Source: Trichoplax adhaerens
Taxonomy: Eukaryota > Animalia > Placozoa
Direction of reading: 5' to 3'
Length of the DNA: 64,000 nt
Assembly: GCF_000150275.1 (NCBI RefSeq)
Contig: NW_002060944.1
Span: forward strand, 313,614 to 377,613
Shown: one piece after another, positions 1 through 64,000 of the stretch
Position numbering within the stretch: the stretch's first letter is position 1
Layout: every line of letters starts with the position of its first letter
Notes under the pieces: generated by a model
Database searches by the model: none
Seen by the model: the letters and a program-made list of their open reading frames with translations, nothing else
Told to the model about the DNA's origin: nothing
Made by a program: the position numbers and the translations under genes

Positions 1-991
1 TTGTGCTAGCTATTTTTGAACTATCCACAGGTATTATTAAGGCCGGCTATTTCAAATTTATGCTCTTATGCTAATACACAATTATATAAATTTTAGTGCA
101 TTTGCTATGTTCCTCTAAATTAAATTTTTATGTCCACACTTGACACCACTCATAGAAACATGTAGATTATTAAAAACTCTGCAATTATTATTGCGCTGAT
201 TAGAACACTAATCAATACAAAAGAAGTAATTATGAATAAAAAATGCATAATGTCAATAAATAAAGTGCAAGTTAGATATTGTTGGCACCGTTCCAACATG
301 GCCGCGACTTCTTATATGAAGATAATGGATCATTTCGAATTAATCAAAGTCATTTAATGATTACTTAATGGCTATTTCTTGCTACATTTATGATTGAGTT
401 AAAATTTTGCAATGATGACCTATCATTAAGCGTAATACGTATCGTATGAATGATCGAAAGCTAAAAGTCGATAATGTTGCATCCACTACGACCATAATGA
501 TCAGTTAGTTTAAAACCTAACTGTCAATAATATGTGCGAGATTTCAGACTTATTAATATTCAAATCGTTGCAAGCAATCAATAAAGCGTCATTAATGTTG
601 ATGAAGTCGGAATAGAATCTAGTTGATACTAATTTATAAAGTATTTAAGTATTGACTAATTTGTGAGCAAAGCAAGCTGCCTCTTTAACAAAAATGATAT
701 TTATCGAAAACTTTGACATCATTGCATAACTGATGGTATACGTTTCCATTCGGGGCAAAGATTCTAACATAATTATTACATTTGAAGTTGGGGTTGAGTG
801 AAATAAATGTTACATTCGAGATGTATATTAAGTAATGCGTTGCCAATTAATTAATTAGTACCTCAGTGGTTTCCGAGATTAACACTTTACTATCCATCGA
901 ATTTACGTGATCATAAGTTTTATTCCAATAGAAAACCGAACTTCAAAGGCAACAGTAAATCAGCTATTGACTGTTTTAAATCTAGACTAAG

Positions 992-3900
992 GCTTACCAA
1001 TGACTACTTTTAAGCGCCCTCGCCTAGATGGCATGACATCGGCTTCTTCTCTAAGCTATGCTAAGGAATTGGACAAGTGCCTCTCAGGTATTTCATCCCC
1101 TATAGTAAAGCGTATGCAACTGCTGGTTTGCCACGATATTAGCACGAATGAAATATAGCTAGCTCACCTAAAAGGATTTTATTCCATTTCTACAGAAAAA
1201 CGCAAACCTAGATATACTTAATTAGGCTAATTCACGAATGATTTGACTTTACTTCAATTTTTTGTGATTATAATCATGTCAAATGAACAAATGATTGTCA
1301 ATGACATTGCATACTCGCATATGTTTTCGTAAAAACTAATACAAAATGCATAAAAGATTTAACTGAAATCGTTTGTCGACCTGATGAAAAGGTTTTTATA
1401 AAGGTATTACATGTAGTGATATTTATAAACTTATTCCATTGATGTATTGGCATGTAATTTAATTCTTCTGGTAGACTACTTGCAGCAGATATGGGAACGG
1501 ATTAATGCTTGCGACGAAACAATGAAAAATCACATTCTTCAATTAAGTATCTTTGAAAAAGGAATTCCTATTCCTCTTACTACGATAAGTACATTCTGGG
1601 AAATGTCTGAGGATCTGGTGAGATCTCAGTTAGAATTGATACAAAAAGAACGGCTGGCCTATGTTTACAGCAAAAATGGAAGGTAATATCGCCCTGCAAT
1701 TTTCCTCGCAGGTAGTACCAAACAGAATTTTTAAATTTGTTTGGACTGTGCTAAGTAACGTTGGAATTGCCTTCACGTTGAGAATGCGAGACGCAATTTC
1801 AAAAGACGTGCTTTAATAGAAAGGAAATCCTTAATGGATGATCGAATTTAATTTATTTTGATATCGTCTCTTAGTTTTTGAAATTATCATTTCAAGATTC
1901 ATGCCATAAAAGTGATTATCGTGAATCCTTTGATGGCTATGATGACATTTGCAATTACTAAAGATAGCAGTATCAGTTTACGAAACACCATAGAACGACG
2001 TGAAAATTCTAGTAAATTTGAATACGATGACATCATGCAGATAATTATTAATGATTAGCTTTAAAACTAAAGTACTTGTGCATTAATAAACACTGCTTAT
2101 GAGGAGATAAAACTTGACTGAAGTTCTAATCTATGAATATCTTATGATCACAGAAGAACTATATGGCATTAAGCTCCAATTTACCGTAATTAAAAGTTTT
2201 ATCTTGCCTGTAGAAGTTCATAGCTGTAGTATTTCATATCAATTGGTTTTATCATTTCCAAATACATGAGATAAAGTCATGCAATCCTACTCTTTTTGGT
2301 ATACGAGTAGCCATACTGTAGCAAAAGACTATTTGTACGGTGGCTGGAATTAATGTTTAATTGAAATATACAGTACATTGCAGACCTTTGCTTAGATTAT
2401 AGGTTGTTACTACTATAGTAGACTGCTGATTTTATAATTAGTCTTATACTGCTGCATGGTACAGATATGGATAGCAATAGAATAGAATAGAAATGTATTT
2501 CTCCTAGACGAATTATTACGATCATTGATTCATGTCCCTTTTTCCTTAAAAAGCCCATGCTGTAAACTGGACCATAAAGCTGTGGATAGTATTCGAAAAT
2601 TTTATCTGGATATTACAAAACAACATCAGCTATTCATTCAACGATGTCAAGTGAAATGCCAGCAACGGTGGCATACTTTAACAGACGACGGTTATATGCA
2701 TCAGCAACTTGTTAACCATGCTATTGCCGCCAATGATTTTAAAACTGTTAATGATTTACTGACTAATTTACATTGGATTGAAGTTAAATTTAAAGCTTGT
2801 CATTGTTTATCTGATCTACTACGCGATTATGATATTTGTGAGGGACGGCTAGACGAAAGCGTAAGTATGGTGTATATCATAATTTTGCAGATATTACTAA
2901 TATAAAATAAAGTCGATAGCTTGCTGTTACGGATGTAGCATATGTTTACATGTATTGTAGCAGTATCAGCTTGGAATCATCGTTCCTGCCTTGATTATTT
3001 TTACATAGGATTGGCTTAAAATGCAACCATTTGCTCAGCTATTTCGTCAATATGGGTCTTTCCTGGATATTGGAAAAGATGATCTTATACAATTTACATT
3101 AGAACATACTGCCGATAATGAGCTTCATCATCAAGCTTGGCAAATGGCCATGGAACGCCAGGCAATGAAAATTGGTCGGACCTACTTTGAATTAAAGTAA
3201 GTCCAAGCAATCTTTGATCAGTTCGTCTAATCTTATCATTGTACTAATATCGATGTGGTTACTAGAAATAAGAGAACTCTTTAGTATACCTACCGGGAAT
3301 AAAATGATTTAATCCAAAGATAAAGTTAATCTTATTTAAATTTTACGAATTTGTTCGTTTTCTTTCTTGTTAATTTCCCGCTAGATAACCTAAAGGCTTT
3401 ATGAAGCCGTAGCTGCAATGTGATACCTTTGTTTATACATCTTTTATTATATATATCATGATCTAAAAACCTTTTGCAATCGATTAATTATTAATTTCCT
3501 TCATCAAGATACCAAAATGAAATTCGCGTAAAGCCACCATGGGAACAGTGCATCCATTTGCCATGTACATTAAATGAACGTCTGCGTTTGTATATCCGAT
3601 GCTCTAATCCTGAGTTTGGGAAGCTTAGAATGGTAACATGTACAGATAGAGAAATTTACGTAAGTGATATCTCCATGTTGGAATAAAAGCATCATTGTAT
3701 TTAATGCATTTTAAATTTCAAACTTTTAGAAAGTATTTCGATAGAAATTAAGCCTTGTTAAATAATTTGATGGAGCTAACTAATATTAATATAAGCAATT
3801 TTGTAAAGGATAAAAAAATGGGTATTGATTTGGAGTACTAATAAAGAAAATATTAATCACTCATATTTACTTTTTCTGTCTTATCTTAGGTTACCGATTT

Positions 3901-6900
3901 CAATAAAATAGTTACCTTCAATGCATATAGAGGCTGTTCTGCTAAAATATCTCCAAATGGTAAAATCATTGCATACGTAAGTTGAAAATGATCAACATAT
4001 TGTTGCATGGTGATTTGTAACTTTTATGCGGTTAAAGATTTTAAATGTAGTGGCTGGCTAAATAAATTTCACTATCGGAACACTTTACATCTTGCATAGG
4101 GCAAGAATAGTAAATTTTTGGTTTATAAGGGGATATGTATTGATGATATTTAAATTTTTAGTCATCAGTGCTTGAATAATGTTATTACATCAAGTATCTA
4201 TTAGATCTTACCCTTAGTAGAAAGATGGAAGACGTAAATCTGAATCAAGAATAATACTTTCATTTATTTCGCATCGAATTATAGCCAGACTCAAAATATA
4301 AATGGCAGGTGTGGCATATTGAGAAGCAAGTGTGGCTACATTTTGTAAGAGTAACACGAAAAGCAGACAAACCTTCTCCATTTCTAAAATGCAATGAGAT
4401 TGAATTCTCTCCGAATGATAATGATGTTATTATTTCATGGAATGGAAGAAAAGTGCAGGTATTTTATCGTAGTTCTTAGATCTTTGGGATATTGCTTATT
4501 ACTGTTGGCGTCGCCATCTAAAGTGGATTGATTACATCATAACTCGTTTATTGCTCCAAAATAATTACTTTATAAAGCGTAAAATTGTGAAACCTTAAAT
4601 ATTGAATGAGCATCAATTAATAGAGTAGAGAAAATTGCCTTGATAAAGGTAAGAGACTGTTATTGTGATGTGGGTTATTAATAAAGATGTGTAAATTCTT
4701 TTAAATTAGGTTTGGAAGTTAGTTGATGAAATCTTCCATTCGGATAAAACTTGGATTGCTCATCATAATGACATCTTGCTCTGCCAGTTTGTCGAGGGCG
4801 GTCAAAAATTAATCACTTGGTGCTTGTTTAAGCAACAGTATACCCCACTTAACGATCCTGGTCAGTTCATTCCAAAGGCATTAGGACTATCTTGGAATAC
4901 TGAATTGAAGGTAACCTTAATTTCTCCGAACTTACTATGTTGCCACAATTAAAACTGCATGCTAATTATATCACGAGGTAAAATATCAATAAGATTGAGA
5001 TATCATTGATATATTTTATTTCTGTTCTATACTAAAGTAAAAGTTCGCTGACCGTATAAAAATAAGAAATAAATTTGTTGTAAAGCAATCAGTTGTAAAT
5101 TAGCAAAGCATAAGTAGGTAAACATATTTTCATCGGTGAATTGGAGATTCATTCCAATCATCCATATTATAGTCAAATTTTAATATTCATGTTACTGTAT
5201 GATTAAAATCGATTCTAGAAATTAATGTTAATTCTAGCTGTAATTACTTTCATCTCTGTAGTAATTATTCAATTTTAAAGCGAATACTAGTGGTAACTGC
5301 ATATTGAAAAAAAGGAAACATGAGTATTATTCATTATTCTTTCCCTCGAGACAGGTTTGGTCTACCGAAAACTATAGAGAATTACAGAAGATTAAGCTAA
5401 AATATACCTTGTTTAGGAATCAGTTTGTAGGATTACCGACAGTTCTCTTCCAATTTGAATGCACTAAATACGTTAATAACGATTTATTACTCGTCGACTG
5501 TAGCAGTTCCGTCAGCGATCATAAATATTACACCGTACCATTACATGATTACAACGATAAAAATGGAATAGTCATAGAAAACTGTCGACCACCGTCAGAG
5601 TATCAATGCCAATATCTTGATAATATGGATAAAGTATCTATATTTGATAACGGTAAAGGCTTGGCAGGCTTATATTTGCAAGAAATTAAGGTCTGTTTTA
5701 GTAGATCGTCTGATTGACCCGTGTTTGTTGCCATTTTTGGGTTTTAAGCCTTTATTGCGGAGATTGGTGTTGAAAGATTTCTTAATTGTTTTGCGCACCG
5801 TAGATTTATTTATATGAACGTAATGGAATGGTACCCTACCAGACCATCGATTTAGGTGCCGATATTTTATGGCGAAGTTTTCAATTTGTTCCTGGTGCGG
5901 ACAATAGATTTATTTTCGCCGATACGGAACGATGCTACTTAGTTGCTATTAAAGACGACAAGGATCCAAAGCAAAGTAACCATTCAATTCCTGCTGTATT
6001 TGGCGACGTACAGTGCCAACGTCTTGAATTTATTGATGGTGTTATTGTGTGCGCCAAAATTATATCAACGACTGATGGAGAGCGATTTCTACAGGTTGGT
6101 CCTTTTTAGTACCTGTATAATATTGATTTCTAAAATTGTGCCTGGGTCTAGGAATAACTTGTTAGAGGAATGAATTTAATTACTACTGATATTTTAATTT
6201 TATCATATCGATTATAACAAGCTGTCTATGGATATAATCCTCAAATTTACCTAGATTCTTAATGATTTCAGATATAATATAGTTTCAATGATGAAGTAAT
6301 GACTCTTGTATAACCTTAGGTTTATAAAGGAGACGATTTTCAATTGATAGATCAAACTATTTTGCGACATGGTCGAAGAGCTGATGTTGGCGTTAATTGC
6401 CACTTATTTAAAGATTGGAATTACGTAGCAATCGTATATTTTATCGAACAACGCCAGGAATCACGACTCTATTTTTCAATTACGGTATTTTTTCGACGAT
6501 ATCTTGCAATAGGACTGAAGAGTATCCAGTTATTTTATCCATCATATTACATTTCTTAAATCATTCTATAGACTTAATTTTTACTTTTAAAGCATTGTAA
6601 AAAGTATTTTAGTGACGTTTATGAATGTGCTTTTGGCTATTTGCCATTTAAATTTTTTAAAGAATCAATGCATCTTTTAATTATACCAGATTGAATCAAG
6701 CAGTTAAATTCAATAATTTATGCTACTGCTGCATTCACTAAGTATCCCTTCATTTTTCTTTTGTACGATGGAAGTTGAAAGATTTAGATAACCTATCAGA
6801 AGATATGTGGACTGTTCATCACAAGTTGAAGTTAGATAAATTTCCCGAGATGCATTACTATAAATATCGGAAGAAGGATAATAGACTGATTATATATAGA

Positions 6901-8316
6901 TCTCGCACAAACATAGTACGTCATTTTTGGTGTATGATATTAGAGTTCAAAACTATTACTGTTGTGCAATCGATATTTCAGCCAAAGCTTAAGCTGGATT
7001 TTGTATTGCCATCATAAAGCAGCCAGTTTGGTTGAAATATTTCCTAATCTTGTTATAGTACGCCCTGGTATGGATCTTAAACTGTAGTAATGGAGAAACA
7101 TTGGCTACATTTTATATGAGATCCTGCGATACCATGAAAATTATGCACTTATTTAATCGCTATCTGATAGCAGCCTCGGCCGGTGGTCAAATTCATACGG
7201 TATGTCAAGTGGATTACTTTATTAAGCAACTCTTAGAAACTGCTCTAATAAAGTTTAATTTCATAATCGTAGTTTAAGCCTATGTAAATGTTATAGCGCA
7301 ACATGTGCATTATCGAATATCAAGATTAGCATATTTGAAGTTGATTAACATATTAATTTATTGCCTTAGCTTTGTTTTCTGCATGACGGTCTTTAGATAG
7401 TTAATTAGACTATTAAGTTGCTAAGCCGATGGTACTCTACTTTACTATTCACAAGTTAAATTGATTTACCTAGCAATAATTAGAATCATTCCTTTTGACA
7501 TTCACGGTATTAAGTAGGTCTGGAAATTAGATTCTAATTCCATTGAAATACTGGAAAAAATCCAACCAGATTTAAATGATATCAGTCTCTTATCTGTGTC
7601 TCATGTTGATATTACTGATACTGGTCCTAAAGTTCAAACAATATCAGTTCCGAAGCATAATGAATACTTCGATGGATGGCATATAGAATTTGAAAAACCG
7701 GTAAGAAAGATCAATAACCAAACTAAGATCTTTATAGGAAGATGCCGCTATATTAATGTACGCAATAACTATTCTGACCCTCTCGTCATCTGAAATCGGT
7801 AAAAAATTAGATGACTAAGAATGGCGTAGAAATTTATCGGGTTGAAAATGATCAACGGCAGCTAATTCAAAGCATGACAAATTTGAGCGGACAATCTTTA
7901 TTTATCGTTCGAAATGGGAAGGATTTTACGGTAACTGATCTCATTACTTTGCTTTTCATGATATAATTATCTTATACTGATATATAATTTTAAGTTAACG
8001 AACTTCCTTGATACTTTTAGGCATATAATAGTAACAACAATCTTTTAATGAAAGTCTACCGTGGAAAATACTGCTACCCTAGCCAACCATTGGAATATGA
8101 AGTCCAGCTATGGTCCGATAATGATCATACTCTAGCTACATATTATGACGAAACTATCCGACTTTATACCATCGAACATGAACATTGGTTTCATACCATC
8201 CAATCAAAAGAGTTAAAAGATCTGAAATTTATACAAATTAGTAATGAATTCAGTCTATGGGCCTATAAAACCTTGTGCTCCTGCCCTTACTATATCAAGC
8301 CTGTTTTACCTTCATT
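992..8316 (+). CDS. APAF1: APAF-1-like protein, multi-exon (end of HD1 / winged helix / HD2 / WD40-like propeller region). N-terminus unresolved; C-terminus probably continues into the micro-exon array
   Basis: Phase-consistent GT-AG exons: 992(or ATG 1000)-1087, 1475-1682, 2554-2860, 3009-3196, 3509-3659, 3890-3976, 4285-4458, 4710-4910, 5355-5690, 5804-6094, 6320-6484, 6775-6915, 7059-7199, 7518-7700, 7811-7930, 8021-8316. Translation LQLSIFEKGIPIPLTTISTFWEMSEDLVRSQLELIQKERL matches the APAF-1 winged helix. GYMHQQLVNHA..LLTNLHWIEVKFKA and DLIQFTLEHTADNELHHQAWQMA match the APAF-1 helical domain. ISPNGKIIA, EFSPNDNDVIISW..KVQVWK and AASAGGQIHTVWK are WD40-like. This is a divergent paralog, not necessarily the ortholog. 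Confidence 0.8.
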
Positions 8317-8844
8317 GTAAGTTTATAGATCGTACAAGCACGTTTTAATTGAAATATTATTAATGCATACCAAGGAATTTTATTTGATCATTCGAAACTA
8401 GATCACAAATATAATTGTGACTGTTTATGAGCTTCATTAAAGTCATTTGAATATTTACTCCTTTCTGTACCTTCTTGCATCGGTTAAAGTAAAGTATAAT
8501 ATTAGCAAATAATCTATTGTACTAACTGTAAATTTCAATTGAATCTTACCGAAAAAATTTAATTTATGTAAGCCACGTGTCCAATTTGTTTACTTTAGTT
8601 TGCTACTAGAGCTACTTTAAATATTTAATAATAATAGCTTGCTTAAATTTTGCTGAATAAGCATTGTATATTTGTATACCAGTAGATAATTTATCATGTA
8701 GTCCTTAATTATTGCTTTATCGTCCGCCATATTCGCTTAACATAGCTTGATAATCGCATACAACAAACCTTTAGTGTACAATTTTGGCTATTATAATTAG
8801 GAATTATTGATTTCGATTGTGATGATTCTTTTTGACTTGCTCAG

Positions 8845-11800
8845 TGATAACGTTGAAAATATACCAATCATAATCAAGCCTTCTTCCGATGAAATGTAAC
8901 TATAAATTTATATTACTCCATTATTTTGTATTTATCATATATTTAGGTGTAAATATCTATTTGATCTTGTTCGTGTATCTTATACGTGAACGCTAATGTC
9001 AACTATTACTTCTATAATCGGCAATTAGAGCATTTAGACAACAAAAAGTTCGCTTCAATGAAGGAGATTTGATCAATCAAGGGTAATGAATGAAATCATA
9101 TTATTTTTTCTATTGCCTGATAGAAACATTCATGTACTTCAATTAACGTAGTATAGCATAGCCGTAATTTATTCCTATGATATTATCTATGTCCGTTGCA
9201 GCAGCAAAAGCATTCCGAGTGCTTTCTTAGCTGTTTGAGGTTAATTGTGATGTTGTAGAATTGTAGTTATCTCGATCGATCAAGATCTAAAAATTTAAAA
9301 GCTATTCCTATTTAATCTAACAATGTTGTTATACTAACGAAACCAAATAATTTTGATCATCTGCCACTTAGATCCCCTTCAGTGCAGAATACTGAAGAAG
9401 AAAGTCAAGTTATTAGTGAAACCATAACGTCGCAAATGTAATGCATCAATAATATTTAGCGATATCATTTGCTGCTCGGTGATTCATGAATTTTATTTAG
9501 TTAATTTCAATCAAAGAATAACGGTAGCGTTCTCTATGCATTTCTAATTATATTCATGAATGCGGTTAGTTGATAGATGATAATATAGCTATTGCTTAAT
9601 TTAAGCCATGTCGCTTTGATATTTCTACTGGAACCAATGACTAAACATCTACTCAATTTATGTTAAACTTAAAGGTTGTAATTATGCCATATCTGTTCAT
9701 GGAAATTGTCAATGCAAATTATTTTTAATACTTATAGCTATTCCGATGAAATCACAACTGTAGCAGATGTTCATACTAGCTGCCAACTGTAAGTAATTCC
9801 TTGCTTAATAAGACGAAATTTGTAATCTACTGCACAGTTCCTTAAATGGTGTCGCACTTGATTTTTATTTTAGAAATTCTGGCAATACTATGATAAAAGC
9901 AAATTCCCCTCCGATTCATGGGTAAATTTGATAATCTTTATTAGCTATTAGTACTCTATATCATTGAAGATGTGTATTATAGCTGAACTGCAAGTGCTCA
10001 CTTTTCATTTTTTATTCCTACAATTTAGTGAAGAAAATGCTCAGAGTATATCTAAAAATACGTTTCAAAGGTTAGTTAAGGTTAAGATAAGGCACAGATA
10101 CGAAAACTTTATATAATATGCGGTACTTCTTGTATGTTAATAGTCAAGAAACTGCTCAAGACAATCAAGAAGATGTACCACATCAACGGTAAGTTATATT
10201 AATTTAAAATCGATATTCGAAAAAATTTTTTATTTCTCTGATACATTAAATTTAAAGTAACACAAATTCAATCTGGTTTATCCTAGCCCTTTGCTTAGTG
10301 GGGATAATTTGAAAACGTTTGCTCTAGAAAAAACATCTGAACTGTTCGTCCCTTTTTTTCAATTTGAAATTAATTATTCAATGCCAGTCTATTGGCAGAA
10401 GTAAGTTAATTAACCGATTGTTTAATATTGTATAGATCTAATTCCAAGCCTGAAAATGCTTTAGACATTGAAAAAAAGACAGTAAAGACCCCGTAAGTAC
10501 AATGCATCGATTAGAAGTGCTGCAAATATCAAATTGTTAAGCAGTCGAGCTAACTTACGTTTCTTAATTGCCTATTTCTATAATAAAATTTAGGTTTAAT
10601 TTTAAGCCGAAAAAGGCAGCAGAAATTGATTGGACAACAACAATGAAGCAACAGTGAGTATTTGGCATGTAGAACTAGTCTTGAATTATAATTTACCTTC
10701 AAGTGATGTTGCGATTGATTATTGATTTCTTCAATGTCATCCAGATTTAATTCTAAGCCAGAGAATGAACTGGAAATTGAAGAAAAGAAAATGGAACAAT
10801 TGTGAGTATTCTGTATTTATGAGAAATTGAAGATAATCTTATATCATGCTGCAAGTAATGTAGTAATAATATGGTTATATCATATTTATACCCTCCATAA
10901 TATTTAGATTTAATTCCAAGCTTAGAAATGAGCCAAAAGAGGATTGGCTGTCAAATAAACCACTGTAAGCATATTGCATAAATTTGAAATTTAAGATAGG
11001 CTCTGATTTTAATCGATGTTGAAATATTCTAAGTATTTCAAACTTAAATGCGTATTTCTTTAAGATCGCCAAAGTTAAATTCCAAGCCTAGGATTGAACA
11101 AGATAGCTACTGGACGATGAAAAATCTACAGTATGTCCCTTTAATTTTCAAGAGTTTCTCAATTTGTAGTGGCTGTTTAAGTAATGTGCCTACTTACGGG
11201 TGATTTCTTGAATACTACCTAGATTAAAATTCGACCATGATAATATCCCAGATATAGAAAAGAAGCTATCTAAAAAATTGTGAATACAATCTATAGATCA
11301 GAAATTAAAAATGTACTCAGATTGAAATTCTTTGACATTAATGCAGCTATTTATTGCTTATTTCTTCAATATTGTCAGATTAAATTCTAAGCCTGAATAT
11401 GTACCAGACATTGAATGGCAGGAAATGAAAAAACAGTATTTAAATTAATTAGACATTTAAGATGTTCTTACAATTAATTTCTAAATGAAATGGTCGTTTA
11501 TTACTTATTTCTTTCACGATTATTTATTTGCCTGTTGCCGGAATATCTCCCAGACAAAAGTCTAAGGAAGAAAATACACCTGAAATTGAATGGAAAACAC
11601 TGAAGCAACAGTGAGTATATTCGGTTCATTAGGGATGCACGATATTACCTGGCTGAAAGCATTATCGAAATAAAGTTTTTTCTTTAGGCAGCAGCGATCA
11701 TATTAGATGAATTGATTTGTAAGGGTTATTTAATACGTTTTTTCTTCCTTTAATCATTTAGTGAAGAAAGTGTTCGTAAATTTGATAAGAATACTACACT

Positions 11801-14075
11801 TCGACGGTATGAATATTTTTCTACATCCTGTAACATTAGTTTAATAAATCAGCATTCATTTTATTAAATACGTGTGCTCAAATACCGTTGAAGTTCTAGC
11901 CAGCAGAGCTACAAACTAACAGAAGAAGTATTACCCACTTTATTGTAAATATGCGTCCTAATAATCTTGAAACTGCATTGAGAACGTAAAAGTAGTTTAA
12001 GTTAATTGTTGCTTCATTACTATTTAAGCAATACCATGGAAAGTGTAGACCCTGTGGAAAAGTTACCAGTCTTTCAGCTGTAATTTATACGATTTTTTAT
12101 TTAAACACCTCTAAAACCTGTTACCAGCGTGAATATTGTTTTCAATTTTTTAACAACTCTTTCCGGAAATTTTAGTATTGATAGTATTGAAATTCTGGAT
12201 GAAAATTTACCAATTCCACTGTAATCGAATTATTTCCTAATTAACTATTTAATATCTTATCTTAGCGTAACTAGTATTTTGAAGGAAATTTTTCTTAAAT
12301 TCTAGTAAGGAAAATATGGAAATTCAAGACGAAAATTTGCCAATTCCGCTGTATTGAAGTTTTGCAAATTTATCGTGCTCAGTTACAAAATTTTGCTATT
12401 TATTGACATTTACGTATTTTTATTTAGAAATGAGGGGAATGAAACGTCTGTTATGAAATTGCTTGATCTGCTGTAAGTTTTCCATACTGATACATGGGAT
12501 TGTTAGAAAATACTCTCGGTAGATATGAACTTGGGTGATCAAACTCTGTACTTAAAATCAATTTAAATAAAAATATACTTCAGTTTTACAATTTACTAGA
12601 CTTAATACGTGAAATTATACGTATTTTTTATATAGAGACGAGGAAGGAGAAATTCCGGTAGATGTTTTACCTCTTCAGACGTGAGTTTTATAGCTAAAAT
12701 GATTTAAATTAAAACAAATTTTAATTTTTTAGTTAACTCTAGCATATTCTTAATTAGCGATGAGGGAAAGGAAACTTTGGCGGAGAATTTACCTATTCTG
12801 ACGTAAGTTTTTAGACTTAAAAATGAATTAAATTATTACATATTTAATTTTCGCAATTATGAAATTTCATGTAAGCTTTTGAATATTTTTATTTAGCGAT
12901 GAAAGAAAGGAAACTTCAGTAGAGGAATTAGCCGTTTTAATGTTTGTTTTATAGTTAAAACAATTTTAGCTAATCTAATTTGAATTTTATAATTTATTAA
13001 AATTTTATAAATAAATTTTTAAATATTTTACATAGAGAAGAGGAAAAGGAAGCTCCAGTAGAGAAATTTCCTGTTTTGGGGTGAGTTTTATAGTTAAAAA
13101 AGACTTAGGTAGGACCACCTTTAATTTTTAAAATTTGCTAAAGTTTATACGTATATTTTTATATCTTTCTATCTAGGAGCGAGGAAAAGGAGTGTCCAGT
13201 GGAAAAATTACTAGATATGACGTAAATCTTATAATTAAAATATTTAAATAAGAACATGTTTAGATTTTATAACGTATTAAATTTTATCATTAAACTATTG
13301 TACATATTTTAATCTAGCTATAAGGGAAAAGAAACTCCAAAAGAGAAATCACCTGTTTTGACGTGAATTTTATAGTCAAAATGATTTCAATTTAAACGTA
13401 TTTAAGCCTTGCAATTTACTAAATATACACGTAAACTTGTACATATTTTTATCTACGAGTGAGGGAAATGAAACTCCAGCTGAGAAATTACCGGTTCCGA
13501 CGTGAGTTAATTTATTAAAATATGTAGGATTTAAAGACACTGATGGCGCTAAGTTTGACTTAAGAAGTAAATTTTTTTAATTTTACCTTTCAGAAAGGAA
13601 AGCTTGGAACAACCAGATGAAAACCTAGCCAAACAGGCGTAATCCTTAATTACTGCTATCTTGAAATTAATTTTAGTTATCAAGGATATTAACATCCATA
13701 ACTTCTAATTAATTTTCTGTTTTTAATGCTTTTAAACCATAATTTAGCCATACTTTTGAAGAAAATACACAAGATGGCCGCATCAATAATGAAAATACAC
13801 AAGACAATATCGTTATTAATAACGACAATATGCAACATTGCCACATTAATAATAAAGATATACAAGATAGCCATCCTTATAAAGAAAATACTCAAGTATT
13901 GAACAGGGACGTCGCCATTCAACGGTTACTTACATAACAACTAGCAGCTTTTTGTTTTCGGCCATTGATTATGAGTGCTTATTGGCCTAATTCTATGTTT
14001 ATAAATATCTTATTTATTTTCTATGTAGCAGCGAAGAGCTTCCGAAATCAGAAAAAGACAAATTAGTTATTATTC
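8845..14075 (+). CDS. Array of ~31 symmetric phase-2 micro-exons (proximal part), acidic low-complexity peptide
   Basis: AG/GT-bounded stop-free units, approximate start(length): 8845(51), 9029(54), 9372(66), 9738(51), 9874(48), 10029(42), 10144(45), 10436(57), 10594(60), 10745(57), 10908(57), 11065(66), 11223(57), 11379(57), 11554(57), 11762(45), 11900(45), 12029(51), 12176, 12306, 12428, 12636, 12758, 12897, 13036, 13177, 13318 (all 45), 13460(42), 13594(45), 13748(177), 14028(48). Each reads 1 nt + n codons + 2 nt. Confidence 0.85.
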
Positions 14076-14133
14076 GGTAATTGAAATCATTTAACTAAAA
14101 TTATAGGATCGATGAAACGGTTGGAAATAAAGA

Positions 14134-15026
14134 NNNNNNNNNNNNNNNNNNNNNNNNNNNNNNNNNNNNNNNNNNNNNNNNNNNNNNNNNNNNNNNNNNN
14201 NNNNNNNNNNNNNNNNNNNNNNNNNNNNNNNNNNNNNNNNNNNNNNNNNNNNNNNNNNNNNNNNNNNNNNNNNNNNNNNNNNNNNNNNNNNNNNNNNNNN
14301 NNNNNNNNNNNNNNNNNNNNNNNNNNNNNNNNNNNNNNNNNNNNNNNNNNNNNNNNNNNNNNNNNNNNNNNNNNNNNNNNNNNNNNNNNNNNNNNNNNNN
14401 NNNNNNNNNNNNNNNNNNNNNNNNNNNNNNNNNNNNNNNNNNNNNNNNNNNNNNNNNNNNNNNNNNNNNNNNNNNNNNNNNNNNNNNNNNNNNNNNNNNN
14501 NNNNNNNNNNNNNNNNNNNNNNNNNNNNNNNNNNNNNNNNNNNNNNNNNNNNNNNNNNNNNNNNNNNNNNNNNNNNNNNNNNNNNNNNNNNNNNNNNNNN
14601 NNNNNNNNNNNNNNNNNNNNNNNNNNNNNNNNNNNNNNNNNNNNNNNNNNNNNNNNNNNNNNNNNNNNNNNNNNNNNNNNNNNNNNNNNNNNNNNNNNNN
14701 NNNNNNNNNNNNNNNNNNNNNNNNNNNNNNNNNNNNNNNNNNNNNNNNNNNNNNNNNNNNNNNNNNNNNNNNNNNNNNNNNNNNNNNNNNNNNNNNNNNN
14801 NNNNNNNNNNNNNNNNNNNNNNNNNNNNNNNNNNNNNNNNNNNNNNNNNNNNNNNNNNNNNNNNNNNNNNNNNNNNNNNNNNNNNNNNNNNNNNNNNNNN
14901 NNNNNNNNNNNNNNNNNNNNNNNNNNNNNNNNNNNNNNNNNNNNNNNNNNNNNNNNNNNNNNNNNNNNNNNNNNNNNNNNNNNNNNNNNNNNNNNNNNNN
15001 NNNNNNNNNNNNNNNNNNNNNNNNNN
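14134..15026. other. Assembly gap (893 N)
   Basis: Run of N. The equivalent sequence is present in the second copy at ~22557-23590. Confidence 1.
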
Positions 15027-18000
15027 CAATGGATTGGTAATCTATGTTATGTTATGGATTCTATTGAAACTTATATCGGTAGACTAATTGTATTGGCTAG
15101 TTTAGGAAATCCTTAATTCTGAATTGGTGCTCTTTTCGCTATCAAAAATTTTAACTAAGATTGATTATACCATACTGGCTTCTACAGTATTTTCTATGCC
15201 CGATGTTACGTTTTAGAACCAGAAATAGTTATATTCACTTTGTATATCACTCATCCATATACTTTGTCTAGCTTAAATCACATTTTCATAACTATTTTAC
15301 TCACTAATGTTTGCAAGATGTTCCCATGATCAAGGTTTAAGTATTGAATATATAGGGTTAAGCGTAAACACACTTGAAATATCGTAAGATTTTTATAACT
15401 ATTTCTCTTATGACTTAAATATTTAGTAACGAAAATGTTGTAAATGCTGATAAAGACATAGTTAATAATAAGTAAGTAAATGATATTAAATGGCTAGAAT
15501 TCATCTTTTGGTTGACATTATTAAAAATACAAGATTTCGCGTTTTGAATTTTATAAAATTATAGAGCAGAAAAAGGGCAAATTGTAAAAGAAGATTCGTC
15601 TGATATTGCGTAAATAGCGTTTTTAATTCTCGTAAACCTCAATATAATTTTTTAGTACGTTTCTCTTGTAATAAATCTAAGCTAATTCATTAATAGTAAC
15701 GTTGACACTCGCGAGAAGGTGGATAAAATTAGAGCAAAGAGGTAATTCGAACGTATAAAATATCGCGTAAGATGTAATTCTTTACATCAATAGTTGGATT
15801 AAAGTATGATAAATTTTAAAAGTAAAAGTTTGCTTATTTTAGTGAAGAAATCATGCAAGAGACTAAAGCTGATTCCTCGAATATTACGTATGACATATAC
15901 CAGTATTTATAAATTTCTTGTCAAGTTTGTAATTTCCTGCTTATATTACGATTCTACGAAATGTAAATTTTGTCGATAGAAATGCTCAAGTTAAGGATAT
16001 TCCAATTGAAGTTTATAGGTAATTTTCAAAGTATTGTGTTCGAACAAATAGATGGTTATATTACGGCTTCTGCGTTATCTCCTAGACATACAGGAGGAAT
16101 TGCATATTTAGTATGATAAATATGAATGGATATGATTTGCTTATTGTAAATTATAGAGACAGAGTCCAAATCAATATGGAAGCTGCAATTAAAATGGCGT
16201 AATTTATACATTTTATATTTATAAATTGCTGAGATAAAATAAAACTAATTCTTTACATAATTTATATTATAGAGAAGAAAGCTTCGAAAATACTGAGAAA
16301 AGTTCATCCAATATATCGTAAGCTATATTTTTACTCTCATAAACTGCTGCTATAAAAGATAAATTTTACTGTTTTGCATATTTTTCCTTGCAAGCTACTA
16401 TGATGAAATATAAATTTAAACGTTTATCATTTTAAATGTAGAGAAGAAAGTACCGTTAACATTAAGGGAAATTTATCTAATGTCATGTAATTCATGTTTT
16501 TATGCTTACAATATACGCCACTTTATATTTATGTAATGCTATGTTATAACATAGCATTACTTATAATCCGCTTTGCTTAAGTTCTAGCGATCGAAATATC
16601 CAAGTCTTGAACGATTAGCTTGGAGCCAATTAAAAATTTCAATCTTAATTGCCTATTAACTCCGAGCTTAACTTTAATTCTGACCAAATACAGAAATTAC
16701 GCAAACTAGAAATTAACATTTTTATAATTTATTATGTGCTAAAACAATTTTATTTTACACGGAGTAATCTTTTATGAACATAAGTGATAAATTTTAGTAC
16801 TAACTGCTAGGCTGCTTTTCAATTTAATAAGATAAAGCACATTTTTCTATTTATGTAATGTAGTAAAGAACCTGGGCAAAGCCCTGATTTCAATTTAGCC
16901 TCTACATCGTATGTTTATTTCCGCTAGATTGCTTTGATAACATTTTCGTTAAATTAGCTTCACCTTCTAGTAATTTCAATTTTTACAGTTCCAGTATTAA
17001 TAACCGAGAAATTTGCAATAAGGAGAAGCGGTAATGATGATGAAGTCAATTAATTAGCTTGTAAATTTGTTCGATTGCATTTATATAACTATTTTATCAA
17101 TTACATTATCGTAATTTCATTGTGGTAAACAATTTACATTAAAATTTTGAACAATTTCGAAACGGCTTCTAAATGATGTAAATATTTATAATTCAAAAGT
17201 CACTATGGGCTTAAATTTTCATAGCCGTATGTTAAAATTATTATCATACTTTCTTAAAAGCTGGTAAAAATCTATATAGATTGTTATTGATAGCCTAAAA
17301 AATAATCGACCCTGAGATTTTCTACCGTTATTTCAGTCCTGAACAATCTAATGATCATGACGCAAGCTATCAAAATCTTCAAGAATCGAGGTATGGAATA
17401 CTCTTACAATTTTATCTTACATTCTATAACTACTCAGCAGTATTAAAATTAAATTTTGACTTGAAAAGATATTATTAATTTTCAGTTCAGTAGAAGATTC
17501 TTGCTCGATAATTAAAAAATCACCTCGTTCGAAGTAAGAAATAGATAGCTGGCGGAATGTATCAAGATAATATATATTTATTGACATACTTTGCATACGT
17601 AATTTATTTTTTAAATGATGACATTATGGCTTTTAGAATTGCTAGGAATGGTATAGATTCAGTGGATGATTGTTTAGCTCAAGAGCGGTAAGACAGAATT
17701 TAGCTAGGAAATTACTATAACAATTACAGCTATGTACAATAGGTAGTATCGAATTTTGCAACGTGTAAACTAAAACCGCACTAACATCAATAATATCAGA
17801 ACTACGGAAAATATTGATTTAATAGAAGATCCTTTAGCCCGAAAGAAGTAAGGCATGCTCTGAATACTAAGATGTCAGATCATAAATCTACTACTAGTTA
17901 TAAGTATGTACTACAGATTGCAATATATTACGTAATTTATAATTGGTGCTGCTTATAGAGTTACGCAAGACATCAGTTTAACGGATAATTGCTCATTACA

Positions 18001-19439
18001 GGAGGAGTAAGTTTAAACTATGTCGAAATAACATCCAATTGTAAATCTTGGATAAGATTTTTTAAGAGAATTTTTTATTGTTTAAGCTTAAGTCATGTCC
18101 ATTATTTAGTATTGCAGAAATAAGTGTCAGCTTAGCTGATAAACAGTCTGCGCAAGGGAGGTAAGTCAAATAAGGTTCCAGAATATAATAAAGCTATAAT
18201 AAATTCTATTACCAAGGGTAGCTGCAAATAAACTGATATAAGGTCAACATTATCATTAGCTCAGAGCTGTGCAAGTTAATGTTGTTTTAGTTGATAATTA
18301 ATAATTAATCAGTCATGACAAGAAATATTTTTAAACAAATTTAAATCGTCATATGTCGGAATAGTTTTAATTATCTTAGGATAGGAGTTAATGGCCATTT
18401 ACCGTACAAAAATAAATTAGGGCACAATTTTTTATTTTAGAGCTACAGAAGAAGTTATCGACTTGGTAGATGATGGCTCACGTCATTGGTATGATATGAA
18501 ACTGTATTTTGCATTCACTGGTTTCATGGTTTTGCTTATAGAGAAGCTTACAACTATGCTGGTTATATATATATATCTGATGAATAATTCATTCTTTTTT
18601 TGTTAGTATCAGTTCTGGAGAAGAAGCTCTTAATTTACCACATGATAATTCGAGCTTACTATGGTACGACAAACTTGTGGTTGCGAGCAATTAATTTTTG
18701 TGGATAAATTATTTTTAATCGTGGGCACAAAGTATCTCTAATCATTCTTTCACTCTACAACAAAGCAATGATTAATCATTATACTGTATTATTAGTTTAC
18801 AATATGTAGAATAAAGCAAAATCTTCAATGACAATTTAAAAAAATTGCACTGTTGGATAAATCTGACTATTTCGTATTTTTAATTTTGTCTATTGCGATA
18901 GTTACTACGTATCCTATATAAGTTTTGCTTTACTACGCAAATAAAATTATGTTAATAAGATACAGCTAATTTTGCGCTTATAACTGCTAGTGATGAAAAC
19001 ACTCAACAGCTTCTTGACAATTCCATCAAGCAGATGTAAATATTTTCTTGTCATTATCATGAGCTGTATATTATAGATCAGGATGTATTTAGTCCTGTAC
19101 ATTTAAAATCCAATGTGAAATATTCTCTAGCAGGGAAAATTCTATAGTAATAACTATGCATATTCGTTGCGATTTTATTTGCTATTAAAGTGATAAAAAC
19201 AATCACACCAGGGAGAATGAGATCGGAAGTTGCGAAGAAAATTCTACATATCAATCGTAAGTGAGACGATCATCAAACGAACCTAGTAGTCTATGATGAG
19301 TGTTGCTTACTGAGCTAAGTGGTCAATGAACTGGTATAAAATGAAGTTTTATAGCGAGTAATAAATTTAAATTCCTTTTTCCTGCAGTTCAGGTTCTATT
19401 GAAGGAGGTAATGGTTATGTAGAGTCTGTCAACCGGTAA
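15027..19439 (+). CDS. Micro-exon array, distal part, copy A (~22 phase-2 exons plus a putative terminal exon 19388-19439)
   Basis: Same AG/GT, 3n, phase-2 pattern, e.g. NENVVNADKDIVNN, EEIMQETKADSSNI, TTENIDLIEDPLARK. Homologous to 23591-28141. Confidence 0.75.
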
Positions 19440-21318
19440 AGTTGAAAGAACCTTTAGCCGAATCTTCAAACTGCTTTGAAAGACCTGTTCATCTCTTGGA
19501 AACATTTGTTTTATCGTAGAATAAGTAAAATAGATATGGATGAGTCTGCACTTAGATTCATAATAACTTAGTAATCTTTTCGCTGTAGATTGGATTTGCA
19601 ATATCATTTTTTCCTTATTGTTATGATCTATTCTTAGTTGATACTTTGCTTTAAATTGCAATAGATATATTAAAACACTTATGATCAATAAGCTTAGATA
19701 GCTTTCAGTTTTATAAATTAAATTTGAACAAATGCCATTCTAATTCTGTATTAGTTTCATGCCGATTTCTACTATATTGATTATGTGATATTTTCCTTTG
19801 GAAATTGCGGTGTTGCTTGTAATTCGTAATTTTGATCAATAAATATAATTGGGTACGGAACATATATAGATTTCTCTATTTTCTTCTATTTAAATAAATT
19901 ATAAATCTTTCACTTGGGATATCTGAATGAATCTTTTCTTTTCCGTGTAAAATATTCATAAAAATAAGGTATGGGTTATTGCAATATCTTAAGTAATATA
20001 TATGACATAGAATTGAATCCGCTCGAATCTCTAAAATTTAGTAAGTAACAACACAGATAAAATAATAAATTCAAATTCTATCATAGTTCTTTGTACCTCG
20101 ATTTAATATATTGCTTCTGTACCGTAAATGGGATTATAGTAACCAGTCTAATATAAATTGTAGTAATTGAACACTTATACCGGTTTACTATATTTTAAAA
20201 ATAAAATTCTGTTTATTCTAATGCCGTCAAAAAGTTACGAGATAAATTAATTTTTAACTACTGTACGTAATTTGATCGACCTAAATTATTAAATTTTAAC
20301 GATTGAAAACGGCCGTGACTTGTACAGTTAGTCATTCCATAGTCTGTAATAGAGTAACAGAGGGATGTATATTACATAGCTTGGTGAGGATAGTGTATCA
20401 GTCGATACACAGATTTATAATTAATTAATTATATTATGAACTGCTGCTTGAGGGTGAAACTCTAATTTTATGATTGCCTACATAGAGATTAGTTCTCAGG
20501 CGCTTAACTTATATGAAAATAAAACTAAATTAGCTATAAAATATCCACATAGTCGATTTTACCATCAGGTCGCGATGCAGTGTGTAGCAAGTAAACATCT
20601 AATTGTACTTTTACTGCTATCGATTAAACCTTCCGCACGAAAATATTAAAATTTGAATGTATGGTTTCGTAGGATGTGTCTTCGTGAAGCCCGATTTTTG
20701 TATGATACCTATTCGTAAGTGCCGAAATATATAGTACTGTACGAGCACTTGCGTGATAATTTTTGGTAAAATCCCGGGAAACGCAAAAAAAGTTATCTCT
20801 AGTCATGAATCTATTTATCTAACGAAGTTATTCCAAAAGATTAAGCAGCGATAATAAGCAGCTCCATCATTCTCTAAAATCACAGTGGTATGATACATCT
20901 CATAACTGATGCCGCTATTTTAGAGTGTACGCGTAATTTAGAACTAAATGATGTCATCGTATTGATTTGAAATTGGGTATTGTCGTGTTCAGCTCACGAC
21001 AAGGAAATCTGGGTCTTTAAATCCGTATAAATACTAAGGCTATAACAGCCAAATGTGCCCCCAATGGGTTAAGAGTAGACTAGACTTATGCTTTTAAATT
21101 AGTTTATTAAATCAAGGTAGTCTTGACATCCAAGACTACTCTAACTACACGCGTATACTATACGGTCAATCGTCAACTAACTAGCTAATGAGAGCANNNN
21201 NNNNNNNNNNNNNNNNNNNNNNNNNNNNNNNNNNNNNNNNNNNNNNATGATTAATTATTACATATTTAATTTTCGCAATTATGAAATTTCATGTAAGCTT
21301 TTGAATATTTTTATTTAG

Positions 21319-24300
21319 CGATGAAAGAAAGGAAACTTCAGTAGAGGAATTAGCCGTTTTAATGTTTGTTTTATAGTTAAAACAATTTTAGCTAATCTAA
21401 TTTGAATTTTATAATTTATTAAAATTTTATAAATAAATTTTTAAATATTTTACATAGAGAAGAGGAAAAGGAAGCTCCAGTAGAGAAATTTCCTGTTTTG
21501 GGGTGAGTTTTATAGTTAAAAAAGACTTAGGTAGGACCACCTTTAATTTTTAAAATTTGCTAAAGTTTATACGTATATTTTTATATCTTTCTATCTAGGA
21601 GCGAGGAAAAGGAGTGTCCAGTGGAAAAATTACTAGATATGACGTAAATCTTATAATTAAAATATTTAAATAAGAACATGTTTAGATTTTATAACGTATT
21701 AAATTTTATCATTAAACTATTGTACATATTTTAATCTAGCTATAAGGGAAAAGAAACTCCAAAAGAGAAATCACCTGTTTTGACGTGAATTTTATAGTCA
21801 AAATGATTTCAATTTAAACGTATTTAAGCCTTGCAATTTACTAAATATACACGTAAACTTGTACATATTTTTATCTACGAGTGAGGGAAATGAAACTCCA
21901 GCTGAGAAATTACCGGTTCCGACGTGAGTTAATTTATTAAAATATGTAGGATTTAAAGACACTGATGGCGCTAAGTTTGACTTAAGAAGTAAATTTTTTT
22001 AATTTTACCTTTCAGAAAGGAAAGCTTGGAACAACCAGATGAAAACCTAGCCAAACAGGCGTAATCCTTAATTACTGCTATCTTGAAATTAATTTTAGTT
22101 ATCAAGGATATTAACATCCATAACTTCTAATTAATTTTCTGTTTTTAATGCTTTTAAACCATAATTTAGCCATACTTTTGAAGAAAATACACAAGATGGC
22201 CGCATCAATAATGAAAATACACAAGACAATATCGTTATTAATAACGACAATATGCAACATTGCCACATTAATAATAAAGATATACAAGATAGCCATCCTT
22301 ATAAAGAAAATACTCAAGTATTGAACAGGGACGTCGCCATTCAACGGTTACTTACATAACAACTAGCAGCTTTTTGTTTTCGGCCATTGATTATGAGTGC
22401 TTATTGGCCTAATTCTATGTTTATAAATATCTTATTTATTTTCTATGTAGCAGCGAAGAGCTTCCGAAATCAGAAAAAGACAAATTAGTTATTATTCGGT
22501 AATTGAAATCATTTAACTAAAATTATAGGATCGATGAAACGGTTTGGAAATAAAGATATTTCTTACCTTTTGGACTGTGCTACTTGCGTATAACTTTTAG
22601 GAAAGAAAATTATCAAACTTTGAAAATTAACGCTCTAGACTACTCGTAATACCTTCTTACGTTAACATAAAATATTTGCATTACTTTTGTTTAGTACCTT
22701 TAAAATACTTTTATCTGTAATCAAACCATAATGTTACCACCGTCAGAAATTCTAGTCATCCGTTTATAAGATCTATTATTATCTGCTCTTTAGAATCATA
22801 CTGCGATATTTTGCTTTAATGTGCATTCTTGCAACTTTACAGATTTGAATATTTAATGCTGACATATTCATTTCTTAAAAGTCGTAATTGTCCATAACTT
22901 TTGCTGCAGGAAAAATGGAGGGCATGATAAATTGATAGAAGATAGCTCAAATATTCGAAAGTAAAATCGTCACAAAATTTTGTTGGTTTAACTCGTTAAC
23001 AAATACGACTAGATTTTGTTTTTAATTTCAGTAATTGTGTGGAACTTGAAACTCAGAATGATAGTTCGGAACCTCAGAAGTAATTTGATATACGTTATCA
23101 ATTTAATTGCTTTAAAGTGCGCAATTTAACTTACACATATGTCAAATACTGTAGTGAAAGAAATTTGAACATTATTGACAAATCTGAACCCGTTATTGGG
23201 TAACTTGAACATATTTGGTATCCTTCATCCATTAACAGCTTTCAGAAATGTTGTTGCTTTTACTCGTATTTTACTTATATAGGCTCGTATCCGTTAATAA
23301 AGCGAATACCAATATACTTACTCCAAAGTAATTCATAAATTTCTCATATTGATATTAGAACGTAAATTATTTCACTCAGAAAAATTAATGAGTTTGTGAG
23401 TTAATTTTATTTACTCCTAAATTATTAGGCTAGAAAATGGTAACATTCCTGAAAGAAATTCATCTCCTCGGTAAATATTCATTGCTTTAGTATTTTGTAG
23501 AGATGATTATCGCTTTAAAGAATTTATGTGCTTTCTATAAACCTACAAGTTGCACTGAAGAAAGTGTTCCAATGGCCGAAGAAAATTCAGCAATGGATTG
23601 GTAATCTATGTTATGTTATGGATTCTATTGAAGCTTATATCGGTAGACTAATTGTATTGGCTAGATTAGGAAATCTTTAATTCTGAATTGGTGCTCTTTT
23701 CGCTCTCAAAAATTTTAACTAAGATTGATTATACTATACTGGCTTCTACAGTATTTCTTATGCCCGATGTTACGTTTTAGAACCAGAAATAGTTATAGTT
23801 ACTTTGTATAGCATTCATCCATATACTTTGTCTAGTTTAAATCACATTTTCATAACTATTTTACCCACTAATGTTTGCAAGTAGTTCCCATGATCAAGGT
23901 TTAAGTATTGAATATTCAGGGTTAAGCGTAAATACACTTGAAATATCGTAAGATTTTTATAACTATTTCCCTTATGACTCAAATATTTAGTAACGAAAAT
24001 GTTGTAAATGCTGATAAAGACATAGTTAATAATAAGTAAGTAAATGATATTAAATGGTTAGAATTCATCTTTTGGTTGACATTATTTAAAATACAACATT
24101 TCGCGTTTTAAATTTTATAAAATTGTAGAGCAGAAAAAGGGCAAATTGTAAAGGAAGATTCGTCTAATATTGCGTAAATAGTATTTTTGATTCTCGTAAA
24201 CCTCAATATAATTTTTTAGTATGTTTCTCCTGTAATAAATCTAAGCTAATTCATTAATAGTAACGTTAACACCCACGAGAAGGTGGATAAAATTAGGGCA

Positions 24301-27300
24301 AAGAGGTAATTCGATAGTATAAAATATCGCGTAAGATGCAATTCTTTACATCAATAGTTGGATTAAAGTATGATAAATTTTAAAAGTAAATGTTTGCTTT
24401 TTTCAGTGAAGAAATCATGCAAGAGACTAAAGCTGATTCCTCGAATATTACGTATGAAATATAGCAGTATTTATAAATTTCTTGTCAACTTTGTAATTTC
24501 CTGCTTATATTACGATTCTACGAAATGTAAATTTTGTCGATAGAAACGCTCAAGTTAAGGATATTCCAATTGAAGTTAATAGGTAATTTTCAAAGTATTA
24601 TGTTCGAACAAATAGATGGTTATATTACGGCTTCAGCGTGGTAATTTTCAAAGTATTATGTTCGAACAAATAGATGGTTATATTACGGCTTCAGCGTGGT
24701 AATTTTCAAAGTATTATGTTCGAACAAATAGATGGTTATATTACGGCTTCAGCGTTATTTCCTAGACATACAGGAGGAATTGCATGTTTAGTATGATAAG
24801 CTGAATGGATATGATTTGCTTATTGTAAATTATAGAGACAGAGTCCAAATCAATATGGAAGCTGCAATTAATATGGCGTAATTTATACGTTTTATAATTA
24901 TAAATTGCTGAGATAAAATAAAACTAATTCTTTGTATAATTTATATTATAGAGAAGCAAGCTTCGAAAATACTGAGAAAAGCTCATCCAATAAAACGTAA
25001 GCTATATTTTTGGGCTTATAAACTGTTACTATAAAAATACTGTTTTACTGTTTTGCATATTTTTCCTTGTAAGCTACTATGATGAAATATAAATTTAAAC
25101 GTTTTATCATCTTTAAACATAGAGAAGAAAGTATCGTAAACATTAAGGGAAATTTATCTAATGTCATGTAATTCATGTTTTTATGCTTACAATATACGCC
25201 ACTTTATATTTATATAATGCTATGTTATAGCAACGAATCTGCTTTGCTTAAGTTCTAGCGATCGAAATATCCAAGTCTTGAACGATAAGCTTGGAGCCAA
25301 TTAGTAATTTCAATCTTAATTACCTATTAAGTCCGAGCTTAACTTTAATTCTGACCAAATACAGGAATTAGGCAAACTAGAAATTAACATTTTTATAATT
25401 TATTATGTGCTAAAACAATTCTATTTTACACGGAGTAATCTTTTATGAACATAAGTGATAAAATTTTGTTCTAACAGCTAAACTGCTTTTCAATTTAATA
25501 AGACAAAGCGCATTTTTGTATTTGCGTAATGTAGTAAAGAACCTGGGCAAAGCCCTGATTTCAATTTAGCCCCTACATCGTATGTTTATTTCCGCTAGAT
25601 TGCTTTGATATTATTTTCGTTAAATTAGCTTTCACCTTCTAATAATTTCAATTTTTACAGTTCCAGTATTAATAACCGAGAAATCTTTAATAAGGAGAAG
25701 CGGTAATGATGATGAAGTCAATTAATTAGCATGTAAATTTGTTCGACTGCATTTATATAACTATTTTATCTATTACGTTATCGTAATTTCATTGTGGTAA
25801 ACAATTTACATTAAAATTTTGAATAATTTCGAAATGGCTTATAAATGACGTAAATATTTATGATTCAAAGTCACTATGGGCTTAAATTTTCATAGCCGTA
25901 TGTTAAAATTATTATCATACTTTCTTAAAAGCTGGCAAAAATCTATATAGATTGTTATTGATATCCTGGAAAATAATCGACCCTGAGATTTTCTACTGTT
26001 ATTTCAGTCCTGAACAATCTAATGATCATGACCCAAGCTATCAAAATCTTCAAGAATCGAGGTATGGAATACTCTTACGATTTTATCATACATTCTATAA
26101 CTACTCAGCAGTATTAAAATTAAATTTCGACTTGAAAAGATATCATTAATTTTCAGTTCAGTAGAAGATTCTTACTCGATAATTAAAAAATCACCTCGTT
26201 CGAAGTAAGAAATAGATAGCTGGCGGAATGTATCAAGATAATGTATATTTATCGATAGACCTTGCTTACGTAATTTATTTTTTAAATGATAACATTATGG
26301 CTTTTAGAATTGCTAGGAATGGTATAGATTCAGTGGATGATTGTTTAGCTCAAGAGCGGTAAAACATAGAATTTAGCTAGGAAATTGCTATAACAATTAC
26401 AGCTATGTACAATAGGGAGTATCGAATTTTGCTACGTATAAACTAAAACTGCACTGCCATCAATAATATCAGAACTACGGAAAATATTGATTTAATAGAA
26501 GATCCTTTAGCCCGAGAGAAGTAAGGCATGCTCTGAATATAAAGATGTCAGATCATAAATCTACTACTAGTTATAAGTATATACTACAGATTGCAATATA
26601 CTACGTAATTTATAATAACTCGTGCTGCCTATAGAGTTACGCGAGACATCAGTTTAACGGATAATTGTTCATTACAAGAGGAGTAGTTTAAACTTTGTCG
26701 AAATAACATACAATTGCAACATCCAATTGTAAATCTTGGATAAGTTTTTTAAGAGAATTTTTGATTGTTGAAGCTTAAGTCATGTCCATTATTTAGTTTT
26801 GCAGAAATGTGTGTCTGCTTAGCTGATAAACAGTCTGTGCAAGAGAGGTAAGTCAAATAAGGTTCAAGAATATAATAAAGCTATAATAAGTTCTATTACC
26901 ACGGGTAGCAGCAAATTAACTGATACAAGATCAACATTATCATCAGCTCAGAGCTGTGAAAGTTACTATCGTTTTAGTTGATAATTAATAATTAATCGGT
27001 CATGACAAGAAATATTTTTAAACAAATTTGAAGTCGTGATACGTCGGAAGAATTTTAATTATCTTTGGATAGGACTTAATGGCCATTTTCCGTACAAAAA
27101 TAAATTAAGGCCACAATTTTTAATTTTAGATCTGCAGAAGAAGGTATCGACTTGGTAGATGATGGCTCACGTCATTGGTATGATATGAAACTGTATTTTG
27201 CATTTACTGGTTTCATGGTTTTGCTTATAGAGAAGCTACATCTATGCTGGTGATATATATATATCTGATGAATAATTCATTTCTTTTTTTGGTAGTATCA

Positions 27301-28141
27301 GTTCTGGAGAAGAAGCTCTTAATTTACTGCATGATAATTCAAGCCTACTTTGGTACGGCAAACTTGTGGTTGAGAGCAATTAATTTTTGTGGATAAAGTA
27401 TTTTTAATTGAGGGCACAAAGTATCTCTAATCATTCTTTCATGCTACAGCAAAGCAATGATGAATCATCATACTGTATTATTAGTTTACAATATGTAGAA
27501 TAAAGCAAAATCTTCATTGACAATTTAAAAAAATTACACTGTTCGATAAATCTGACTATTTCTTATTTTTAATTTAGTCTATTGCGATAGTTACTACGTA
27601 TCCTATTTTAGTTTTGCTTTACTCCGCAAATGAAATTATGTTAATAAGATACAGCTAATTGTATTGTAGCTAATTTTGCGCTTTATAATTGCTAGTGACG
27701 AAAACACTCAACAGCTTCTTGACAATTCCATCAAGCAGATGTAAATATTTTCTTGTCATTATCATGAGCTGTATATTATAGATCAGGATGTATTTAGTCC
27801 TGTACTTTTAAAATCCAATGTGAAATATTTCCTTGCAGGGAAAATTCTATAGTAATAACTATGCATATTTGTTGCGATTTTATTTGCTATTAAAGTGATA
27901 AAAACAACCACACCAGGGAGAATGAGATCAAAAGTTACGAAGAAAATTCTATATATCAATCGTAAGTGAGACGATCATCAAACGGACCTGGCCGTCTATG
28001 ATGAGTATTGCTTAGTGAGCTAAGAGATCAATGAACTGGTATAAAATGAAGTTTTATAGCGAGTAATAAATTTAAATTCCTTTTTCCTGCAGTTCAGATT
28101 CTATTAAAGGAGGTAATGGTTATGCAGAGTCTATCAACTAG
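21319..28141 (+). CDS. Micro-exon array, copy B (8 duplicated proximal exons, 28 distal exons, putative terminal exon 28093-28141)
   Basis: Distal exons, approximate start(length): 22910(51), 23032(48), 23155(45), 23283(45), 23429(42), 23550(51), 23882(39), 23990, 24129, 24261, 24407 (45), 24544(39), 24836(42), 24952, 25123, 25259, 25535 (45), 25661(42), 26008(54), 26157(48), 26308(51), 26473(48), 26635(48), 26797(51), 27130(48), 27296(57), 27695(45), 27896(66). All are phase 2-2 and stop-free. Confidence 0.8.
24582..24755 (+). repeat. 58-bp perfect tandem repeat x3 in an intron
   Basis: Unit ggtaattttcaaagtattatgttcgaacaaatagatggttatattacggcttcagcgt at 24582, 24640 and 24698; single copy at ~16018 in copy A. 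Confidence 0.95.
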
Positions 28142-30310
28142 TAAAGTTGATAGAACCTTCAGCTGAATCTTCAAGCTGCTTTGAAAGACCTGTTCATCTC
28201 TTGGAAACATTTGTTTTATCGTAGAATAAGTAAAATAGATATGGATGAGTCTGAACTTAGATTCATAATAACTTAGTAATCTTTTCGCTCTAGGTTGGAT
28301 TTACAATATCATTTTTTCCTTATTGTTATGATCTATTCTTAGTTGATGCTTTGCTTTAAATTGCAATAGATTTATTAAACACTTATAATCAGTAAGCTTA
28401 GATAGATTTCCGTTTTATAAATTGAATTTGAACAAATACCATTCTCATTCTATATTAGTTTCATGCGGATTTCTACTATATTGATTACGTGATATTTTCC
28501 TTTGGAAATTGCGGTGTTACTTGTAATTCGTAATTTTGATCAATAAATATAATTGGGTACGGAACTTATATAGATTTCTCTATTTTCTTCTATTTGAATA
28601 AATTATAAATCTTTCACTTGGGATATCTTAATGTATCTTTATCTTTTCCGTGCAAAATATTCATAAAAATAAGGTATGAGTTATTTCAATATTTTAAGTA
28701 ATATATAAGACATAGAATTAAATCCGCTCGAATCTCTTAAATTTAGTAAGTAACAACACAGATAAAATGATAAACTCAAATTCTATCATGTTGCTTTGTA
28801 CCTCGATTTAATATATTGCTTCTGTACCGTAAATGGGATTATAGTAAACAGCCTAATATAAATTGTACTAATCGAACACTTATACTGGGTTACTATATTT
28901 TAAAAATAAAATTCTGTTTATTCTAATGCCGTCGAAAAATTACTAGATACATCAATTTTTAACTACTGCACGTAATTTAATCGACCAAATTTATTAAATT
29001 TTAACGATTGAAAACAGCAGTGACTTGTACAGTTAGTCATTCCATACTCCGTAATAGAGTAACAGAGTGATATATATTACATAGCTTGGTGAGGATAGTG
29101 TATCAGTCGATACACAGATTTATAATTAATTAATTGTACTATAAACTGCTGCTTGAGGGTGAACTCTAATTTTATGATTGTCTACTTAGAGATTAGTTAT
29201 CAGGCGCTTAACTTATATGAAAATAAAACTTAATTAGCTATAAAATATCCACTTAGTCGTATTTTACCATCACGTCGCGATGCAGTGTACTGCAAGTAAG
29301 CATCTAATTGTACTTTTACTGCTATCGATTAAACCTTCTATACGAAAATATTAAAATTTGAATGTATGGTTTTGCAGGATGTGTGTTCGTGAAGCCCGAT
29401 TTTTGTATGATATCTATTCGTAAGCACCGAAATATATAGGAGAATTTAGTGAGGAAAATGGAAAATACGATGGACATTGGCAGAGATCGTGTTGATTGTT
29501 AAGTAGTTGGACTGTTGTTTTATGACTAAATCTTGATGTTTAAAGGTTGATTTTTAGACTTTTATAGTGTATTAATGATAAAAATTATGTTAGAAGTGAA
29601 GTTTGATGTATTTTTATAGTTAGCTTGTTAGTTCTATAGTGTTATGTAAGGGAATCATAGGGTAAATTGTGTCTGAACTTTGAGTGATTTTTGTTTTCTT
29701 AAATGGTGCAATGTAGTTTTGTAAAACGGATCTTAAGAGCGATTGGTTAGCAAATGTTTAGTTTTAAATACCTCTGACGGCTCTACGAAGCTTGTAAATG
29801 ATAGTGCAATTAGAAAATTTAGAGGGAGAGTAGAAGAAGATTTTACTTGAAGAACTTGTTGAATTTAAAAGGCCTTCGGGGTCGAATCGTCGTAAGTTAG
29901 AACGTTCTTCTTTTTGAAAGGTTGTTTGGTCATTGACAGTTTTTAAGTCTGTCATTTATTTTAATAATACTTAAAGCTAAGTATTTGCAAGGTCGTTCGG
30001 TTTATACTTCTCTCGATTTTTGTTTTGTAATAAATTGTTGTTCGGTTATTTCCCCAAATTTTATTATGGTGTCAAAGTATTAGCGTTAAGTAGACCGTAA
30101 TGCAACGAAAGTAGAAGCAAAGTTTGTTAAAGTTTTGTAGCTTGATCTCTACACTTTTCATTTCATTACATAAGAAATTTCCTCTTAGAAAATTATGCTA
30201 TGCGTATGAGTTAAGGCTTTTTTTCATAGGAAATTCTGCAAAATACCTAAAGTATTTCAGGTATTTTGCCGAATGCCAGATTTCGCAAATTGCCGTTGAC
30301 ATATGTTAAA

Positions 30311-30951
30311 TATTGTATTTCTACTTTGCAATAGTTTTAATCTAGATTAATCTATAACGTAATCTTGAAGTTATATCACGTAACACACTTAGAGATACTA
30401 TACAACGTACGTTCGTGTTTAGTAAATAGTAGCAATAGATAATTAGAGTACATAAACAACTAGAATAATTACTTACTCTTCTCTATTCAAGCAACTTCTT
30501 ATTTCTACTGCATGGTTTTCTTCGATAGCAGACTTAGAAAAAACTATATCCGACATAGTGTCTTCTCGATCATTACCCTACGTACGTATGAATGAGTACA
30601 CATACGTATGTATAAATGTATATGTATCGAGATAAGAATTATCAGTAACGAACAGCTTTGTAAGTTGCAACAGACTTGTTATATACGTTAAGTATTAAGG
30701 AAAAGAACTAACATTTAACTGATTGCGATAATATTCTCTTGACTTTGTTAACCGATAGAATGCCAACATGAATAAACCCATGATTACCAACTGCTAGACA
30801 TAAATAAATTAATAGTACATATATAAATAATTAAGTGAATTAAAATAACATCCGATTTAGGATCAATACAGTACATTACTGTAGTAACATAATTATATTA
30901 TAGGGACTATATAAATGTATTTTTTAAGTTAAATCTGCTGATTTCCGTTTA
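30311..30951. repeat. ~640-bp direct repeat, copy 1
   Basis: Near-identical (one 2-bp indel seen) to 33024-33666. Confidence 0.95.
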
Positions 30952-31089
30952 CTTTTATTCGTGACCAAAGAGAATCTTCCGGATTATTTTTTCTAAATCC
31001 CTTATAAAATGATTTCAATGTACAAATGTAAGGCTTTATATAGTCAGCGTTTGACTAGTATAGAAAGATCATATCAAAGAAACCGCAAT

Positions 31090-31860
31090 CTAAATATAGT
31101 TATGATTCATAGTTCACAACTATTTCAGTTACAATTACGCATATATATAATGATAATTACGAAAATAGAATATTATTGAATAGTACTAGCAGAAACGATG
31201 ACATCAACACTATTTATAGTAAAGGAAAGACAATATAGATGACGTGTAAGGGAAGAATAGCAATATTGATTGGGCTGAGGTAAGGCGATATTATTAGAAC
31301 ATTATTGTATAGTGCCAGCAGAAATGATGACATCAACACTATTAATAGCGAAGGAAAAATAATATAGATGACATATGATGGGACAACAATGATATTAATT
31401 AGGGTGCGGTACAAGTAAATATATATTTATAAATATTAAGCACAAAGCAAGGTATATAGGTCAGTTATAGTTGGTGGTTGCCTTAGCATTAATTGGTAAA
31501 TATTTACAGTTGTTTAAAGTAATTGCAACTTGAATAGTCGTAGTAATACAATAGTAATACATTTAACCTACAAATATAGTCATGCTTCATGCATGATTCA
31601 GGACTATTTCAGTTGTATTTACGTAATTATGTAATGATAATTACGAAATTAGAATATTATTGATTGGTACTAGCAGAAACGATGACATCAACACTATTTA
31701 CAGTAAAGGAAAGATAATATAGATAACATGTGAGGGGGAAATAGTAATATTAATTGGGCTAAAGTAAGGCGATATTATTAAAACATTATTGTGTAGTATC
31801 AGCAGAAATGATGACATCAATACTATTTATAGTAAAGGAAAGAGAATATAAATAACAAAT
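31090..31860. repeat. Nested degenerate repeat: ~129-bp subunit x4 within two larger units ~480 bp apart
   Basis: Motif agcagaaa(c/t)gatgacatcaa(c/t)actatt(t/a)a..g..aaggaaa at ~31188, 31317, 31672 and 31801. Confidence 0.85.
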
Positions 31861-33023
31861 TTAACAGCTCGACCCGATATTAGCCCGATAACTTATTTTT
31901 GGATCAACAGTTTGTTGGCCCGCTTTTGTTAGTTGTTGTTATTGTACTAACGGGACTATCACTCACTAAGTCCATTAACAAATAAAAAAAGTACAAAATC
32001 TACGCTATTTATACTATGGGATACGTGCCACAATCATGCTGTGTGCTTAAACACCTGTTTACGTTTCAATGTTCGCATATGATAATGAAATAAAGAAATC
32101 AGTCATAATTGTCCACAAAATTTCGATATATCGTACAAAATTTTCATTATCATAGTGTCATAAACCAGCTTCGTGACAAGGATAACGTAAAATAAATCTC
32201 TAAATTACTATAATCTCCGGGATTCAGTATCCCTTAACTATCTCACAAGAATTTAGACGCCTTTGATTCTACGTTAAAACAACTATACAATTAAGAACTG
32301 CTTTACTCAACTATTTGACGGGTTTATATACCCTTCTACAGCAGCTAACATTCACAAGTCATCTTATAAAAATTCTTGGATAAGAACATCTACTAACTAG
32401 TTTTTCACAGTCGGACTACAATATGTCCATTCACAGAATCATTTCAGTACACATTACAGCACAGCAATAAATTTACTGTAACACGTTTATAATTAGAGTA
32501 ATTCTTATTATAAGTGACCAGTTGTAATATAATATCACTATATTATATTAACCAAATTTAGATATCTATTTCTTCACGGTAGTTCGTACCGTGACACATA
32601 GAAAAATATATGAGTTATTTTTATTTGTAACTAGCAATGTATAAAAAAACTCATTTAGAAAAGATAAGAGAAACTTAGTTATTCCAATAACATGAAAATA
32701 AAATACTACTAGAAATACGCGTATAATCGTAATGTATAAGGGCCAATAAACCCAAGTAGCTAGAATCTTCGTCGATAGTAGCAACTAACGCTATATCGTA
32801 CTTGACGTAAAATACATTAAAACGCACTTTGAGAGTCCAAACGTATAAGAAAAAAGTATCTAAGACCTTCCTTACTGGCCTAAATTAAAAAATTTAACAT
32901 TGCATTATCAGTTTCCTTATTAAATGTTTTTGCTTATATAACACATATTAAAACTCCTTATGAAATACAGTTAAGGCATTTTTTTCAAATATATCTATTT
33001 GTAACTACAGTAACTAACGTATA

Positions 33024-33666
33024 TATTGTATTTCTACTTTGCAATATAGTTTTAATCTAGATTAATCTATAACGTAATCTTGAAGTTATATCACGTAACA
33101 CACTTAGAGATACTATACAACGTATGTTCGTGTTTAGTAAATAGTAGCAATAGATAATTAGAGTACATAAACAACTAGAATGATTACTTACTCTTCTCTA
33201 TTCAAGCAACTTCTTATTTCTACTGCATGGTTTTCTTCGATAGCAGACTTAGAAAAAACTATATCCGACATAGTGTCTTCTCGATCATTACCCTACGTAC
33301 GTATGAATGAGTACACATACGTATGTATAAATGTATATGTATCGAGATAAGAATTATCAGTAACGAACAGCTTTGTAAGTTGCAACAGACTTGTTATATA
33401 CGTTAAGTATTAAGGAAAAGAACTAACATTTAACTGATTGCGATAATATTCTCTTGACTTTGTTAACCGATAGAATGCCAACATGAATAAACCCATGATT
33501 ACCAACTGCTAGACATAAATAAATTAATAGTACATATATAAATAATTAAGTGAATTAAAATAACATCCGATTTAGGATCAATACAGTACATTACTGTAGT
33601 AACATAATTATATTATAGGGACTATATAAATGTATTTTTTAAGTTAAATCTGCTGATTTCCGTTTA
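33024..33666. repeat. ~640-bp direct repeat, copy 2 (truncated by gap 33667-33716)
   Basis: Matches 30311-30951 and runs into the N gap. Confidence 0.95.
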
Positions 33667-33716
33667 NNNNNNNNNNNNNNNNNNNNNNNNNNNNNNNNNN
33701 NNNNNNNNNNNNNNNN

Positions 33717-34444
33717 CCGTTCTTAGTAAGCCATTGAAAAGGCAAATTGCACTGTGTAACCTTGGGATATTTCTCGAAGTTGTCATAAAAGTTGATGTAC
33801 TCGTGTGCACGACTCTTCTTCACATGGCAATTGGAATTTATCCTCTCGTTGAAGTTTCCTGAACCGTACTTCTTTTCGAGAGCGAATACAGCTTTGACCT
33901 CATACAAATAACGGCCGTAACGGAAGGCGTTGTATAAAATGAACCTATCATTTGTTTGCATCCTTTGTTCACATTCATCTATTCTCGTTTTGCAATCATC
34001 TAATGTTTTCGGTTGCACACTTAGATCAGACAGAGTCCTGATTAAACCATGAGTTGCTGGTTGCCACTTCTCATGTAACTCCTTAATAATTTCTGATTCC
34101 TGACTTCCACTGCTAGTTCTTTTTCGTTTAGTCTTTTTAATAGGCACATTGAGAAATGATATTCTGGGTATTTTAGGGATATCATCTGTGTTTATCTCCG
34201 GGAAAGCAGTTTCTAGCTTTCTCATAACTTCACTATTCATCAAGGAAACATACACATTATCGTTGTGTTTAAGACATCTTACATACAGATCTATCCAATA
34301 CTTCGCGTATCCATGTATTGCTTCATTTACGATTTTTACCATATGGTCTGTGTCGTCAGTGCCTAAATAGTTCATATTTTGAAAAACAAAAAAGCTTTCT
34401 TTAATTCTGTCATAGTCTATTAATTGAACAGAATCCATCTCCAT
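33717..34444 (-). CDS. Intronless virus/transposon-like hypothetical protein (C-terminal DUF3102-like helical region), 3' end lost in gap
   Basis: More than 240 open codons. AFRYGRYLYEVKAVF..GSGNFNERINSNCHVKKSRAHEYINFY resembles the xGxxLxxxK..G.f..w....S...A..Y pattern of DUF3102-like proteins. Basic NLS-like KKTKRKR. Adjacent to the capsid fragment. Confidence 0.6.
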
Positions 34445-34452
34445 TTGTTANA

Positions 34453-34728
34453 GTAAAGATTATTAATGTGTCCACTAACAAGTTTGGCCTCTAACTGGCT
34501 AGCTACTTCTAATGATGGAGTTACTTTAGGCATCCACATTGAAACATGTGATATTTTAAATTTTCCGTCATCAATATTACTATCTTTTAAAATGTAGTTA
34601 GCTGTGGCAGCCCTATCGAGTTGTAAAGTATGTTTAACACCTCTAAATACTGTATCGACATCTTTACAGAATCCAAATATAGAACTTAGAGGTATTAAAA
34701 GTGATATTTGTTTATCACCTGTTAATAG
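34453..34728 (-). mobile_element. Fragment of a Polinton/Maverick (adintovirus-type) double-jelly-roll major capsid protein gene
   Basis: 92 stop-free codons without ATG: LLTGDKQISLLIPLSSIFGFCKDVDTVFRGVKHTLQLDRAATANYILKDSNIDDGKFKISHVSMWMPKVTPSLEVASQLEAKLVSGHINNLY. The IPL..IFGFC.D...V..G.KH.L.L.R and I..v.w.MP.V.P motifs are characteristic of this capsid family as I recall it. Confidence 0.75.
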
Positions 34729-34944
34729 TTAATAGAAATTACTATGTGTGAATATTAGTTGTCACCTCTTTAAGTATACTATAGTGCACAGAGTCTACAA
34801 CAAGTATGATTAGGCTATTAATAAAATTACAATTAACGAGTACCTAATAAATAAAGATTAACAACTAATAAAATCTTAATTACTGAAAATAACGCTACGA
34901 TTAATTTACGGAGTCTGTACTTCGTCACAGGTATGCATTCTAGA

Positions 34945-36183
34945 CTTAGGTTCTGCAGCGAAGCAGCAGAAAGAAATAAGAAATTAAATTAGTGCTTGCG
35001 AATTTTATCCAAATGTTTTTAAAATGCTACATACATAAATTTCACTTCATCGACTACATCATTGCATACAATACCGATTGGGATCTTACCATCGTACTTA
35101 ACCAGAACATGCATCGCTTCAGTATTCATAGATTCTCTCATAAAAAATTGCCAATCACTAAAAGTCACCACAATTTCTTGCATTTTCTCCGCTGTCTTTT
35201 TTTTGAAAGTTTCAACACTACGTGGATCATATACCATTAGTTGCTGCACCACTTTCTCAACTTACTCTACGAATTGTATTTTAAATTTTAAATAATTAAG
35301 CGATTAGCGATTATATCAGCGGCACCGTTCAATTTAATTAATAAAAAGTAATTTATCATGGTAGAGCAGTGTTAACTTAAAAATAATGCAAATTCTCAAT
35401 AAATAGGTGAACAACATCTAAGTAAATTGATTCTTTGGTACTATTTCATGATTCATAACAATCAAAGATATGATCAGACTAATATCCAACGGTGATCACT
35501 CTCAAGCAAATTGTAGAACAAATGAATGATAGCAAAATGTATCCGCAACCAAGTTCATTATACGAGTTCATATTTAATCGCAGCATTTCATCTGCAAACT
35601 GCAGCAGCAGCATCAAAGGGAACCCGCAGTCATTCTAACCTCTAATGTGCCTTTGGAATCCTTTCTTTTTGAAATCCGTTTAGCATGTCCGTTGTAAAAT
35701 ACAAAATTACTTCTAGTAACGGTCACGTTGGATACATTGCCACCAATTATTGATTCATTAAAAGAATCGACCTTTGATATTACGTTCTACAATATATGTA
35801 TTGCTTAAAGCTATTACTTGAGTACTAGATAAGTTTATGTAGGCCTTTCTACTAGCACTAAAACGCCAACTGGTAAAATGCTTGCAAAGACAGATTGGCT
35901 TTCTACCTTGAAATTCAATATTACACTGAGCATTAATACTTAAAGTAAACTATCGTCCTGTGTGAAAATCTTGACCGTGATATTTCTTTTGATTACTATA
36001 CCATATCACTCAATTTATGATACAAATCGTCCACTAATTTGTATGTTACATGGCCAGAAAAAATCCGATCACCTAGAAAAAGAATTAAAGCGAGCTCTCA
36101 TTAGTTGTTAAAAAGTTAGAAACAATCCTCTCTACCTTTACATAACAATGTTTTATTTTCATGGTTACAGTATATCTTCAGTG
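34945..36183 (-). pseudogene. TPT1: TCTP-like pseudogene (intron-containing duplicate)
   Basis: Exons ~36072-36002 (DRIFSGHVTYKLVDDLYHKLSDM), ~35786-35640 (FNESIIGGNVS.., 1-nt frameshift relative to the paralog) and ~35266-35030 (FSDWQFFMRESMNTEAMHVLVKYDG). The latter exon begins with TAA where the paralog has TAC (Tyr). Confidence 0.75.
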
Positions 36184-39100
36184 CTACAGAATATTTCACA
36201 GTACAATAGAGGGTAAATGCGTATACTACATTGCTATTGCCGTTGAAAACTTTTAAACTAGTCAAATTAGAGATTCAAATGAAATCCAGTAGATCCAAAA
36301 TAAGTCTGATTGCTCGTACAATTACTTGTAAAAATATTTTACTGCAAAAAATGGAGAAGTTGTCAGGACATATTTCATTTAGATTATCTGCCTAATTGAT
36401 AAACTAGAGTTGCTTTAATCAATTTAGCACAGTTCTTTACTCTGACAGTTTACTTTATAGTCTACGGTTCTGTAGAAATTTGATGTCTACTAATACACAA
36501 TAATAACAATAATAATAGTAACAATAGCTCTTCTAGTGGCAGTAAATTAGGAAGAATTAATAACTTAAACAATATAACTTATTTAATACATAGTATTTTC
36601 ATTCTGTAATTTGTAATCATTATAAATTTCTATCGTTTACATCCAGAAATTCTATAAAACAACTTTCGACAATTGACAATAATATGATTCTAATTTCATT
36701 TCACTCTATATAGATTCTTAATTTTATGTAGGATTGCAATAAATTACTACCGTATACAGTATTTTTTAGCTATTGACGCTTAAACGCTTAACGTGTTAAT
36801 AGTTGATGAAAAGCATTGAATCGATTAATTGACAATAGAATAAGTAAGTATCCAGCTTGAGTTCATGTAAGCTAATATAGGAATGATTATGGATATTTTT
36901 ATCAATTTATTTTAGGCAAAAGATAAAAGACAATAGGTAGTTATGTTATTTAGGAGTCATCTTGTACCGCTTAAATTAACGGATAGTTTTAGTTAGTTAA
37001 GCCAGTTTATTTACTGACAAGAATAGATAGAATGCTATTATAATGTTTTATATAGTGCTGATGTTATTATAATTGATCGATTTACAATAATATGGAAGAA
37101 AAATGAGTAGAAAAAACTTTCAGTTTTATGACGTCGCCGTTTGTTTATGTTAAATGAACAGCAATGCAATACAGCTCTTACACTGTAAGAATAAAAGAAC
37201 CAATGATTGGGAAATGATTGAGATTAGAGATAGTTTTTATTAAGGGATAATACTGTAACGCAATTCCGTTAGTAAAGCAGCCAATAAAATTAACGGTACC
37301 TGGAAAAAGAAAATGAATCGATTTTTTACAACTTACGTTTCAATGCAGATAGATGAATTGAAATAAACGCAATACAGGAGTAATAAATTCTGAACAAGTA
37401 GTACTAGAAAGGAGATTGCAATTACGAATGATTAAGTTGGAAAGAGAGGTGTGAAATTGAGCACACAAACTACAATATTATCGACGATTAAGTGGAAAAG
37501 CTCAAGGAGAGAATGAGGGTTGGTTATGATATATCAGGTAGATTACAATTATGTTCAAATATTAATCGTAAAGTTGTAAATTGAATAGAGGAAAAAATCT
37601 ACATAAATTAGGGAGATCACAATTATAAAAGATTAAATCGAATATTTAGAAGGAAAATGAAGGCTGAGCACGTAATAAAACTACCGTTATTGTTAAAATT
37701 TTATTTAGGACAATTTAAGTTGAGTCATTGCCTGATATATACATAAGTAATTTAGCTGATATCCATTCCTACAACTCCTGTTTATTAAATTAAATTCGTT
37801 CTTTTTTTAAATCAATCGACTCAATGCTATTATGATGCTAATAGTGTTGAATACTATAGGAATCTTTTACTTATAGTAGATATCGATATTTAACACTCTG
37901 CAACTGCTAAACAAATTAACGAATTCAAAATAATTGGTGTACAATTTATGTGAAAATACTAGGGCTGTATATAATCGTTACTAAGGAGATAAAGTGAGTA
38001 GCAGAGTTTAAATAATAATGCCTGCTTAATTTGATTGTATTTGAGCCTTGTTTACTTTAACGGAATGGTTATAAATAATTATTTAATAACTTCTTAGTAC
38101 TGTGTTGCTGATATTCTAATTTTGTGATCGCCTTTATATAGATTAGCTCTTCGGTGCATAAAATTTGTATGAAAAACATTAAAAACCTCTACAAAAATCT
38201 AATTAGTTCAAGTATCATGTTTTATTAAAATAATTTTTAGGCCATTTTAGCCTCAAAATATAAATAGCATCTTAAGCTATGATACAAATTATAATGATCG
38301 CAATTTAGTTACTAATCACCTTAACACCACTATTTCTATAGAATTTGTATCAATAATTGATAAAGAATGACAATCAAAAAGTTGCAATGCTAGCAGACGA
38401 GTGAACCTTATCCAATTTACAATATATTCAAAGGATGCCAAATGAAATTATAGCTAGGTAGTTGATAATATTTACTATTTTAGGCGTAATAGCTTTTAGC
38501 CTAAATTAACATTTATTGCACATACTAGTGAACTACTCGATCAAATAAATCCTATGAATCCCTAATTTACAATAATTAATATATAAGAGTGAGGTATGAT
38601 TCTAATTTCTTGTAGTACACATCTTTGTTTCTGTTAAAACTGAAAATAGGGATAATTTGCCTAATGTTTCAATTATTTCAATTCGAGATTCGTAGTAGCA
38701 TTACGATTAGATTTTATGGTCATAGCTATTAACCAAATAATGAGTTAGTTTGGAGCCCATAGGAAGACCGCATTAAAGTTATGGAAAACCGAAAAATGCA
38801 GAATGCTGTTGATTAATTATATTGAAAATATAATGACGGAGAACGATTGAAGGCTGCTGAGATAACGGTAATCAAGGTACTTTATTATTTGGCAATTTAT
38901 TGAATAGCTGTATTTAATTAAACCTGTTGATTATATTATTGATATGAATAGAAATCATCCTATTGCGATGTTAATATTATGCTAATTTCTACTCACTAAT
39001 AGATTTTATACGTAAGTAAGGATTTATGTAAGTTACAGTATTGATATAGAAGAGAACGTCCATCGAAAGTAATTTGGGCGCGCGATTACTTTTATTCGGT

Positions 39101-39374
39101 GGTAGATAACACCTATGCCATGATGCTTCTTTACAAATGCAATCCCACATTTCTAACTGATTGGTGTATGTCCGTAACCGAAAAGAACTTTAAAGTTTTG
39201 TTATAACGTAGAAGTTAGCCATCTCGAATGAAACTGGGTAATAGTTTCATTGGAAACGCAGTTTTTATTGAAAACTTTAATTAATCGTATGTTTTAAAGC
39301 AGTATTACGTCTAACTTTCAACACGTCATCGCCATCTTTTTCAATATACTGATAATAAGGGTGATCAATCTACT

Positions 39375-41534
39375 ATGCCTGCTATCTTGAATAGTATTAA
39401 AACTCTACACGAAGAAGGTAGGAGTTTTAAAAAAAAATACAAATATATACTCGCACTGGCTTTATACAAAGAAGCTATATCTGAAATAGAATCGATACCC
39501 AATGGCAGTGATGATCTTCTACAACTTGAATACGATATCTATCTGGACATGGCTTACAGTTATAAGGAGCAAAGTGAGTGGAGCAAAGCTGATGAATGCT
39601 GTCGTAAAGGAGAGGAGTTGGCTAAGAAACTGCAAAATGAAGTCAAAATTGCGAAATGTTTAGATATGCAAGGAGAAACTAAACGAATACAATATTATAT
39701 CAGTGGCGCTATGGATGATTTTAAGAAATCGCTTGAAATAAAACGGAGACTGTTAGGAAGCGACGATATTGAGGTCAGTAAGTCCTATAGTAACATTGGT
39801 ACTGTAAACAAAATGGCTGGCACGTATGCTGAGGCTTTAGATATGTATACGGAATCGCTGAAGATTCAAGTAAATATTCGAGGCGAGAATCATCCTGATG
39901 TTGCTAGCTTATATTGCAACATTGGAGATATCTACCGGAATCAAGGTAAATATAATGATGCTCTGCCTATGCTTAAAAAATCGATCGAGATTGGTTCAGC
40001 AACAGTAGGTGATAATCATCCTAACGTAGCTAAGTCATATCACACTATTGGACTAATTTATTGGAATCAAGGTCAATATAAGTGCGCTCTGTCAAAGTTA
40101 AATAAATCACTTAAGATTCTACGAGAAATATTTGGGGAAAATCATGTTGATGTTGCTACCTTATATAACGATATCGGACTTGTCTATGATGCTCAAGACA
40201 AGTATAATGAAGCTCTATCAAAGTTGAACTATTCTCTCAATATTCGATTAGCAAGTTTTAAAGACAATCACCCTGATATAGCAGAGTCCTATCACAACAT
40301 TGCAAGTGTCTACTATCATCTAGAAAAGTACGATGATGCCGTGTCAATGCATAACAAATCACTCAAGATTACACGAGCACAACTTGGTGACAACCATCCC
40401 TATGTTGCTGTGTCATATAACAACATTGCCCTTACCTATTGCAAACAAGGCAAGAGTGATGATGCTCTATCAATGTATAATAAAGCACTTAATATTGAAC
40501 TATCAACACTTGGTGACAAGCATCCAAGTATTGCTATAACATATAAAAACATTGGTGATGTCTATCGTCAACAAGCCAAGTATGATGAAGCTCTATCAAT
40601 GTATAACAAAGCACTCGAGATTGAACAAGTAGCACTTTATGAAAATCATCCAACTATTGCTGAAACATGTAGTAATATAGGACTTGTCTATAAGGATCAA
40701 GGCAAATATGATGAAGCTCTATCAATGCATAATAAATCACTCGATATCGGATTAGTAGCATTTGGTAACAATCATCCTAATATTGCAATGTCGTATTACA
40801 ACATTGGAGAAGTCTGCCATAATCAAGAAAAGTATGATGAAGCTCTGTCAATGTATGAGAAATCAATTGAGATTATAAAAGCAAAATTTGGCGACAATCA
40901 CTCTGATGTTGCCGAGATATATCACAAAATTGCGGCTGTCTATAAGAAGCAAGGCAAGTATGATGACAATCTTTTAATATTGAATAAATTACTCAGGATT
41001 AGGCGAAGAATGCTTGGTGACAATCATCTTGATGTTGCTACCTTATATAATAACATTGCTCTTGTACATCAGAGTCAAGGCAATTATGATAAAGCTCTAG
41101 CGATGCATAAAGAATCACTTGACATTCAACTAAAACAACTTGGTAAAAATCATCCAAATATCGCTGCAACATATAGCAATCTTGGACATATCCATAGTCG
41201 TCTAAGCGAGTATAATAGCGCTCTATCAATGTATAAAAAATTGCTCAATATCCAACAATCACAACCTTATGGCAATGATTCCGATATTGCTGAAACGAAT
41301 AACTACATTGGACTAGCCTGTAGTAAGCTAAAGATGTATGATGACGCTCTGTCAATGTTTAATAAGGCATTGGAGATCTACTCAGCCAGATTTGGTGAGA
41401 ATAATCCAACTGCTGCGGTATATTATGGTAACCGAGGAGATGTCTACAATGAGCAGGGTAATTATCGCCAAGCATGCATCTCCTACAAGAAATCGAACAG
41501 CATTTTGTGCAATCTCTATGTAGTTTATGATTAA
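39375..41534 (+). CDS. Single-exon tetratricopeptide-repeat protein (kinesin-light-chain / nephrocystin-3-type 42-aa TPRs), 719 aa
   Basis: About 15 repeats of consensus GxNHPxVAxSYxNIGxVYxxQGKYDEALSMYNKSLxI; intact ORF with ATG and stop. Confidence 0.95.
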   Translation: MPAILNSIKTLHEEGRSFKKKYKYILALALYKEAISEIESIPNGSDDLLQLEYDIYLDMAYSYKEQSEWSKADECCRKGEELAKKLQNEVKIAKCLDMQGETKRIQYYISGAMDDFKKSLEIKRRLLGSDDIEVSKSYSNIGTVNKMAGTYAEALDMYTESLKIQVNIRGENHPDVASLYCNIGDIYRNQGKYNDALPMLKKSIEIGSATVGDNHPNVAKSYHTIGLIYWNQGQYKCALSKLNKSLKILREIFGENHVDVATLYNDIGLVYDAQDKYNEALSKLNYSLNIRLASFKDNHPDIAESYHNIASVYYHLEKYDDAVSMHNKSLKITRAQLGDNHPYVAVSYNNIALTYCKQGKSDDALSMYNKALNIELSTLGDKHPSIAITYKNIGDVYRQQAKYDEALSMYNKALEIEQVALYENHPTIAETCSNIGLVYKDQGKYDEALSMHNKSLDIGLVAFGNNHPNIAMSYYNIGEVCHNQEKYDEALSMYEKSIEIIKAKFGDNHSDVAEIYHKIAAVYKKQGKYDDNLLILNKLLRIRRRMLGDNHLDVATLYNNIALVHQSQGNYDKALAMHKESLDIQLKQLGKNHPNIAATYSNLGHIHSRLSEYNSALSMYKKLLNIQQSQPYGNDSDIAETNNYIGLACSKLKMYDDALSMFNKALEIYSARFGENNPTAAVYYGNRGDVYNEQGNYRQACISYKKSNSILCNLYVVYD

Positions 41535-44500
41535 AACAGGATGCCATACCTGCATCATTGATCATCCTGATATAGTCAGAGTTTAATATCATCGCGGTTT
41601 TCCCCTATTTATCTGTAATGTAACTTAGTATTGTGATTGTAGACTGTTAGCCATGTGTAGTATAATGTACGGTAGATATTTATCCTAAGAGATATTTGGT
41701 AGCTGTAACTATAGACTGTAGTGGTAGAGACTCTATGCTAGCGTACAGATGACTATATACAGTAAGCTGTTGAGTTACTAATATGGCTATAGGTAAAAAT
41801 AGAACTGTAAATCATATATTAGGATATGGTTAATTCGTTGTACTTTGGCTGGTGTGAATAATGTCTACGTAAGTACTGTAGTCGTATGCATATTGGATTA
41901 ATGATGGTCCGCAGTAGAATAGTCTTACTAAGAATAATTTAACTATGTATAAAATAAGGTAAAAGGTTGCCATGCGGATTGTAGCTGCGAATGCTACGGA
42001 AAGTATAAAAGCATGCAACTTTAGATTATTCTGTTAGTTCGTTCTAGAAGTCTTTAGTAGTAGTATTCGGCTAGAGTAGAGCTGTGTAGTTAATCTTTGT
42101 ATAAGATTCAATAAAAGCCCTTATTTTTCTAAAATTAGGAATTTCGTGATTGGTATATATCACATTATCACATTGAATAATTTTCAGCTTATATCTGTAC
42201 CATTCCGATGCAAAGTTTTCAGTGTATATTCAAGCTAATATAGATGCTTAGCGATACTAATAAAGTAATGTAATGACGCTGTATTATTGTATAATTTATA
42301 ATACTGTTGTCATCATTATAGAGATAGTAATAATTATTACAAATATTGTCATTACGTAAGTACAAAGGATGTTCTAGTTTAAGTTTCGTAAGAAACTAAA
42401 GTAATCGGATAATTTTATTCTTACACTGGGTCCAGAATTTAATAGATGTTGTTCAGTAATTCCTGTTTATGATCTTCGGGTTATAAACATGCTAAGGATA
42501 TAAGTAGTTAAGGTAACGCAATAGTGCTGTCTTGTTTCATACGTGAGATTATAGTCTGCAGTTGAAGACTTTTCCTAACGAGAATCCCGTAGTAAACTGT
42601 TTTACTCCAAATCACTTGGGATTAGAATTATTGGAAAATTAGAAAGGACAGATTTATTACAAGTAGTGGTCTATTAATCTCTATATATTGAAGATTCCCA
42701 CTCACTACCACTCTGATACAAGCATTTTTTATGCCACAAGTTCTCCTAAAGCTATTTACAGTTAATTAATATTCTTGTAACCTGAGAATCATGTTTCTGT
42801 ATATTCCACTTATAACTAATAGTTTAAGCGAAAAATATTGTAAAATGATTTAGTTTCAAGTGATAGTTACAAACTCTCTACGATATGCTGCATAAAATAT
42901 TGCTCTGAGCGTATGGCAATATGTGATATAATGATAATGCTATAAATTTGTCTGATAATTGAATTTCAATCGTTAGAACTATAAATGCAATAACTCAGAC
43001 ATTGCTGTTGCATAGCATAACTTTAGATTCATAAATTGTTATTTAAGATAATTCTCTACCTATGTCCATAGGTCTTCAAGTACTTGACTGTAATTAATTA
43101 TTAAGAATACTTGCAATATTACATAAGCTTTAATGATGTATTGGTAAATATGCACTGAAATAATCTGACTTGTCTAGAAACGATTAAGAAATAAAACAAC
43201 ATAGTACTGCATCAATTTCCTATACATTTGAAAAAGCATAAGAAAAAGTTTTGATCAAAAATTGGGAAAATGTCTACTACTATGCAATTAGGCTTTACAT
43301 GGATGTAAAATTAATAACATACGTTTTATAGATTCATGATTGTTCATAACTAAAAAGTAGAGCTGAGTAGCCGATTGGTTGAGTAATACTGAATTGCGTG
43401 AATTAAGTTAAAAAAGCTGCAGTAGAGTAGAAAATTCATTTTGATCACTAAGTTTTTTGCAGGATAAAAGATAAAGTAGCACCGATACATACTGTATGTA
43501 TAAAGACTAATATTAGAAGAGTAGTTCTACCTAATATTAGTGGCACTACCTCGGTTATGACAGTAAATAAGAGAACACTTTGCATATAAAATAATTAGAG
43601 TGAGTAACAACTTTCAGATGCGTAGTACGCTATCGAATTTTATAATGACAACTGTACGCAGCTCGCAAAAAGTTTCCTGACAGTAAATTACTGTTGACTA
43701 TTGTAGCTATTGTCAAGTATTACGATACTTCCAATACTATTTTTAGTGTCGATTTATTGTACATCTTGGCTGTTCGAGGTTTTTGAAACGCCAAAAAACT
43801 TAGCTTACTAGTCTAGTTTGCTCTTTTCAATCGGCGCAACAACTGAGGTAGTTATTAAGGATCGATATAGGAGTATTTATTTGACGTTTGTGTTGCAATA
43901 GTAGTTATAACAAATGCTGATAAGATAGCCATGTTAAGGGGTATACAATCTTATCGATTAGATAGTCTCACTAATTGAAAGAAGCTTCAAACTATTAAGA
44001 TAAAATATAATGTAATAAGCTTAGGTGATACTGCATAGAAATTCTATCGATAATTAATATATTCAACGATTTAGATTGCAATTGACTTTGAGGAACGGGC
44101 TTTACTCGGTCATGCTTCATCTCTTCATTTTTAATTACAGAACGAAGAAGATAAGTAGACTGTCCACAGATTCCATTATCCTGAAGAAAATGAAACCTAT
44201 ACATAAGCTAGATCGAAAATGTAAAAGAAACAGCAAATATGCTGTAAAATGCTAATTATTTCTCGTAATGGAGCCGCAACTGAAATGAAATAGATACTTA
44301 AAATAGCAATAAATCTTCGTCAGTTTTAGTATTATACTCATCTAGAGAATACCATCATGATATAAGCCTATTCTGCGGTGTTTGCAAGAGTTTAGTAGGA
44401 GTGCTGACGTAGGTTTACTATAACTGTAGTTTTAAAACTTCTACGCTCTCACTTCATGGTGAATTTGAATCATATTGCTATTGTACTTGTCTACATCTAT

Positions 44501-44884
44501 TTGCTTGAATTATCAATCGAGTTTCAATAATGCAGTTAAATCTGGTCGAATGTACAGATTGATTTTATTATGCATGACAATTAAACGGGAAAATAGTCCG
44601 CTACATATAAAGTTAAGAGATAATAGTTATTGACGTTCTGTTTAATGTAGTAGAAAATTTTTTTAATACCATCAATAATTAGTTTTAACTTTTAACCTAC
44701 GGTTATTACTCAGCTATCCTATTGTTTTAGTTACATCTGTAAATCCCTTACTTAAATGATTATGATTATTAAGAAATGCATCACTACGTATTTCTGCTCT
44801 CATTCGGTCTTAGCATATGACTATATTCTATTCTATCAGAGCCAAAGAACAGGATGAATTTTGAATTTAGGTATACAATCCAGA

Positions 44885-46677
44885 TTAGACCCTGTAGTGA
44901 AAAAGAAATTAAGTATTGAACTATTGCTCGTAAATATAATGTAAAATATTTTACAAGAATTACTTACTTTTCTTCCTTGACTCCATCTTTCCATACTAAG
45001 CCGATTGCGGTTTTGCCGTCTTCCTTAACCAAAACATGTAAGGCTTCAGCATCCATACTTTCTACCATGAAAAATTTCCAATCGCTGAATGTCTTAATAA
45101 TTTCAGCCATCTTTACATTTACTTTTTTTTTGAAAATTTCAACTCGATCGGGATTATGATCCTTTATATTCGTCACTATTTTGGCTATGTAATCTAAGAA
45201 TTATATTTCAAATTTTAAGGATTGTTGCCGATATTAATGATTACAACTTATAATAAAATTAACTTACAAATAATTATCTTAGTTAAATGGTATTTTATAA
45301 AAAGATTTTATTACAACGTTTTAAGAATAGTAGAGCAATAATAATTACTACAAGAATCTAGTCTAAAATCTAAAGTATTCCGAGCTCTAAAGTGAGGTGA
45401 AGTCTCTAATAATTATTGTGAGCTGATCGCCGCAGTTTTTAAATACATTTCATTAAATCTATTTATTTCAATATACAATCAGAATTGAGTCATCAAACAG
45501 AATACGGTACTATTCCTTAAACAGAATATCATTATCTTCAACTATCCGAATCATTCTACTTAGGATATAATTACTCTTCTGTTAATGTTCAGCACCTTTC
45601 GATGTTGGGCATCTTTGCAATTACTATACAGTGTTTTTAGTCACATAAATTTTGTACCGATATTAGTCAACTGATTAATATTAGTCATCGGCAATTTCTG
45701 ATATAGTAGTTAGCAAGCATCTTATATTAGAGTCACGATAATAGCTGTTCTTAGAAATCTACCGACATTAGATATAGCTATAAACATAATCAAATACAGC
45801 TATCTTTATAATCAAATATGGGATGTATCACTAAATAACTATAGCACCTTTCCACTCAATTAAAATAAAGTAATTTATCACGGTAGAGCATTAACAATTA
45901 GCCAAGACAGCAAACTCTTTATAAAATATATGCACACTATGCAAATAAATCAATTTCTTTGTACTATATCACGATTTCTGATAAATAAAAATATGATTAG
46001 ACTGCTGTCGATCAATTCTCAAGTAAATCGCAAAGAAAACGCGCGAAAGCAAAAATGTATCTGACATCAAGTTCAGCATGCGATTTTATTTTTATTCATA
46101 GCACTTCATCTAAAGTATCGCCGGCAATCGATATTTGTCTTAACCTTTTATGTACTTTTTAAAATCTTTTACACTGGAAAAGCCCGTTTCTACAAGTCTG
46201 TTTTGGAGTACGAAATCGATTCCAGTAACGGCAGCTCCAGCTGACTCTACTTTGCCAGCGCTGCTATTCCCAATAGCTGCGTCATCAATTTCTCCTGCTT
46301 CTTCTGTAATAACCTATAAGATGCATACTCCGCAAAGTTACTATTTAAACACGAAATTAGATCATGCATCTCTTCTATATCTCTAAAATACTGACCTACG
46401 AAATGCTTTATAAAACAGATTCATTTTCTATCTAGAAACGATTTACTGTCGTGTATGAGCATTATGATCTTCGTATTTAATTCGAGTAGCGTACTATACC
46501 TTGCCTTTCAATTCATAATACAAGTCGTCCACTAAAGTGTACAGGTTACGATCAGTAAAAATCGTGTTATCTAGAAGAAGAATTAAACCATGCTTTCTTT
46601 AGTAGCTGAATAAATTTAAAACATTCATCTCTATTTTTACTCGACAATGTCTTTTTTTGGCCATACAGTAACTTCAA
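44885..46677 (-). CDS. TPT1: Translationally controlled tumour protein (TCTP)-like, divergent; exon 1 / start codon unresolved
   Basis: Exons 46570-46500 (NTIFTDRNLYTLVDDLYYELKGK), 46313-46145 (VITEEAGEIDDAAIGNSSAGKVESAGAAVTGIDFVLQNRLVETGFSSVKDFKKYIK), 45193-44968 (DYIAKIVTNIKDHNPDRVEIFKKK..FSDWKFFMVESMDAEALHVLVKEDGKTAIGLVWKDGVKEE) and a 7-nt last exon 44891-44885 (K/V/stop). Phases are consistent. Confidence 0.85.
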
Positions 46678-47439
46678 TGCTATAATCGATAGTTCAGTAC
46701 AGACAATACGTATACTACATCACTGTTACCATTAAAACTATTAAATAAGTAAAATTACAAAATCAAATAGCATTCAATAGATCTGAAAAAACGGCCAATT
46801 ACTAGCTTTAGTTTAAAAAATGCATTTTTAACACAAAAAGAAATAGAAGCAGCATAAACACATTTCTTCTTAAATTATCTGATTCATTGATGCAATTTGA
46901 GTCATAGCCTTAAACCATTTTTATTTATAATAATTTTAATAAAGTGTTAAATCCTAACAGTATACGTTCAGTTTGTACTCTATGTAGATGATTTCTGTTG
47001 AATAGATGATCCCATTTTTTAGGCGAAAGAATACTGTATACAAACAAATATCTCATTGATTTATTTCATCAGCGCCAATATGCTGTATGACAGGGTATTA
47101 TTAAAATAAATATCTTCCCAATTGAATTAAATACTCGTATATATAGCACTCAAAGCAGTAATAAATGCTAACACTCTGCACTGATTGTAAAGTCTAGAGC
47201 GTTTCTGATTTCGTAGAATAGTTATAAAGTACAACCGTAAGAATATTAGTCATCCATTAAAGCACACAATCATCAATTGATTGTACCCGCAAAATATAAC
47301 TTATCTACTGTAGATCATAAGCATACGCTAAAGTAGGCAGTATGACAGCAAACATTTTTACAAGTTAATTTCTCCAACTATGCGTAAGAACACAGAAAAA
47401 CTCACTGATGCAATAAAGCATATTACATTATCCGTAACA

Positions 47440-48035
47440 TTTCTAATTTAATGGGAAGAATAGTAGAATTTTGCTTCATGAGTTAATGTAATGAATTCAT
47501 TACATTGATCATTTATTACTAATCTAATTTTAAATGCTATAGGTTTTATTATCCTAAACAAAATTACGGTTGATGCAAAAATAAGTTAAGGCGATTAATG
47601 GCACGCCCAACTTGATCTACTCGCAAGGTATGCTTCGCTGTCATTATTATCTCTCATTTTATGAAGAGAATAGTAAAATTTGGCTACGCAAGTTTATTTA
47701 ATGTGTTAACACGAATTAATTATTATTAGTCTAAATTAAAATGCAAAAGTCTCTACCATCCAAGATGAAATTGTCCCTTAATACGAGAAATATCTAAAGA
47801 CCTATATACGCCCAACTTGATCTACCTGCAAGGTGTGCCTTGCTCTCTTTAACATCTCTGATTTTATGACAAGAACTGTAGAAATTTTACTACAGAAATT
47901 TCTTGAATGACCTTCTCATTAGTCTAATTTAAAAAAATTCGCATAAAATCCGATACGCTTCACTTTCCTAGTATGAAATTGTTGTTTGATGGGAAAAAGT
48001 TAAACGTGATAACGTGCAAAACTTGATTAACTCTT
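47440..48035. repeat. Degenerate ~205-bp tandem repeat x3
   Basis: acgcccaacttgatctac..gcaaggt at ~47602 and ~47808, a third degenerate aaaacttgattaac at ~48018, and recurring at(g)..aagaa.(a/t)gtagaa..tt blocks. Confidence 0.75.
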
Positions 48036-48399
48036 ACTCTTGTTTGTAGTTTAAGTTATTACGGATAAACTAAACAATTGTCTAATTCAGTAATTAATCA
48101 TTATCTCTGCAACAGTATACAGTCATGTACTATCACGATCTGGTCTACATGAGAACTTACCACTTACGATATCTTTAAAGATGATCATCGTTAATGGAAG
48201 GATTGAGAAGACTTTGATTCGAAATCGCGGGTAAAATCGACGCTGTCGCGTGGAAAGAATTTCTGAAAATTAAACTTTACAGAGGTATACATGCGTTAAA
48301 AAGACTATGGTAAATGATGACAATTGCAATTAGTAACCATAAAAGTAAACATGGTGAACCCTGATGTTTGGAAAAACTATCGAAATCACATACAATAAA

Positions 48400-50420
48400 A
48401 TCTCTCAAGGGATAGATTTGTACAATACACATCATGAAGCTAAAAGTCTAAAATCTTATTGCCTCTGGCCGATAGCCTTAAGTACGTGATTTGCTATTCA
48501 CGAAATTAAATTTCAATTGAGTCAAGTAATTAAACATATTAGTATACAATGGTGAGTATAGAAGTGACTATGTAACAATAATTAAAGAGCAGCTAGTTGG
48601 CTTACTGAGTTAGTCAGTCAGTGAATCGGCAGACTACTGAGCGAATTGCTCAAAAAGTAAGTTTTTACTAGAGCAGTAATCTGTGAAATATTAAAAAGCC
48701 TACATTCTGTAACTCGTTCGAGTATTTATAAAAGAACTTGTCGGAGTTTCATAGCTCTAGGCTAATTTTCGATATACCAAGCAAGATTAGAGTAAACATC
48801 GACAGCTAATTATAAAATGTAACCATAGTAAAATGCAATACATAAGAAAATAATTCAAGTTACAAATGATAAACGCTCTCAGCGGGTAGATTTGTACAAT
48901 TCTGTTATTTCTAAAGAGTAATAAGCTCTCGATCTCAATGAATCGGCCTAGCCACGGCCAGATTTATTGTTTAGCAGTAATTACTCCATCCTAAAGTAAT
49001 GCCACACAAAACGTACTAGTGCGTCGAGGGTTCCTTGAATACAATTGAATTAACAGAAATATATAACCACTTCTATAAATCAGGTACAATATAGTTTTAC
49101 ATTCATTTAAAATTACACCCAGTCAAACAGATAAGAACCAGTTGTCCAATCAAAATATGACAATTCATGAAAATGTAACAAACAAGATTTCTTCAAGCCC
49201 TAGCCTTTTTCTTTAAATTGCTGTTACTTATTATGATTTAAGATTTTCAAGTAACTGTTATAAATCAACAATAGCAAAGCCAATCATTTTATCTAGGATA
49301 AGTATTAGATGTTACGATGTGCTATTAACAAGCGATGTTATATATTCTCATAATTAATTTATACAGCAGACATAACGTAAACAGCTTAGCTAAGATGCAG
49401 TATAATAATCCATTTTGCAAGCATATAAAAATACTGTAAAAAGCAATTAGCAGTATGTTATAGTCGTCACAATTATACATCAAATGTTAAGAGTCTAAAA
49501 TCTTATTGCTCTGGCTAGTAGCCTTAAATACGTGAATTGCGGTTCACACAATGAATAAAAGTTCAGTTGAGTCAACTAATTGAACACATCGGTACGCAAT
49601 GTTATCTAAGCAAAGAAGCGACTAACTAACAACAGTAAGGAAGCAGTTAGTTAGCTTACTGAGTTAGTCAGTTAGTGAATTGTTTGCCTACGATACTGAA
49701 CAAATTGTTTAGAAAGTAAGTTTTACCAGTATAGGAATCTGTGAAATAAAAGTAATATATTTTATATCGCGTTTGAGTATTTATCGGAGAAATAACCGAA
49801 GTGTCGTTGCTCTTGGTCTATTTTCCGATATACAAAGCAAGATTTTACAGAATAATGACAATTAATCGTAAACCTAAAAGAGTAAAACCCATGCATAGAA
49901 AATATTTTTGTAATTATATACAATAAAGACTCAGCGGGTAGACTTGCACAAAATACATCCTGAAGTTATTGCCTTAGGCTTATAGCCTCAAATGCTGTTA
50001 CGTTTCTAGTAACATAGGATAGTACACCTGGGTCTAAGGATAAATTATACTTTATTTAATCAGCCTTGGCATGCTAACACTTATGTTAACCGAAAATCCC
50101 CCGCAACTCAGCGTTACCGCTGTATTTATACCTTTACCTAGGCGCGTACAATGTATCACAATAGCTGATACCGAGGTACATCTGTACCGTACACTACAAC
50201 ATTTCAGTTTTGCTAATGCTACTGTACCTGTACGTAACAAATGCGCAAATCGCAGTTCATGAAATAAGTAAAAGTGCAATTGAGTCAACTAATTAAATAT
50301 CAGTATGCAATAATAACCAAAAAAAGAAGCGACTAACTAACAACAGTAAGGAAGCAGTTAGTTAGCTTAGTGAGTTTGTCAGAAAGAGAATTAGTTGACT
50401 ACGGTACTGAGCAAATTGTT
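48400..50420. repeat. Degenerate ~480-bp repeat, about 3 copies (~48405, ~49475, ~49930)
   Basis: Shared blocks ttgagtcaa(g/c)taatt, agcag(c/t)tagtt(g/a)gctta(c/g)tgagtt, ttttc.gatatac.aagcaagatt and ctcagcgggtaga.ttg.aca. Confidence 0.85.
49996..50239 (-). mobile_element. Solo LTR (244 bp) with 5-bp target-site duplication
   Basis: Begins TGTTACG and ends CGTAACA (7-bp inverted repeat, TG..CA). Flanked by AATGC at 49991-49995 and 50240-50244. Absent from the sister repeat copies. TATAAATA followed by AATAAA on the minus strand. Confidence 0.85.
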
Positions 50421-53400
50421 TATTAACACCTATAATATTCATTTAATAATCAATATCTATCCATTAGCAACTAATGGTAAATAAAATCAATACAGTATCA
50501 CGGACATCACTCCGTGACACTTCCATATCAATTGATTTGAATATTACTTTCCGTCTAGCTGGTTGATTAAAATATCTTACCGTCCCAACCATAATTTTAA
50601 ACTGATTTTACGCCCTCAACAGGACCATTTAAAATCGTTTTTAGAATATAAGGTAATGGGTTAAAGGGCTATTGTAATTTAAAATCTTAAACCGCTTTCA
50701 ATTATTTGCTCACTTCACTGATCATAAGTTCGACGACGAATTAATAGTTAAATGCATAGAAGAATATTTCTAGTAATTAGACTTGTTGTTTAGAAGTGGC
50801 GCATAACTCTAATTTAAGCTTAGCAATTCAACAGTATTTTATTTTCAAGTTATGAACGTTAGTTTAGATGATAAAGTGCTCAATATCGGAAAGGTATAGA
50901 CTATTGATTAAAATTATATCTACTAGCATATTGCTATGATAAGTTACGGCAAAATAATCTATTGACGATTGATAAATAAATGGATGCATAGGAGCATTGA
51001 ACTTCGGTGGGCAAGAAGAATGTTTTTTAGCCCAAAATGTCTCCATAAATTGTGCCCTACTATAGCTTTATCATATTTTTCCTTACAGAACAAAGTTTAT
51101 GCTACTATTTGCACGCATGTTACAATGAATTAAAGATAGATGTTCTTCCAGTACTATCAAAGATATGTAAATAAGCAAACATTAAGTGTAGGATTTACCG
51201 ATACGCTACATTCTAATTTGCTATATTTAATATCATGACAACTTATAATTTAAGTGTTGGTATCACATATTAATTAATAAGGATCATTAGTTTGGCTGTA
51301 TAATTATGAAGAGCAATCTGCCTGAATCTAAGAATCTGACTTGCCTTTAATAGTACCAGAAAAATCTTGGTAAGCAGCGTAAGTTTAAAGCCATTCTATT
51401 TTACTAAAATTACGAAATTTGCGAAACAATCTTGTTACAGATCTATATTATTGGAGACTTTGATATCAAATTCATGGCTAGAGCAAGATGATAACTACTA
51501 TTGAACTCTTTGTTTTCTCTCCAATCTTAGTATGTAGCATGCTTTGTATAGACATGAAATTATACCGATAGTGAACATTGTAAGTGCAACCGTTAACGAT
51601 TAACTTTTGCATACCTGTCGTAACATAGATTTATAACATAATTTATCTTGGAATCTATTTACATTCCGTTATCTATAACATTTTACATATTTTTAATAAA
51701 TAACTGCATAGTTTTATAATATTATCTATAAGCTGATATATAATTAATGTTTTTATCGATTCACTATAAATTGACTGTCTTTTTATAAAGTTTGGGTTCA
51801 GTTATGTCTAAGAGACGCTGATAGTGCTACTGTTCCTACTGACGATAGGAGATCGTCAGTATGTACTGTCGTACTTTAAGTTAATGTCCGGGAGAAAAAA
51901 CTTGATAGTAGATTCGTAGTATGATTTTCTATAATAGTTTGACTTTTTTATGTTACAAATTTCGATTTGTAACTGCAATTCAAAAGATCGTATAGGTTCT
52001 TAAATTTAAATTTAATAAATAAATATTATGGAAAATGTTTTCTATTTTGCTACTTCTACTACCTGTTGCAATATATTTAATTTTCAAAATTAACATATTT
52101 TATCATTTTTTCGCATAATATTTTATATAATTGTTACAAATCTCCTTTGTTACTAGAAAACGGGTCTTAAACACTATCTTCACTAGTACTCGTGTTCCCA
52201 ACTAACTTAGGGACCTATCGTAGTTGAACTAACTCTCGACTAAACAAATAAGCTACTAATGAGTAATAGGTTTAAATTCTTCACTTTATTTTCGTTAATC
52301 TTAGTCGTAAAATGTACTACAGAAAAACGTAAGAATATTCTTAGCAATAATAGTCAAAAGATCCTGCAAGTGACTAACTGTAATTGAGCAGCTAGGCTAG
52401 TGCTCGGGTTTTATAGTCTCGGCCAACGCCGATGGTGCACTTGTGAATATTCTTGACAAAGCGACTTACACTGTACAGCATACATATCCTAGTATAGGAG
52501 CTCAGTTTGAAGAAGTTAACATAGATCAGTATAAGTCAACGCTAGTTAACATTAAATGAATTAATGAGCCAACTAGAGCCTCAAGGCTCTGCAAAGTAAT
52601 TGCACCTTACACTTAAGGTGTTATTAATTAACGTTTACTGACTAAGCGTGTTAGCTACAAGCAGAGAAAATGAACTGTTTGAAGCCGTTTGTTAATATAA
52701 TAAAGAATTTTGCAGGTGTAAAAGTGTGTATAATTTCAGTTTTGTAATTCACTTCATGAATGTGAATACATACAAAGCTGGCATCGTTAACGTTGCAGAA
52801 TGTTCTACTAGTCATGTATCTATTTATGTCATATTTTATGCACTACCAGTTAGACGTTCAATTGCTACTTACAAAACTATTAATATTGAAGAAACACAGG
52901 TAGAATAGGGTTCAAATATCAACGACTGCTTCATTTAGTTACGCTTGATTTGTGTAAATTCAAGTGTTATATAGTTTTTAAAAATTATCGTAATGGAATA
53001 GATTTATATAAATATAATACAATTATCAGTAAAATAATAGAATGATTTTTCTATTACCGACAAAAATATTTATTTGAAATTATTTATAATTCTTGAAGTT
53101 ATTATTGAGTCTGTAGATTGTAAGTATCTTAAGCAGTGATTTATTAGTCATCGTAATTGAATTACTTGTAATATAACATGTAATCTTTTTTAGGTATAGT
53201 GTGAATACATGCAGTGGAAACAAGATCCGACATATCGATACTTAGGTTATAAAGCTGTAACCCTAACCTTTTCTGAGTAGATGTTATTCCGTTGAGATGG
53301 TATATCCTAGATTTAGCGTTAGATTCTCGAACATACAGTATATGCCCTTGAATATGTTTATGCCGGCTACTACTATCGTAAGCAATAGAAAGAGTTGCGT

Positions 53401-56400
53401 TCCGTTGATTGTTGCTACCTGCTCGAGTCTTGCCACCTTTACAGTTATAGTTTATCAGATACAATGTGACTGTATATTACATTTTAGACATGTTAAGCTA
53501 TGATGATAGAATTAGTAATCTTACAATGACAATAAACTAGGTTTCTATCTTCAATCTATGTTGATTTATTGAATCTTAGCTTAAAGTAGAAAGCTATAGC
53601 TTGTGGTAGAATATCATTTTGCTAAGAAAGAAATCCTTCAGTTCTTCATTTTTAGATATCCAACCAACCTATTTATATCGAAATTGTTTATCTTGATGAA
53701 GCTTCCGTAATACCGCCAAAAATTTAATACGTCGCTTTGTGCGCAAATTTAAATTTCCTTAAGAATCGAAATGTTCTCAAATATAAACACTATTAGCCCC
53801 TTAATACATTTATATTCACAAACGTTGCTTATTCTATTTTAATTAATCTTGAATGTAAAGTACATAAATTTCGTTAATATAGTATTATTTCAACCAACAT
53901 TCTCAGAGTCAGCGAAAGAGTAATGTTAATGGGATGTTTAACTTGGTAACAATTGCAGATTAGATTGACTTTGTCGGTAATACTGAAGAAAACACAAAAA
54001 AGTATACGTGCAACATAAGTGAAGTTAATTGCGATCTAGCAATCAAAATTTCAAGATCTGGTACAGTAAGTAGTGGGACTTTGTTAGTATTAACTCATTC
54101 CTAAATAAATGGTCTACATTTAATCCAAATGGCATGCTACTAAATCGGATTGATGATACCATGAAAGGCTGACAAAAACCAGAATGTTCGTTAATACTTT
54201 TAGGCGTAATTTCAGTAACCTGATTGACACAGTAGAAGACAACTAGACTGAGTACGGTATCTGGTCTAAAATAATTTTTTATCTTAAAATCGGTTAGTAG
54301 TCAAGTTAAGGGTACATTTTAAGAAGGATATCCCGGAAAATAAATAACTTGTGATAGCATGCTCAAAAGAGTCTTTCTATGCGTCAAAGCTCGGCCATTG
54401 GCTACTAGGTGCATCTAATGATGAATGGCTCAGCATTACTTGTACTTGATGCAATGCGATTTATAAAGTATCAAAGGAAAGTTGTAACATGTATAAGGAA
54501 AAATCTCCTTTTTATTGAAAACCCTCAGCCTGTTGGATAGCAGATAGGGTTGCGTTGTAATTAACGTAGTGACTACCATAGAATACGTATTTGTGTTACA
54601 ATATCTATATGACGAAATACAAATTAACATAATAACGTCTATCTCGAATAATATCAACACGACAGCTAATTTTAAGGCATACCGGCTATTAACAGCAATT
54701 CTATTTTCAGTTCCAATCAATTTATTTTACTATACCAAACTCAAATATTTATTATCGGGTTAATTACGCTTAAGAAATTATATCTACGGTCACGGTCGGT
54801 AGATCCTTTCTTCCACTACCAGGTTAAGGCGCATAAGTCGCGATCGCAATTTAGTCTATTATTAAACCAAAGTCATAGGCCTGATGTTTATTCCTGCATG
54901 AAGTATGGAGTAGACAGTATGTGTCGATATCAACAGATTAATTTTCCCGTTAATTTAAGGCAATCATGAAAACAATATTAAACAATGCTGTAAAATATAA
55001 ATAAAATATCCGTAAGGGTATCGTACATTTGAAAAATGTACGAGATCAATATTGAATTGTTTAGGTGTAACAGGTCATACCAAAGAATATTATTTTTAAG
55101 GGTAAACTTTAAGTTCATGCCTTAAACCGTTGCTTTATTGAAGACGCGATTTACAAATGTGTTGGGCATATTTAGACAGTAAACTTACTAGTTTATCTAC
55201 TTGCTAACAATCATAGATCGAGTTTATATTGATCACTTTTACTCGCTATTAGCTCATGCTTATGTCCTATAAAAGGAGTCCACAGAATTCACTATATGAA
55301 CATGGTAATAAAAATGAAATAAAAATGAAAAAAAATAAATAAAAATGCATTATGCATGACCTCAAGCGATAGTGTGAATGTTGCAGCTGTTACGGTAAAG
55401 GATTGATGACTGTGTTTTTAGAACTGCTAGTATATATTCCCTATAGTCGATATTACCAAAAGAGATCAGATTATACTAGAAGCTGTGAAGATTTCTTGTA
55501 AAATTTTGACAAATTCTACATTTTTCATCTGATGCTTGTAAACGTACCACATATAAGTTGAATAAAATATATTAACGGAGTACTTTACAAAGGATACTGC
55601 AGTTAAGTCCTTTTCTTTAGACTCATACTTCCAAAAATTTACTATAGATTATTCATGACAACGCTAATTAATAACATTTACATATTAATATTATTTATTG
55701 TATATAGCTAGGCTTTCAATTAACTCCTTACAAGCTAACAAACGAATATCAATTATGTCATTTAATTCATCACTCGATATTTATGCATACTTACATCTTG
55801 AAAAAAAAGAAATCGAGCAAAATTGAGGCAGTATTTCTACAAGGCCGTATAACTGCGGTGAATAAACATACACATTAGGCAAACTCGTAATGAGATACTT
55901 TTCCTTGCGATAAATAACAGTTTATAAGATAACGAATAACGCCGACATTCTATCGTAATACAAAGCAGTTGCAACTTTCTAGATACTCACTTGTACTACC
56001 TAAAATTCTAGCTGCAATATTTGCACACGTAGCTTGTGTAAGTTATAGTTTAATTTTAAATGGAGTACATGTATATTTTAATGCAAAGCAATCGTAAATT
56101 TGCTGTATCTTGGTCAGACTACCTAAAATTTTAGATCTATGTAGGAAAACTAGATTATATTGAGGCCCCAAGTAAATAAGATAACAGATTAGTGGTGTTC
56201 GGTATACCCTATTATGTGTTAGGGGCCTCGCAGACAATTATCCATTGATAGAGGTAAAATATCATTGGTCAGCGTGGTGTAGTAATTAATAGTATCTAGC
56301 TTTGCCAGGAAATGATGGAATTATACTGTATGATATTCTGGGATTCGCGTTAAAATTGTCCCCTTTACTAAGAACTCTTACAAGCACAGATATACATTTT

Positions 56401-58239
56401 TGAGGTCTAGTTATACTAATTTATATTCAAAGTTGACGACAATAAGCTGAGACACGATATCTTTTGTATAAAACTTAGTTATTCATATTTAGCAACTTTC
56501 CTTGATAAAATGTATCACTGGCTGTTACGGCACTACATTGCCTAAATTATAGAGTTTGAGAAAGTATTATTGCTGACAGTGTTTCTGTGTTATAATAGGC
56601 GTTATAGTAGCAGTAATTCATTCTTACTAAATCTTTCGGCAGATTAGGGTAGTAATCTGTAGAAGAACTCAAAGTAAGTGCTTTGCGTACGACTAGTAAA
56701 CTTGTCATGAAGTAGTCCTTGACATCGGCATATTTCTAATTTCTGTAGTACTTCTGCCAGCATACTCACATTACGCTTGATAAACTCCTGAAGTATCTTA
56801 TTAGAAGAATTTTAGCAGTTTGTCTATGTCACGGTGCGAACCATCGTGAAGAGTAAATGACTAAATTTAGTGTTTAACATTTATATATGGAGATCACTAA
56901 TAATGACTTACAGTAAGAACTACAGTAGTTATTATTTTGTTACAGTGAATTATGCTGTCTTGTAGTAGTAGTTCTCATAAGGTAACTAATATTAATTGAT
57001 AATAGTGTTATATCTTGTAAAGCTTGTGATGAATATCCTGAAGATATTCAATTATAGATAATACTATAAATAATTCTGTGTGTGGACATACTGTATCCTA
57101 ATTATCTAGAATCGTTCTGTACAAGTCTAAAATTATGAATAATGTATTTATTAATTTAGCTATCCGATATGAGCTAAATTTCATGAACTGTTATGACTCA
57201 TACGTGATAGCTACTGCCAAAGGGTATTTAAGCTTGGCAGATAGTTAAATAAAAGAAGAATTTTATAGTTGTTTTAACGTAGAAGCAAAGGCGTCTAAAT
57301 TCTTGTGAGGTAGTTAAGGGACACTGAATCCCGGATTTGTTTTACGTTATCTTTGTCGCGAAGTTGGTTTGTGACAGTCTATTATTCTAGTTCTGTAATA
57401 AATTATATTTATTCATGTGATTCTATATAGATGCAGTAATTGACTATTGTAAAGTAGTTAAATATGAAGATTCTACTGAGTGAGTTCTCGTTCAAACGTT
57501 TAAAGCGGTTGTTACAATAAAGTATTTAAGATAAGAGTATATTACAGAAAGATCTTATTATGTATCATTGAGAGTTAGCTGTTGTATTTCTTACTATTCG
57601 TTTTTGCTCCTAAGTGTAACAATTTCGATTTGCAACATGGATATAATCATGTTTGTATTAGTGGAAGTAGATACGGGGTAGATGGATCTCTGGGAATACA
57701 TACTGTACTAGCAATATTGCTTTTATGAGTTAAAAAATGTTAAATTTGCAGCCTGCCATAAGATAGTGAAAGATTGAAACTTTGACGGTATTATTCTAAT
57801 TGGGTCAAGTCCTAATGTTGACATCCTCGCATATGAAGTAAAACACCTAAGTAACAAAGCGTCACAATAGCCATAGAAAATAGGTTTGCAGGCAAGTTAG
57901 CAATCATTACTACCTTAATTTTATAATACAAAAACTGCCCAGTTCTTAAGCAATAAATAAATTTTTATTAAGTAATCAATCTAGTTAAGACAGCACAAAA
58001 ATTCCCTGATTAGGATATTTGATAAGTATATCGCAGTTTAAGGATACTAATAGATTCAGATCAAAGACGTTTACATTGTTTGAAATTCTAAGGCAATATA
58101 ATTCATCGAGGCTGTAGTATAATTAGTCTACAAACTCACTATATGATTATAGTAAGTTACTCATATCTAAAAATCCTCGTTTTGTCTTCATGGCGACGTG
58201 ATATCTTATAAGAGATAATTGTAATATTATATATGAGTG

Positions 58240-58455
58240 AAAGTGTATTATTCATTCTAGTATCTCATGACAAAAAAATAATATTGAAGAATACTGGTTA
58301 TGTTGAATTTTATATCTAGAAATTGTCATTTGTCTATATAGCTAGATAATACCATATAATAAACGATTTTAATATTGTATACAATTGAAAATGTATCATT
58401 CATTTCTGAGTCTCATGACAAAAAATAATAATTTTGAAAAGTACTAGTTATATTT
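58240..58455. repeat. Short degenerate direct duplication (~65 bp, ~147 bp apart)
   Basis: tctcatgacaaaaaa.taat..tgaa..tact.gtta at ~58263 and ~58411. Confidence 0.6.
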
Positions 58456-59660
58456 TACTTGGCACAAAATTTGTAGCTATTTGTAATGAGCTAGTATTTA
58501 GAAGTTAACTTTGTTCTTATCCAAACTAATGGCAACTGTTAAGTGGAGTATGCAGGCAAAGTTTTAATGCCTATAGCGCTGTTGCTGATGGTAACTGTTA
58601 TTGCACACAGATGCGGATGAAATATTTATTTGATTTTTATCATAGGAATTTAACCGTGAAGTATATTGCAAATTCTATCAAATAACATAATGACTACTAT
58701 ACAGACGAACTTCATTAAGGTCTGTAGAATAATATACATTTGAATTAACAATTTTACATTTTCCATTAACGATTAGAGCGATATAAATTTAATGATGACA
58801 ATAATTGCTACAGTTTAAATTGAGTTTATTCGACGCAAGAGCAGCTGAAATCGATTTTTTTAACTAAAAATTTCTTAATTACGTAGAAAATATGAACTAT
58901 AAAAGATTTTCTCTTTACAAACAGTGTACAGTTAAGTCGTTTTCTTTATTAAACGTATGAGGCATGACAGAGGTTTGAATAATTAGCCAATGCTAAGAAA
59001 TTTTGCTAATTACTTAAATAGCCTTCAATATTGCTATAAAATAATACAATTATAGAGACAGATTTCAACCACATACAAAATAGAATTGTTTGTTTGCTCT
59101 ATTAATCAATTTTCCTTTAGGACTTTATTACTAATCCCAAATTTAAATTTATCCGCTTCAGTAGTAAGTTTCTGCCATGCTCAAATATTTTAACTTTATT
59201 AAAATTTTTGAAATCATCAATGTGGATTCATTTTCTTTTTAATGATATCTATTAGACACTGATCTGAAGAATGATTCTATATATAAGACTACTAGAATGA
59301 ATATTTTCTATTACAAGGTACAAGTTATTGATACTTGAATATTCATAACAACTTCAATGAAAGCTTAGAGAATAGATAAGGATAAAACTAGACACAGCTG
59401 GTAATAGATTGAAATAAATAACCTTAAAGGTATAAAAATAGTTCACTTCACGACTACATAATAGCCTCAGAATGGATAAAAGTTTTTGTATAGGTAACAA
59501 AGAAAATCTAGTTATAAAGGTTATGATTATTTCGTGTAGCCTGCATAAATTACGAAAACAGGCATAACCATCTTTCGCTTTTTAAATATTTCAGTAATTC
59601 GCTCGTTCTTTCAATGATCTTAAACTTCGTTTAGCTCTGTAAAATACTCCGATAAACTGA

Positions 59661-60641
59661 ATGGCAAGTAATCAGTCTGATCTAAATTTGGCATTAAAAA
59701 ATTTATCCTTTCCTTTAATTTATGTCCGCATTACAATCGCTACGGCAGGTATTATAAGCTTTATTAGTTTATTCGCCAACCTATTTCTTGTTTATGTCGT
59801 TATAAAAAATAAAGACATGAGAACAGCATCGTATTTTGGACTAGTAAATTTGGGCATTTCCAATATTTTTATGGCAATAATATATCCAATAACGTCCATT
59901 ATTATTTACTTAGCCTATTTCGCCTTGATAGATGTAAGTGTGGGTGTTAATGTGGCTTGTGGTTTTTGTGTACCGGCGGTTGTTTCATGTGTTATCGTTG
60001 CTAATGGATCTTTGGCATTTATTGCTGTGGAAAGGTGTTGTATGATAACTAAATCAATCACAAGAAGTAGTTACATATCACAACCTAAGGCTATTCTAAC
60101 TTTATCTGCTATTTGGGTAATTGCCATCTTGCCAAATTGGCCTCGTGCAATACTAACTATTGATGAGACTTCTCTAGAAACTTGGTGCTTGCTGTACACA
60201 AATTCGATCGCAACGCGGACATCTTTGCTCACGTTCAGTAGTGTGGCAATTATCTTACTTTTGATAATCGTATTAATTTGTCATATTCTAATCAGTAAGC
60301 GATTAAAGATTCATCAGAAAACTATTAAATCATGGAATCGTATATCAGTGAGAGCTATCAATACTAATGAAATTAGAACTACTTCAATACTACGAATTGA
60401 CTACTCTCTGGCCTTGCTGCGCAAAGTAACTATTTTGCAGTTTATTTTTGATTTGCTGTGGCTGCTAAGTATTTACGGAACGGTACTAGGTCATGCGGCA
60501 AGATTTAATTCCAACTTTGTTGGATTGATGTACAATCTGCAATATTTCGCTGTTATATTGGCAGGACTACAAAGTCCTATTGCACATTTTATCGCTATAG
60601 AAAGGTTTAGAATAGAGTTCATGCGATGTTGTAAATTTTAG
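59661..60641 (+). CDS. Single-exon rhodopsin-like (class A) 7TM GPCR, divergent orphan, 326 aa
   Basis: Seven hydrophobic segments; TM1 AN, TM2 NLGISN, TM3 Cys and IAVERC (DRY equivalent), TM4 W..P, ECL2 Cys (TWC), TM7 SPIAHF, helix 8 RFR.EF and terminal CC. Confidence 0.9.
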   Translation: MASNQSDLNLALKNLSFPLIYVRITIATAGIISFISLFANLFLVYVVIKNKDMRTASYFGLVNLGISNIFMAIIYPITSIIIYLAYFALIDVSVGVNVACGFCVPAVVSCVIVANGSLAFIAVERCCMITKSITRSSYISQPKAILTLSAIWVIAILPNWPRAILTIDETSLETWCLLYTNSIATRTSLLTFSSVAIILLLIIVLICHILISKRLKIHQKTIKSWNRISVRAINTNEIRTTSILRIDYSLALLRKVTILQFIFDLLWLLSIYGTVLGHAARFNSNFVGLMYNLQYFAVILAGLQSPIAHFIAIERFRIEFMRCCKF

Positions 60642-62674
60642 GGAAGTGCTATTAATGGCGATGAATTTTAAAGCAAATTGTATGTCAGGATTTAGATTAA
60701 AATTACAGTTGCTGTTTGATTAATATAATTCATTATAACATAATATAATGCAGAAAAATTTATAAGGTATAGTGTGAAAATAATTTCTGTAAATAAATAT
60801 TGAAATAAAGACTTGGGAGTAAAAGTGTCAAACTCTTATTGCGCATCACTCGTCATAATCAAACCAGCTATTTAATACTTTCTCATGCTTAGGGGAATTC
60901 ATCCGATACGTCGTTAATAAAGCCAAAATTTTTCGCTCTTTTTAATTCTGCAATGCATTAATTTATTTGCTGAAAAGAGCATTTCAATAATTGCAGGTTT
61001 GTAGTACTTGATAAATAGTAACATTGTATTTATGACAAGATAAGTTTAAAAGATTGAATGGATCTATTCGAAGCAGCATAAAGAATTAAAAGACTTCTAC
61101 GTCCGTTAACCGCAGCATATTACCCAATTGTCACTTAGAATAAGCTACTTTTAATGATTACATCAGATAGTTTCAATTTCACTTTGACAAATTTTTCACT
61201 TAATATTTAAAATATTAACGAAAGAGCACTATTTACGAATGTCTCACGATATTAAATCCATGCTATTTCATATAGCAATATACACGACATGCCTAAAATA
61301 CTGACTTATAAAACGTTCGCTATAGTCTATTTATTATGTTTACGAAATTTACGACCTTTTCCATGGATCAATCAAGTAAATATAGACCTTAAAATAGTAA
61401 AGCCATGATATCTATTTCCTTTTGTATAGTACAAATGTAAATAAACTGGCATATAATCCCTTGGCTAATTTAAAGCCGTAATTAAATCAAATCAAATATT
61501 TAAATTATATTAAGGCTATTATTAATAGCAATTATTTCTAACATTGAGCATGGCAAAATATAAGCATGAGGTAAGAACTAACATATGATTTCGCACATTT
61601 TATTAAATGATACCAATTTGTTATACAAATTTTCTCATGTAATTAACGAATCAAACCACGGATTATGCCAATTGCCTAACTACAAGCTATTATGTAATTA
61701 TTTACATATACCATAATTAGTTTGAGTAGTAATTCATACTGCTTTGATAAAATTTTTATTACGGTGCTTTCTATCATAAATTAAATCTACGATATATACT
61801 ATGAGTTCCCGAATTAATCGGCTATTATACTATTTTGACACAATTTTATGTAATAAAAATGCTTATAAAGTGTGTGTCTAGACTTTCCGGACACCTCTCT
61901 ACTGCATGGCGACTTCTAAACTGTCCAACAACGTATTACTATACAGTTTTAAGGCGCATGCACATAATAGTAATGTTGTAATTGAATATAGTTAACTTTA
62001 TATATGAATAACTAAATATACTGAATTTAATTCAATAGGGAAAATTAATAAAATACAGAAATAGAAATTATAATTAATTACAATTCGCACCTTATGTGCA
62101 CGTATAAAACAATTAATTGAGGACAAAAAAATTGCGCAGGTGCAAATCCTAAGATCAATAGATACTACTCTGCACCAGGACAGGATTAAAATTATATTAG
62201 AATCTAGTAAATATTGCTTGCTTTTAATTCAACTTACAATTGGACAAGAAACATATCTTATTCAGAACTCTCAACATTAGATGCAAGAAAGTTTATTGAT
62301 TGTAGATGAAAAGTACGATGTCAGGGACTAGCATAGTCTTTAGATATAAGTAATAATTTATTATATTGTAAAAATCAATAATAATATATTATTTTTATTG
62401 ATATTAAAAAAATTTAGTGTTCGTGCGTGAATGATATACTGTCTGTATGGCAAAGTTCTTTCAATGGTCTTTTGTGCATTGGCGCTATTTCTATACGAAC
62501 TAGCTTTCATTGATTAGTTTTTTCTGTAACATGGTGCTATTTTTGTTTCTTAATTGACTTAGTATTTAATATTGGTACAAATACGAAAGACCACCAGTTG
62601 AAATCGCTCATTAAAAGCACTCAATCAAAGTCAGTTTCACCTGTAGGTTCCAATCATCATTGATTTGATTCCAG

Positions 62675-63089
62675 ATGCCTCTTGAAGCTCATCTTCATCG
62701 AATTGTTTTAAAATATAAAGCTGAATTATTGGACTATTTACCAGGCCGGATATTCTATTCGTGCTTACAACATAAAGATCCAGTATTAAGCTACTTGTGG
62801 ATTGAAATTGATCGATCAAAAAGCAATGCCGACACTGGAAAGTCCGCTATAACACAAAATAAAAAAATTCTCGATTCTATTTACAATCAGACTCTAAGTG
62901 TTAACGAAATATTAATTAACAAATTGCTCGATGGAACTGAGGATCATTTTGTTCTATTCTATAAAACTTTGCAAGTACAAAATCATTCTATGTTAATCGC
63001 TCTTGGAGAGAAGTTAGAAGCCGAAGCAAAATCTTATTCAACCAAAATTGCTGGCATAATGAACAATCACATTGTTCCAACAAAGCAAG
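62675..63089 (+). CDS. First coding exon of a CARD (death-fold) domain protein; gene probably continues beyond the window
   Basis: HRIVLKYKAELLDYL (helix 1) and NEILINKLLDGTEDHFVLFYKTLQVQNHSMLIALGEKL resemble APAF-1 CARD helices (AMLIKMILKKDNDSYVSFYNALLHEGYKDLAALL). Donor caag|gtaaaa at 63089; possible next exon 63431-63461. Confidence 0.7.
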
Positions 63090-64000
63090 GTAAAACGCGT
63101 ATCTATAAAATGATTTTAAAACCAATTTTCTTATTAGATAGGTCTCAAATCATTTGCCTTATGATTCTGTGAAATAGTTGCTTATTAGAATGATAATTAA
63201 TCAAGAAATATTCAGAGTTAGCTTTACAGAATCATTTAAATTAATATTATAATTAAGGGTTGGTGATTCATGCACACGGTTGATATTTTCTCACAATTTC
63301 AGTTCTGAAAATAAAGTAGTTATGGTATCTGATCACAAGACCAACTATTGAGACTAGAGTCTTTGTCTTATTGTATTTCCCTCAATTTCCGCTGTAAATA
63401 TTTTTATTGAATTTAATATAAAAAAATTAGGGGAATTGTATGATCATTTTTATTTACTAAGGTAAGGTGCTTTATTGAATGCAAAAATATCGATCTAAAT
63501 TATACTCCTGTTACATTAGTCAGGCGATATGACTTAGAAATAGCTTCTTTATATTAGAGTTTTTACTTATATGTATTCTAGAAAATCTGTCCATTCAAAT
63601 TAAAATTGGGATTTGAAGGTTATGATTGCTATCACTCAATACTATTGAAATCCGTTAGCCTATGACAAGAATGAGTTATTTTCTTGCGATTATAGTTTAA
63701 AAAAGTCATTACTTAATCTGATTAAAGATGTGTTTATCTGCAGACAAATTTACGGCACAAAAATCTACATGATTACATGGAAACACTACTCTTATTCGTT
63801 TCGTATCAAATTTTAATGATGGTTATTGTAGTTTAATAGTTTAAATTTGCGTGATTTCTCATTTTTTAAATATTCCAAATTTATGCATCTCAGAAATTGA
63901 TAATATTTATCTGCCGTTACTTTAGACGTTACATCTGCTGTGTTCCTGCTATATTTAGTAGTTTGATATAGAATGTTGGTATTATTAGATAAATTAAATA

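Follow-up and report, generated by a model that had tools for sequence, protein, structure and literature searches.

Apaf-1 has expanded in placozoans, where its paralogues are clustered, and the placozoan repertoire has been listed with WD40 or TPR ends only (Kamm et al. 2019, PMC6321704). This expansion is unusual. In other STAND-type sensors of death and immunity, such as the plant NLRs with integrated decoys and the protease 'tripwire' of NLRP1, what has been added is either a folded domain or a short linker, in each case with targets that have been demonstrated. Schistosome micro-exon genes (MEGs) and exon arrays of the titin PEVK type contain long series of small symmetric exons that lend themselves to cassette splicing and code for variable, disordered protein.

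The current work concerns a 64,000-nucleotide stretch of the Trichoplax adhaerens genome, referred to as the window, in which an Apaf-1-like gene is followed on the same strand by an array of micro-exons (Table 1). Like Apaf-1, Dark and the placozoan Apaf-1 proteins, the window gene has a CARD at its N-terminus, followed by an APAF-1 helical domain and, at the C-terminus, a putative beta-propeller region, and it lies in a cluster of paralogues (PMC6321704); unlike them, it has no detectable NB-ARC ATPase core. Kamm et al. 2019 (PMC6321704) do not describe a disordered acidic stretch of about 850-900 residues following the propeller, such as the array may supply. By analogy with the plant decoys and the NLRP1 tripwire, such a tail would be an extra, fast-evolving module on a STAND-type sensor; in contrast to them, the candidate tail is of low complexity and its attachment is itself putative. 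The long run of symmetric small exons recalls schistosome MEGs and titin PEVK, but no frame for a signal peptide or secreted product was found and the exons measure at least 45 nt, against 6-36 nt in MEGs, which places the array outside that class.

The nearest likeness is found in the same cluster and family. A neighbouring paralogue carries a large symmetric phase-1 exon array just before its winged-helix exon, upstream of a conserved phase-1 acceptor. Both arrays match the phase of the Apaf-1-like exon next to them. The neighbour's array, however, is internal and occupies an intron position that is also conserved in the window gene, whereas the window array would be C-terminal, in phase 2 and of unrelated sequence.

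Table 1. Coordinates and strands of the features described at the locus (a slash marks an exon boundary)
Feature	Position	Strand	Remarks
Terminal propeller exon, Apaf-1-like gene	8021-8316	+	phase 0 at its start; phase 2 at its end when spliced at the donor
GTAAGT, consensus 5' splice site overlapping an in-frame TAA (8318-8320)	8317-8322	+	
528-nt intron (joined gene) or 3' UTR plus intergenic spacer (two genes)	8317-8844	+	
Span of the five GT..AG introns of a spliced antisense transcript	8468-11648	-	CT..AC joints in RNA
In-frame ATG, possible independent start codon	8822-8824	+	open frame; 23 nt before the 8845 acceptor
Micro-exon array, about 50 symmetric phase-2 exons, mostly 45 nt	8845-19439	+	
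First micro-exon, 51 nt, phase 2-2	8845-8895	+	acceptor ttgctcag/, donor GTAACT; peptide DNVENIPIIIKPSSDE
Second micro-exon, 54 nt, phase 2-2	9029-9082	+	weaker GTAATG donor
Likely terminal array exon	19388-19439	+	carries the stop
Second version of the distal array	21253-28141	+	92-100% identical; directly after a 50-N gap (21197-21246)

Identity of the Apaf-1-like gene

Two consecutive exon frames, 3.5 kb to the left of the window, match Pfam CARD over its positions 1-35 (E 0.017) and 46-85 (E 4.8e-5; 23.7 bits against a cut-off of 23.9) and give the gene an N-terminal CARD. The APAF-1 helical domain (HD2) is present after the winged helix: PF17908 matches the frame 2486-2902 with E 6.3e-11, and the frame 3009-3197 corresponds to the end of that profile (E 0.038; 14.4 bits, below the 22.8-bit cut-off). 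No NB-ARC core appeared at this locus or at either paralogue in a genome-wide six-frame search with PF00931, nor was one found by tblastn with three Trichoplax NB-ARC proteins; the 4.4 kb between CARD and winged helix contain short frames only and could hide small, diverged NB-ARC exons. Pfam WD40 matched none of the propeller exons taken singly, and the terminal exon matches WD40 repeats of bacterial STAND proteins (E 1e-5 to 1e-3).

The gene is best read as a Trichoplax (placozoan) paralogue of the Apaf-1-like family, comprising CARD, winged helix/HD2 and beta-propeller in that order. An earlier sequence-only reading of the window had proposed an APAF-1-like sensor with a WD40 region; the Apaf-1-like identity is upheld by the CARD, APAF1_C (E 6e-11) and STAND WD40 matches; the WD40 region itself was not recovered by Pfam from single exons, and no NB-ARC core was detected. 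A phmmer search of the terminal exon against 1.84 billion representatives gave five weak matches and no full-length gene model from this species that would offer an annotated C-terminus, and an exact look-up of the window's own ORF gave no record.

A stop codon within a 5' splice site

The terminal exon begins at a clean acceptor (ttttag/G at 8020/8021), has a single open frame of 99 codons, and ends TCA TT/GTAAGT. The phase-2 consensus donor, the phase-0 introns before it and the read-through TTG TAA described in the sequence-only reading are thus all present: the four preceding propeller exons (6775-6915, 7059-7199, 7518-7700 and 7820-7930) are in phase 0 at both ends, and read-through stops at 8318-8320. 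A tail-less form produced by intron retention had also been proposed; this is correct, but it would hold for any phase-2 GTAA donor and is not specific to this site. Among the stop triplets of the window, 0.45-0.55% (about 0.5%) are embedded in GTAAGT, so that a chance overlap of stop and donor would occur about once in 200; chance agreement of the donor with the phase of the array is an additional 1 in 3.

The sole orthologue found (L008) has 71% amino-acid identity. Between the two terminal exons pN is 0.15 and pS 0.80, with synonymous sites saturated, indicating strong purifying selection. The orthologue stops at the same codon (ATG TAA GC), again within G/GTAAG, and the region 3' of the exon is 32% identical, that is, random and not conserved. 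Because synonymous sites are saturated and the 3' flank is random, the G/GTAAG of the orthologue is almost an independent sample. A purine after the stop is a common termination context, which somewhat weakens the argument from the conserved donor, and this conservation is read from one orthologue only; word-index searches found P0006 and P0001 only. Together, the stop-triplet statistics and this one distant orthologue support a real and conserved 5' splice site overlapping the stop and in phase with the array.

The paralogous exons of the terminal exon (L002 and L003) and the orthologue of one of them end with plain stops (TGA, TAA, TGA), 5-8 residues past a shared YYIKP strand, lacking both a donor at the stop and an array beyond it. 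A tail-less end is therefore the norm of the family. The search for arrays downstream of APAF-1-like paralogues, suggested in the earlier reading, hence went against it. A family-wide intron after the stop was considered, given donor-like GTs 10-12 nt past the paralogue stops, and rejected, as the L002 motif is lost in its orthologue.

These observations bear on the main rival explanation, which we consider possible but doubtful: two adjacent genes, in which the Apaf-1-like protein ends at the TAA, the GTAAGT is a chance overlap, and the array belongs to a gene of its own, which codes for an acidic disordered protein and starts at ATG 8822 or a later in-frame ATG. In five sequences, donor-less paralogues included, the stop keeps its position to within 3 codons; the paralogues lack downstream arrays; and an ATTAAA motif lies about 115 nt 3' of the TAA. 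Two genes would, however, require both the rare stop/donor overlap and the phase match calculated above, and a second G-TAA-G in the orthologue at saturated neutral divergence.

The micro-exon array and its possible start

The introns of the array have a median of 96 nt and a maximum of 300 nt, and an N gap interrupts it at 14134-15026. Symmetric candidate exons are open in phase 2 in 64 of 77 cases on the plus strand, against 10 of 20 on the minus strand; most plus-strand exons have a single open frame and lie outside repetitive sequence. The phase-2 micro-exons reported in the sequence-only reading are accordingly borne out, as is the acidity that such a tail would have: its predicted 854 residues contain 20% D+E and 11% K+R, with a net charge of -77. 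The composition points to an acidic, disordered appendage, which might act as bait or, at the propeller, shield or mimic a ligand; the sequence-only reading had suggested a decoy, protease bait or regulatory module.

The acceptor at 8845 is strong (pyrimidines at 14 of 18 positions), and joining 8316 to 8845 in silico yields TT+T, a Phe codon, without a stop. The ENIPI motif of the first micro-exon resembles ENLPI in exons at 12176-12802, which suggests an internal-type exon that requires an upstream donor; for a first exon, as two separate genes would have it, so strong an acceptor would be superfluous. Between 8321 and 8821 no other phase-2 donor or ATG exon was found, and an Rfam search of the putative intron and the array returned no family.

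In the sequence-only reading no separate start exon had been found for the array; this is contradicted by the in-frame ATG at 8822 (MILFDLLS+DNVENIP...), which could start a separate gene. ATG-extended variants are also present at exons 9738, 10029 and 10144, and both kinds of start favour two genes. The lack of a signal peptide, claimed at the same time, stands: the ATG-extended candidates are translated polypyrimidine tracts, and none makes a convincing signal-peptide first exon for the array.

Three other origins of the array were set aside. It is not a dispersed repeat, being unique in the genome and without sequence similarity to anything outside the locus; it is unrelated in sequence to the neighbouring phase-1 array; and its assignment to the 5' part of a TPR gene at 39.3 kb is opposed by a separation of 10 kb and by minus-strand ORFs in between.

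Transcripts of the locus

Five RNA joints were observed (8468-8546, 10770-10891, 11139-11218, 11270-11471 and 11580-11648), at a depth of 7-15. All read CT..AC on the plus strand and are canonical sites on the minus strand. The longest ORF of this antisense transcript, 92 aa, is within the expectation from shuffling, and the transcript is non-coding. In the three RNA libraries (X5-X7) only antisense joints were seen, with sense splicing neither of the array nor of the Apaf-1-like gene's introns; no read or contig joins from 8316. Since the introns of the Apaf-1-like gene are themselves unspliced in these libraries, they are uninformative on the join of 8316 to 8845. In RNA runs X8-X11 the share of words was 0.10-0.17, as exon-only coverage would give.

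An RNA contig, strand unknown, spans 8283-8842 unbroken, with the first antisense intron falling inside it. The contig agrees with two separate genes, but it may derive from the antisense transcript. That the locus is mainly one of non-coding antisense RNA, with the sense micro-exons as unjoined remnants of a gene in decay, is very improbable. Canonical minus-strand introns at all five joints, unseen sense joints and an antisense RNA with no ORF above chance would fit such a locus; the excess of phase-2-open exons on the plus strand (64 against 10), mostly one-frame and non-repetitive, would not, and RNA contigs cannot reveal the absence of a rare sense mRNA.

Proposed organization

With a slight preference, the best explanation of the sequence features is that the conserved stop-overlapping donor feeds the array, forming one joined gene for an Apaf-1-like protein with a tail. 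The ancestral stop would have come to sit within a functional 5' splice site, TT/GTAAGT. When the donor is used, the TAA would be spliced out and the phase-2 frame would run into the array from 8845, so that the propeller would be followed by roughly 850-900 residues of acidic, low-complexity sequence; when the donor is not used, the protein would end ...VLPSL, a tail-less form as in the paralogues. The joined gene is favoured by the low odds of the overlap together with the phase match and the G/GTAAG of the orthologue, and by a non-random phase-2 array on the same strand, which opens, 528 nt downstream, with an exon preceded by a strong acceptor. The neighbouring array beside its conserved phase-1 acceptor offers a local precedent for arrays in Apaf-1-like genes. 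Several points count against joining: the putative 528-nt intron is longer than any array intron; a tail-less end is the family norm and ATG 8822 is available; and the array is nearly neutral, its sense expression unseen in X5-X7, where antisense RNA was seen.

The donor may instead be real and yet feed the array unproductively, as a 3'-UTR-type intron or through a short alternative last exon, with the array separate or rarely or never translated. We regard this as improbable. It would agree with the conserved donor, with the weak constraint on the array, with the lack of sense array mRNA in three libraries that also lack sense splicing of the upstream gene, and with an acceptor-like tract about 190 nt past the donor on the orthologue contig (against 528 nt here). 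The nearest strong in-phase acceptor, however, is that of the array's first exon, and a frame open through about 50 exons needs selection for translation.

If the joined gene is correct, a long, fast-evolving acidic tail behind the propeller that senses the ligand would represent an architecture new among the apoptosome/NLR-type sensors of animals; with the neighbouring internal array, it would show recruitment of symmetric exon arrays into immune and death receptors. If the genes are separate, the locus is an ordinary gene end beside an unannotated gene for a disordered protein. A more elaborate proposal, offered as speculation and on balance unlikely, is that the stop within the donor acts as a tail/no-tail switch, that the haplotype-variable disordered tail of about 50 cassette micro-exons is an integrated bait or autoinhibitor, and that the antisense RNA modulates its use.

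Two versions of the distal array

Most likely, the version at 21253-28141 represents the other haplotype, placed in tandem by scaffolding; in DNA run X1, depth at 12800-13200 is half, not double. The two versions differ at 5.2% of positions in exons against 6.2% outside them; of the codon changes, 15 are synonymous and 27 non-synonymous. Between its two versions the array has evolved almost neutrally.

A stop codon within a probable splice donor

The terminal exon of the Apaf-1-like gene agrees with the sequence-only reading: it follows the acceptor ttttag/G, holds 99 open codons and ends in TCA TT/GTAAGT, and read-through past the donor gives TTG TAA, with the stop at 8318-8320. The four preceding exons, as that reading also had it, are in phase 0 at both ends. 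Within the window, GTAAGT encloses only 0.45-0.55% of stop triplets; among the array donors (n=32), GTAAGT makes up 19% and GTAAG 22%. On balance we favor the reading that the stop sits inside a donor that is both conserved and functional and can splice into the micro-exon array starting at 8845. Use of this donor would add a long acidic tail, and the ancestral tail-less isoform would be made alongside the tailed one. The donor might also be real and have a different splice partner, which we consider unlikely.

The only orthologue of this gene retrieved is P0006, on contig L008, with a protein identity of 71%. Since pS between the two is 0.80 (pN 0.15), synonymous sites are saturated; the 3' flank of L008 is 32% identical to the window, the random level. 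L008 stops at exactly the same codon, and its ATG TAA GC again gives G/GTAAG, which, neutral sites being saturated, nearly amounts to a second, independent sample. Purines are preferred after stop codons. With this preference allowed for, we estimate that a functional donor makes the two observations, together with a phase match expected once in three, a few hundred times more probable than a plain stop does. In L008, a pyrimidine-rich tract and CAG lie ~190 nt past the stop/donor, followed by codons open in phase 2 (TDDLQ...) to the contig end (478-524); this may be the first micro-exon of the orthologue, in a stretch too short to judge.

The main rival is that two adjacent genes are present and that the donor at the stop is a coincidence, a possibility to be taken seriously but less probable. 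The rarity of such stops in the window, the recurrence in L008 and the phase match speak against it, whereas the paralogues speak for it. Two paralogues of the terminal exon (L002 and L003) occur on the same scaffold, the former with an orthologue (P0001 on L009). All three have an ordinary stop (TTT TGA, GAA TAA and TTT TGA) 5-8 residues beyond the same YYIKP-type strand, and the sequence 3' of the two paralogues, where the sequence-only reading had suggested looking, contains no exon array. Ending without a tail is therefore the ancestral state, and any tail would be new to the lineage of the window gene. GT motifs a few bases past both paralogue stops seemed suggestive and were rejected; that of L002 is absent from its orthologue.

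The micro-exon array

With fixed splice-site thresholds, 77 symmetric candidate exons were called on the plus strand at 8.3-30 kb, 64 of them open in phase 2, compared with 10 of 20 on the minus strand; other regions are at background level. Array exons are mostly 45 nt long, with introns of median 96 nt, and their product is acidic and of low complexity (D+E 20%, K+R 11%, net charge -77 over 854 residues). Judging by this composition, the tail might serve as a decoy, as bait or in autoinhibition. The array occurs once in the genome; kinship with the phase-1 array past the right end of the window was ruled out.

Splicing from 8316 to 8845 would require a 528-nt intron (8317-8844), the longest in the neighborhood, which favors two genes. 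So does an in-frame ATG at 8822, open into exon 8845, which contradicts the earlier statement that the array has no start exon; three further array exons have ATG-extended versions. Exon 8845 nevertheless looks like an internal exon in two respects: its acceptor is strong, with CAG and 14 pyrimidines out of 18, and it has an EN(I/L)PI motif in common with later array exons. The ATG and these internal-exon features roughly offset each other.

The distal array appears twice (12831-20734 and 21253-29439), with N gaps at 14134-15026 and 21197-21246. The second version (21253-28141) starts right behind the 50-N gap, and where the two are 100% identical the DNA run X1 has half, not double, depth; it is probably the other haplotype, the two having been scaffolded in series. 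The versions are 3-8% diverged and differ in repeat-unit number, with mismatches of 5.2% in exons versus 6.2% in introns and 15 synonymous and 27 non-synonymous codon changes. Exons being about as divergent as introns, constraint bears on reading frame and composition rather than on the sequence itself. Only the second version carries a perfect tandem repeat of 58 nt x 3 (24582-24755); the first has one unit at 16018-16119.

Transcription of the locus

The RNA evidence comes from three metatranscriptomic runs, mapped on 7400-13399 along with one DNA run. No joint from 8316 was seen, and a single RNA contig spans 8283-8842 without a break. In these libraries the introns of the window gene itself are also unspliced (contigs over 7400-7813 and 7907-8247), array sense splicing is absent from all three, and 5 of 5 joints are CT..AC, canonical minus-strand introns; the runs are therefore uninformative on sense splicing. 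The fusion of array and sensor proposed in the sequence-only reading has as its main support the donor statistics, the repeat of G/GTAAG in L008 and the phase match; tail-less paralogues and the possible start at ATG 8822 count against it.

A spliced antisense transcript, apparently non-coding, crosses the array and the 3' end of the window gene. It extends on the minus strand over 8283-13399 and ~4 kb beyond; the spliced RNA measures at least 6.8 kb and contains no ORF above shuffle expectation. Its five introns are combined differently in different runs (contig depth 7-15). That the locus is mainly antisense and non-coding, as this transcript might suggest, seems to us very improbable.

Features of the window
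Feature	Position	Strand	Remark
Exons preceding the terminal exon	6775-6915, 7059-7199, 7518-7700, 7820-7930		
Terminal exon	8021-8316		
Putative last array exon	19388-19439	+	carries stop
Antisense introns	8468-8546, 10770-10891, 11139-11218, 11270-11471, 11580-11648	-	RNA joints
TPR_12/TPR_10 repeat protein	39315-41531	+	739-codon single open frame, E 2e-157
Rhodopsin-family GPCR ORF	59661-60638	+	intronless, 326 aa; 7tm_1, E 1e-15
Frames of repeat family D17	35022-35261, 44967-45200	-	each ~80 codons

Domain content and neighboring genes

The assembly comprises 105.6 Mb in 1,414 contigs, and the window is AT-rich (GC ~30%). The first coding exons of the window gene, 3.5 kb left of the window, give a Pfam CARD match in two pieces, at positions 1-35 (E 0.017) and 46-85 (E 4.8e-5). 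The frame 2486-2902 matches the APAF-1 helical domain (E 6e-11), and the terminal exon matches WD40 repeats of bacterial STAND proteins. Neither a PF00931 search of all six frames of the genome nor tblastn with three NB-ARC proteins of Trichoplax found the NB-ARC core; the label "Apaf-1-like" thus applies to the CARD, HD2 and propeller-like parts of the gene. The gene content is in keeping with the expansion of Apaf-1 in placozoans (Kamm et al. 2019, PMC6321704).

Three Apaf-1-like paralogues are clustered on scaffold C1413, at 248.9-259.1 kb (L013), 310-322 kb (L011 and the window) and 376-404 kb (L006/L010/L007). They have winged-helix, HD2 and propeller exons in common, and the genome-wide six-frame search gave an NB-ARC match in none. 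In the right-hand paralogue, phase-1 symmetric exons are enriched upstream of the winged-helix exon (15 of 17 candidates, L006), whose acceptor is in phase 1 at a position homologous to the acceptor at 1475 in the window gene. This shows that the cluster does contain exon arrays whose phase matches that of Apaf-1-like exons, which raises the prior for a tail in the window gene.

Elsewhere in the window, no NB-ARC was found in the same frame as the TPR repeat protein. An intronless GPCR frame lies farther to the right, and the two minus-strand frames of family D17 have a mutual DNA identity of ~70%.

Follow-up and report, generated by a model that had tools for sequence, protein, structure and literature searches.

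Organization of the locus

The window, i.e., the whole 64,000-nucleotide stretch of Trichoplax adhaerens DNA analysed here, carries a gene with CARD, APAF1_C and propeller-type exons and, adjoining it downstream, a long array of very short candidate exons. Domain matches identify the upstream gene as Apaf-1-like, i.e., as a CARD/APAF1_C/propeller gene. The APAF-1 helical domain (PF17908, HD2) is matched at 2525–2905 (5e-11, 43 bits, with a cut-off of 22.8), and the second half of PF17908 at 3009–3197 (E = 0.038). A putative CARD (PF00619) is matched in two halves on two adjacent exons, one covering positions 1–35 (E = 0.017) and the other positions 46–85 (E = 4.8e-5, 23.7 bits vs. a cut-off of 23.9), and a WHD-like exon aligns with a paralog. 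A genome-wide six-frame scan lists no match to NB-ARC (PF00931) at the locus (303–408 kb of the contig), and this domain may be split over small exons. Single exons of the gene give no Pfam WD40 match, and the last propeller exon matches the WD40 repeats of bacterial STAND proteins (E = 3e-6). An exhaustive representative protein search with this last exon recovered no annotated full-length model; its only matches were WD40 proteins from bacteria and a single ORF of 110 aa (P0002), whose contig (L014) carries propeller-type exons like those of the neighbouring paralog and no array in the 1.7 kb downstream.

The Apaf-1-like gene and at least two paralogs form a cluster, in which it is colinear with the downstream paralog. 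The paralogs are tail-less, stopping a few residues past the equivalent of 8316. The neighbouring paralog has an array of its own, which sits at a quite different place in that gene and shows no homology to the present array by blastn or tblastx, and a third paralog, ~55 kb upstream, has no clear array. A nearby TPR ORF returned no record under an exact look-up. The end of the Apaf-1-like gene and the first part of the array are organized as follows.

8021..8316, + strand: open segment with the last propeller-type exon of the CARD/APAF1_C gene (weak similarity to WD40 proteins)
8845..10343, + strand: block of eight non-repetitive phase-2 exons of 42–66 nt (exon calling)
10436..11610, + strand: eight tandem exon+intron units with a period of ~160 bp (exon calling, unit comparison)
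11762..13638, + strand: ~14 exons of 42–51 nt (exon calling, unit comparison)
13748..13924, + strand: sole 177-nt exon, with internal 30-nt (decapeptide) repeats (exon calling)
14029..14076, + strand: final exon ahead of an assembly gap (exon calling)

The open segment at 8021–8316 ends in TT/GTAAGT, and an in-frame stop codon TAA (8318–8320) lies inside this donor, which places the predicted intron in phase 2. The donor that overlaps the stop is perfect and has the same phase as the array.

Architecture of the array and its predicted product

Between 8845 and 28275, the + strand holds purine-rich units of the form YAG-exon-GT, spaced ~140–160 bp apart and bordered by (T/C)AG and GT, all of which have a length divisible by three (3n, mode 45 nt), are phase 2 and contain no stop codon. 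These units were called by dynamic programming that required only flanking AG and GT, a length of 3n and a frame open at offset 1, with a crude score for sites and purines. This yielded 100 units in 8300–30000, including the first and last units of the preliminary description (8845; 28093–28140). The non-redundant path (8845–14076 plus 22601–29419) contains 64 units with a sum of 3,174 nt, every one of them 3n and phase 2. Their lengths are 45 nt (26 units), 48 nt (7), 51, 42 and 57 nt (6 each), 39 nt (5) and, once, 177 nt; the acceptors are TAG in 47, CAG in 15 and other in 2, and the median intron is ~96 nt. The caller erred at 12266–12304, where the correct unit is 12306–12350. Overall, the non-redundant array comprises about 60–64 exons and roughly 1,000 residues. 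Neither a clear terminal exon nor a clear poly(A) site was found for the array. An own-genome search found, besides the two local copies described below, one 176-nt fragment with 81% identity.

Two blocks have a repetitive substructure. The exons of 10436–11610 are 57–60 nt long and encode 19-mers of the FNSKPEN..(I)E(W)K type, whereas ten exons in 11762–13638 form a 45-nt family of the DEGKETP.EKLPVL type with a period of ~140 bp, in one unit of which the acceptor is displaced by exactly 3 nt.

Pooled per-exon residues have a mean hydropathy of 0.397 (vs. a boundary of 0.448) and a net charge of −0.09 per residue. In this composition test, the charge–hydropathy boundary places all six blocks among disordered sequences, and the exons of the upstream gene score as folded, in agreement with the disordered region of ~1000 residues that had been suggested from the letters of the DNA alone. 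The four exons of at least 20 aa have no significant Pfam match, and the peptide of the 177-nt exon has no public protein match in a homology search limited to proteins of 32–101 aa.

The number of such units far exceeds chance. In 8300–21196, the setting of the array (+ strand, 3n, offset 1) gives 59 units, versus 9–35 in 17 other settings of strand, offset and length class and 18.05 ± 3.2 (maximum 26) in sequence simulated with a second-order Markov model. The excess of ~13 SD is confined to a single strand and phase and to 3n lengths. The array of 3n, phase-2, stop-free micro-exons claimed by the preliminary description is real by this measure, the blind caller having found these 59 units in 12 kb (18 ± 3 simulated), and the 3n/phase enrichment is borne out. 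Splice-site matrices trained on 8.8–14.1 kb were also applied elsewhere, using no length or frame information. Outside the training region, 32 of the 58 predicted pairs were 3n, and 20 of the 58 were both 3n and open; control DNA gave 2 such pairs out of 71, and the minus strand none out of 32.

Two copies and assembly gaps

Beyond 14 kb, the array is interrupted by assembly gaps, and part of it is present twice, as listed here.

14134..15026: assembly gap of 893 N, the content of which is supplied by 22557–23590 of the second copy
15027..20734, + strand: copy 1 (contig B), distal array with gaps on both sides (self-comparison, exon calling)
20735..21196: sequence unlike copy 2 (sequence comparison)
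21197..21246: gap of 50 N, with the second copy directly behind it (sequence comparison)
21247..29439, + strand: copy 2 (contig C; self-comparison, exon calling)
29444..30172: insertion of a ~730-bp high-copy repeat, 25 nt downstream of the last conserved exon in copy 2

The sequence at 21247–29439 duplicates 12823–20734, so that ~8 kb are redundant, with 93–99.8% identity. The 50-N gap is not a continuation, as the letters that follow it begin again at the position equivalent to 12823. Identity is 99.8% between 21247–22556 and 12823–14133, and 93–95% between the distal array of copy 2 (23591–29439) and 15027–20734. As it also begins exactly at the end of the 50-N gap, the second copy is probably an uncollapsed haplotype. 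The array is therefore present in the 19.3-kb span first assigned to it, but the extent of the locus had been overstated by ~8 kb of second copy. The first gap is bridged by the 1,034 nt of 22557–23590, which hold six further 3n, phase-2 candidate exons, and RNA contigs whose match breaks off at 14122 carry on with the letters of 22545 onwards. Copy 1 has ~24 exons up to 19570 and a possible last exon at 20673–20714; three further calls (20011–20040, 20353–20394 and 20493–20579) have a stop or frameshift in the second copy and are probably not exons. A family of dispersed repeats, of which there are at least 40 copies, supplies the last 216 nt of 20735–21196. The two copies of the array are not alike in exon content, and two exons are dead in copy 1.

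Evolutionary maintenance of the exons

Comparison of the copies shows that the units behave in evolution like real coding exons and are maintained by selection. From copy 1 to copy 2, 24 of 27 predicted exons are intact, the three broken ones all lying beyond 20 kb, and in the opposite direction 22–23 of 26 are. Within the array, 23 of 23 exons are intact, versus 12.3 ± 2.4 in simulations with intronic mutation rates (maximum 20 in 5,000 runs). None of the 21 indel events between the copies is exonic (P = 0.019), and substitutions amount to 4.6% in exons and 6.0% outside (P = 0.07). The tandem units, which have diverged by ~36%, all keep the 45-nt length and the open frame, whereas their introns carry indels. 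Between organism B and the window, the sole exonic indel is an insertion of 30 nt in the 177-nt exon of organism B, in frame and open, and the sole 1-nt indel is intronic; 8 of the 40 listed substitutions are exonic, and no stop is created. These results give good support to the array as coding sequence that evolution has maintained. Constraint at the peptide level is weak: substitutions are spread evenly across the three codon positions, and pN/pS is ~0.5, barely better than in the wrong frames, although with weak constraint and saturation the three-frame comparison (between copies and among tandem units) does not discriminate.

RNA evidence

The RNA evidence consists of contigs of four assemblies, not raw reads, and covers 8845–14133, i.e., the first ~32 exons. 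Over this range, the four assemblies contain no sense AG/GT junction, though pieces down to 28–32 nt were aligned. Five junctions were found, from three RNA sets and two organisms, and all are canonical GT..AG introns of the minus strand.

10770..10891, − strand: GT..AG intron (RNA contig of X17)
11270..11471, − strand: GT..AG intron (X17, organism B, and X22, organism A)
11580..11648, − strand: GT..AG intron (X17; a loose end of an X22 contig fits the same joint)
13211..13586, − strand: GT..AG intron (X20)
13753..13933, − strand: GTAAGT..AG intron that excises almost exactly the 177-nt sense exon (X20)

The RNA contigs, up to 6.8 kb long, are otherwise colinear with the genome through the proposed introns, and other putative RNA runs contain 0–4% of the words of the stretch, versus an estimated ~14% expected for a spliced mRNA. 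The junctions anticipated at the AG/GT sites are therefore absent from the four assemblies over the first ~32 exons, which show antisense joints only. This result weakens the claim of expression without refuting it. On present data, the array is not supported as an expressed gene and still less as a generator of diversity.

Interpretation of the array

We lean towards the reading that this is a real coding array of ~60 exons with a disordered product, most likely forming an optional C-terminal tail of the upstream Apaf-1-like gene. When the stop-overlapping donor (TTG/TAAGT) is not spliced, an ordinary short protein would result, as in the paralogs; when it is spliced, translation would continue in frame into the array and add an acidic, low-hydropathy, intrinsically disordered stretch of ~1,000 residues. 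The array would have grown partly by tandem duplication of exon+intron units. Since all exons are 3n and share one phase, the array would tolerate it if any unit were duplicated, lost or resized in frame. This turnover of units is visible as an evolutionary process, not as a shown somatic diversification. We infer, rather than observe, present sense transcription and splicing of the array, its attachment to the Apaf-1-like mRNA, and any function, be it as a tether, an autoinhibitory tail or a bait.

An unlikely but realistic alternative is that the array forms a separate gene, which codes for a long disordered protein, has its own first exon (ATG 8822, MILFDLLSDNVENIP...; MILFDLLS) and merely adjoins the Apaf-1-like gene. 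One ATG-initiated exon between 8318 and 9400 does share the donor at 8895 and has the correct phase, the end of the Apaf-like ORF is comparable to that of the tail-less paralogs, and the different place of the paralog's array in its gene agrees with such independence. However, the perfect GTAAGT over the stop in the phase of the array would then be a coincidence, estimated at roughly 1 in 100; no evidence of a promoter or transcript start was found, and the assemblies hold no sense RNA of such a gene over 8845–14133.

It is rather improbable that the array is a recently retired coding region, long translated but now silent in the sense direction, over which a loosely spliced, long non-coding antisense RNA takes the pyrimidine-rich complement of old exons as acceptor tracts. 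The exclusively antisense junctions in three runs from two organisms, the long colinear RNA contigs, the repeats that immediately follow the last conserved exon of each copy, the two dead exons of copy 1 and the weak peptide constraint all point in this direction. However, exon integrity between the copies is far above neutral, with exons free of indels; the exonic indel relative to organism B is in frame; and a live gene tolerates the death of a single symmetric exon.

The preliminary description had proposed a potential combinatorial-splicing gene; that ~60 cassette exons are left out in many different combinations, so that the protein is diversified, we consider very improbable. The symmetry of all exons, which keeps the frame after any skip, the immune-type locus (PMC6321704) and the differing exon content of the copies would suit it. 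However, no sense junction, and hence no skipped junction, is seen in the RNA contigs over 8845–14133, and growth by exon duplication explains the symmetry equally well. Finally, a chance product of AT-rich, purine-patchy DNA or a non-coding minisatellite is effectively refuted by the control settings, the Markov simulations and the integrity of exons between copies, for although the crude caller yields ~1.5 pseudo-exons per kb in any DNA of the genome and two array blocks are tandem repeats, more than 40 units are non-repetitive.

Comparison with known systems

Arrays of symmetric exons encoding disordered regions are a general principle (Schad et al. 2013, PMC3632108), of which the titin PEVK spring is the classic case, with documented differential splicing (PMC11040099). 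The Trichoplax array shares with these systems many short 3n exons of the same phase in tandem, each of which contributes a short piece to an unstructured region that is charged and of low complexity. It also shares with them its growth through duplicated exons and a reading frame that stays intact when exons are gained or lost. We note differences from titin. First, the Trichoplax exons are shorter (mode 45 nt), and P (4.8%), E (13.1%), V (5.4%) and K (8.7%) together make up about 32% of residues and are not dominant. Second, the probable host gene is Apaf-1-like (CARD/propeller type) and does not encode a muscle protein.

Schistosome micro-exon genes (MEGs) have exons of 3–81 bp and introns of up to 5 kb and encode small secreted proteins, and the 35 MEGs listed are specific to S. 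mansoni (bioRxiv 10.1101/2023.06.21.545858). They resemble the present array in that the coding sequence consists almost wholly of very short symmetric exons, the product evolves fast, and the gene is hard for gene predictors, whereas the Trichoplax array has introns of ~100 nt, a product of ~1,000 residues and a cytosolic-type setting. No homology of the array to schistosome MEGs was found.

Placozoans possess an expanded family of Apaf-1 paralogs (Kamm et al. 2019, PMC6321704), which the upstream gene resembles in its putative CARD, its APAF-1 helical domain and the propeller-type exons that come after them. Neither disordered tails nor arrays of micro-exons are described in that paper, and the words micro-exon and intron are absent from it; searches of the literature on Trichoplax microexons and on placozoan symmetric exons with disorder returned nothing on such arrays. 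As the protein searches, which have blind spots, found no public protein with the 177-nt exon or the last exon of the upstream gene, placozoan Apaf-1 gene models may be truncated.

Implications

The most far-reaching version of the tail hypothesis, which we regard as a long shot, sees the array as a rapidly evolving tail that would give an Apaf-1-like death sensor a bait or tether. It would be attached through a splice-or-stop donor, and its symmetric exons would allow allelic and perhaps somatic gain, loss and resizing. In placozoans, such an intracellular immune sensor would be diversified through a disordered micro-exon tail rather than through LRRs, and a RHIM-like amyloid motif would lie in an analogous array of the neighbouring paralog. 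Should the tail be expressed, an early-branching animal would use ~60 exons to join a disordered region of ~1,000 residues to an apoptosome-type sensor, via a donor site hidden in a stop codon. This would represent a new domain architecture for the Apaf-1/NLR world. It would also illustrate, in a clean natural case, how disordered regions can lengthen, shorten and differ between haplotypes when they are encoded by symmetric micro-exons.

Exon units and chance controls

Between 8.8 and 14.2 kb, a unit is repeated that consists of a pyrimidine tract, (T/C)AG, a purine-rich open stretch of 45–60 nt and GT(A/G)AG. An exon caller was run whose only criteria were AG..GT, a length divisible by 3 (3n), a frame open at offset 1 and a rough score. 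It found 59 non-overlapping units on the + strand of 8300–21196; when strand, frame offset and length class were varied, the 17 alternative settings gave 9–35 units each, and second-order Markov simulations gave 18.05 ± 3.2. The preliminary description had listed about 59 stop-free, phase-2, 3n units, called chance an unlikely source and proposed a check for 3n and phase enrichment; its figures and end points were reproduced, and the enrichment is evident from these counts. Enrichment of 3n lengths (32 of 58 called pairs) was also obtained with splice-site matrices that took no account of length or frame and were trained on one part before being used on the others; 20 of 58 pairs were both 3n and open, vs. 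2 of 71 for control DNA and 0 of 32 for the minus strand. A non-redundant path called 64 units (3,174 nt in total), with a mode of 45 nt (26 units), a range of 36–66 nt plus one unit of 177 nt, and TAG or CAG acceptors in 62 of the 64. Four of these calls are probably wrong, and about 60 is a fair count of array exons.

The upstream Apaf-1-like gene

The window is G000:C1413:313614–377613; the assembly comprises 105.6 Mb in 1,414 contigs with roughly 30% GC, and the locus is found in two coded sources, organism A (about 100% identity) and organism B (about 98%). Directly before the array lies a multi-exon gene on the + strand, whose putative CARD is encoded as two halves on neighbouring exons of the stretch L005 (E = 0.017 and 4.8e-5), followed by an APAF-1 helical domain (PF17908, 2525–2905, 5e-11; second half at 3009–3197) and propeller-type exons that continue to 8316. 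No NB-ARC was detected at this locus, and the gene is therefore named Apaf-1-like rather than Apaf-1. It is colinear with a paralog 55–80 kb downstream; an expansion of Apaf-1 paralogs is known in placozoans (PMC6321704).

The last propeller exon terminates in TT|GTAAGT, the stop codon TAA of its ORF being donor bases 2–4; the intron is therefore of phase 2, the phase common to the entire array, and TT with the first base of exon 8845 forms a Phe codon. The unspliced protein would finish in ...YYIKPVLPSL, near the ends of the paralogs. A donor overlapping the stop would yield a short form if unspliced and a tailed form if spliced into the array, which suggests a splice-or-stop choice between two forms of the Apaf-1-like protein. 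Alternatively, the array could be an independent gene with its start at the ATG at 8822.

Two copies of the distal array

The window contains two assembly gaps, gap 1 (893 N, 14134–15026) and gap 2 (50 N, 21197–21246), which delimit contigs A, B and C. The stretch 21247–22556 equals 12823–14133 at 99.8% identity, and 23591–29439 equals 15027–20734 at 93–95%; we refer to 15027–20734 on contig B as copy 1 and to 21247–29439 on contig C as copy 2. The counterpart of gap 1 in copy 2 (22557–23590, 1,034 nt) carries six more 3n phase-2 exon candidates, and RNA contigs leaving at 14122 proceed with the letters of 22545 onwards, so the frame is carried over this gap, provided that copy 2 represents the missing sequence fairly. 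Across gap 2 the sequence does not continue, as copy 2 starts at the first base after it. Because homology with contig A reaches the extreme ends of both contigs and contig B is bordered by gaps on either side, an uncollapsed allelic contig seems moderately more likely than a true tandem duplication of 8.4 kb. Beyond the common end (20734 in copy 1, 29439 in copy 2), dispersed repeats follow in both copies, and the assembly holds no third copy of the array. A 176-nt match (81%) to 17285–17460, which includes exon 17337–17390, sits on the same contig some 18 kb before the window starts (G000:C1413:295773–295924) and may be a stray copy of a single array unit.

Other features of the window and of its extension are as follows.

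20981–21196: terminal stretch of contig B, belonging to a 216-bp dispersed repeat family (at least 40 copies, 75–95% identity)
29444–30172: repeat of about 730 bp, inserted 25 nt past the final conserved copy-2 exon; several hundred first-look candidates at 94–95% identity across the genome
31166–31411: 129-bp tandem repeat, 1.9 units, 79% matches, in the repeat-rich stretch behind the array
33644–34444, − strand: 266-aa ORF split by a 50-N gap, without a Pfam match
39375–41534, + strand: intronless ORF of 719 aa with TPR-type 42-residue repeats (tandem periods of 126/252 nt), which may form the repeat arm of an NB-ARC-TPR gene
59661–60641, + strand: intronless rhodopsin-family GPCR ORF (Pfam 7tm_1, E = 1e-15)
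65.7–84 kb, window-extended (L002–L004, stretches of the downstream paralog; G000:C1413:379.3–397.6 kb): paralog array

Constraint on exon integrity

Constraint on the exon sequence itself is weak. Between the copies, 4.6% of exonic and 6.0% of other positions are substituted (P = 0.07); the substitutions are spread evenly over codon positions, with a pN/pS of about 0.5 that is hardly frame-specific. Of the 40 listed differences that separate organism B from the window, 8 are exonic, the exons being 32% of the stretch.

Constraint on exon integrity is strong. Intact in copy 2 (AG, GT, 3n, open) are 24 of 27 predicted copy-1 exons; the other three all lie past the 20-kb position and do not belong to the array proper, within which the count is 23 of 23. 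When neutral change was simulated with the intronic rates observed, 12.3 ± 2.4 stayed intact and never more than 20 (5,000 runs). In the reciprocal test from copy 2 to copy 1, 22–23 of 26 exons are intact, and none of the 21 indel events between the copies touches an exon. Tandem units about 36% diverged retain 45 nt and an open frame, with indels in their introns and, in one unit, an acceptor displaced by exactly 3 nt. Organism B carries a 30-nt insertion, in-frame and open, in the 177-nt exon (13748–13924), and its sole 1-nt indel falls in an intron. Judged from sequence, this pattern is the signature of a putatively translated, fast-evolving disordered region. By charge and hydropathy, all array blocks are of disorder type, whereas the exons of the upstream gene are not. 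Array exons were queried one at a time, and the four of at least 20 aa had no significant Pfam match.

RNA from the locus

Four RNA or probable-RNA assemblies were aligned to 8845–14133; these data are contigs, which lose rare forms. Pieces of 28–32 nt were placed, and no sense junction was found at the proposed AG/GT sites. All five RNA junctions, from three assemblies and two organisms, read CT..AC on the + strand, i.e., they are canonical minus-strand GT..AG introns, several of which have a GTAAG donor and a good pyrimidine tract; the antisense acceptor tracts are the complements of purine-rich sense exons. One junction is common to both organisms, and the intron 13753–13933 excises almost exactly the 177-nt sense exon. 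The contigs, up to 6.8 kb, are otherwise colinear through the proposed introns. Antisense, loosely spliced RNA is thus present in 8845–14133, and a sense mRNA was not assembled in the four samples. This result is the principal evidence against expression of the array; it makes expression today less likely but does not refute it. Of the preliminary description, the observation holds and the interpretation is supported in part, for real, disorder-encoding exons, which the comparison of the copies indicates to be under selection; for the combinatorial splicing it proposed, nothing speaks in favour.

Known systems and the downstream paralog

Symmetric exons encoding disorder are a known architecture (PMC3632108), of which the PEVK region of titin is an example (PMC11040099). 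The array shares this architecture (PMC3632108, PMC11040099); with a P+E+V+K content of only 32%, it does not pass the composition test for a titin PEVK region. Unlike in schistosome MEGs, long introns are not a feature of the array (10.1101/2023.06.21.545858). A literature search returned no description of such exon arrays in placozoans. The downstream paralog carries an array of its own, with about 65 symmetric exons of phase 1, placed between the N-terminal part of the gene and the WHD exon, whose acceptor (84105) has the same phase; the paralog array and the present one are not homologous in sequence. One exon of the paralog array (L003:2508–2669) encodes IFNQAGIQIGSQY, a RHIM-like core.

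Turnover of exons

Two exons show presence/absence variation between the copies: 25259–25303 is intact in copy 2, but its copy-1 counterpart (16588–16632) carries a stop and has lost the donor; for 23885–23947, the acceptor AG of copy 2 reads TG in copy 1 (15321–15383). A perfect 58-bp tandem repeat in three units (24582–24755) starts at the donor of exon 24544–24582, which thereby has three donors in copy 2, vs. a single 58-bp unit in copy 1; 58 is not divisible by 3. Since the exons are symmetric, losses such as those of 25259–25303 and 23885–23947 preserve the frame. The demonstrable diversity of the array is evolutionary or allelic, not somatic.
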